IMG/VR virus record: IMGVR_UViG_3300035208_001055
Span: 1-56,493 of that record
From: a virus
Taxonomy: Duplodnaviria; Heunggongvirae; Uroviricota; Caudoviricetes
Strand: one strand, 5' to 3'
DNA: 56,493 nt
Position 1 is the stretch's first letter, and the number at the start of each line of letters is the position of its first letter. Positions 1 to 56,493 of the stretch are shown in pieces. The notes beneath the pieces are model-generated. The model was given only the letters and a program-made list of their open reading frames with translations. It did not search any database and was not told the origin of the DNA. Made by a program: the position numbers and the translations under genes.

Positions 1-107
1 CCACGGGCAGGGCAACGGACCACGGGCAGGGCAACGGACCACGGGCAGGGCAACGGACCACGGGCAGGGCAACGGACCACGGGCAGGGCAACGGACCACG
101 GGCAGGG
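1..107. repeat. 19-bp perfect tandem repeat (CCACGGGCAGGGCAACGGA) x5 plus a 12-nt partial copy
   Basis: Units at 1, 20, 39, 58 and 77, partial copy at 96-107; no spacers; may continue upstream of the window. Confidence 0.97.
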
Positions 108-849
108 TGGGATTATGACGAACAAGTGGAATGCAGCGGGACTTTCTCGGATAGAGAAAAGGGAGGGCGGGGCCGATGGTCGGGCCGTCCCAACCGAGGG
201 CAAAATAGTGTCGTGAAGAAACCGGCCGGGAAATTCTGGCAACCACCCACGCGACACGTTGTATCAAATATCCTAATAGCAAAGGTTAAAACGAAAATGA
301 CAATTCGACCTAAGTTATTGTGTATCGTAACGGAGTATGATAAACGCCGACAAAATCGGAAGGATTACAACCGCTATGCACTAGGGCATTATATGGCGGC
401 GGTGGCAACCGTGATGGAAGCGCTTGAGAGTGGCGAACCTATTGAGAAAGCGCTTACCCGTGGCTTTTGTGGTTCCCTCTTGCGGCATATTGCGAAGAAA
501 CTTGGCTTGACGGTAAAATATGATCGTTGGCAATGATCGCTGGCAATAGGTCAACCCGCGCGGCGCAAAGAATCAAATTATTCTAATCGAAGGGGATGGA
601 ATGTTTAATCTAGGCGAACCATTTGAAAATACGTATAAGCCGAAGTTGCAAGTTGGGAGTGTTATCCGGGTTGTAGGGTGGGTTATGCTGGAAGGGTTGG
701 AAGAGGGAGAATACAAGGTGGCCGGGGTCGAAAACCATTACGGTAGCGCTTGCTATCGTTTCACCCGTAAGCGCGGCAAGCGGGTTGCGGCGGTCCATTT
801 TGCATCATCGGTTGACGGTTGGATACGGCCGGAGAACGGCAACCGTATC

Positions 850-888
850 GAGATTGCAAATTGAGAGTGCAAACTGAGATTGCAATTT
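850..888 (+). repeat. Three degenerate 13-bp direct repeats immediately upstream of a promoter
   Basis: gagattgcaaatt / gagagtgcaaact / gagattgcaattt, then gag-TTGACA. Confidence 0.8.
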
Positions 889-891
889 GAG

Positions 892-919
892 TTGACAAGT
901 CGAAATTGCGGGGTATACT
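892..919 (+). promoter_or_regulatory. sigma70-like early promoter
   Basis: TTGACA-N16-TATACT followed by TGTAGAG and an RBS (gaagggg) before GTG 940. Confidence 0.85.
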
Positions 920-2262
920 TGTAGAGAAGGGGAAACACCGTGACAGCTAATATATTCGTGGCAGAATGCGAAAAAAGACTTGTCGATCCCGCCATAGCTC
1001 TCGACAATGATTTCATCCGGGCAGCACTAGAAGAGAGGGACGACGTTCTAGTTTTGGAGTTGTTAGATAGTGAGTTTTGATTTGACAATCGCAACGTATG
1101 TAGAGAAGGGGAAGCAATGAACAGAACAGAAGCGATTTGCAAGGCATTAGGGTATCAGGGTGGCACTATCCACCAGCTTGCGGCCGAAACCGGGGTATCG
1201 GTCGAAGATTTGCTTTATGGGGTGCCAAGCGCAACTTATCTATCTTCCGACTACTCGCAAGGTTGGGCAGCGGGGCGGACGTGTTCCGTGGATTTCAACC
1301 GAACCGTAAACTTTCCCGCACACTTCGGGAACAAAGATTTCTGGCTTGGCGTTGCTATGGGCCTGATTGCACAAGGATAACGACAATGACGAAAATCTAC
1401 AAGATGCGGAATGATCGGTTTGTGACGGAATGCCCGGCTGATACGTTGTTATCGGTCCTTGCGGGCTTGCCTAGCGGGGCATACGAAACGTGGGCTAGTA
1501 GTGACAATGGTGATAAGGTCACGTTGTACCTTGTCAAGGGCGGTAAGGTTTCACTTTACGGGAAGGGATGATATGCCGGAATGTAATCACATTGCTGATT
1601 GTGCCAAGGTTTTGGGGCGTGGGGAGGATTACGTTCGTTCCACTATTGGCAAATTGATCGAGTCTAACGGTGGTAACGACAAGGCAGCATTTGCCACTTG
1701 TGCCAATGTTGTGGATATTTTGTGTCTTGAGGGAGATGAGTTAGGGGCCACTATTATGGCGTCTATAGCGCGTGCCATCCGTGGCAATTCTACTGATTTT
1801 CCGTTTGTTGTGACAACGTGGTGGATTTAACGAGAGGGATGATATGCCGGAATTGTTCAATAAGCACGATAAGCCCGACCTTGCGGGACTTACCGAAGAA
1901 GAGGCTTGGGCGCAAGTCCACGCATTTGAGGATTACGTGTACACTACCTTTTCTGACGATGATACTGTCTCTGACGAACAGTGGGATGGTATGATCGCGG
2001 AGATTGAGGCGCTTTATGCCGAATACTACGCATTGTTTGAGTGAGACGGTTGTGCATTTGTTTCCGAATGGGATGGTGGAACGGTTCACACGTCCCCGGT
2101 TTGGGCGATTAGGATACTATCGTTGGGTGCCCGCTTATTCAGAAGCACGCGCCTTAAATCTGGAATCCATGCCCCTATCGCGGTCCCAATGGTTCGACGC
2201 CGGGGCCTTGCATAGTTTCCGTTGTCGATTTCACGGTAGCAAAGAAGAAGCACGGCAAGCAA

Positions 2263-2301
2263 TGCAGAAATCTTTGCAGAAATCTTTGCAGAAATCTTTG
2301 C
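2263..2301 (+). repeat. 12-bp tandem repeat x3 upstream of a promoter
   Basis: tgcagaaatctt x3, ending 7 nt before TTGACA 2309. Confidence 0.95.
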
Positions 2302-2308
2302 GGTTTGC

Positions 2309-2336
2309 TTGACAAGGCTTTTTTGCGTGGTATAGT
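2309..2336 (+). promoter_or_regulatory. sigma70-like early promoter
   Basis: TTGACA-N16-TATAGT (extended TGG), followed by TGTAGAG. Confidence 0.85.
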
Positions 2337-2527
2337 TGTAGAGTAAGGGGAAGTAAATGGGAATGACAACTAGCACGTATGCGGCCGTCAAGGGTCCAAG
2401 TCGAAAAGACGGCAAGGTATGGCGACTTGCGGCCGTGGGCGTGGTTGTCGCAAAGGGCAATGCGGCCCGTATGCGTCAATACGTGAAGCGCAACGGCGGG
2501 GGCGTGGCGGGCTACTTTGTCTATCTC

Positions 2528-2738
2528 ACAAACCGCGAAGTAGGGGAAGAGGTGGCACCATGCAAAGCACGATGATAAGACAAACGACTTTGGCTAATTC
2601 AGATATAGACCCGAAAGAATGGTTCTTTCGATATGTGGGTGGCGTGGGGCGGTGGTACTATGGGGACGTGGATGGTTTGGGCAACAAACTAAAAAAATCT
2701 GACACCGATAAGACAAACCGCGAAGTAGGGGAAGAGGT
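2528..2738 (+). repeat. 26-bp direct repeat pair containing the RBS and flanking a small ORF (2560-2748)
   Basis: acaaaccgcgaagtaggggaagaggt at 2528-2553 and 2713-2738, each 6 nt before an ATG. Confidence 0.92.
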
Positions 2739-4001
2739 ACAACCATGAAAATTAGGGCAGTCTTGACCAGCTATAACAGTAAGCGCGATCGGTTCGGAAA
2801 TTGCTATTGGGCTTTTTGCTGGACTAGCACGGCTACCGGCCGAAAAGCTACCGGGCAGGTTAGCGGCGGGGAAAGCAATATCCGCGCTATCATCCGGGCT
2901 ATGGGCTTGGAGTCTGCGCAAGTCGCCTACAACAATGTGGAAATGGGCATAAGGGATTTCGACCGATTCGCTAAGGGCTTGCCCTACGCTGGTTGCACGG
3001 CCGACGAATTGGCGTTGTTTGTCCGCGCCGAGTTGAAACTTGCAAAAATCGCTGCAAAGTAGCGATTGCTCCGATTGTTTCGATTGTTGTAGTTCCAACG
3101 TGGTTCTAACTTGGCCGATAGGCCGCAATGGAGGTAATCATGCCGCGCGGTCCCCCGTAATCGTTACAACCAAAGAAACCCTTAGAAGATGAACAACTCC
3201 GATTTGATGCAGAATTGACACAATCAAAGAAAGTGGGGTGGCCTATGTAACGCCGGGTAAATCCGGTAAAGTCGGGCCACACGGCCCGATGAGGATTGTC
3301 CGGGTTGTATTGTGTACTTGGACTATGCTCAACGCGCCGTGTCGGATGGTTGTAGGGAAAGTTTGGGAGGTTACGATGCAATTTCAAGTTGTGAAATGGT
3401 GGCCGCAGGTTCCAACCGCGCGCCAATTGGCGACACAAGAGAAGCACGCAAGCCGGGAAGCGGCGGAAATAGAGGCGCAACGATTGCGGGAAGAAATGCC
3501 TAGTCGGCGGTTCGGCGTGGTATCAATTCAAGAAGAGGGCGAACAAAATGAAAGTATCAGTTAAGCGACTTATCCGGGTTATCGAGGATTTGCTGGGAAC
3601 GGAGGGGAGTATCCACGGCGGGAATTGCCTACATTGCGGGCGGGTTTATGATCGGCAAGGCGAGTATGCAATACCGGATGGCGGGGATTGTCCCTCCGAC
3701 GATTGCCCCTCTTTCGACGCCCGGAAAGTGTTGCGGCAACTCAAGAGGGCTGGAAATGCCAAGAGTCTACAAATCTCCTAGCGGGCGCTTGACACAACGG
3801 CGGGGCAATGGTCGATTTAGGAAATCGACCCTTGCCGACATAGGAATGGGCTGTTGCGAATCTTGCGGGCGAATCTTTCCTATCGACTTGTCAGACTTGG
3901 CGGATAGTCCGATGATCGACCCGAGAATCATAAACGATAGGCGAAAGCATTGCCCGGATTGTCGCCAACCGGGGTAGAAAAGTTTCCGTAGGAAATCCAA
4001 C

Positions 4002-4038
4002 CAGAAAATCTTGACAGAAAATCTTGACAGAAAATCTT
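4002..4038 (+). repeat. 13-bp tandem repeat (about x3) upstream of a promoter
   Basis: cagaaaatcttga x2 + cagaaaatctt; two copies generate extra TTGACA hexamers without a -10. Confidence 0.92.
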
Positions 4039-4048
4039 ACGGGTCAAC

Positions 4049-4076
4049 TTGACAAACGAGAATCATGGTGTAGACT
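4049..4076 (+). promoter_or_regulatory. sigma70-like early promoter
   Basis: TTGACA-N16-TAGACT followed by TGAATA. Confidence 0.8.
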
Positions 4077-4274
4077 TGAATATGAGAACAATCAAACTAA
4101 ACTTGACGCTAGAAGTGCGGGAAAATGCTTTCCCGTTTATGCCAATCGACCCGTGGGCCGAAGTTATCACTATCCTTGGGAGTGAGGTAAGCCGGATCAA
4201 ATGCGGGTCGATCAATTCTCATGTCCTAACTGGATTTAACCATGTTGGGCATTGTGAAATCGAGGTTATCCACC

Positions 4275-4736
4275 ATGATTAGTACAATCAATAGCAAGCC
4301 CGACGTTACGATCAATCGTGAGCAAGAGTTATACGTTATCTCTTGCGGTCGGGGCTACACTTGTCTAGGCTTTGACGTATGCCTAAAATGGGCACGGGGC
4401 ATTGCCGAATGGTTGGGCGTTCCTGAAGTCGAGCATTATTTATGTGGAACGATGGAAGCCTATGAGTTGTATGAGGAGTTATGTGTGGAAGGTCGGAGGA
4501 AGCATGATAAAACGGGTGAGCGCTGCCCCGCCCTCTTGACGCCCCAGCTTGTCGGCTTGGAAGGGAAGCGGGTGGAGGTGGTCGATTGCGACGGAGAAAA
4601 GCGGCGGTTTATCGTGGGCAAGTCTACCGGCTGGTTGCCGATACACTTGGAAATCTCACGGCGAAATTCGTCGGGCGGGTTCGGAGTGACGGGCGCGCCC
4701 TTCCGGTCGGTTCGGGTTGTATCACAAGGGAGGTAG
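4275..4736 (+). CDS. Conserved phage hypothetical protein (LTPQLVGLEGKRVEV...RRFIVGKSTGW...HLEI family)
   Basis: ORF track 4242..4736; ATG 4275 overlaps upstream stop; motif recalled from phage hypothetical proteins. Confidence 0.7.
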   Translation: MISTINSKPDVTINREQELYVISCGRGYTCLGFDVCLKWARGIAEWLGVPEVEHYLCGTMEAYELYEELCVEGRRKHDKTGERCPALLTPQLVGLEGKRVEVVDCDGEKRRFIVGKSTGWLPIHLEISRRNSSGGFGVTGAPFRSVRVVSQGR

Positions 4737-5581
4737 CATCGTGGGCGAACAGCGAACAGTAACGCATTTCCAGTTATCCGGGGACTTGTTTGCAGACTTT
4801 TCAGCCCGCAAGCCCCGCCACTGGACCGATTCTAACGGCGTGGTCTATTTCGGCACGTTGCAAGCTATTGAACGCGCCGACGGTGACGGTCGTTCTTTCA
4901 CTATCGACATTGCGAATCAAAGCGGAAAGGTGAGTATTCATGTACTTACCATTGATTAGGAAAACACAGAAGTTTCCGGTTGTGACGGTTTCGGAAGTGC
5001 AAGAGAAGTTGCCGGATGTAGAGGTTATGCACTTCGGTAACTTCTATCGGTGCAAAGTGACCGGGCGCTTTAATAAGTTTGCAACGGTCACGCCGATTGA
5101 ACCGCCGGATTGGCTTGTAGGGACTACGTGGGAATTTAGTTGGCAAGCGATTGCGCGGGCGCTTGCGGAAAAGGGATGGTTGACAACATGATAACCGAAA
5201 AAGAAGCGGGGATTATTGACCGTGGCTTGCAACAAGTCGATCAATTCCTAGCCGATGGTCCGCTATTCATGGGCGGGCCGGGCATTGCGGCGGGGCGCTA
5301 CTGTATGTGGTTGCTAACCGTGTGCAATCGGCTATGGAGTGAGTACAAGGAAAGCCACAAAGCGGGGTAGCCGTGGCCGATAGAATGACGTTGGAAGCGT
5401 GGCGGGTCGAGATGCTTGACGATATGGGCAAGTTTGTAGCCTATTGGGAAAAGATGAACAAGCATTTTCCCGAACTATTCCCAATGGAGCTATTGGCGGG
5501 GGATTGGGATGAACAATTCCGTATACATGACCCCGCTTGCGATTCTGTCGAAAGTTTTCAGAGATTTTTAGACGGGAAAAC

Positions 5582-5609
5582 TTGACAAGTCGAAATAGCA
5601 TGGTATGCT
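5582..5609 (+). promoter_or_regulatory. sigma70-like early promoter
   Basis: TTGACA-N16-TATGCT followed by TGTAGTG. Confidence 0.8.
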
Positions 5610-5677
5610 TGTAGTGTTAAGGGAAAGGAACGTATCCCAAACTTTGTTTCTGTGTACCACTTAGAAAGAGGTGTCTA

Positions 5678-5911
5678 GTGAGCGATTCGACAAAGGAAAA
5701 GGTTCGCGTGGCGGATGAGGATTTCGTCCGGGCCTACATTTCGGTCAAGTCCTATGAGGAGTTGGCCACGGTGTTGGGCTTGGAAGTCGCCAGCGTGCAA
5801 GCACGCGCCACCAAGTTGCGAAAGGCGGGCGTGCCCCTTCCGTCGTATGAGCGGAAGAAGAAGGAAATCGACGTGGCCGGGTTGACCGCGCTTATCGCGG
5901 GCAACAGCTAA
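5678..5911 (+). CDS. Small HTH-like DNA-binding protein
   Basis: YEELATVLGLEVASVQARATKLRKAGVPLP fits helix-turn-helix; resembles, from memory, a small-protein family in Planctomycetes; first gene after promoter 5582. Confidence 0.6.
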   Translation: MSDSTKEKVRVADEDFVRAYISVKSYEELATVLGLEVASVQARATKLRKAGVPLPSYERKKKEIDVAGLTALIAGNS

Positions 5912-5929
5912 GCTACTCGGCAAGGGTTC

Positions 5930-5959
5930 GCGGGGGCGTAGTGTTTGCTACGCCCCCGC
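5930..5959. terminator. GC-rich hairpin (terminator or processing site)
   Basis: GCGGGGGCGTAG-tgtttg-CTACGCCCCCGC, 12-bp stem, no U-tract. Confidence 0.55.
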
Positions 5960-7095
5960 TACCCGCGAGTCGCGTTGTAGCTAGTGTAGTGGTCGTTTTA
6001 ATCATCCTAATTGTGTATGGATGGAGGGTTCAGATGGATTGGTCCGAATTGGTCGGAAAGACAATCTCGCACGTTGACACCGAATTTGGCGTCAATGTCG
6101 TTCGGGTGTTCTGTGATGATAACACGGCGTTTGTTATCGACACGGACACGGTAGGGATAGGGGGACTTCGCTTGTATCGTCCCGTCCTATGCCCCGTTGA
6201 CGACTACCGCCAAGTCGAAAAAGTCGCCTTAAATGGCCGGGAGTAGCGAATGGTAACGGAGTTTATCACGGACGGGGTTCGGAAGTTGAAAAAGGCCGAA
6301 GATATTTCGGTTTTCCTTCCCCACCAAAGCGGACACAAGCGGGCGCTTTTAATCGTTGTTCGGGAAGATAGCCCGATTTGTTACCCGATTTCCAAGGCGG
6401 TTGCGGCGGAATTGATTGCGGCCGGGATACCGTATCAGGGATAGGGATAACACCATGCGCTTACGGTTGTGGCGATTGTTGAGGTGGTTGCGGATAGTAG
6501 AGCGCTGCCCTAATTGCGAATCGGCATGGACGGGCGGATGTTCGGACCCTGCCAGTTTGACGCATTGTATCGTGTGTGGCGACAAGGACGGCCGGATAAC
6601 GGGGTGGTGTTGGGGCCGGGCGGTTGACCCGTTCTATTGGCTGGGGCAAAGGAACGTGGCGCGGAATCTACGGAACATTGGGGAGAGGAAGTAGCATCAT
6701 GGGCAACACTTCGGACACCACGGCGGGCAACACGGCGGTCAACACCACGCGAGAAAAGCAAATCCTAGCCTATGCGTTGCGGTTTCTGCTTTCCAATATC
6801 GACGAAACCACGGCCGACGACTTAGGGGCCGGGGCCGACGCCTTAGAGCTAGAGGTGAGCGCCCTAGCGGCGCAATACGAGTTTGTCGGGTGGAAAGCGG
6901 CGGTCAACGGGGCCGGTAATCGCCCGTGGTTTGTTATGCACCATGAGGACCGACGCTATCATCAGGATAGGCGGGGGAATCTTGTGCGGTATGCTTCCCA
7001 TGAGGCGGCGGAACGTAAGGCGGTGGAGTTGAACCGATTGCAAGGGTAGTGTGACCCCGCGCGATCGACATTTTGAGAAAATCTAAATACGGGAT

Positions 7096-7123
7096 TTGAC
7101 AATCGCAGTCTGTGGTGTAGACT
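7096..7123 (+). promoter_or_regulatory. sigma70-like early promoter
   Basis: TTGACA-N16-TAGACT followed by TGAATAG; GAGAAAATCT box upstream. Confidence 0.82.
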
Positions 7124-7173
7124 TGAATAGTTAGGCAAACGACAACTACAACACAGACAAGAGAGGTGAGACA

Positions 7174-8133
7174 ATGGCAAAGAGACAGAAGTATGTACAT
7201 ACGCCCGATATGGTTGCCCACTTGTGGGCGCACCAATCGCAAGAGGCGGCACGGACGGCGGGGAGTGGCCGGTTGTATTTCGAGGGGGACACGATTTATA
7301 GTTACGGTTCCCACTTCCCGATTGCCCGCCACATCAAAAAGGGCAGCAAGCGGGCGGTGTTTTTCACAACCCGTAGCTACAGCATGACCACGGCCGGGCA
7401 CAAAAATTGTGTCTATGGGGCGTGTTCCCACTTGACCACGTTCCATGTCCACGACATTTACGGCGGGCACAAGGTACATCTTGCCGAGTACAAGCAACGC
7501 CTTGCCAACTTGCAAGCCGACTACGCCAAAGCGCGCGGCCGCAAGCCGGAATACCTTAACCTGATGGAGCAAGCGGTAGCGCAAGCTAACGAATATGCGG
7601 CCTTTTTCGGCCTGAAAACCCGGTTTTCTTTGCCGGAAAATGAGAAGGAAATGCGGGAAGAGTGCGCCCGTGTGACCGTCCGCAATGCCGAGATAGCGGA
7701 AATCCGCCGGGTTCGGAATGAGAAGGAATGGGAAGCGGCCCGTATCCAGCGGGAAAAAGAGGCGGCGAAATGGGCGGTGAAAAACGAGAAACTATTGCGG
7801 GCGTGGGTTGACGGGGAGAGTAACGAGTTGCCCCGTAACATGCCGTGGGATGCGCCGGTGCGCTTGCGAATCGCCGGGGAAGAGTTGCAAACCACTAAGG
7901 GCGCGGCGGTTCCCCTTGACCACGCTATCCGGGCCTTTCGCGTAATCCAGCGGTTGTATGAGCGCGGCGAAACCTACCAGCGCAACGGGTACACTATCCA
8001 CTTAGGCCATTTCGCCCTCGATAGCATAGAGGCGGATGGTACTATCGTGGCCGGTTGCCACCGGATTGCACGGGCCGAAGTGGAACGTATCGCCAAGCTG
8101 GCAGAATCGGCCGGGTTGCTGAAATCGGCCTAG
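7174..8133 (+). CDS. Conserved phage hypothetical protein, 319 aa (VAHLWAHQ...YFEGDTIYSYGSHFPIAR family)
   Basis: Long ORF with RBS gagaggtg, central coiled-coil-like segment, directly after promoter 7096. Confidence 0.85.
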   Translation: MAKRQKYVHTPDMVAHLWAHQSQEAARTAGSGRLYFEGDTIYSYGSHFPIARHIKKGSKRAVFFTTRSYSMTTAGHKNCVYGACSHLTTFHVHDIYGGHKVHLAEYKQRLANLQADYAKARGRKPEYLNLMEQAVAQANEYAAFFGLKTRFSLPENEKEMREECARVTVRNAEIAEIRRVRNEKEWEAARIQREKEAAKWAVKNEKLLRAWVDGESNELPRNMPWDAPVRLRIAGEELQTTKGAAVPLDHAIRAFRVIQRLYERGETYQRNGYTIHLGHFALDSIEADGTIVAGCHRIARAEVERIAKLAESAGLLKSA

Positions 8134-8158
8134 TGTCTGTGTCGTTGCCGGGGACCAC

Positions 8159-8191
8159 TACAACCGGGCGGGAAATGCCCGCCCGGTTGTA
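8159..8191. terminator. 14-bp perfect hairpin after the 319-aa gene
   Basis: TACAACCGGGCGGG-aaatg-CCCGCCCGGTTGTA; no U-tract. Confidence 0.6.
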
Positions 8192-8524
8192 CTCCCTGCA
8201 AAATTCGGAACAAGGGAACATCATGTACGCAATCGAAGATTATCGAAGAGCGCCTAGCGGAGAGGGGCCGTTAGCGGCGGAGTGGAAAGACAAGCCCCAC
8301 CGCCTGATATACGACTTGTGCAAGCGTGTGGAAGCGCTTGAAAGCAAGGGGTTCGGTTGCCATTGTGACCTTGAACCCGGAATGCAACCGGATGGTTGCG
8401 TATTGCTTGACGGGGTGGCCGATAATTGCGTCTATGCCCAACGATTGCGGGAAGAGGGCAAGGGGCCGTCGGCGTGTGAGTATTGGCGACCGATACAACT
8501 CTCCGATGAAACTGAAAAAGCGAC

Positions 8525-8552
8525 TTGACAAACCCGGATTGTAGGGTATACT
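8525..8552 (+). promoter_or_regulatory. sigma70-like early promoter
   Basis: TTGACA-N16-TATACT followed by TGAATAG. Confidence 0.85.
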
Positions 8553-9893
8553 TGAATAGAATGGCAAACGCAAACCTAGAAGCCTTGACCGCCGGTTACA
8601 AGTATCGGTTGGAAATCCATACCGCCAACTTGGCACGGGCGGGTCATAGCTTCCACACGTCGAAAGCGACGGCCCGGAAAGAACGGGATGCGTTGCGGAA
8701 AACCGGGTTTGTAGTTTCCTTGTTTACGATCAATAGCGTTGGCGGGTTGGAACCTACAACCTGCTAACTCGCAAGGGTCGAAAGTGGAATTGCGTAGGCG
8801 CGGGCGGATTGCGACCCCGCGCCACCCAATACCGTGCGGGGCGCAATGCGGAAGCGGACGGCCCTTGACCGAACAGAGAGGTTGTGATGGAAAAGAAACC
8901 CCAGCAAGAGTATCATATACGTGTCCCAATAACGGGCACACGAATCTTTCGGGTCAAGGCCCCGTCGCCCGGCGTTGCGGTGCAATCGCTGTTGAACGGG
9001 GTCTATGTTGACCAACGGGATTGCGTTTTGGAGGATTTGGATTACAACAAGTGGGACGTGCGTAAGGCTTAACACGGAGAGAACGAGAATGTCGAAAGTA
9101 TCGAGCAAACTGGTTGCGTTGGATAGCACGCTTGAAAAAGTCTGTCGGGATTTGCGGGATCAGCCGAACCCGATACGTGTAGCGTACAAACTACTCGATA
9201 CGGCTTTTTCGATTGTGCCGAGTGAGCAAGCGGACGTTATCCGCAAGGTGACGGCGGCGAAAGAGGGTTGCGAAGTGTTGGCCGATATTGCGTGGTGGGC
9301 ACGGCATACAATCGACGAACCGACAACGGCGGAGTTGGCCGAAGCGGTAATCAAAGAGTTGTCGCCACAAGTGGCGTTGTGTATCCCACTCATAAGCTAG
9401 TCATAGGTGCAACGGTGGAAGCGGAACGTAGAAAGTTGTTGGGTGAGTTAAGCACCGCCCGCCTACTGACGTATGAGCTAGAGCGGGCCTTGCACGATAC
9501 GCCGAAGGGCAAAGAGCGCGATTGGATTGCGCGCATTATCGCAATGGAAGATCAAAGGGCGGCGGAGTGCGAAGATTCGCTTGCGTGTGTCCAACCGTAG
9601 GCGAATAGTTCCCGAGAAAATCGAGCGGGGAAAATATGGACCCTCCCCTTGACGTAGTTCAGCGGGCGTTATACCTTGGCCGTGCCGAGATTGCAGACTT
9701 GGAACGGATGATCGAGGAAAGCAAAGATAAGGGCACACGTCGGCGCTTGACATCGGTGCTATCGCAAGTTGACCAGCGCGTGTCATTTTTACGAGACAAG
9801 TTACCGGGGGCGAAAGGGTTCGATGATGACGGTTGCACTTGATGCGTCGGTTGTATCGGTTGAAATCGGTCAATTTAAATCTCGGATTTGGAT

Positions 9894-9921
9894 TTGACTT
9901 TCCCGGTTTCTGTGGTATGAT
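9894..9921 (+). promoter_or_regulatory. sigma70-like early promoter
   Basis: TTGACT-N16-TATGAT (extended TGG), upstream of ORF 9939. Confidence 0.8.
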
Positions 9922-9938
9922 TAAGGTAGAGGTGAAGC

Positions 9939-10298
9939 ATGAAACAAGCAACGAAACAACAATGCGAAACGACGCCGGTTATCTTCCGGGTGTGGCGGGA
10001 AGATGGAAAAGATCAAGAGGTCTTTGCATTGTTCCCCACGATCCCAGCCGACAACTACGGCTACCTTGTCACGTCCTACCAGCACGTCGGGCAACATTGT
10101 AGCGCGGACTACAGCGCGTGCATTGCCCATTCTCGCCGGGCTTTCATCGGAGAGTATGCTGATTTGTGGAGTGAGTTGGAAGCCATTGGTTACGAGAACA
10201 TGCAGGTATTCCAACGGCAAACCCCGCAAATGCGGCAACGATGCTTGGAAGCGGCGGAAGGCCCATCACTGTCTACTACTCTTGTGAGGGCCGGATAA
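9939..10298 (+). CDS. Conserved phage/MGE hypothetical protein (VIFR.W...ALFP..PA...SYQHVGQH...YADL..ELE.IGY family)
   Basis: Motif recalled from phage early proteins; RBS gaggtg. Confidence 0.7.
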   Translation: MKQATKQQCETTPVIFRVWREDGKDQEVFALFPTIPADNYGYLVTSYQHVGQHCSADYSACIAHSRRAFIGEYADLWSELEAIGYENMQVFQRQTPQMRQRCLEAAEGPSLSTTLVRAG

Positions 10299-10825
10299 TG
10301 AGCAACCATGTTCGATTTCACTTTCTAACGGGCGACGTGAATTTCACGCAACACGGCGGGAAGTGGATAAGCAACAAGTTGAACAATAGCGAATTTGATT
10401 ACTACCTTGTAATCGAATTGATGAATTGGCACGAGTTGGGGTATGAGGAACAACCCAAGTATAACGTGTGCCTATCGGCGGTGTCGCCACGACAAGCGGG
10501 TGAGGAACACTTGCAGCGGGCGTATGATTGCGTAGGCTTGACGCCCGATACGCTTGAAAGTCTCAAGGCTAGTGGCAACCTTGCGGAAGCGCAAGTCGAA
10601 GCGCTTCACTCTTACGGTGGCGTTGCCCCGGTGTGGCAAGATGACGGCAACAATTGGAAGTCCCTAATGCAGAAGGCACGGGCCGAAGCGCAGTGTTGTG
10701 AGGGGCTTCTCGGATTCTATCTTGACCGCCCCGTCAACCGGATCGGTGAAACGGGTTGGGAAGCGTTGCGAATGGCAGATACGCGCGAAGTTTTGGACCG
10801 TGTTCTAGGTGAGGTGACACAATGA
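10298..10825 (+). CDS. Hypothetical protein
   Basis: ORF track 10241..10825; ATG coupled to upstream TAA. Confidence 0.75.
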   Translation: MSNHVRFHFLTGDVNFTQHGGKWISNKLNNSEFDYYLVIELMNWHELGYEEQPKYNVCLSAVSPRQAGEEHLQRAYDCVGLTPDTLESLKASGNLAEAQVEALHSYGGVAPVWQDDGNNWKSLMQKARAEAQCCEGLLGFYLDRPVNRIGETGWEALRMADTREVLDRVLGEVTQ

Positions 10826-11362
10826 CACAGACTCTTGACCAGCTTGTCGAGCGACAGATTTGCGAACAAGCCACGGGTTGCCACGGGGCCGGGGACTTTC
10901 GGCGGTGGGCAGCGCAACAAGGCTACCAGTTTTGCGAGGTGTTCGATTGGACCAGTAGCGCCGGGGATTGGTCGTTTATCGTGTCCAAGGACGGCGAAAC
11001 ATGGTATCTGATGTTCCAAGAGAACAACTACCCACGGGGCGGGTTCACTCGGAATATCTCCGATGTTCCTATCGACTTGCAAGGCCCTGCCGAAGCGGTC
11101 CTAGAGTACGTGGCCGAATTATGCGAACTAGGAATACCAGTAGGAGTCTAATGGTGAAAGGCGAGTTGCGTAGCACTACATACCGTGGCGGGAGTTGTGC
11201 GAATTGCGGGAAGCGGGTAGGCCCGTTCCCTCAAATCGGACATCTCTATCGTTACGGTCGGCGTAGCCTTGACCGGGTTGGGAAGATACTTTGGCTGAAG
11301 GGCCGGTATTGTGGGTGGGGCTGCGCGACCGAAGCACAACGTAAACTAGGAGTTGACATACT

Positions 11363-11767
11363 GTGACGCGCGACGAGTTTCTAGCATTGGACGACTTCAC
11401 GAAAGCGTACATCATTTGCGCCTTGTGGTCAACGAACGATGAGTCGGATGACTCGGGCGGCGACCCCCTGGACCAGAACTATGAGCCAGAGGACATTGAC
11501 CCCGACACCCTCAACCGAATGGTGGAAGACTGCCAACAATTCCAACGGGAAAATTCCGGCGACCTTGCTTTGTACGCCAGCCCCGAATGGACGCCCGCCG
11601 AGTTAGGAGGGCACGATTTCTGGTTGACCCGCAATGGCCACGGGGCCGGATTCTGGGATCGAGATTGCTTGCCCGAAGAGGCGGGCAAGCGGTTGACGGA
11701 AGCCAGTGAAAAGTTTGGAGAGTTCGATTTGTACGTCGGTGATGATGGAGTAATCTACAACTTCTGA
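11363..11767 (+). CDS. Acidic conserved phage early protein (GHDFWLTRNGHGAGFWDR family)
   Basis: Hallmark motif GHDFWLTRNGHGAGFWDR; RBS aggag. Confidence 0.8.
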   Translation: MTRDEFLALDDFTKAYIICALWSTNDESDDSGGDPLDQNYEPEDIDPDTLNRMVEDCQQFQRENSGDLALYASPEWTPAELGGHDFWLTRNGHGAGFWDRDCLPEEAGKRLTEASEKFGEFDLYVGDDGVIYNF

Positions 11768-14052
11768 GAAAGGGCGAAAGATGAGTCGGAAACATTTCAA
11801 GGTGTTTGCCGCAAGGATCGCGGAGATTGAGGACTTGGAGGAACGGCAACGCTACGCAAGTTTTGTTGGCGAAGCGTGCGCCGAGTGCAATTGCAACTTT
11901 GATTGGTCGATTTGGTTGTCGGCCTGCGGCGTCGAAAGAAAGTGAAGGAAAACGAGGGACCAATGCACACGTTTACTTGTGAAGTTTTAGAGACGGTTGT
12001 AATCCGCAAAATCTACACGGTGGAAGCGGAGACGCCGACCGAAGCGCAGACTATGTTGTGCGACGGTGAGACTACTTCCGAGGTCGAGGTGCGCGTGGAA
12101 GAGGTTATCGAACGCGACCCCGATTTCAGCACCCTGGAACAGGAAGACTAGGATCGCAATGGAAGACTTGACGAAACGAGTCGGTCAACAGGTACGCGCG
12201 GCAGAAATGATGCTGGCACAAGCCCACATCCAAGCCCGGCAACCCCAAGCTAAGATAGCACGTCGATACTTGATCGGTATTGTCTACTATGGGGACCGGG
12301 TGCTTGCCGCAATACGCGACGGTGCGCCACACAATGCCTACTTGGACGCATTCGAGCAAAGCGCGGCATGGTCGCATGACGCCTTAGTCATGTTGAAAAA
12401 CGGTTGCTGTTGCGACCCGCAAGACTTGGACCGGAGATAATAATGCGACGACCGAAAGGCTGTACCCACTCAACTTGTGAGGGCGGAGAGTGTCGAAAAT
12501 GTCCGTGGAATCCTCAGTTTGACTACTGTGGCTTTCATCTCTCCTCCCCGCGCGGTGAGGTGCGCCATCCGGGTTGGCTTATCTTTGCCATTGGGATACC
12601 GGCCGGGCTTGTAATGACGACGCTATCGCGTAGTGGCAGCTATGCAACGGGATTCGTTCTGCTTGTGACGGGCGGGCTGGCGTTTTTGCTGGCACGGTGG
12701 CTAGTCCAACCGACCGAGGAAACTTCCCCTGAAAATCCAACAACGCAAAATACGGAGTGACCATGAAGAAGATCAGGCCAAGTAAAAACAAAGAGCAGTG
12801 GCCCCGACAAAAAGTAGCGACGGTGGATTGTCGAGTGAGGGATTTGATCGTCCGCATTACGGATTGGATGGACGATAAAGACGAACCCGCATACGACGTG
12901 GAGGTTTATGTCGGCGGCGTGTACGACTGGAATCTTTCCCAGAGTTTCACGTTGTCGAGTGGGCTGACAAAGAAACAATGTCGAGCGAGTGCGGTTGACT
13001 TTGCGAATCGGCAGATTGCCAAACTTCTGTAGGAGCGAACCAATGACGATTGACGAATTGATGTCAGCGTTGCAAAAGATGCGTGATGAGTCGCCTCTGG
13101 GCGGTGAGACTGTGGCGCTTGTCTGCATCCCCATGCTGGAATACCAGCCGATTATCGGAACTTGTCTCGAAGCAAGTAGCGACGGGGCCGTAGCGTTACT
13201 CGATATTGAGGATGTAGTCTGATGAATTACGTCAAAGACACATATCCAGACGGCGAGTGCCCCGACTGCGGAGAAGAAATTTCCGATGATGTGGTCAGCG
13301 GGGAAGAGTGCGAAAATTGCGGGCACGTCTTTTTCCTCGACCACGAGGACGATGATAGTGACTCCGGCAATGAGTTCATTGGTTGGGCCTTGGGGACAGG
13401 TTTATTCTAGGAGACATGACCATGAGTAACGTAAGTGACCGACGACGCCGGATCGAGTCGGAAGTACAGAAAGACTCCCGAGAACTAACTTTTCAACTCA
13501 TCTATGAGTGGGTGAAGACCGGCGTGTGCAGCTATCGTGAGTTCTTGGACTTGTTAAACGTGGCGACTTTCTGGGGGTGATACTATGATACGAGTTGAAT
13601 GCGACGGCTCCATTGTTCGCGTGTTGTGCGAACGTAGCAAGAAGGTAGAGTATGATATGCCCATTAGCATTGTCAACGGCGGTTACGTTGAAATGCCGTT
13701 GATTACGCGACGGGTAACACTCTCCCTTGAACAGGTGCAAGAGTTTATTCGGGCGCTGACTTTTGCGGCCGAGTTGTCTGGTAAACGAATCGAGATTGAA
13801 CACTGGGGTGAAGTATGAGACCGAGGACACTGACGATTTGGGTTGTCGGGCTAGTGCTGGGTTGGACGATTGGCATGTGGTGGTGTGGGACGTTCGCGGC
13901 CCCGCCGTCGCAGCAACCGCCGATTACTCAACGATAGCGATTTTTCTCCTGGCCAACCGTGGGAGGAATTTCTCGTGCGGATTTTAGGTTGGAAAATCTG
14001 ACTTGAAATTGACTCGAAAACTGATTCTACTTAACACCGTGAAAGGGCTGCG

Positions 14053-14754
14053 ATGTACGGCGATAAGTTCTATGATGCTACAGCATTTGCCGGGGTTGTT
14101 GACAACGTAATCCGCAACCTCCGACCAATTGACTTTGATGTAGTCGTGTTTCGTGGCTTCTCCGGTGCTGTAGTTGGCCCTGTGGTTGCCTTGAAAATGG
14201 GAAAGAATTGGGCCTTTGTCCGAAAGCACGATGACGACTCCCATAGCAGCAGTCGGATCGAGGGTTCGATCATTGGTCGCTATGTGATTGTTGACGATTT
14301 CATCGACTCCGGGGCAACAATTCGCAAGATCATAGAGGACGTTAGCTACACGTATCCAGATGCCGTGTGTCTCGGGGCATTCTTCTACGACCAAAGCTGG
14401 CACAGTCGTGCTGTTGCCGGTCCATATAAAGACCTATTCGAGGATAAGTTGCATGGGCTGACTTCCATCTTGAATTGGCAACCGCCCGCGAGCCACGAAG
14501 GTACAAAGAAGATGTTGGAGCGGCGACTACGGGAGTGGGTGATGGCTGATGCACGGAATCGGTCATCGCAGTACAACTCCGATAGGCCGCGCAGCATCGA
14601 CCCCGAGGATTGGCGGATCATGGTGGGTAATGCTGAGTCCGGCGCATTCTTTGACGATATGATGAAACGTACAAGCCAGGGTATCACACCCTATCTTGCT
14701 CCGGCCGGTCTAGGTAAGACATTCGGCATGGACCCGGCCGCACTTAACCAATGA
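14053..14754 (+). CDS. Type I phosphoribosyltransferase-family protein with C-terminal extension
   Basis: PRPP-binding loop YVIVDDFIDSGATI, upstream VFRGFSGAVVG and FVRK motifs. Confidence 0.85.
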   Translation: MYGDKFYDATAFAGVVDNVIRNLRPIDFDVVVFRGFSGAVVGPVVALKMGKNWAFVRKHDDDSHSSSRIEGSIIGRYVIVDDFIDSGATIRKIIEDVSYTYPDAVCLGAFFYDQSWHSRAVAGPYKDLFEDKLHGLTSILNWQPPASHEGTKKMLERRLREWVMADARNRSSQYNSDRPRSIDPEDWRIMVGNAESGAFFDDMMKRTSQGITPYLAPAGLGKTFGMDPAALNQ

Positions 14755-15071
14755 GGAAATCAATGAAGAAACAGACGACGAAACAAATGAACGACTTACG
14801 AGTCTATTGGATGGTTTGCATTCCGGGCGGGGAGTTCTTTGTCCCGGTGCTGTCCTTGGCCGAGGCCACAAAGATACTCGACACGTTAGCGGACTACACC
14901 AATTTCCTCATTGAACATGGGCACCTTACGGATGAGGCCAACACGTCGGGCGTGGAGGAGTTGGTTGACGGCGCTTGGGTCGAGTGGGAGGACGCCGACT
15001 GCAATAACATCGGCGACTTGACATTCGAGGAAGTGCTTATCGCCGACGCGAATCGGCGGAGGGGGACATAA

Positions 15072-15553
15072 GATGTCCCTTTACGCATGTCAATTCTGTG
15101 GCGGCGGACTGGAAGCATCCTTGCTTCTTCTCGTGACCGGCGGGTGGGCGGCGCTTGGTGCCCTTCGGCTGTGGGTTTATAAGAGTGCCCATAAGAGAGC
15201 GTGTAAACGCAACAAGCAACACCCCACGGACGGGTAGTAGCTTGCAGGCGCTTCTTTGCCAGGATGTAGCGCCCTGGCGCTACTCCCCGTTGGTAGGATA
15301 TGTGCCGACGCCCCGCCGACGCCCCGCCAACGCCCCCGACTTCTCACAACAAACCGGGTACTTCTCACAACAAGAGGGCCGACGCCCGACCGACGCCCGC
15401 CGTCGCCCTACTTCGCGGTCGGTGCAGGTGGTGCAGGTGGTGCAGGTGGCGCAGGTGGAGCGGCCCGGCCGAACGATTGGCAGCTAACCGCTAAGAGGAT
15501 GAGTAGAACACTCAGTAGAACTAGAAGGTGGGAGCGGATCATTAGCAGGTCTC
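15072..15553. other. Convergent strand-switch junction, repeat-rich and probably non-coding
   Basis: + genes end at 15071, - genes end at 15554; contains cgacgccc(c)g repeats, cttctcacaacaa x2, 9-bp ggtgcaggt x3-4, and palindrome GTAGCGCC-ct-GGCGCTAC (15266-15283). Confidence 0.7.
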
Positions 15554-18500
15554 CTAGCATTCAAGTAGGGCGTCACGGACCAGACCCGCGAGGAGCGTGA
15601 TATTAGGGTCAAAGTCGTCGTGGACTTCATCGGCTTGAGCCACGACCATCTCTACGAGAGTAAGTGGTCGTGGAAGAACACGGCCGAAGTCTAGCCCACA
15701 AGACAGGCAGATATTTCGACGGTCCTTGTAGAGTGGTTGCTTGTGCTTGCAACTACAGCAGGTAATCATGCCGAGATAGGCGTCGGTGTGGGTCATTTCG
15801 TGTCAGTCTCGCATCAGTCTTTGTACGCTTCCGCTATTCGTTTCATGTCGTGTTCCATGTCGCGCTGAAGCCACTCAGCTTTGCGCTGGCGCAATTCTGC
15901 CGCCACTCGACACTTAGGACACTCTTCTGCCCCTGAATTGAACCAGGGGCCAAGGTAGGTCATGGACGTGATATTGATGGCTTGTGGCGTCCACTCGGGA
16001 CCGCAGCGGGGGTCTAAGAGAGCGGCCTTGACAAGCGGGGCGAGTTCGGCTACGTCCTCGCCGTGGCCGGGGCCGAATGTGACCACGGCGTCAGGACACT
16101 CTACCCCTCTTGGGCCAGTATACTTAACCAGATAGGCGGATGACATCGCGTGCCTCTAATGTGCCTCTAATGGGTTACGTGAAAAACCAACGAGTGACCC
16201 ACCACGGCCAAGTCATTGCGTCGTAGAGTTGGTTCGGCGTGTAGAATAGGACCACGAGATAGGCATAGAGAACCATGAGCGCCCACCATATCACAAAGGT
16301 GATACCCGCGAGAATCAATGGAGATTTCCACTGGCGTCTTTTCCGCATGGTTATCGCCTCTCGCGGGTTGGGAGTGATTTTGGCCGGATGGTTGGCCGGT
16401 TCCGCCGGGCAGACTTTCCGAGGGCAACGGCTTCAGCCTCAGACATTACGTGTACGCATTCTTCACAGTAGTGCTTGTCGTCTAAGACACTCCACCCGAT
16501 GCTTTTAAGATAGGCGGGCACGTTGCGCTCATCCCATCCGTTGCGTGCAATGGAAGTCAGTTGAACTTGCTCGACATGATGGCAGCCATCGCAGGTTACG
16601 TCGATGTAGGCGTCTGAGTACATGGCTTCCCTTTCTCACCATTGGGCAACACGGAGGGCGGCATACCATCAAGATCAAACACGATTGTCAGCTTCCCATC
16701 CTTCATGTAGGGACCGATTCGCTTTCGTATTTCATCTTCTTCGACCTTGTGCCCGTATGCGGCCGAGTGAACAAACTCCTGCAAGTCCATGTCGGGCTTG
16801 ACGACGATAACAAAACGTCTCATACCAACTCCTCCATATAAGAGGCGGCTATCTTGTCGGACATCTCGCCCTCGAAAGTCGCCCCGCAAGAACAAGTCAC
16901 AGTGAATAGGACGATAGCGCCGAAGTATGACTTCGCATACCGACCGCCACCTTCCTCGATTTGCTCGATACCAGTGTCTTCGACTTCGAGTTCGTGGTCA
17001 CGGTGTTTCTCGGCAAATTCACTCGGCAGATCAAACTCTAGGTCGAGATTGGCTTCTTTGAGTTCACCGCCGCAGTCAGCGCAACAGCGAACGAGTCGCA
17101 CGGTTGCCCGCACAACATCACAATCGACTTCGATACTATCGAGTTCCGGCTCTTGGAAATCCAAGGCCACGAATTTATTGCAGTCGGGGCATCGCATGAT
17201 TTTAGTCCGTGTAAGGGATGCTGATTTGGGTTGGCGGTTCCTTCCCCTGTTTCAAGGCTTCCTTTGTCTTTCGACGGAGTTGCCTTGCTTTTTGTTCCGT
17301 CTTTGTTTTGCTACCAGCACGGTGGCGACCGTTTCGGCAGGCTTTACAAGAGCAGAATTTGTATTCTTTGCTCATGGTCATTTGTTAGAGGTCGAAATGC
17401 TTGCGTAAGAATAGGCCGAACACAAAGATGGCGAGTATGCACCCAATAGTTGGCGGGCAAGTCACAATGATCGCCACGATTAAGGCCGCGATGAACAAAA
17501 TCAGTAGGAGGCAAAGACCGACGATTGCTCCTAAGAGAAAGGTGAAAATGATGTCGAGAATCCAATTCCAAACTGGTCTCATTGCTTCGACTCCAATTCT
17601 CCACCGCCGAGTCGGGGACTGAGAATCATCATCTCGGGTCCGAGAAGTTTCTGCGCTTCTTTGATACGATCCTTGTGGATGATAACAGGGATATAGTCGT
17701 CCGGGTAGGCAATGATTCGACTGACATGGAATTTCTGCCTTAGCGTTGTGCATTGCTGGTTCACGTCACGCCCATCGCCCGCATAGGAGGCCAGTAGACA
17801 GTCAACACCGTCCGGGCCGTTCACGATGGCAGTTGGTGACGCCTCTTGCGGATTGGCACTGCTGATGGGCAGGGCAAATGCGAGAACAGTCGCCAGCATA
17901 AGGACACAAACGCTACAGCACAGGATACATCGTCTCATAGTCGCACTCATGGTAACACTCCTAGTAAAGGGTTCGTTATTGAACGGGGTTCCAGTCAAGA
18001 TGGTAGATGGTTTTGACGCAATGGCCACGGCGGATGTCGCGGTAGGCATTGTACAATTGGTTGCCGACTGGGGACGCGATACGCGGACCCAAAACGGTCA
18101 ACAACTTTTCCTCGGTCCAGTTTTGAGCGATTAGCTCATCAGCTAGATCGGCGACAGGGTTGGTATGCTCGATCCTATCAAGTTCTTTGTGCAGATCGAG
18201 TACCCTTGGCTTCTTCTGTTGTGGTATCATCGTAGCATTCCAAGTAACCAAGCCAGACACATGGCGACGGTAAGCGCCAAGCCTACGGGCCAGAGGGCAT
18301 GGATTTTGTTGGTTGGTTTTCGAGTTACGGTTCGAGTTGCAATTCGGTTGTGGCGGGGTTGTGCTTGAAAGTCCTCGCGGTAGGCCGGGGGCGTCTCTTG
18401 GACTACTTTAGGCGACGGCCGTGGTGTCAGGTTTTGATCGACGCTCACAAACGCAGCCCACCACTCATCGGGAATGTCGCGTGGTTCTACCCTTATTAGG

Positions 18501-19590
18501 GCTTTGAGTTGATTGACAGCACGAACGCCTTCCGTCAGGCTATCGGGTGTTGCGCCTTCCCATACCACAAAGAGGACACCACCGAATTTGTTTGGCGACC
18601 GACCCGTTGTGAACAGATAGCGGTCTTGATCGCGGTAGAATATGTAGTTCAGACGTTTCATTGCGTGTCTTTCGATGGCACGGGAAGTGTTCTTGCGATG
18701 TCGAGAAGTTTCTCCGTAGAGAGTTTTTCTAACTCGTGGCGCAGTTCGCAAAATCGCTGGATACGTAGGATCAGATTTGTTCGCCGAGTGGCTTCTGCAA
18801 CTTGAGCAATCTCATCCTCAGTGGCAATGCTCGCGTATCGCCGACTCCATCTATCCGATGTGATTTCATGCCCGTCCCGCCGAAACTTCGTTCCGTTGCA
18901 ATGGACTTGTGTTTTGGTGGCGTGCGTCACCGTTGCAATGCACTTACTGTGAGTGCCGTACACGAGTATCTTATCGCCTACCTTTGCATTCAAGAGGTCA
19001 GCCATCAGTGTCATTTTACCTTTCCAGCCGGGCCAAGTGTTCGACCAAGTGCAACACCTTCTGCGAACATCAGGGCTTTAGGATACGTGCAAACTGATTT
19101 CACCGGCGCGTCGAGTGGTCCGAATACAAAGTAACGGATACCGTCACGCGAATAGTATCGCACGTGAAGGCGCGATACCCGGCTCAAGTGGTCGAGTCTA
19201 TCTCGCATAGTTGCTCCCGTGCCTCATCGGATTCGTCGGCCGATGCTTCTCGTATCTTGACCGACAGGCCAGTCAGAGGAAACTCGTTGTCAGGAAACCA
19301 ATCGTCGGTCAGTGAAGCAGCTACATCTTGAGCGTCCGGCTCTAAGCAAAGAACTTCCATGACGATTTTCTTGATACGCATAGCGTGCCCTTTCATGTTA
19401 TGGAGCGTTTCACGCGACCGATCAGTTGTAGTAGTTGTCGCGTGGTATCGTGAAGTTGTTGGTACGATGATCGGACGGTTTGACCCATTGCATCCATGTT
19501 TGTTGAGTCTACGTCACTCAAGTCTCGACAGACAGAATGGAGTTGACTGTTGATGTGCGTCAGTTGTTGCGCTATCTGGTTGTTCGTCAT
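15554..19590 (-). other. Array of small hypothetical ORFs, several with Zn-ribbon CxxC motifs or TM helices
   Basis: e.g. 16351-16623, 16820-17197 (CPDC...CCADC), 18227-18751 (C-terminal TM), 18658-19014. Confidence 0.7.
17579..17938 (-). CDS. Hypothetical exported protein
   Basis: MRRCILCCSVCVLMLATVLAFALPISSA is signal-peptide-like. Confidence 0.6.
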   Translation of the reverse strand: MRRCILCCSVCVLMLATVLAFALPISSANPQEASPTAIVNGPDGVDCLLASYAGDGRDVNQQCTTLRQKFHVSRIIAYPDDYIPVIIHKDRIKEAQKLLGPEMMILSPRLGGGELESKQ

Positions 19591-19932
19591 TGGTCGATTC
19601 GCATTCGATTTACAGACGGTTCAGAATGCTGGTAAGTTTGTCCCGTAGTTGCTGAGCGCAACTCGCACAAAGACGGCTGTTCTTTCGGAGTACCCCATCT
19701 CTCTTAAACGCCACGACGACTACACATCCCACACGCTGCTCGCATTGGTCGCATGTATCTAACGGGAGGTGCCATTCCATTACTTCAAGTTTTTCCATTT
19801 CGCTTCGTACTTCTCTTCGTTGTTAGGGTTTCAGGTTCAACAGGTAAAAGAATGCCGCCCCGCTCGGTATCCTTTGAGCGGGGCGGCGACCATCTTACTG
19901 AAAGGGCAGCAGTGAAGATGGTGGGTTTGGTC

Positions 19933-20436
19933 TTAGGTGTATTCCTCCACGAGTTCACAGACGGCCGTGTTCTTCTCACTGCGAAGATCGTCCGGGTCGT
20001 CTCCATCATACTCATCGCCCTCTTCCGCAGCTTCTTCCTGTTCGGTTTCTGCATTGCGGATTCGGTCGTCGTAGTCGTCCATGAGGTCACTTGCCTCATC
20101 GTTGATTTTCTCGATCAACTCTCGCCACTCAGCATAGACGGCATTGCCGTAGGTATAAGCGGCCTGCGCACAGACGGCTTCGCGCGGTTCAAGTCCCTGC
20201 CAGAGGCCGGAGTCGGTTTCCTCGTTGTCGCGCAATTCGTCCAAGAGTTCGGCCGCTTCTTGCAGGTCGTAGGACTTGTCCGTGTGATTTTCGTGGTGGT
20301 AAGAATCGCCATTGGGATAATCATTGAACAGATCGTCACTTGCTTCTCCCTTTTCAAGAAGCATCCCGACAATCTCATCCTTGAAGTACGCAACGGTTTC
20401 CTTAGCATCACTTCTGGCGTCGTCTCGGTAACTCAT
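19933..20436 (-). CDS. Highly acidic Ocr (T7 gp0.3)-like DNA-mimic candidate
   Basis: About 52 D/E vs about 14 K/R in 167 aa (hand count); EETDSGLW...QAAYTY parallels T7 Ocr EFEDSGLM...QARIY as recalled; first gene after promoter 20537-20564. Confidence 0.65.
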   Translation of the reverse strand: MSYRDDARSDAKETVAYFKDEIVGMLLEKGEASDDLFNDYPNGDSYHHENHTDKSYDLQEAAELLDELRDNEETDSGLWQGLEPREAVCAQAAYTYGNAVYAEWRELIEKINDEASDLMDDYDDRIRNAETEQEEAAEEGDEYDGDDPDDLRSEKNTAVCELVEEYT

Positions 20437-20536
20437 TTTCACCCTTTCTTGTGTCTTAAAAGGCAAACCTTTGTGCGCCAATCGGGCCTTGATTCGTGTC
20501 GCCCGACCACCGGAGGGTTTGCTTCAACTCTATTCA

Positions 20537-20564
20537 ATCATACCACGTTTTTCAGGAAAGTCAA
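20537..20564 (-). promoter_or_regulatory. sigma70-like early promoter
   Basis: Reverse complement TTGACT-N16-TATGAT followed by TGAATAG. Confidence 0.85.
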
Positions 20565-20860
20565 GTGAAATCACCCGGATTTATTGGATTTCGTCGTCCA
20601 GGGTGATTGCTGGCAAGTTCATTTGTGCCCGGACACCCGCCCCGATAGGTGAGGTTTCCATCAGAATGCACTCGTGAAAGACGTTGTTTTGCTCATGCAC
20701 AAATTCCACGAATGGTCGGGTTCCATCCCACGTCTGTTGGAACGCCAGCAATTGATTCTTCGACAGAGTGGTCAGCGCAGACCACAAACGCCCCAGTATG
20801 TCGGCCCGTTCCTTTTCCGGCATAGTCGGTAGTGTGTCAAGTAATTCTCGATATGTCATG

Positions 20861-21574
20861 TCAATCTCTCCAATTCTGTAGTTGAAGTCGGCGACGGATA
20901 GTTTCCAGTTTGCTTTCTCGGGTGCAAGCTGGTTGTGCTTCTGGCACGCCCGTGACGTGGTATCCAGCGTCTTCGATTTGTTTCACGACAGACATGGCAA
21001 TTTCATCACGCAAGGTCTCTGCGTAATCACAATCGTCGATGCCGCCGACAGAATCTACGTAACGGATACCGAGAAGAGTGAAGTCACTGCAAACACGCCA
21101 CCACTCATAGCCATTTTCGTACCAGTTGACCAGCAACTTCATTGTTCGCCGTTTTTCGGAGGCGACGGTTTCCAGGGCTACTTGTCGAGAAGCCCCACGC
21201 TCACGTTGGTGCTGGTAGATACCGTAGTCATTGTCGTCAAGAGTTATGACGACTCGTTCACGGTTAGCCGAGTCCCAGCAACAACCTTGCATCTCTTCCG
21301 TGTCAGCAGCGCTCTCAAAGCGGCGGGCCAAGGTAGCCGTATGCTCCCAACCGTCGCACCAATCCCACGGTGCCTCTGTCATACTATCATCCGGTTCGAC
21401 GATGGTAGCTTCGAGGATGTCCTCATATTCGACCGTGGCTGGTCGTGTTTCGACGGCAATCATAGTGTCCCCGTGCCGTATCAGGGTTTTCGGTTCGAGT
21501 AGTGCGGTTTCCATTGGTGCCCTTATCGGCGAGTGTATCGTTTCGTGAGAAGACGACCGAGTTCCTTCATGCAC
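20861..21574 (-). CDS. Hypothetical protein (acidic, Trp-rich)
   Basis: ORF track; sits in a co-oriented array. Confidence 0.65.
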   Translation of the reverse strand: MHEGTRSSSHETIHSPIRAPMETALLEPKTLIRHGDTMIAVETRPATVEYEDILEATIVEPDDSMTEAPWDWCDGWEHTATLARRFESAADTEEMQGCCWDSANRERVVITLDDNDYGIYQHQRERGASRQVALETVASEKRRTMKLLVNWYENGYEWWRVCSDFTLLGIRYVDSVGGIDDCDYAETLRDEIAMSVVKQIEDAGYHVTGVPEAQPACTRESKLETIRRRLQLQNWRD

Positions 21575-21743
21575 ACCCGTGCATAGATTGGGTCGCCGTC
21601 ACAAGCCGGGAACAACTCGCGGACAAGTTTCTCTGTCCGTGCGATGGCTTGTTCCATCCGGTTGTCGAAAGTCTCGTTGACTACTTTACGTTCGCTTGAT
21701 TCGCTCATGGTTCGCCCTTTCGTTTGTGTGCCTCAACACTACA

Positions 21744-21771
21744 ATCATAGCACACTTTTCAAGAAAGTCAA
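21744..21771 (-). promoter_or_regulatory. sigma70-like early promoter
   Basis: TTGACT-N16-TATGAT followed by TGTAGTG. Confidence 0.85.
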
Positions 21772-21772
21772 G

Positions 21773-22231
21773 TCACCGCGAACAATTTTCTCGATTTTCC
21801 GTCTGCCAGAGGCTTGTCTCGGTATAGTCGCCCTTAATCGGGAAGATGCTGAATGTTTTGTAGGGAATGACGGTTGTGACGCGCGTATCAATTACAGTGA
21901 TACTGCCGAGGCGGCGGGGGACTTCCTTGAAGGCGACAGTCGGCTTGACCCCGGCCAACGCTCCGGCCTTGATGATTGCCTCCCTCGCCCTGTCTAAGGC
22001 TTCCTGTTTGCTTCGGTTCTGGTCAAAGGGATTCTCTTGCCGATTATCATTCACGGCAATGTCACGGGCCGCTTGACTAACGGCGCACTGAATGACATGG
22101 CGGACCATGATAACACGTCCGAACGCAATCATGCCAATGACCAGTAGCAGAAAGAGCGGGCATACTAATGCAAACTCAACCGCAGCAGCACCCCGTCGAT
22201 TTGTTCTAGTCCCGATTCTAGTCCCGACCAT
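21773..22231 (-). CDS. TadE/TadG-like minor pilin (Flp/Tad pseudopilin)
   Basis: Prepilin cleavage motif RRG|AAAVEFALVCPLFLLLVIGMIAFGR (G|xxxxE plus hydrophobic helix), then A..AAR; RBS ggag before ATG 22231. Confidence 0.88.
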   Translation of the reverse strand: MVGTRIGTRTNRRGAAAVEFALVCPLFLLLVIGMIAFGRVIMVRHVIQCAVSQAARDIAVNDNRQENPFDQNRSKQEALDRAREAIIKAGALAGVKPTVAFKEVPRRLGSITVIDTRVTTVIPYKTFSIFPIKGDYTETSLWQTENRENCSR

Positions 22232-23508
22232 ACAAAAGTTCTCCGTTGACATAGGCTTGTTCGCACGGGGAGAGTTCATGGACAAAACTACCGAGGCCGG
22301 TGCCCCAATACATCCATACGTAATCCTGCCCCCAGAAAATCTCCGTCTCGAAACCGTTGGAAAGCCAACCGACTGGTGTACCGACGCCGAGATCGTTTAG
22401 GTAATTGCAAGCGTCGTCGAGGTCGGTGAAACTTTCATGCGCTCCGTCATCACCAACACGCACCCAGATCAGCATTTTCGTCGCCCTTTCGAGTCTATAT
22501 CAAGGAAGGCGATAAAGTTTCCATGCCTATCGACACGAACATCTCGCCATTCCAATGTCTCTTCTCCATTTTGGTGCATTAAAGTTTCAACTCTGGCCGC
22601 AAGTCGTTGCAACTCGTGGTTTCGTCGTTTCGTCGAGAACGGTAACAGCGTCCCGTCTTCAAATCTATCGGTTACGTGCCCATTTCGATGGACGATGACG
22701 CCGATAGCCAATGCACCTGTGTGTGTATCATCAATATCAATGTACGCAGTCAACTCATCATCACTGTGACACTCGCCGGGGTCGAGCAATTCGGACACTG
22801 AAAATGCCCAATACTCACGCCAGGGGCGATTTCGATTGTATCGTGGTGACTTCTTTCTCATGGTATCGCATGTTCAGAAGTTAGGTACGTCGTCGGCCAT
22901 CGTGGCAGCGGCATTATAACCTGTCCATGCGACTTCCTTGAACGCCGCTTGTAATGCGCCGGGCATTGCTGCGTACTTTCTCTCTTGCGTCTTCCACCAC
23001 TTCTCGAAACCGGGGCAGTATTCCGGTAATCCCGGTAGGGTGGTTTTTAATTGATGTGTTTGATAATCCACAGTGTTACCCGATTGTGATGTTGTGGGTT
23101 GGTTCGTCTCGTTCGGAGTCGGCGTAGACGACGAGTTTCAATACCCCGTCGCATAATTCGAGAACGCCTACGAGTCGGCTGTCCCCGTTGTCGTCGCATC
23201 CGGCGAACAGGCAAACTCCATCGGGGCGTGTGACGACCTTGACTCCTTGAAGTTCGCTGCGGCCTTCGAGTACATCTTTCAGGAAGATGTAGGATTCGGT
23301 TCGATTTGTCATTGGTTTACTCATTGGTTTACCCTTTTCTACTGTACGTGTTTCGCTACCTTCGACTCTTTCCAGGTCGCATCATCCTTGTCGAGTGCGT
23401 GTCGGCCACGGCGACGGCCGTAGCGTTTCATCCGTGAATAGGACTTCCGATGCCCTTGGTTGACTTTTTCTTCTCGGTCAGATCGACTCATCTTACAACC
23501 TCGCTTGA

Positions 23509-34221: not shown

Positions 34222-34576
34222 TGGAGGCGGCGGGAATCGAACCCGCGTCCCACGATGTTTCCATGAAGGCATCTACGTGTGTAGCCGATTGATTTCCGCC
34301 TTCGCTTCTCTATCCCCTGTCGGCCGGGTTGCAGAGTCGCTAACCGATGTTGTTTAACCTTGGCTTAGTCGGTGTCGGCCGTGGCGATCCCGAATTGTGG
34401 CCGGTAGTCAAGTCTCTCGGGCGAAGACTCTCAACCGGGGCAACCTATCTCTAGGCTGCCATTGCAAAACTAGGTTTGGCAATTAAGGTTTTATAGTCGG
34501 CTTTTTACGTGGCCCGCTGACCAACCACGACACGCCTCCTGCATTTCCTTCATCTGGTCGAATCCAATTCGCCCCC
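34222..34576 (-). ncRNA. ssrA: tmRNA; tag AKPSFAMAA* at 34480-34451; no encoded CCA
   Basis: 5' GGGGGCG...GATTCGAC, 3' GCGGG-TTCGATT-CCCGC-CGCCTCC-A with G3.U70; resume context TTAATT-GCC; tag ends in hydrophobic-AA. Confidence 0.95.
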
Positions 34577-35060
34577 TAATCTTTGAGGTGCTTGAGATGG
34601 GACCCCGGCTTAACTCGCTCCTCGAACTTCGGGTTGACTTCATCAATGAAGTGTCGCACGAAGGTTCGCGCCGCTTGGAACCGTAGAATCAGGGCACCTC
34701 CAAGGCAACCACCGATAGCCACGCCAATTCCCTGCAATGTTGACGTGGCAAGATTCGTAAGAGTCTCAGCGTTGTGCATGATAGCATAGTGAATTGCAGT
34801 GATTGTCGCTGTCGCAACGATCAACAACGCTAAGGTTCCCGTTGCATACGTGGCTAGTTTCTTCATCATTTTCAAATCTCCTTATCAGGTGTCCCCTGGA
34901 TTGAATCCAGCATGTTCCTCCATCGTTGTTTTGAGGCTATGCTCAAAATTAGGTTGAAACTCTTCAACCAGACAACAACGGACTCTCGCAAGAAATTCCT
35001 CAACAGTATTTTCAGGTACTTGAATACCGAAAAACTCAACGTTCAGTTTTGCATACATAG

Positions 35061-35134
35061 TAGTCCCGGCGGGAGTCGAACCCGCATCTACAGATTGAAG
35101 GTCTGTAATCCTAACCGTTAGAAATGACGGGACC
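35061..35134 (-). tRNA. tRNA-Glu (UUC) with C33, no CCA
   Basis: GGTCCCG/CGGGACT-A; ACAGA-CCTTCAA-TCTGT; GCGGG-TTCGACT-CCCGC. Confidence 0.85.
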
Positions 35135-35163
35135 ATCGGAGGGCTGTTAGCCCTCCACACGAC

Positions 35164-36519
35164 CTACTTTACCGTTGGCGTAACGATAGGTTCGGTAGGC
35201 AATACTCCGGTAGCACGCAGAAGCATCAGGTTCATCAGATTCTCATTGAGGCCACCACTGCCAGTCTTCCCGCTGGCATCGCCTCCAACAATCACGATTC
35301 CAGGGGTCTTGACTCCGGCGAGCGCGACAGCGACCTTGGCATCTCGATCCGCCTTGATCGTTGCAAGAACGCGGTCCTTCTCGGTGATGTCGCCAGCAAG
35401 TTCAATCGACTTCTGCTTGGCCTCCGCCGCTGAGATGGTGGCCTTCTTATTGATTTCCGCAGTCTCAGCATAAAGTAGCGCGATTGCTTTGCGCGTAGTC
35501 GCTTCCGACTTTTCTTGGCTGGCAACCTCGACCTTTTGCAAGGCTTGGGTCACTGCTTCCTGCTTTGCAATTATAGCGACTTCGGCACGTTGCTGGGCCT
35601 GAATGGTCGCTCGCGTCTTCTTCTGGTTTTCTTCGGCAGTGATTTCAGCCACTTGACGAAGACCTCGTTCCGTCACCATAAGGCGTTGTTGATACTCCTC
35701 TTGCCTCTGGGCTTTCGCTTGCTCCGCTTTCAAATAACTCTCCTTCTTAGCGGAGAATTGAGCAAGAGTTTGCTGATCGTACTCTGTCTCCGTCACGCTG
35801 AATTGGATAATTCCAATCTTGTAACGATCCAATGGTGAAGGTTGCACGACGATAGGTTTCCCCTTGTCATCGAGAACAACTTCGGTAGCCATGACCTTGG
35901 CGCGTTTCTCCACGGCGATAGGTTTTCCATCGGCCCCGACGCCACCAGCGACAGTTTCCGATACGTCTTTCAATTCGACCTCGGTGCGGCGCATCTCATA
36001 GAGACCGCGAATCAACTGCTCCTCGACGACTTGATTGAACTCCGCTTTACGACTAGCTTGGTTCTCAGAAGCCGACATCATAGGTCCAGTAGACTTGATA
36101 CAATTGACCAAGTGGCTTCGCACGGCGTCCGAGATATTCTTCGGGTTCGCGTTGAAGTCTTGATGGAGCAATAGGCGATGTTCCTTATCGGTTGGCAACG
36201 CCACCTTTACGAAGGATGAAATCGCTGCCGTGCCGCCGTCATTAAACGTGACGCGAATTGAGTCGTCACTGGAATCGCCCTCCCTATGACTGGCAGAGTA
36301 GTAGGCTTGTATGGACCGTGGATACGTCCATACCGTGCCGAATCCCTTCCAGTAATAACCGGCCGAATCAATGACCGTGATGTCACCCGTGACACTCTGA
36401 TAGAGTTGCCAGTCATGCGTGTTATTGTAGCCGACAAGGCCACCAAGCAAAATACCGACAACAAGCAGCACCAACAAGGTGCAGATACCAGCCGCGACAA
36501 CTTTCACTTGCGTATTCAT
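35164..36519 (-). CDS. SPFH / Band 7 (flotillin-like) membrane protein
   Basis: N-terminal TM helix, IRVTFNDGG SPFH core, long Ala/Glu/Gln coiled coil. Confidence 0.85.
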   Translation of the reverse strand: MNTQVKVVAAGICTLLVLLVVGILLGGLVGYNNTHDWQLYQSVTGDITVIDSAGYYWKGFGTVWTYPRSIQAYYSASHREGDSSDDSIRVTFNDGGTAAISSFVKVALPTDKEHRLLLHQDFNANPKNISDAVRSHLVNCIKSTGPMMSASENQASRKAEFNQVVEEQLIRGLYEMRRTEVELKDVSETVAGGVGADGKPIAVEKRAKVMATEVVLDDKGKPIVVQPSPLDRYKIGIIQFSVTETEYDQQTLAQFSAKKESYLKAEQAKAQRQEEYQQRLMVTERGLRQVAEITAEENQKKTRATIQAQQRAEVAIIAKQEAVTQALQKVEVASQEKSEATTRKAIALLYAETAEINKKATISAAEAKQKSIELAGDITEKDRVLATIKADRDAKVAVALAGVKTPGIVIVGGDASGKTGSGGLNENLMNLMLLRATGVLPTEPIVTPTVK

Positions 36520-36976
36520 ACGTTCTCCTCAAAAGAAACAAAGGGTCGAACAAAATTCACACAAAAGACGAAACGGGTTGAGCAAAATCGACTACCTGCC
36601 GATCTTACGGCGCATCCGATCAGCAGTACGCTGACTACAAGATGCTTCTTTTTCAAGATCACGCGCTCGCTGTTGGGCTTCCATTTCCGCAGTCGTCATG
36701 CGAGTCACGATCTCCTCATCGTTTGTTGGCGGCACTTCGATAACGCCCCCGACAAGATGAGCAAACCATCGACTTCGTATGAGCCAGCGGTATAGGAAGA
36801 GACCACCGACAAGCACAATGAAGATCACAAACGATTCAATTGTCGCAATCATATTGGGTTCCTTGGACCTGTGACAACATTACGTGGTAAGTTTCAGCAA
36901 ATCGCGTGCCAAGTTGTAACTCCTAGTTACGACAACACGACGTTGTAAAACAGCGTCGTGATGTTGTTTTTTGGCA

Positions 36977-37441
36977 TCAATAGGTCCGCTTCGTGGACAA
37001 TGCCTTCCAGTCAGTAAGCACCGCGCGAGCAGCGTCCTTGGCTTCGCACACTTCAATAAGGTTGGAGACGCCAGGACCCACAATCTCGTTGTAGAATTTG
37101 TAATCGTCAAATCCAGCAGAGTCGGCATCCAACTTATCGGCTGCATAGTAGACTTTGCCGATGCGCGCCCATCGAATGGCACCGATGCACATGGGGCACG
37201 GTTCGCAACTCGTGTAGAGATCGCACCCGGTCAGATCGTGCGTTTTGAGAAAACGACACGCATCTCGTATCGCATTGATTTCTGCGTGTGCCGTTGGATC
37301 ACGTCGAATGACAACGAGATTCACACCTTCACCGATGATCTCAGTGCCGCGAACCACAACTGCCCCGAAGGGACCGCCGCAAGTTAGGCCCTGTCGTGAG
37401 AGGTCAATTGCTCGTTGCATTGCTTTTTCTTTAGTGTCCAT
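36977..37441 (-). CDS. Zn-dependent nucleobase/nucleoside deaminase (GuaD / TadA-like)
   Basis: GGPFGAVVV, DPTAHAEINAIR, LYTSCEPCPMC, closest by recall to Bacillus-type guanine deaminase. Confidence 0.9.
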   Translation of the reverse strand: MDTKEKAMQRAIDLSRQGLTCGGPFGAVVVRGTEIIGEGVNLVVIRRDPTAHAEINAIRDACRFLKTHDLTGCDLYTSCEPCPMCIGAIRWARIGKVYYAADKLDADSAGFDDYKFYNEIVGPGVSNLIEVCEAKDAARAVLTDWKALSTKRTY

Positions 37442-37472
37442 AGTAGTTCCTTAATAGTTCCTTAGTAGACTT

Positions 37473-38276
37473 TCAAGTCTCGATTTTCAACCCCTCGGGC
37501 AATTCAGTCACCACGCTTAGTCCCTCGAACGCTTTTTGATGGATACAACGCAGAACGCCGCGACGGACGAGTTGAATGACGCTGAGACAGTCTTCAACTG
37601 CGGTGTGGGCAACGGTGTCGTCAAGACCCGCTCGCTTCAAACAGTTTTTTGTGTCGGGAAGGCCGGAGTCAACGTCGGGCAACCAATAATACATGGCCGG
37701 GTCGATTGTACGGTGACGAAAGTTGACGTGTTTGTCGAATCCGTCGATTTGCTTGAAAAATTGAAGGTCAAAACTGGCAAAGTTTTTTCCCGCCGGGTTG
37801 ACGTGTAACGGGTCAATGCCATGTTCAGTCAACCAACGTGCAAAGATTGGACCGACATCAACGTCGCGCGTAATCGTCAAATTCGCGTCCCCGGATACGA
37901 GTTTCCGAAGGATGCCAGCATTCAAAGCCAACGCGAAAGGACTTCCATAAACAAATTGCTCTTTCCCATACTGATCCAATGGTTGGATGTACGTTTGGAA
38001 GCGTGGCAATTCGGCGAGCGGCGATTTCCAGTCATCAATGACAGCACCAATCTCAAGTATCTGTGCGTAGTTTTCGTTGAGTCCAGTGGTTTCCAGATCA
38101 ATGGAAACATACGGTGTCCAAGGTGTCTTCGTGTCGGTCGGCATTGGTGATTTTGGCTCCGTTAGAAAAAGATGAGGACCGCCCGCCCAGTCGCAATTTG
38201 GACAGACGCCCCGGACGGTTGGGAACGCCGTTACAATCAACGGTAGTTCACAATTAGGACAGAATCGTTTAGTCAT
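37473..38276 (-). CDS. DEDDh 3'-5' exonuclease with N-terminal Zn ribbon
   Basis: SIDLETTGL, FASFD, HTAVED; N-terminal CPNC...CPNC. Confidence 0.9.
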   Translation of the reverse strand: MTKRFCPNCELPLIVTAFPTVRGVCPNCDWAGGPHLFLTEPKSPMPTDTKTPWTPYVSIDLETTGLNENYAQILEIGAVIDDWKSPLAELPRFQTYIQPLDQYGKEQFVYGSPFALALNAGILRKLVSGDANLTITRDVDVGPIFARWLTEHGIDPLHVNPAGKNFASFDLQFFKQIDGFDKHVNFRHRTIDPAMYYWLPDVDSGLPDTKNCLKRAGLDDTVAHTAVEDCLSVIQLVRRGVLRCIHQKAFEGLSVVTELPEGLKIET

Positions 38277-38906
38277 GTGTGTTGAATCCGAAACATGTAC
38301 AACAAGCAATGGCGTCCGTGTTCGACTTGTCGTTGAATGTACTCAAGTTTTTTCTTGTGTTCAGGGAACTTTTCACAGAGTTGTGCTGCTTGAAGTTCGC
38401 CGTGGCAAATCTCACGGTAAAAATCTACGACTTGAAGAAAGGCTTGTTCGTTTGGAGTTGGTTCTGGTGGTTCAAGACATACCTCTGTCTTATCGCCGAA
38501 CCATCGGCACGTGGAACAGAGTCTATCATCGCCATCGTCATCTTCTCGACACGGATCGAAAGGATGGAAGCATCTCGGACAAAATTCGAGGTCCATTGAC
38601 TACTCCTCACTTCGGCCCATCCAGGCGGCGTCAAAGGCTTGGCACGCAAGATCGGGTGTCGGCCCCCGTCCTTGGACTTCGTAGTGACTGGCAACCCATT
38701 CGTCGCCTTCGCGCACCAAGTTAGGACGCAGCATCATTGTCGGACGAAGGGCCTGCTGTGTGTGCTTTAGACTGAGTTGGGCATTCTCGTGCATGATCTT
38801 TGCAACCAGCAACGCATGTGCCGCTTCTTTTTCTTTATAGGCGGCAATTCGATTGTAGCATTCCGTCTGTTGTTGTGCGGCGAACGCGAAGATATTGTCG
38901 ATGTCG

Positions 38907-39542
38907 TTATTCATTTTCAGGTTCCTTGGACTTGCATTGTCCACGAGACTTGCCTTTATCACTTCGCGGCTTACGCTTTGGTTTCTCTGATTTAGGTTTC
39001 TCGGGTTCGGGGTTTTCTTTTGATTTCCTCGGTCTCTTCGTCTTCCTTGTTTTCTTTAATTCCTCGGGTTCTTTAACCGGAGGAGTCACCTCGGGTACAT
39101 CGGGCGTCAATTCATCTTCGTCGTCTTCTGATCGTCGCCGGGGCGTTGTTTCCATCAACAATCGCACCAGTCGTCCATTCAATTTGCTACGTGCCCATCT
39201 TGGACAACCACGTGGATCGTGCCCATTGAACAATTCATAAAAAGCACGCACTCCCGTACACTCGATTGCTTTCTCCCAAAGGGCCTGATGCTTCTCACAA
39301 TCAGCTTCGGCAGCTTTCATGGTCTTGTAGAGATGTTTGGCGGGATTGACAAAATCCCACATCTCCATGTAACCATTCTCAAAGTTGCCGGGCACAAGCA
39401 CCTTAACACATGCTTGAAAGCGCGCAGGCAACATTATACCGAATGCTTGACGCCTCCAAGTGATCCTGTAACCTCCTGTCGCGTACCACACTCGGCGGAA
39501 TTTCTTATTGACGCCACGTTGCTTTTTTCGTCGGAACTCCAC
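38907..39542 (-). CDS. Hypothetical protein with acidic/Pro linker and basic RSDKG tail
   Basis: First gene after promoter 39578-39605; tail KPKRKPRSDKGKSRG. Confidence 0.75.
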   Translation of the reverse strand: MEFRRKKQRGVNKKFRRVWYATGGYRITWRRQAFGIMLPARFQACVKVLVPGNFENGYMEMWDFVNPAKHLYKTMKAAEADCEKHQALWEKAIECTGVRAFYELFNGHDPRGCPRWARSKLNGRLVRLLMETTPRRRSEDDEDELTPDVPEVTPPVKEPEELKKTRKTKRPRKSKENPEPEKPKSEKPKRKPRSDKGKSRGQCKSKEPENE

Positions 39543-39577
39543 GCTTCTCCCCTTGAGGAAAGGTGCCCATCATCTGA

Positions 39578-39605
39578 AGTATACACCACATTCGCAGGAA
39601 GTCAA
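39578..39605 (-). promoter_or_regulatory. sigma70-like promoter
   Basis: TTGACT-N16-TATACT. Confidence 0.85.
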
Positions 39606-39625
39606 GAGGCGACCAAGAGAAAATC

Positions 39626-39660
39626 GGCGAGAGGACCGGAGAACATCCGGTCCTCTCGCC
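39626..39660. terminator. 15-bp perfect hairpin after ORF 39679-39876
   Basis: GGCGAGAGGACCGGA-gaaca-TCCGGTCCTCTCGCC; no U-tract. Confidence 0.65.
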
Positions 39661-40459
39661 ACATAAGCCATACAATCGTCAAGACACGACAACCGTGTTC
39701 TTGAGATTGGTCAACTTGACGCCTCGGCCTTCGGGACTGTTCCCGTAGACGGCATCGCATTCCACTTTCGTCACTTGGATGCGATTCAACCACATCCGTG
39801 AACCCCGGCGAACGGGGTACACCAAGTTGTTATCCACCGCAATCGTGCGGCCCAAGAAATCGGTCGGACTGTCCATTTTTCACCTCAATAGATTCAAAGG
39901 GTGTTACGGCGGGTGAAGTGGAAGTGTTGTCGCGCGTCCCCGCCAACAAGTCGCGCAGGCAACTACTGTAGTTCTCGACATAATCGAGTCGCACTTGCAA
40001 CTCGGCGTCTGGTTTAGCCCCGGCCATCGCACAAGCCTGCATCCCGGCCCAGAATTTGGGATGGATGCCATAGGCAGCGAAGATTTCTTCGTAGGTCATT
40101 CTTTGATGTCCTTTGGTTCGAGTCCGGCGTGGAAGAGTTTGAGAATGCCCTCATCAACACGCTGACGTGCGGCAATCTCATCTTCGACTTCTTGTACCGC
40201 TTCAATTTTCGCGGACTGGATTACGGTAGGTTTCGCAGTTTGTTTTGAGTTGCGTAGTTGTTCCATTGCGGCCTCACGTCCTGTGGAGATAATTCTTGTT
40301 GAACCTGTTGACCGAACGTTATCGGGTGTCGCCAGCGTGTTTACCGTGCGACAATCGAATCTGTCACAGGACGTGTGATTTGGTGGGCGACCTCGACGTG
40401 CCCGTTTCAACTCGTAGTTGTAGTCGTTTTCGTTTTCAGGATAAAATTGCTCCATGCAC

Positions 40460-40744
40460 TCACTCCTTTTTCTTTCGACGAAGTTTTCGACGCATCTTAC
40501 GACGCATTTCATCGGTACACTTTTCGTCCCGGCAAACGCGAAATTCAACACGATACTTTTTCTTGGACAGAAATTCAATCTTGATCCTGCCGTCCTTATA
40601 GCGTTTCACGACTCGGCCGATTCGGAAATCCATACCGTGAACCAGTCCACAATCGCAACAGGCTAGTTTGTAACCGCGCATCACGGGGCATTGCCATGTT
40701 GTCCAGCCGCTTTCTTTTGCCTTGGGTTCTTGAAACTTGACCAT
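40460..40744 (-). CDS. Cys-rich phage protein, paralog of 30424-30873
   Basis: GWTTWQCPVMRGYKLACCDCGLVHGMDFRI. Confidence 0.7.
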   Translation of the reverse strand: MVKFQEPKAKESGWTTWQCPVMRGYKLACCDCGLVHGMDFRIGRVVKRYKDGRIKIEFLSKKKYRVEFRVCRDEKCTDEMRRKMRRKLRRKKKE

Positions 40745-40745
40745 A

Positions 40746-41489
40746 TCACTGCCTCCCTTGCGCCCAGTTTTCGAGATCAGAGTGTTCTTCCGCAATCTTG
40801 GCACAATAGGCCGGGTCGATCTCGATGAGGGTGCAATTTCGACCAATGCGTTTACACACTCGCAACGTCGTCCCGGTCCCGCCGAAGGGATCGAGAACAT
40901 AATCCCCCTCCACGGTGGTAAGATTCAGGCATCGTTCGACCAACCCCTCATTCAGTTGGGTTGGGTGCCATGCTCGCCGTTGCTTACTGTTTCCGGTGAC
41001 TCGGGTGAAATCAAACACGTCGCCCGGCACCCGCCCCCGTGGATCGGCCCGTTTGTCGCCATGCTCCTGACGCCAGGAGGGCACGCGGGTTGCGTCGGGG
41101 TACAATGGGGCATCAGACCAGCGGATGCGTAGGAGCGGCCTGTGGTTGTTTCCCAGGTCCGTGTGACAGTGCTGGCCGAACGTGAAGACCTGAACGCACG
41201 GTTTGGCCTCAATCGACTTGCCGTACTCCCCCTCTAACTCGGTAACTATACGCCCTACTTGGAAGGTCCATCTTGCGTTGTACGAGAACCACACACACTT
41301 GGAGTGGTTCACAAAATAACGGAGCCAATCCCTCAATTTGACTATGTAGTCGGACTCCGTGAGACGGTCCTTGTAGGCACCGTATCCAAGACCGATGTTG
41401 TCGGGCGGGTCTGCGAAGATCGTGTCCCATCGCCGGGTCTCTTGCTGAAGCCACAGTAGGCAGTCATTATTGTAGAGTTCGTATCTCAT
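40746..41489 (-). CDS. Beta-class N4-C/N6-A DNA methyltransferase with variant DPPD motif
   Basis: IFADPPDNIG, HPTQLNEGLVERCL, VLDPFGGTGTT. Confidence 0.9.
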   Translation of the reverse strand: MRYELYNNDCLLWLQQETRRWDTIFADPPDNIGLGYGAYKDRLTESDYIVKLRDWLRYFVNHSKCVWFSYNARWTFQVGRIVTELEGEYGKSIEAKPCVQVFTFGQHCHTDLGNNHRPLLRIRWSDAPLYPDATRVPSWRQEHGDKRADPRGRVPGDVFDFTRVTGNSKQRRAWHPTQLNEGLVERCLNLTTVEGDYVLDPFGGTGTTLRVCKRIGRNCTLIEIDPAYCAKIAEEHSDLENWAQGRQ

Positions 41490-43343
41490 TCAATTGGCTC
41501 CCAGTCACAGATGGAAGTTTCATGCCAACCGTGCGACCACGGATGCTCAAACCGGTCCACTTGGACCTCAAAGATTCGGGTGCCCGGCCGCACTCGGCCG
41601 AGCGCGGTTTCTCCAACCGCGAGGAATGGGCCGACTCCCACGTAACGGTAATGAGTGATCTCGCCATTCATAGGAGTTCTTCCGTAATGATTCCTGATCG
41701 TTTCGCAGCCGCACGTTCCGACGATGACAATGGTTGTCCGAAGTCCATGAACCGGTGCCGCATTGCCAAATCTTCTTCAAGTTCGACAATGCGAGACACA
41801 AGGGATTTCCCACGCAACTCAACGGCCCGCCAAAACAAATCGGCAGCCTGCGCTTCGCCCCCATGCTTGTAGATGGTGACAGTCCCATCAAAACCTACCG
41901 TGACGATGGGGTCATTTGGTTCACCGATGGTGATAAGATTCTCGGGCCTTGGTTGTGGAACATCTACGTCGATCCCGGCGTCCATTGCGGAGACAAAGAA
42001 ATCAGTTAGGTTGTCGAACATTAGCGTTCTCCTGTCTTGCGGCGACTCTTTGAGCCGCTTCGGCATACATTGCGTCGAATCGACGTTTCGCAGCCACGGT
42101 CATTGAACATAGGTTAAGGCAGATGTTTCCTTTACCGAGAGCCGCACCACATTCTGGACACAACCACGGCTCGAATGCGTCTGCCAACGGAGGAAGTCGG
42201 CTATAGTGGCCTTCAGGTGCGGGCGAGCAGGGTTTACCATTGATGTATGGTACGTTATCCATCATCTTCCCAAGCGGTTCCAAGTAGTGGTGATGTCATT
42301 CGGAGTTGGTCAATTTCTTGAAACGCAAATACAAGATGTTGAGCCAATGAATCAGCGTTTCGATACTGTCCTCGTAGATGCCCCGTGTCGTCGTAGATGA
42401 GATAGTGACCTGAACTATTTCTCACGATTTGCCAGACGTGGGACGTAGGATTGTAAGGCGTACTGCCAGTTTGACTCACTGTTCTCTCCTCAGACCGTCA
42501 TTGTACGGTGGATAGACGCAACTTGTGCAGGCGTACCGGATAGAGTTATTCTTTATTCGCGCGTGACGAAACTCGTTGTGCTTAAACTTGCGACCGCACA
42601 CATAGCACCGTCTCTGGATCAAAAGCAACACTCGGGTTGTTACTAACCACCACTTTCGATTGATGTTGGTCAGCACGTGTGTCACTATGTTTGCCATTAT
42701 GCTACTCGACTATCTGACCGTTCGGGGCAATCACATAATAACGGACGCTTGTGTCCTGCTTGCGCCGCGACCGCACGTAACTTAGGGCTTCTTGTCGTGT
42801 GAGTTTGTCTGGTAGTAACGTCGGTCCTTCATCTTGATACTCTTCAGCGACCCGATACGAGTCGAATGTCGCTGTGATGAGTCCCTTACCTTGACAAGCC
42901 GGGCAACACACTCCCCAGTATCGAATTTCTTTTGTCTTTTCAGCCATACGGTTTCCTAACTATTTTCAGGTAGAACGTTGGTGGCACCGCATCGGTCGCA
43001 CACATGAATCTTAGTTGATCGAAGTGGCGATAGGTCCATTCCAATGAGTTGATTTCGCAACCAGTGATTACGACACGCCTCTTGCATGATCGTATTGGCA
43101 AGTGCAAGCACCGCCGCCTCGAATGTAGGCGCAAGCGCCTCACACCACGGGGCATCCATCATCTGTATGCGAACTCCTCGCGGCTCCATGAAAACTTTCA
43201 CACCCTTCTTATACTGAAAGATGCGATGGTAGATACGACTCAAGCGGTCGGCATCGTAGAGTTTTGACTCTAATATGTCAAGTATCTGTGCTATGCGAGG
43301 TCCGCTAGCGCGAACTTCTTTGAGTTGGTCGTACCAATATCCT

Positions 43344-43679
43344 TCAAGTTCCCATTGATTCATCGGTTGTCCCCGGTTTCTTCTTGCGTGGTCCGCGAGG
43401 TTTGCCCTTGTCACTTCGCTGTTTACGTCTTTTTGGTTGTGATTCGGTTGGCACTTCTGTAGACGACTCTGGCTGTGACTCTGGCTGTAACTCTGACTCT
43501 CTTGCTTTCTTTGGCTTCTTTTCACATGTCCAGAAACTCCAATCATCCATGTGATCGAAAGTGCGTTGCAACCCTCGCTGCGTTTCTAATGCGTCAGCTT
43601 TTGTTGGGTAGGGGCCACAATCACCGCACTCGGGAATCTCTGTTACCCACCATCCGTCTTCTTTCTTGATTGGCTTCAT
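43344..43679 (-). CDS. Hypothetical protein with QPES repeats and RSDKG tail
   Basis: N-terminal CGDCGPY; tail QPKRRKQRSDKGKPRGPRKKK. Confidence 0.7.
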   Translation of the reverse strand: MKPIKKEDGWWVTEIPECGDCGPYPTKADALETQRGLQRTFDHMDDWSFWTCEKKPKKARESELQPESQPESSTEVPTESQPKRRKQRSDKGKPRGPRKKKPGTTDESMGT

Positions 43680-44302
43680 TTCGGGTTCAATGCACAGTCC
43701 TGCCGGATGGGATGCGCCTCTGTCATTAGAATCTCCGACGTGAGACTTTGAAATTCATCACGTGACGGGAACCTGCTACCGGCCAACTTTATCATCAAGG
43801 TTGCCACGTGTTCCTTATCCGATTCTGAGTTGTAACACTCGACAAGACCATAGTGGCACATGTCGGCCAACTTCAAGAAGAATTGATGCGTGTAGACATA
43901 GCCACATCCGCAGTGGAATCCCTTCTCAGACGGTAACACGTGAATGATGGCTGCGAATGGTTTGGCTAACCCATGAATCGAACAGAACGCCTGCCACTGA
44001 TCGCTATAATCATTTGCAGCAACAACATGCTCAGTTGTACCGGCGTTTGTCACTAGATCAAATCGACCGATCAGGAAGTCGGGGAGTGGTTTCGATAGAT
44101 CGAGTTTCAAAGACCCGTCGCGGCCGTTCAGGTCGATGCTAGTGTGGTCGGCACCTAACCACTGCATGATGTGTTTGACAGGCACTCGAAGTTTCCACCC
44201 CGACTCCTGGTTGCCCAATTCGCAAACACGTAGGCCACGCATCGGCCGTTGTAGGTGTCGGCAGGCTTCAACCAGTAACCAAGCAACATCGTCAGTAATC
44301 AT
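43676..44302 (-). CDS. Class I SAM-dependent methyltransferase (probably glycan or small-molecule)
   Basis: VCELGNQ motif I, SIDLN, FDLVTNAGTTEHV, IHVLP. Confidence 0.8.
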   Translation of the reverse strand: MITDDVAWLLVEACRHLQRPMRGLRVCELGNQESGWKLRVPVKHIMQWLGADHTSIDLNGRDGSLKLDLSKPLPDFLIGRFDLVTNAGTTEHVVAANDYSDQWQAFCSIHGLAKPFAAIIHVLPSEKGFHCGCGYVYTHQFFLKLADMCHYGLVECYNSESDKEHVATLMIKLAGSRFPSRDEFQSLTSEILMTEAHPIRQDCALNPK

Positions 44303-44314
44303 CAGTGGTCTACC

Positions 44315-44767
44315 TTATTTCAATCGTTGTGGTTTGCTGTAAATTCCTTGTCGAACCGCACGACGAACAAGTTGCAATGGTGACTGACTCTTGAAGCTGA
44401 GGGACCTGGATTTGAACCAGGAACGCACGGCTTCAAAGACCGTTGCTCTGCCAGTTGAGCTACCCCTCATTGTATCTGCGGCACACGGTTCGGTTGCATA
44501 CGTCTTGTAGTTCTTGCAAGTCGGGAACGTAATCATGTCCCCGTTGTGAAGAAGAATGCCGCCCGGAGCGCGTCCGTGTCCGCAGCAACAGGCTTTCGTA
44601 AGTAGGCCGGAATTATTAAGCATTCGGACGAATGGCGCTAGGCACTTATCGACAGGTTGCGATTGCCAATAACGCTTTCCAGTATATGAAATACCACAGA
44701 CAAAACAGTCAACTGTCTGATGACAACCGTGTTTCGTACCTGTGATCTCTGTTACTGCCATGTTCAT
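44315..44767 (-). CDS. Phage hypothetical protein (VDKCLAP..LN..G..T.ACCCGHG family) whose frame runs through tRNA-Gln
   Basis: Recalled motif; no stop codon before 44315. Confidence 0.65.
   Translation of the reverse strand: MNMAVTEITGTKHGCHQTVDCFVCGISYTGKRYWQSQPVDKCLAPFVRMLNNSGLLTKACCCGHGRAPGGILLHNGDMITFPTCKNYKTYATEPCAADTMRGSSTGRATVFEAVRSWFKSRSLSFKSQSPLQLVRRAVRQGIYSKPQRLK
44397..44469 (-). tRNA. tRNA-Gln (UUG), no CCA
   Basis: TGAGGGG/TCCCTCA-G (U1-A72, G73); ACGGT-CTTTGAA-GCCGT; CCTGG-TTCAAAT-CCAGG. Confidence 0.93.
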
Positions 44768-44781
44768 TTCCTCTTTTCAAG

Positions 44782-44864
44782 CTGGCGAGGCTGGACTCGA
44801 ACCAGCGACGGCTTTCGCACCGGATTAACAGTCCGGTCCCTGCTACCAACTCGGGTACTCGCCA
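44782..44864 (-). tRNA. tRNA-Asn (GUU) on a class II (Tyr-like) scaffold, no CCA
   Basis: TGGCGAG/CTCGCCA-G; 3-bp D stem CCC/GGG; CCGGA-CTGTTAA-TCCGG; 13-nt variable region TGCGAAAGCCGTC; GCTGG-TTCGAGT-CCAGC. Confidence 0.88.
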
Positions 44865-44877
44865 TTGATCGACGATC

Positions 44878-45423
44878 CTACTGGTACATCACAAACGGGG
44901 TCCTTGCTATGATCTTGAGATCGAGCCACAAGGACTGACCTTCGATGTATTGAAGGTCGAGTTTTGTTCGCTTCCGCATTTCTTTCCGACTGCCGATCTT
45001 CTTGCCGTGGTAGCCCGAGACCTGTGCTAGTCCGGTGATGCCAGGGCGCACAGTGTACCGTTCGGTCGGAAGATTGTAGGTGCAGTCAATGAATAAAGGA
45101 TACGGCCGGGGACCCGCGAGGGACATATTACCATACACTACATTCAGGAGTTGAGGCAATTCATCCAAAGAGAACTTGCGTAAAAGTCTCCCTACCCACG
45201 TCACTCGCGGGTCGTCTTCTTCAACTTGGGTGCAATGGTTTCCGACCGCCATTGTGCGGAACTTCAATAGGAGAAACCGCTCGCGGTTTCTTCCTATGCG
45301 ATACTGACGAAACAGCACAGGTCCTCTCGATGTCAACTTGACTACCACGGCAATCAAGAGCATGAGCGGCAACGTTGCGATGAGGAGTAGTGAACCGACA
45401 ACAAGATCGAATGCGCGTTTCAT
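44878..45423 (-). CDS. Priming sugar-1-phosphate transferase (Bac_transf; WcaJ/WbaP/PglC-like minimal form)
   Basis: KRAFD..., GPVLFRQ.RIG, KFRTM, DPRVT.VG..LRK.SLDELPQL.NV..GNMSLAGPRP, PGITGLAQV, D..YI...SLWLD.KI. Confidence 0.95.
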   Translation of the reverse strand: MKRAFDLVVGSLLLIATLPLMLLIAVVVKLTSRGPVLFRQYRIGRNRERFLLLKFRTMAVGNHCTQVEEDDPRVTWVGRLLRKFSLDELPQLLNVVYGNMSLAGPRPYPLFIDCTYNLPTERYTVRPGITGLAQVSGYHGKKIGSRKEMRKRTKLDLQYIEGQSLWLDLKIIARTPFVMYQ

Positions 45424-46027
45424 AGTGGTTTAGCCTTCAAGGTCAGTGGACAGTGTGCTCGAAAAAGACCGCCGTAAGTGTCGGCGTCTGCTTTCATGTT
45501 TCTTACGATCTCACCGATCTTTGTACGATCAGTGATTGACGACCGCAGCACTCGAACGACTTGTTCAGGACTGTAGGCATCGTTCTCGACGGCGGCACGG
45601 TAGATTTCTTCTGATATTTCGTCCATTATTATTGCCCTGTGACGGGGCCACTTGGAATGATCGGGGCACCACCTCGAAATCGCCAACAGCCTCGTGTTCC
45701 GATTGCGACTTTTGTTTCCTCGGCAGGATCGCCAATGACGGTGACTATCTTGACGTATTCTCCAACTCCGGGTTGATACCCTAAGTCTTCGACGACCTTG
45801 CATTTCTTCCCTTGGACTGTTATCATTTAGAATCCGAAATGCTTACGTGCCCAGTAAGTTGACGAGGGCGCACAATGCGCGTAGTTCATTGACAGCGGCG
45901 TTCTCAGCACCATTCGCATTTCGATGAAGTACCGCCAGTCTGCGTAAGTCAACTACTGTCTCTGTTGTCAGACGTGTTTGTGTCATAATTCGATTGTGAA
46001 TTTGTTGGGACTCTATGATGTCATCCA

Positions 46028-46771
46028 TTAGAACCCCAGTTGTTTCTTTGTCCATGTCTTCCCAAAGTAACCTCGCATGAAGATACGCAGATTTTCTGCG
46101 TCTGTATCTGTGTTTTCTCGTAGTGGCTTCAGTGCGTCTTTATTGATGAGGAAGAGAGTGCGCTCCCACATCCAACGTAGGAAGACTTTGGTGTTCTCGT
46201 CTGTTGATCTCGACGTGTACGGCACGCACGTCGAGTAGATCGCCATTTCCAACATGTAGCCAACGGTCTCACCTCGGGTGGCAATCTTCAACTTCTTGCG
46301 AGCAATCGACCCGTTCATGTACGAAGTCCACTCATCGAACAGGTAGGACGGCTGATAGTTCCAGTAGCCTTGCATTTGGATGCAATACGAGTTGTAGATG
46401 TTGCCACGCAGACTTGGTGGGACCTTCCGTGCCACGGCCGCGATTGTCGTGTTTGGTTCCGCAAGCAGGTAGGCGGTGTTATTCAACGTGTAGAAACCCG
46501 GCTTCCCGTACTTGTTGCGAACGAGGCTGTTCACCCCATGCGTGCCCTCGTGTGTCCAGCCGACCTTATCGCTGTCCTCTCGGTACGGATGGCCGGGATA
46601 GAGATGGCGTTCGACATCTGTGACCACGGGGCCGTAGTCGTGCGACGTTTGGCTAGGTGGGTATGTAACCCACTCACCTTGGGCCGTTGAGGCTGTCAAA
46701 AGTGTGGCCAAGGATAACAGAAGTGTTATAGTTCGCAACACGGTTCGCATCATGGTTCGCAACATGCTCAT
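46028..46771 (-). CDS. Secreted HExxH-motif protein (possible metallopeptidase)
   Basis: Signal-peptide-like N-terminus; WTHEGTHGVNS; LFDEWTSYMNG. Confidence 0.65.
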   Translation of the reverse strand: MSMLRTMMRTVLRTITLLLSLATLLTASTAQGEWVTYPPSQTSHDYGPVVTDVERHLYPGHPYREDSDKVGWTHEGTHGVNSLVRNKYGKPGFYTLNNTAYLLAEPNTTIAAVARKVPPSLRGNIYNSYCIQMQGYWNYQPSYLFDEWTSYMNGSIARKKLKIATRGETVGYMLEMAIYSTCVPYTSRSTDENTKVFLRWMWERTLFLINKDALKPLRENTDTDAENLRIFMRGYFGKTWTKKQLGF

Positions 46772-47730
46772 GGTTTGTAGTCGCTCGCGGGTTTGAGGGT
46801 TTCGATTCCTTGGACCTTGCCGCTCTTGTCGAAGTCAAGAATCAAGGCAGTCAAGTATTGTCGTACCTTCTCCATGCCTTTGAGGTTCAATGTGTCGATA
46901 GTATCCGTAGGTTCGTGATACTTGTCATGCAACCCGGTGAAAATCCAAACGGCTGGAATCCCTTTGTCTACAAATGGGGCTTGATCGCTGTCACGTCCAA
47001 TTGGAGAGTTGCTGCGGTATGAAATCGCACGTGCCCACGGGTACAGTTGGAACACACGAGAGAAACTTTCATCTGGCGTTAGTTCCACTTTTGCCGACAC
47101 GTGCCCGATCATATCGAGGTTAATCATAAAGACACATTGTTCCCTCATATTCTTGGCATAGTAGTTGGAACCAATCAGCCCTTCCTCCTCGCAGTCAAAG
47201 AAGACATGCTTGACAGTGTGCGTCAATTTTTGTTGACTCAGCGATTCTGCTAACAACAGATTTACGGCGGTTCCTGACGCATTATCATCGGCACCCGGTG
47301 TATTTGCTACACTATCAAAGTGGCTGCCGATGATGATTGTCTTCGGTGTCATTCCAGTACGTGTCCCGATGATGTTGGTACAGGTTCGTTTGACCAGCAT
47401 CGGTTGTGGTGGCGGACTGTTTATCTTATCACGTCGGGACCAAACGTAACTGTTACGTTGGAACGGTTGCCGAGTCACATTCAATTTGAGCGTCCGCATC
47501 TGTGTTTCGAGGTACGCTTGGACTTGTCGGTTGGCGACACTCCCATACTCGCGCGGCTTTGCGACTTGTTGCATCACAGTTTTCAATACCAGTGTCGGTT
47601 GCGCTGGTGTCGCAGGTTGAACCGGCAACGGCGCGACGAATGGCAACGTCATCGGTGTGTCGGGTGTCAGTATAAGACAGCATCCGACGAGTATGAGAAC
47701 AAGGGTCAAAGCGATGGTGCGGTTTTGCAT
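46768..47730 (-). CDS. M28-family Zn aminopeptidase, exported
   Basis: IGSHFDS, PGADDNASG, FDCEEEGLIGS, MINLDMIG, SDQAPF, YHEPTDT; N-terminal hydrophobic helix. Confidence 0.93.
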   Translation of the reverse strand: MQNRTIALTLVLILVGCCLILTPDTPMTLPFVAPLPVQPATPAQPTLVLKTVMQQVAKPREYGSVANRQVQAYLETQMRTLKLNVTRQPFQRNSYVWSRRDKINSPPPQPMLVKRTCTNIIGTRTGMTPKTIIIGSHFDSVANTPGADDNASGTAVNLLLAESLSQQKLTHTVKHVFFDCEEEGLIGSNYYAKNMREQCVFMINLDMIGHVSAKVELTPDESFSRVFQLYPWARAISYRSNSPIGRDSDQAPFVDKGIPAVWIFTGLHDKYHEPTDTIDTLNLKGMEKVRQYLTALILDFDKSGKVQGIETLKPASDYKP

Positions 47731-48083
47731 GGTGCTAAGTGGTTAGAGGTCATGGTGTCGTGCCCATCTTTCAAGATGCTCCACGTGGAATACATCCTCG
47801 GGCGACAGGTGCGTATTGATCCACTTGAGAATTTTATCGAGTGGAACATTACACTTTGTGTCTTCTACAAATACTTCTTGGACTGTGATTTCAGGCATGG
47901 GTACGTATGGTTCCCAGCCTTGAAGTTCATGGTAGCGCGTGCAAGCCTCGTCCCACGAGTCGGCGTGGATTTCCCAAATCACTTCCTTGCAGTCCGGGTC
48001 AATGGACCCATCAGCAAAATGCAATGGCTCACGCCCTGGCACCAGGGTATTCGCATAACCATCTTGACCCCAGGCAGTATAGA

Positions 48084-48614
48084 TCATTGTTTCTCGGTGA
48101 GGAAGGGTTGAAAGTACGCCTCGACCTTAGCAATCTCATGTGTTGGCTCATGCTCGGTTCCATCCGGCTCGACCACCACAAATGTTGGCACAGACGATTG
48201 ACCGTACTTGTTGATGATAGTCCGCCCTTCGGGCGTATCTACATCATAGCGAGTCACGGAGATACCGGCGGACTCGATCTTGTCAATCGTTGGTTTCGCT
48301 TGATGACAAGGAGTACACCATGTCGCCGTAATCGCAATCAGGCGGGGTCGTGGTCGTCGTGGCGTGACTTCCGGCGTCCTGGCATCCGGTGTTTTTGGCG
48401 CTGTCTTATTGAGATAAACAGGCAACGGTGCGATGGACGGTTGGATCGGTTGCAACTGTAGACTGACAATAATTGCCAGTGTGACACATACGAGTGTCGC
48501 AATGATTCGGGTCAGAAAAAACTTTGTGTTGTTCATCGGGTCCTCAACTTTTGTTGGCACTGGAACGTTAGATTGGCGGTAGTTGAGCAATGACGGCGTA
48601 CCAAAAGCGAACAA
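48084..48614 (-). CDS. Membrane-anchored thioredoxin-fold protein
   Basis: ATWCTPC, YDVD, VPTFVVV; N-terminal TM; start may be ATG of MNNTKFF. Confidence 0.88.
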   Translation of the reverse strand: MFAFGTPSLLNYRQSNVPVPTKVEDPMNNTKFFLTRIIATLVCVTLAIIVSLQLQPIQPSIAPLPVYLNKTAPKTPDARTPEVTPRRPRPRLIAITATWCTPCHQAKPTIDKIESAGISVTRYDVDTPEGRTIINKYGQSSVPTFVVVEPDGTEHEPTHEIAKVEAYFQPFLTEKQ

Positions 48615-48757
48615 TGTTGTACGGCCATGTCAACGGGGCAGCCCAATGAAAGGCAACAGTCCAACTGCTGGCAGCCAGACCACCGAGGTAGAACGTCGTG
48701 AGATACAAGAGAGCAGTCTTAACATATCGCATTAGCGACTCCTTTGTGTTGGTTTAA

Positions 48758-49393
48758 CTAACGGTTATCTCCATCCCCTTTAAGCACACCACGCCTCTTG
48801 CGACCGAACAACTTCTCCATATTATCGGCCGCGATCTGTGAAAGATTGGCACCGAGGCAGGTTGCTGTTTCAGCTACATACCACAAAGCATCGCCTAATT
48901 CTTTCAACATCGCCGCCCGGCGAACCGGAGTCACGATTCCATCGTCGTCACGTATGACTTTCTTCGCATGGTCAGCCACCTCGCCCGCCTCGCCCGCCAG
49001 TCCAAGGGCGGTGTATGAGATTCCGGCGTCCTCTGGATACACTGCAAGGGAGTGGGCAGCCTCTTGGTAGACATCGAAGTCGGAAAAGTCAGCGTTCCCA
49101 GGTGGTGTTGCTTCGTCCGCGCCAACTGGGTCCACAACATCAACATCTACAAGTTCCCATTCCTCATATTCACAATTACGTCGGCTCTCAAGAAGCCCGC
49201 GAATCGCTCGAATATCTCCGGCTCGTGCTTTCGCCAGATGTTTCTCATCTTCGTCTTCATAGCATTGGTCCCCGTCCAACATTCCGAAAAGAATCTTGAA
49301 GGCGGCGTCCCGGTGGGCAGCCGTATCCGCGAGCCAGTAAGACTGGTCGTGTTTTCCATAGTAGACGAGAACGTGTATTGTTTTGATTCTCAT
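48758..49393 (-). CDS. MazG-like NTP pyrophosphohydrolase fused to an N-terminal unknown domain
   Basis: YTALGLAGEAGEVAD..KK..RD, KELGDALWY, N.EKL..R..RG.LKGDGDNR. Confidence 0.9.
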   Translation of the reverse strand: MRIKTIHVLVYYGKHDQSYWLADTAAHRDAAFKILFGMLDGDQCYEDEDEKHLAKARAGDIRAIRGLLESRRNCEYEEWELVDVDVVDPVGADEATPPGNADFSDFDVYQEAAHSLAVYPEDAGISYTALGLAGEAGEVADHAKKVIRDDDGIVTPVRRAAMLKELGDALWYVAETATCLGANLSQIAADNMEKLFGRKRRGVLKGDGDNR

Positions 49394-49864
49394 TTCTTTG
49401 TTCCCACTGCAAAGTATGTTCCAATCCACCCACCAAGAGCGTAGGCTGCGACGGCTAAGGTATTTTTATCAACAATCAACAAGGTCGAGACAACCGTGCA
49501 GATGTAGAGCATGACAGAGAGATTCGCTGCGGCCAAGGCGCGGCGCGATTGGACACAGGAGACGCATTTCGTCCAGATAACATCCAATGCGAAACCGCAA
49601 CCGAAAGCAAACAGTAGAATAAAGAGGGTCGTTATCATGGTGTTTCGGGCGTTTCCGGCGTCTTTTGATAGGGCTTGAGCGTCAATGTAATCGACGGAAC
49701 CAATTCACCTTCCTCTGGCTCTCCATCAACATAGGTCAGCACAAGCATCCCGCCAATGTCGCCCTCACTTTCAAGATGACCTCGCATCTCAAGAAAGGTC
49801 CTGGCAAGTTTAGGACCATCAATTTCAGATGCGAATACGGCGTCGAGTGCTGATTGGTTGATTT

Positions 49865-50200
49865 TCATGCGACCGCTTGTTCATCACAGATTTCAGAAGG
49901 CTTGATCGGCGGATTCAATCGGTATTGCCACAGTCGTTTGGCCCCTGGAATTAGTATCTTTTCCCACGTCCACCCAAATTCCTTTAACACGGCTCGAACT
50001 TCTCGCCAACGCCGGTCTCCCTGCAAAGCAGGTCCATCTTCACCTGCGGCTTGGTGCATCTCTGGAACCGTATGCCACTGACAATCACGCATCAATTGCC
50101 AAATACGCAGACGGCCACCGGCAAGGTCTGACCGATCTCTAGTGGTCAGTCCTTCACCTAACTCAACGGTCCCGCGCGCTACAGCAGTTTCAAGGCTCAT
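49865..50200 (-). CDS. Winged-HTH phage protein
   Basis: LMRDCQWHTVPEM...RRWREVR...WQYRL. Confidence 0.55.
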   Translation of the reverse strand: MSLETAVARGTVELGEGLTTRDRSDLAGGRLRIWQLMRDCQWHTVPEMHQAAGEDGPALQGDRRWREVRAVLKEFGWTWEKILIPGAKRLWQYRLNPPIKPSEICDEQAVA

Positions 50201-50207
50201 TATGTTC

Positions 50208-51212
50208 TCACTTTCTGAAGTACATGGGTCGGGCGACATCGTTGAACCACTCACCGGTCTCGCCGCCATCCAATTTCTGACCGGCTGCCACCTCGTCAAG
50301 AACCTCACACCGAGCATCGCTATCTTCTTTGCTCATGTCATTGAAGAAGTGCCCGCTGATAATTCGGTCCCAAACGGAGTGGATGCGCTCCAACAGTTTG
50401 AGTTGATATTCTTTTCGGCAGAGCGCACGGTGGCGAGCGTAACGCAAGTCTGGCTTTACTCCTTCGCCCATACACTTCGACACGATCTCTTCGATACCGA
50501 GGACCACGTTCTCATCGCCCGGCGTCTCACCGAGAATCCAACTGTACAGGCAAAGTTGATCGGCATAGTCCGTACTGCACGTCTCAAGGAAACCTGCGTT
50601 GATCGTCAGACCGTGGAAATCGCGGGGCATGTACAGCGCGTGTTCCTTGCCATGACTCCGGCTTGGCTTGCTCTGGAATGTATCAAGGCACGTAGCATAA
50701 CCCTTGGAGGGACTTGTAGCATACTTGGAACAGTAGCCGCGAACCTTCCAGTCATACACGTTATCAAAGTCACCTTGTCCGAGGTTGAGAACAAACTGAC
50801 AGTCAGGTTTCCCCATAAAGGGCACCCCGTCGATTGCCCGCTCAATTCGGAACTCGAAACGTGGTGGTTTGATTGCCTTCTTCAACCAGAATAACAGATC
50901 GTTGTAGGCTCCACACACCTTATAGGCTTTGAAGACATGCTTCCCGGCCCGCAGTGCAAAGTCCCAATTCTGCTTCTCAACTTGAGACTCAAAAAGAGCG
51001 CTGAACTCGTAACGAGGGTCAGCACCACCGCCAAAAAGATCGTGATGAAGCGCTGCTTTCACGTAGGCGTCAAACGACGAACCCACTGCAAGCGGCGGGC
51101 CTTGTGGCGTCCGTGTCGGGGCGTTTGGCGACAAATACTGCGTGTAGAACTCTTCCGGGCTTTTTTCGCAGAGAGAAAAGGATGAATAACTGAGTGTCTT
51201 AGGGATTCGCAT
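50208..51212 (-). CDS. PD-(D/E)XK (RecB/Cas4-like) exonuclease
   Basis: LSYSS, GSSFD, GKPD, DWKV, QLCLY. Confidence 0.85.
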   Translation of the reverse strand: MRIPKTLSYSSFSLCEKSPEEFYTQYLSPNAPTRTPQGPPLAVGSSFDAYVKAALHHDLFGGGADPRYEFSALFESQVEKQNWDFALRAGKHVFKAYKVCGAYNDLLFWLKKAIKPPRFEFRIERAIDGVPFMGKPDCQFVLNLGQGDFDNVYDWKVRGYCSKYATSPSKGYATCLDTFQSKPSRSHGKEHALYMPRDFHGLTINAGFLETCSTDYADQLCLYSWILGETPGDENVVLGIEEIVSKCMGEGVKPDLRYARHRALCRKEYQLKLLERIHSVWDRIISGHFFNDMSKEDSDARCEVLDEVAAGQKLDGGETGEWFNDVARPMYFRK

Positions 51213-51630
51213 TTTCGATCTCCGCTTTTTCAAGGGGGACTTCGGTGGTCCCCAAGTCTGATCCGGTCCTAGCAAACGCATCGGCTACTGGCAATGGAAT
51301 AGTCTGCATCCGTGGCTGAAGAAGTCTCGATACAATAAGGTCTTGGCGCACGTGCGGCGGCAGTGAGGCAAGCAACTTGATCTTGTTGAGACAACATCGT
51401 TTGGCTTTCTTTCCGCTTCCACACGGGCAAAGTTCGTTGCGGCGTGGTGTTTTCTCACGTCGCAACACTGGCAAAACTCCTCGCCGCATTGGAATGGGAT
51501 TGGCATTGCGGGCGCGTGCCCCAACCGTTCCAGTGACACCCTGACTTCTGACGCCCGTATTGATTCCGGTTGGCCCCGTCAATCCCAGTGGTTTAGTTTC
51601 CATTGTCGATTCCGTTGTTGTTTCCATCAT
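51199..51630 (-). CDS. SEC-C motif protein
   Basis: RRNELCPCGSGKKAKRCC. Confidence 0.8.
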   Translation of the reverse strand: MMETTTESTMETKPLGLTGPTGINTGVRSQGVTGTVGARARNANPIPMRRGVLPVLRREKTPRRNELCPCGSGKKAKRCCLNKIKLLASLPPHVRQDLIVSRLLQPRMQTIPLPVADAFARTGSDLGTTEVPLEKAEIENANP

Positions 51631-51937
51631 CGTTGATCCTTTTCAAGTTTACAAGATAGTCACCACGCCGCAACTGTCGTTTCAAGTCGGCCGCGATCTC
51701 TTGTGCTCGCCGTTGTCCATACGTCAATTCTTTTCCCCACTCAATTTGATGCCAGATTCGTTCGTGGAAATAGAAGAGTATGAGTTTCACAAAGAAACTG
51801 ACGACAGCAAACGTGATACAGATGCCTAGACTGCCAAACATGCCAAGTGCCAGGACAAAGACAACAAGAGTCGAAAATGTTTCCCATGACGTGGCTTTTG
51901 CAATCGAACGACAATGTGTACTTGTGTCAGGTTTCAT
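51593..51937 (-). CDS. DUF2061-like membrane protein
   Basis: RSIAKATSW ... KLILFYFHERIW..I.WG. Confidence 0.8.
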   Translation of the reverse strand: MKPDTSTHCRSIAKATSWETFSTLVVFVLALGMFGSLGICITFAVVSFFVKLILFYFHERIWHQIEWGKELTYGQRRAQEIAADLKRQLRRGDYLVNLKRINDDGNNNGIDNGN

Positions 51938-52264
51938 TGTGTGAGGTCCTGTATTACAGGGTTACTTCCAATACTGTACCGATCAATCAAAGCAGAGAAA
52001 GATGACTCTGAATAGACAGCCGTGTCACCGATCTTTAGACGCCAAAGATTCTCTGACATCATTCCCATAGCCTCAATCAAGGCACAGGCGACTCTTGAAT
52101 TGACGTAAGCGGCTTTCTGTTCTTCTGTCATTGTTTCACCTGTGACGTATACCACTTCTCACTGTAGTCGTCAGCCCATCTCCACAGTCTATCTCCACAT
52201 GGCAACCATTTGAGTAGTTGCCAGTGTGTCTTGAGCCAGCGGACCCAACGGGGCAATCGTTTCA

Positions 52265-52804
52265 TTACTCTCCCGTGAAGTTGAAGAACATCCAACGGCG
52301 AAGTGTGTCAACATGGTCGTCGTGAGCGACATGACGCAAATAGGCAATGATTTCTTCCCACGTCGAGAAAATCAGTTGGTGCGGCAACGTTCCCATGAGC
52401 CAGTCCGGGCAATCGCGTTTTCCTTGCAGCACACGCACGAGGATCGGTTTCTTCATGCGATTTCCCCAAAACAATTCCTCATACGTTCCGCACGCATGAA
52501 TATCCATATCGAGACTGACGACCATGAAGTCGCAAACATCAACCATGCGTAGATCGACAGGGCGAATTTGCTTCATCTCCGCTCGCACGGATTCAAAGTC
52601 GCCCTTTTGCTTGCAGTGTCGGCGGTAGTCACGATTCTCCAAATCTTCGATTCCAATGTCGATTGGCTTGTTCGTCGGGTCGAGCCAGAGAATCTTGAGA
52701 TCGACGAGAGAGGATTTGATTTGCTCTCTCCACTCGATCCCACCGTCCTTTACGCGATCCATAGCGCCGCACAAATAACCTCTGTTGAAAGCTAATCGGT
52801 TCAT
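52265..52804 (-). CDS. Nucleoside 2-deoxyribosyltransferase / dNMP N-hydrolase-like protein
   Basis: YLCGAM, WRE, LDP, DL..VD.CD, GTYEE. Confidence 0.8.
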   Translation of the reverse strand: MNRLAFNRGYLCGAMDRVKDGGIEWREQIKSSLVDLKILWLDPTNKPIDIGIEDLENRDYRRHCKQKGDFESVRAEMKQIRPVDLRMVDVCDFMVVSLDMDIHACGTYEELFWGNRMKKPILVRVLQGKRDCPDWLMGTLPHQLIFSTWEEIIAYLRHVAHDDHVDTLRRWMFFNFTGE

Positions 52805-53463
52805 GGCAACAACTCCTTGTAACGAGAGGCACCGAGCCGCGTGCAGCCAAGATCAAGGTACTTAGCGACATCGTTGTAAGACGTAATGCCGCCGCTCGCC
52901 TTAACCTGTACCTTGGAGCCTTCAACAGCCTGCATCATAGCCTTGACAGCTTGCGGTGTGGCCCCGTGCAGGCCGAATCCGGTGGATGTTTTCACAAAGT
53001 CAACTCCGAGGTCCACACAGAGACGTGTGGCATAGTCGATTTGCTGCATTGTGTAGAAACAAGTTTCAAGAATCGCCTTGACAGCCACCGGCTTGCGTCC
53101 CAGTGTCGTATCATGTGCGTCCTTAATGATCGGCAATAATTCTTCTTCAAGAATTTGAATGTCGTCGTCCAAGAAACGCCCGTAGTTGATAACTACGTCG
53201 ATCTCTTCGACGCCGCAGTCCATCGCGGCAAGTGCCTCTTGATGTTTGATCTCGGCGGTTGTCGTGCCGTGCGGAAATCCGATCACGGCGCAAATTGGGG
53301 CACCGAATTTCTTCGCGTACTCCACGTAGGTCGGGGCGATACATACTGTGCGGATGTTGTTCGCACGGACCAACTCACAGGCAAAACGTATGTCTGTGTG
53401 AGAGGCCGTGGGCCTTAGCACCGCAAAGTCTAAGGCGTTCGCAATTTGTTGTGCGGTGTACAT
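52801..53463 (-). CDS. deoC: Deoxyribose-phosphate aldolase
   Basis: VIGFPHG, EIDVVIN, VKAILET, DFVKTSTGFG, VKASGGI, RLGAS. Confidence 0.96.
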   Translation of the reverse strand: MYTAQQIANALDFAVLRPTASHTDIRFACELVRANNIRTVCIAPTYVEYAKKFGAPICAVIGFPHGTTTAEIKHQEALAAMDCGVEEIDVVINYGRFLDDDIQILEEELLPIIKDAHDTTLGRKPVAVKAILETCFYTMQQIDYATRLCVDLGVDFVKTSTGFGLHGATPQAVKAMMQAVEGSKVQVKASGGITSYNDVAKYLDLGCTRLGASRYKELLP

Positions 53464-53477
53464 AGTAGACCTTCTTG

Positions 53478-56493: not shown

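Follow-up and report, generated by a model that had tools for sequence, protein, structure and literature searches.

An orphan TadE-like pseudopilin gene in a large phage linked to Planctomycetota and its possible action on the host Tad pilus

Background

Tad pili are among the most widespread organelles of adhesion and surface sensing, and serve as receptors for several phages. To our knowledge, the phage countermeasures against pili known before 2026 all acted on the motor, and the Planctomycetota have almost no characterised phages.

The closest described system is that of the F10-like prophages of Pseudomonas aeruginosa, in which the phage protein P-FimU replaces host FimU at the tip of the type IVa pilus and blocks tip-binding phages (Sztanko et al., Cell Rep 2026; PMC12952977). 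The same work reports that overexpression of FimU disrupts pilus assembly, and that virulent phages also carry PilA-like genes which may act early against superinfection (PMC12952977). The statement of an earlier note on the DNA studied here, that known phage pilus inhibitors mostly target the assembly ATPase, is out of date in this respect, P-FimU being a phage-made minor pilin (PMC12952977).

Minor pilins of the TadE, TadF and TadG types have been modelled as an exchangeable tip complex which primes extension of the Tad pilus (PMC12075869). In Caulobacter the TadE/F homologues CpaJ and CpaK and the TadG-like CpaL were placed at the tip, CpaL being the proposed receptor of PhiCbK (PMC12637624). 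As Tomich et al. 2006 is cited in PMC12075869 and PMC12637624, TadV-type peptidases cut the class-III signal of Flp, TadE and TadF; TadE and TadF depend on the TadV peptidase, and the pilus is not formed without them. No account of a phage-encoded pseudopilin of the TadE/TadF type was found in the literature. Here we describe such a gene, lying alone in a complete phage genome.

General features of the genome

The window analysed (56,493 nucleotides) is the first 56.5 kb of a 146,090-bp IMG/VR virus record with a CheckV completeness of 100%. Products of the genome include a gpA-type large terminase, a tape-measure protein, a family-A DNA polymerase (PolA), a DUF5906 primase-like protein and a Ro60/TROVE protein, while its RNAs comprise three tRNAs and one tmRNA. 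The earlier note, made from the window alone, had taken the DNA for that of a phage, and the completeness of the record together with the terminase, tape-measure protein, PolA and primase-like protein bears this out. No tyrosine integrase was found in the genome, and its sole serine recombinase (263 aa, 130096-130887) is of the size of a resolvase or invertase; from its gene content the phage is probably virulent. The first 17 kb are poor in ORFs, and reading TGA, TAG or TAA as sense codons gave no long frames there.

Profiles for the T2SSE ATPase (PF00437), the T2SSF platform protein (PF00482), Peptidase_A24 (PF01478) and Flp_Fap (PF04964) gave no match in the six frames of the 146-kb genome. 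The TadE and Tad (PF13400) profiles, run across the whole genome, matched at the TadE ORF only. TadE is the sole pilin-type gene of the phage, no second prepilin-like N-terminus having been found in six frames. The absence of other tad or pil genes, which had been noticed in the window, thus extends genome-wide for the ATPase, platform, peptidase and Flp profiles. The possibility that the gene lies on a host chromosomal island with a tad locus nearby was also examined, and TadE proved to be an orphan in a complete phage genome.

The TadE gene

The coordinates of the gene and of the features around it are collected in Table 1.

Table 1. Features of the TadE-like pseudopilin gene and its surroundings (positions in the window)
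Feature	Position	Strand	Description
TadE-like pseudopilin CDS (P0001)	21773..22231	-	152 aa; ATG 22231-22229, TGA 21775-21773
Alternative in-frame starts of the TadE ORF	ATG 22252, ATG 22279, TTG 22285	-	Longer leader would be the sole effect
GGAG, Shine-Dalgarno-like	22241..22244	-	9 nt 5' of the TadE ATG, within the 3' end of the preceding ORF; seen by direct reading of the sequence
Leader peptide MVGTRIGTRTNRRG	22190..22231	-	Residues 1-14, net charge +4; last residue is Gly-1 of the class-III (prepilin) cleavage site
Mature N-terminus AAAVEFALVCPLFLLLVIGMIAFGRVIMV	22103..22189	-	Glu+5, Pro+12, Gly+20, hydrophobic alpha1N helix; Ala at precursor position 36
Insertion PFDQNRSKQE	22001..22030	-	Residues 68-77, specific to the phage clade, lengthens alpha2; MAFFT alignment against 65 Planctomycetota TadE, gap in hhalign
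Four small ORFs (82, 65, 130 and 85 aa)	22218..23324	-	Tightly packed and co-oriented, between promoter and TadE; no family matched
Upstream promoter-like site	23509..23536	-	TTGACT-16-TATGCT with TG extension
Downstream promoter-like site	21744..21771	-	TTGACT-16-TATGAT with TG extension; starts 2 nt past the TadE stop

Gene calling done independently on a strain variant of the phage (L192, described below) chose the same ATG. A search with the TadE profile PF07811, one of the checks proposed in the earlier note, matched the phage protein with an E value of 1.1e-14 and 54.7 bits (curated cut-off 22.9 bits), covering all 43 profile positions; in the six-frame search of the genome the score at this ORF was 57.1 bits. 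The Tad (TadE/G) family PF13400 gave a weak match. PHROGs, NCBIfam and PADLOC returned no meaningful family for the protein.

The N-terminus reads MVGTRIGTRTNRRG followed by AAAVEFALVCPLFLLLVIGMIAFG, with RRG/AAAVEF around the cut, Gly at -1 and Glu at +5. The most hydrophobic 19-mer spans residues 20-38 (mean Kyte-Doolittle 2.65). The intact prepilin cleavage site and transmembrane helix noticed earlier were hence both confirmed, along with a basic leader. A pattern of G-x4-E-[hydrophobic] followed by a hydrophobic helix occurred once in the six frames of the 146-kb genome, and a class-III signal that is unique in this way is not a chance motif. Gly at -1 was present in 100 of the 102 nearest family representatives, and Gly14, Glu19, Pro25 and Gly33 of the phage protein agree with near-invariant columns of these 102 relatives. 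That the ORF is a mis-called piece of the overlapping plus-strand ORFs (21867-22076 and 22092-22400) was ruled out by the Pfam score, by the synonymous bias of the differences between strains and by the homologues. The phage gene is a genuine, intact and full-length member of the TadE pseudopilin family with a complete prepilin signal.

Transcription

TadE is the final gene of its run of small ORFs, and more small ORFs lie beyond it. The four that precede it (Table 1) are also present in the strain variant, and the last of them, of 85 aa, shares 14 nt with the start of TadE. The ten ORFs neighbouring TadE had no Pfam or PHROG match.

Near-identical promoter-like sites were found at 23536(-), 21771(-) and 20564(-) with the sequence TTGACTTTCTTGAAAAGTGTG(C/G)TATG(A/C)T or, in longer form, TTGACTTTC(T/C)TGAAAA..GTG(C/G)TATG(A/C)T. 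Each has a TG extension and a spacer of 16 nt. Eight extended -10 sites of this type were observed in the genome, as against 0.05 expected from shuffles. The site at 23536 probably drives a small-ORF operon which ends with TadE, and the position of the site at 21771 marks it as the putative end of the coding part of the TadE transcription unit. ORFan mini-genes preceded by promoters of the host-sigma70 type typically mark an early region. The gene had been described as lying among early genes and promoters; this is supported by the promoter-rich block of small early-type ORFans, and from the promoter type and the gene content of the neighbourhood we infer the timing itself, namely early expression of TadE.

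Strain variant and close relatives

A 6.2-kb contig from another sample (L192) represents a syntenic strain variant, 97% identical to the phage. The two TadE genes differ by six synonymous and two non-synonymous changes (pN/pS about 0.11). The leader holds both amino-acid differences, G7R and R13H, and all 138 residues of the mature part are identical. Judged by this pattern of substitution, phage TadE is kept under purifying selection.

In an exhaustive HMMER search of 1.84 billion cluster representatives only two proteins, P0004 (55% identical to phage TadE in this search, 54% in a later alignment) and P0005 (40% and 36%, respectively), were closer than ordinary TadE proteins, the latter following as the next matches with E values of about 1e-10 or weaker. 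The members of this clade share 45 invariant positions, including the clade-specific motifs AVND, VPTV-F and IPY--FS--P. The contigs which carry P0004 and P0005 are of 0.6-2.8 kb and hold small ORFs without tad genes; one of them also has a gene for a cyclophilin, and the phage too encodes a member of this family elsewhere in its genome. Their flanks showed no similarity to the phage genome. P0004 and P0005 are likely to be phage-borne. A single-protein scan of IMG/VR gave no relative of phage TadE, and a scan of JGI metagenomes gave N-terminal matches of cellular type only, with no new member of the phage clade. Relatives of the terminase (42-69% identity) were found only on contigs of 50 kb or less, none of which reaches the early region.

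Origin and host

A scan by pattern and tblastn, with one genome per species, yielded 79 cellular loci, kept from the best 80 matches. The great majority of these belong to Planctomycetota (Pirellulales, Thermoguttaceae, Planctomycetaceae). The cellular relatives are true pilus genes. Locus L020 has the order tadE-cpaB(RcpC/SAF)-cpaC(secretin)-tadZ with tadE first, L021 and L026 show the same pattern of gene sizes, and L011 has the order tadE-tadE-tadG(vWA). Genomes of Planctomycetota carry two to eight TadE-family genes each.

A phylogeny, likewise proposed in the earlier note, was computed by maximum likelihood from 83 mature sequences and 132 columns; many of its forks are open, and it gives no exact sister group. 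The phage clade was monophyletic (support 100/100) and nested within a clade of 69 rows, all but one of them from Planctomycetota (support 92/85). Its stem measures 1.74 substitutions per site, compared with a median terminal branch of 0.3. A blastn search with the tmRNA of the phage, confined to Planctomycetota, gave full-length matches of 68-71% identity in a few genomes, and for this reason is given no weight in assigning the host.

The view that TadE points to a planctomycete host therefore stands as far as the donor is concerned, the tree and the operons giving strong evidence, at the level of sequence, that the donor lineage was Planctomycetota. For the present host the evidence is only indirect, and a planctomycete is likely; the prediction would be a host of the Pirellulales/Planctomycetia type with a tadE-cpaB-cpaC-tadZ locus. 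TadE can also be used as a marker of the host in a phage lineage that could not be assigned otherwise.

Orphan TadE genes in other viruses

An alignment-based scan of IMG/VR gave six viral contigs with TadE-like genes. Five viral contigs apart from the phage carry TadE, or TadG and TadE, without the Tad ATPase; T2SSE was absent from all five of the contigs searched. One is a complete genome of 106.5 kb with terminal repeats, in which TadE adjoins a TadG-like gene. In another a TadG(PF13400+DUF7305)-TadE pair is inserted at the point where DnaE is split in two, and in a third family a lone TadE adjoins MoxR-AAA, DUF2201 and ArdC-like genes. Comparison of the flanks with the phage gave one weak match (27% identity, L088) and otherwise nothing. 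In the tree these other viral TadE proteins branch with Pseudomonadota and other phyla, outside the Planctomycetota clade. Orphan Tad pseudopilins in the early or replication regions of phages are thus, judged by their gene neighbourhoods and branching, recurrent and polyphyletic, and such repeated acquisition argues for a selectable function.

These results bear on whether TadE might be a neutral passenger, that is, a host gene gained by chance, with no role in infection and not yet lost. Large phages carry many host-derived genes, and the lack of a PHROG family for TadE, as well as of any tblastn match to it in 50,697 deposited phage genomes, would fit such an accident. The ORF is nevertheless intact, with a Shine-Dalgarno motif and a coupled start, and the strains show a low pN/pS and an unaltered mature protein. 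Three diverged members share clade-specific motifs and the insertion, and the long stem implies long residence outside cellular genomes. With this maintenance, and with TadE having been gained independently by other phage lineages, a neutral passenger is the least likely of the rival explanations and we regard it as very improbable.

Divergence from cellular TadE and predicted fold

The phage clade was compared with 65 Planctomycetota TadE proteins and with the 102 nearest family representatives. It retains Gly-1, Glu+5, Pro+12, Gly+20, Arg+26 and Arg+43. All members of the clade lack two charged residues of alpha1 which the family conserves, namely an acidic one at +23 and Arg at +39. At precursor position 36 (mature +23) the clade has A/A/N/N, compared with E or D in 94 of the 102 representatives and E in 62 of the 65 Planctomycetota proteins. 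At position 52 (mature +39) it has S/S/F/N, compared with R in 81 of 102, and this loss holds against the 65 Planctomycetota proteins too. We infer that the lost residues mediate contacts between subunits in cellular TadE.

The AlphaFold2 model of phage TadE, built from an alignment of 106 sequences, had a pLDDT of 89.7 and consists of an alpha1 of 50 residues, one further helix and a sheet of three strands. A model of the Planctomycetota TadE of L020 (pLDDT 92.5) has the same order of alpha1, alpha2 and three strands. All of the 30 matches listed from the AlphaFold DB clusters had a probability of 1.00, with TM scores up to 0.65, and all named ones among them are TadE-like, TadG or pilus-assembly proteins. 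Foldseek searches against the PDB and the BFVD viral models gave no match at E <= 0.001. In hhalign the profile of the phage clade matched that of 40 Planctomycetota TadE proteins with 99.5% probability, and phage TadE could be aligned from end to end with cellular TadE of similar length, including the C-terminal VT-V-(I/V)P(Y/F) strand and the terminal Glu. According to the model the phage protein has the whole TadE fold, beyond the N-terminal motif alone. It is enlarged at two places: alpha2 spans residues 68-90 (23 long) in the phage model as against 62-75 (14) in the cellular one, and the beta1-beta2 hairpin has 11+13 residues as against 5+9, these extra surface segments being measured against Planctomycetota TadE.

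With the +23 and +39 residues lost, the protein could equally have ceased to act in a pilus altogether. The pilin scaffold might have been re-used for a membrane-tethered periplasmic protein unrelated to pili, with candidate roles in the timing of lysis, as an inhibitor of a defence located in the envelope, or as a competitive substrate of the prepilin peptidase. Such a re-use would agree with the disappearance, throughout the clade, of an acidic residue found in >90% of relatives and of an arginine found in about 80%, with the very long branch, and with the lone state of the gene, as the phage has no partner TadF or TadG gene whereas L088 and L091 have pairs. Against this, the residues for processing and alpha1N packing (Gly-1, Glu+5, Pro+12, Gly+20, Arg+26) are all retained, as are the C-terminal sheet motifs of cellular TadE (VT-V-IPY and the terminal Glu); no recognisable lysis genes adjoin TadE, and PADLOC gave no match. 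We consider a function apart from pili unlikely.

Possible function

The reading which we prefer, and to which we give about an even chance, is that the protein is a phage-made mimic of the host TadE minor pilin of the Tad/Flp (type IVc) system, which competes in the minor-pilin complex of the host and so removes or masks a receptor. Phage TadE would be transcribed early by host RNA polymerase and then inserted into the inner membrane. A host prepilin peptidase of the TadV/CpaA type would cut it after Gly14; the host enzyme would be needed because the phage encodes none. The mature protein would compete with host TadE for a position in the complex of minor pilins responsible for priming and capping the Tad pilus. 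The loss of the charged residues, together with the longer alpha2 and beta-hairpin, would render the resulting complex either non-productive, so that no pili are formed, or productive with an altered tip. Under either outcome the Tad-pilus receptor would be removed or masked on the infected cell, and further phages, the phage's own progeny included, would be kept from adsorbing to a cell already taken.

The earlier note suggested a dominant-negative pilin serving superinfection exclusion; the sequence would fit such a poison subunit, or else a functional replacement by which the tip is masked. As far as the sequence allows a judgement, poisoning of the pilus may be as likely as silent replacement of the host subunit. 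Poisoning seems to be favoured by the strength of the promoters and by the loss of conserved residues; the docking features that were kept and the enlarged surface elements seem to resemble P-FimU. A more specific proposal, which appears possible but rather doubtful, is a chain-stopping "poison" pseudopilin, which is processed and docked but has lost the +23 and +39 contacts, so that an early burst of it would stop Tad assembly within minutes, and which unrelated phages have invented repeatedly. If true, it would amount to removal of the receptor at the level of the subunit, distinct from both the tip replacement by P-FimU and the inhibitors of the motor.

Entry of phage TadE into the Tad machinery might instead change how the host adheres or senses surfaces, or affect its swimmer-to-sessile switch, with no bearing on phage exclusion. 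An infected planctomycete, budding or stalked, might for example be kept attached or unattached in a way that aids the production or dispersal of virions. The molecular evidence for this is the same as for the pilus mimic, and according to PMC11067988 the Tad pili of Caulobacter have roles in adherence, in the sensing of surfaces and in control of the cell cycle. TadE has no regulator or adhesion gene in its company, however, its neighbours all being ORFans, and P-FimU, the only phage minor pilin studied experimentally, left pilus function unchanged and acted on adsorption. An effect on host behaviour in place of exclusion is thus considered quite unlikely.

If the preferred reading, competition in the host minor-pilin complex, is correct, phage-made mimicry of pilus subunits, known from type IVa pili, would reach Tad (type IVc) pili as well, and its bearers would include, besides temperate phages of Pseudomonas, a large and probably virulent one of Planctomycetota. 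The two lost residues and the clade insertion provide a natural mutant series for studying the contacts by which Tad minor pilins are able to prime or cap a pilus.

Comparison with known systems

The principle of a phage-made minor pilin was already published in 2026 for type IVa pili, and the case described here is its counterpart for the Tad/type IVc pilus, in a large phage with links to Planctomycetota and with sequence features which hint at a possibly different mode, that of a poison. P-FimU and phage TadE are both phage-borne homologues of a minor pilin, encoded without pilus machinery and dependent on the host, and both have diverged from the host protein and gained extra surface segments. 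The two differ in system, P-FimU being of type IVa (a FimU/GspH-like pilin) and phage TadE of the Tad/type IVc kind. They differ also in setting: P-FimU is expressed by prophages at host-like levels and leaves the pilus functional, whereas phage TadE has strong early-type promoters, lies in a 146-kb phage without a recognisable integrase and has lost two charged residues. Incorporation of P-FimU into the tip and its block of adsorption are experimental results, whereas phage TadE is known from its sequence alone.

With the cellular tip proteins, TadE/TadF of Aggregatibacter, CpaJ/CpaK of Caulobacter and KilL/KilM of Myxococcus, phage TadE shares the Pfam family, the G/xxxxE-hydrophobic signal (the slash marking the cut), the size and the predicted fold of alpha1, alpha2 and beta-sheet. 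The cellular TadE/TadF genes lie in or near tad loci with TadF/TadG partners, whereas TadE stands alone in the virus, and the phage protein is further set apart from its cellular counterparts by the missing acidic +23 and Arg +39 and by the 10-residue insertion in alpha2.

The PilA-like genes of virulent phages and of Xylella prophages (PMC12952977) are likewise pilins carried by phages, including non-temperate ones, for which early prevention of superinfection has been proposed. Unlike phage TadE they are homologues of the type IVa major pilin, some being truncated to the N-terminal helix, and their function is putative. The same outcome as that proposed here, a pilus receptor lost or changed, is also attributed to Tip and Aqs1 acting on PilB, Zip on PilZ and PfsE on PilC (PMC11656802, PMC11436027). 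Those four proteins are small non-pilin binders of cytoplasmic or platform components, whereas phage TadE is itself a subunit of the pilin family.

Transcription and gene arrangement

Based on the motif TTGAC-N16-TATnnT carrying a TG extension, a family of eight very strong promoter-like sites was identified in the phage genome, against 0.05 expected. These sites lie on the plus strand within the first 17 kb of the window and on the minus strand beyond that point, from which the two arms of the genome are predicted to be transcribed towards each other, meeting near 17 kb.

Under the standard code, all ORFs at positions 1-17000 of the window are short, and the GC skew of this region is markedly positive (0.15-0.21). 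Recoding was considered and rejected: taking any single stop codon as sense left long frames closed, so this region appears to consist of very small genes and not to be recoded.

An ORFan of 133 aa, located in the same early block as the TadE gene, has a hydrophobic segment at its N-terminus. It is possibly another early protein directed to the envelope.

Features identified in the phage genome and on L091, a viral contig unrelated to the phage (genome, coordinates of the whole record; L002, L197 and L198, pieces of the same genome)
Feature	Position	Strand	Remarks
Promoter-like sites	window 5582, 9894	+	TG extension
Promoter-like sites	window 20564, 21771, 23536, 34166	-	TG extension
Promoter-like sites	genome 131816, 140586	-	TG extension
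ORFan, 133 aa	window 24377-24778	-	N-terminal segment MRNILRMLPPLCVLGLGIVIGYW
tmRNA, full-length	window 34219-34576	-	Rfam RF00023, 143.9 bits; ARAGORN
Ro60/TROVE protein with vWA domain	genome 59006-60694 (L002:3006-4694)	-	just past window end; E 1.7e-66 and 6e-42
Cyclophilin-type peptidyl-prolyl isomerase	genome 127858-128241 (L197)	-	E 4.7e-45
Small serine recombinase, 263 aa	genome 130096-130887 (L198)	-	Resolvase domain, E 3.7e-27
Region of the TadG-like (PF13400 + DUF7305) and TadE-like gene pair	L091:5024-12245		in split DNA polymerase III alpha gene

RNA genes and other products

The tag peptide of the tmRNA was determined by ARAGORN to be AKPSFAMAA. tRNA-Glu adjoins this gene, while tRNA-Gln and tRNA-Asn are located farther along. 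A blastn search restricted to Planctomycetota returned full-length tmRNA matches, with 68-71% identity, in a few genomes.

The serine recombinase is the sole recombinase found in the phage genome, and its size is better suited to an invertase or resolvase than to an integrase.

A cyclophilin gene was also observed on the 2.8-kb contig of P0004, the closest diverged relative of the phage TadE, where it lies approximately 570 bp downstream of TadE with one small ORF in between.

TadG-like and TadE-like genes of an unrelated virus

On L091, the PHP/NTPase/finger part of the polymerase is encoded upstream of the TadG-like/TadE-like pair and the HHH_6 part downstream, and two more small ORFs (174 and 73 aa) accompany the pair between them.
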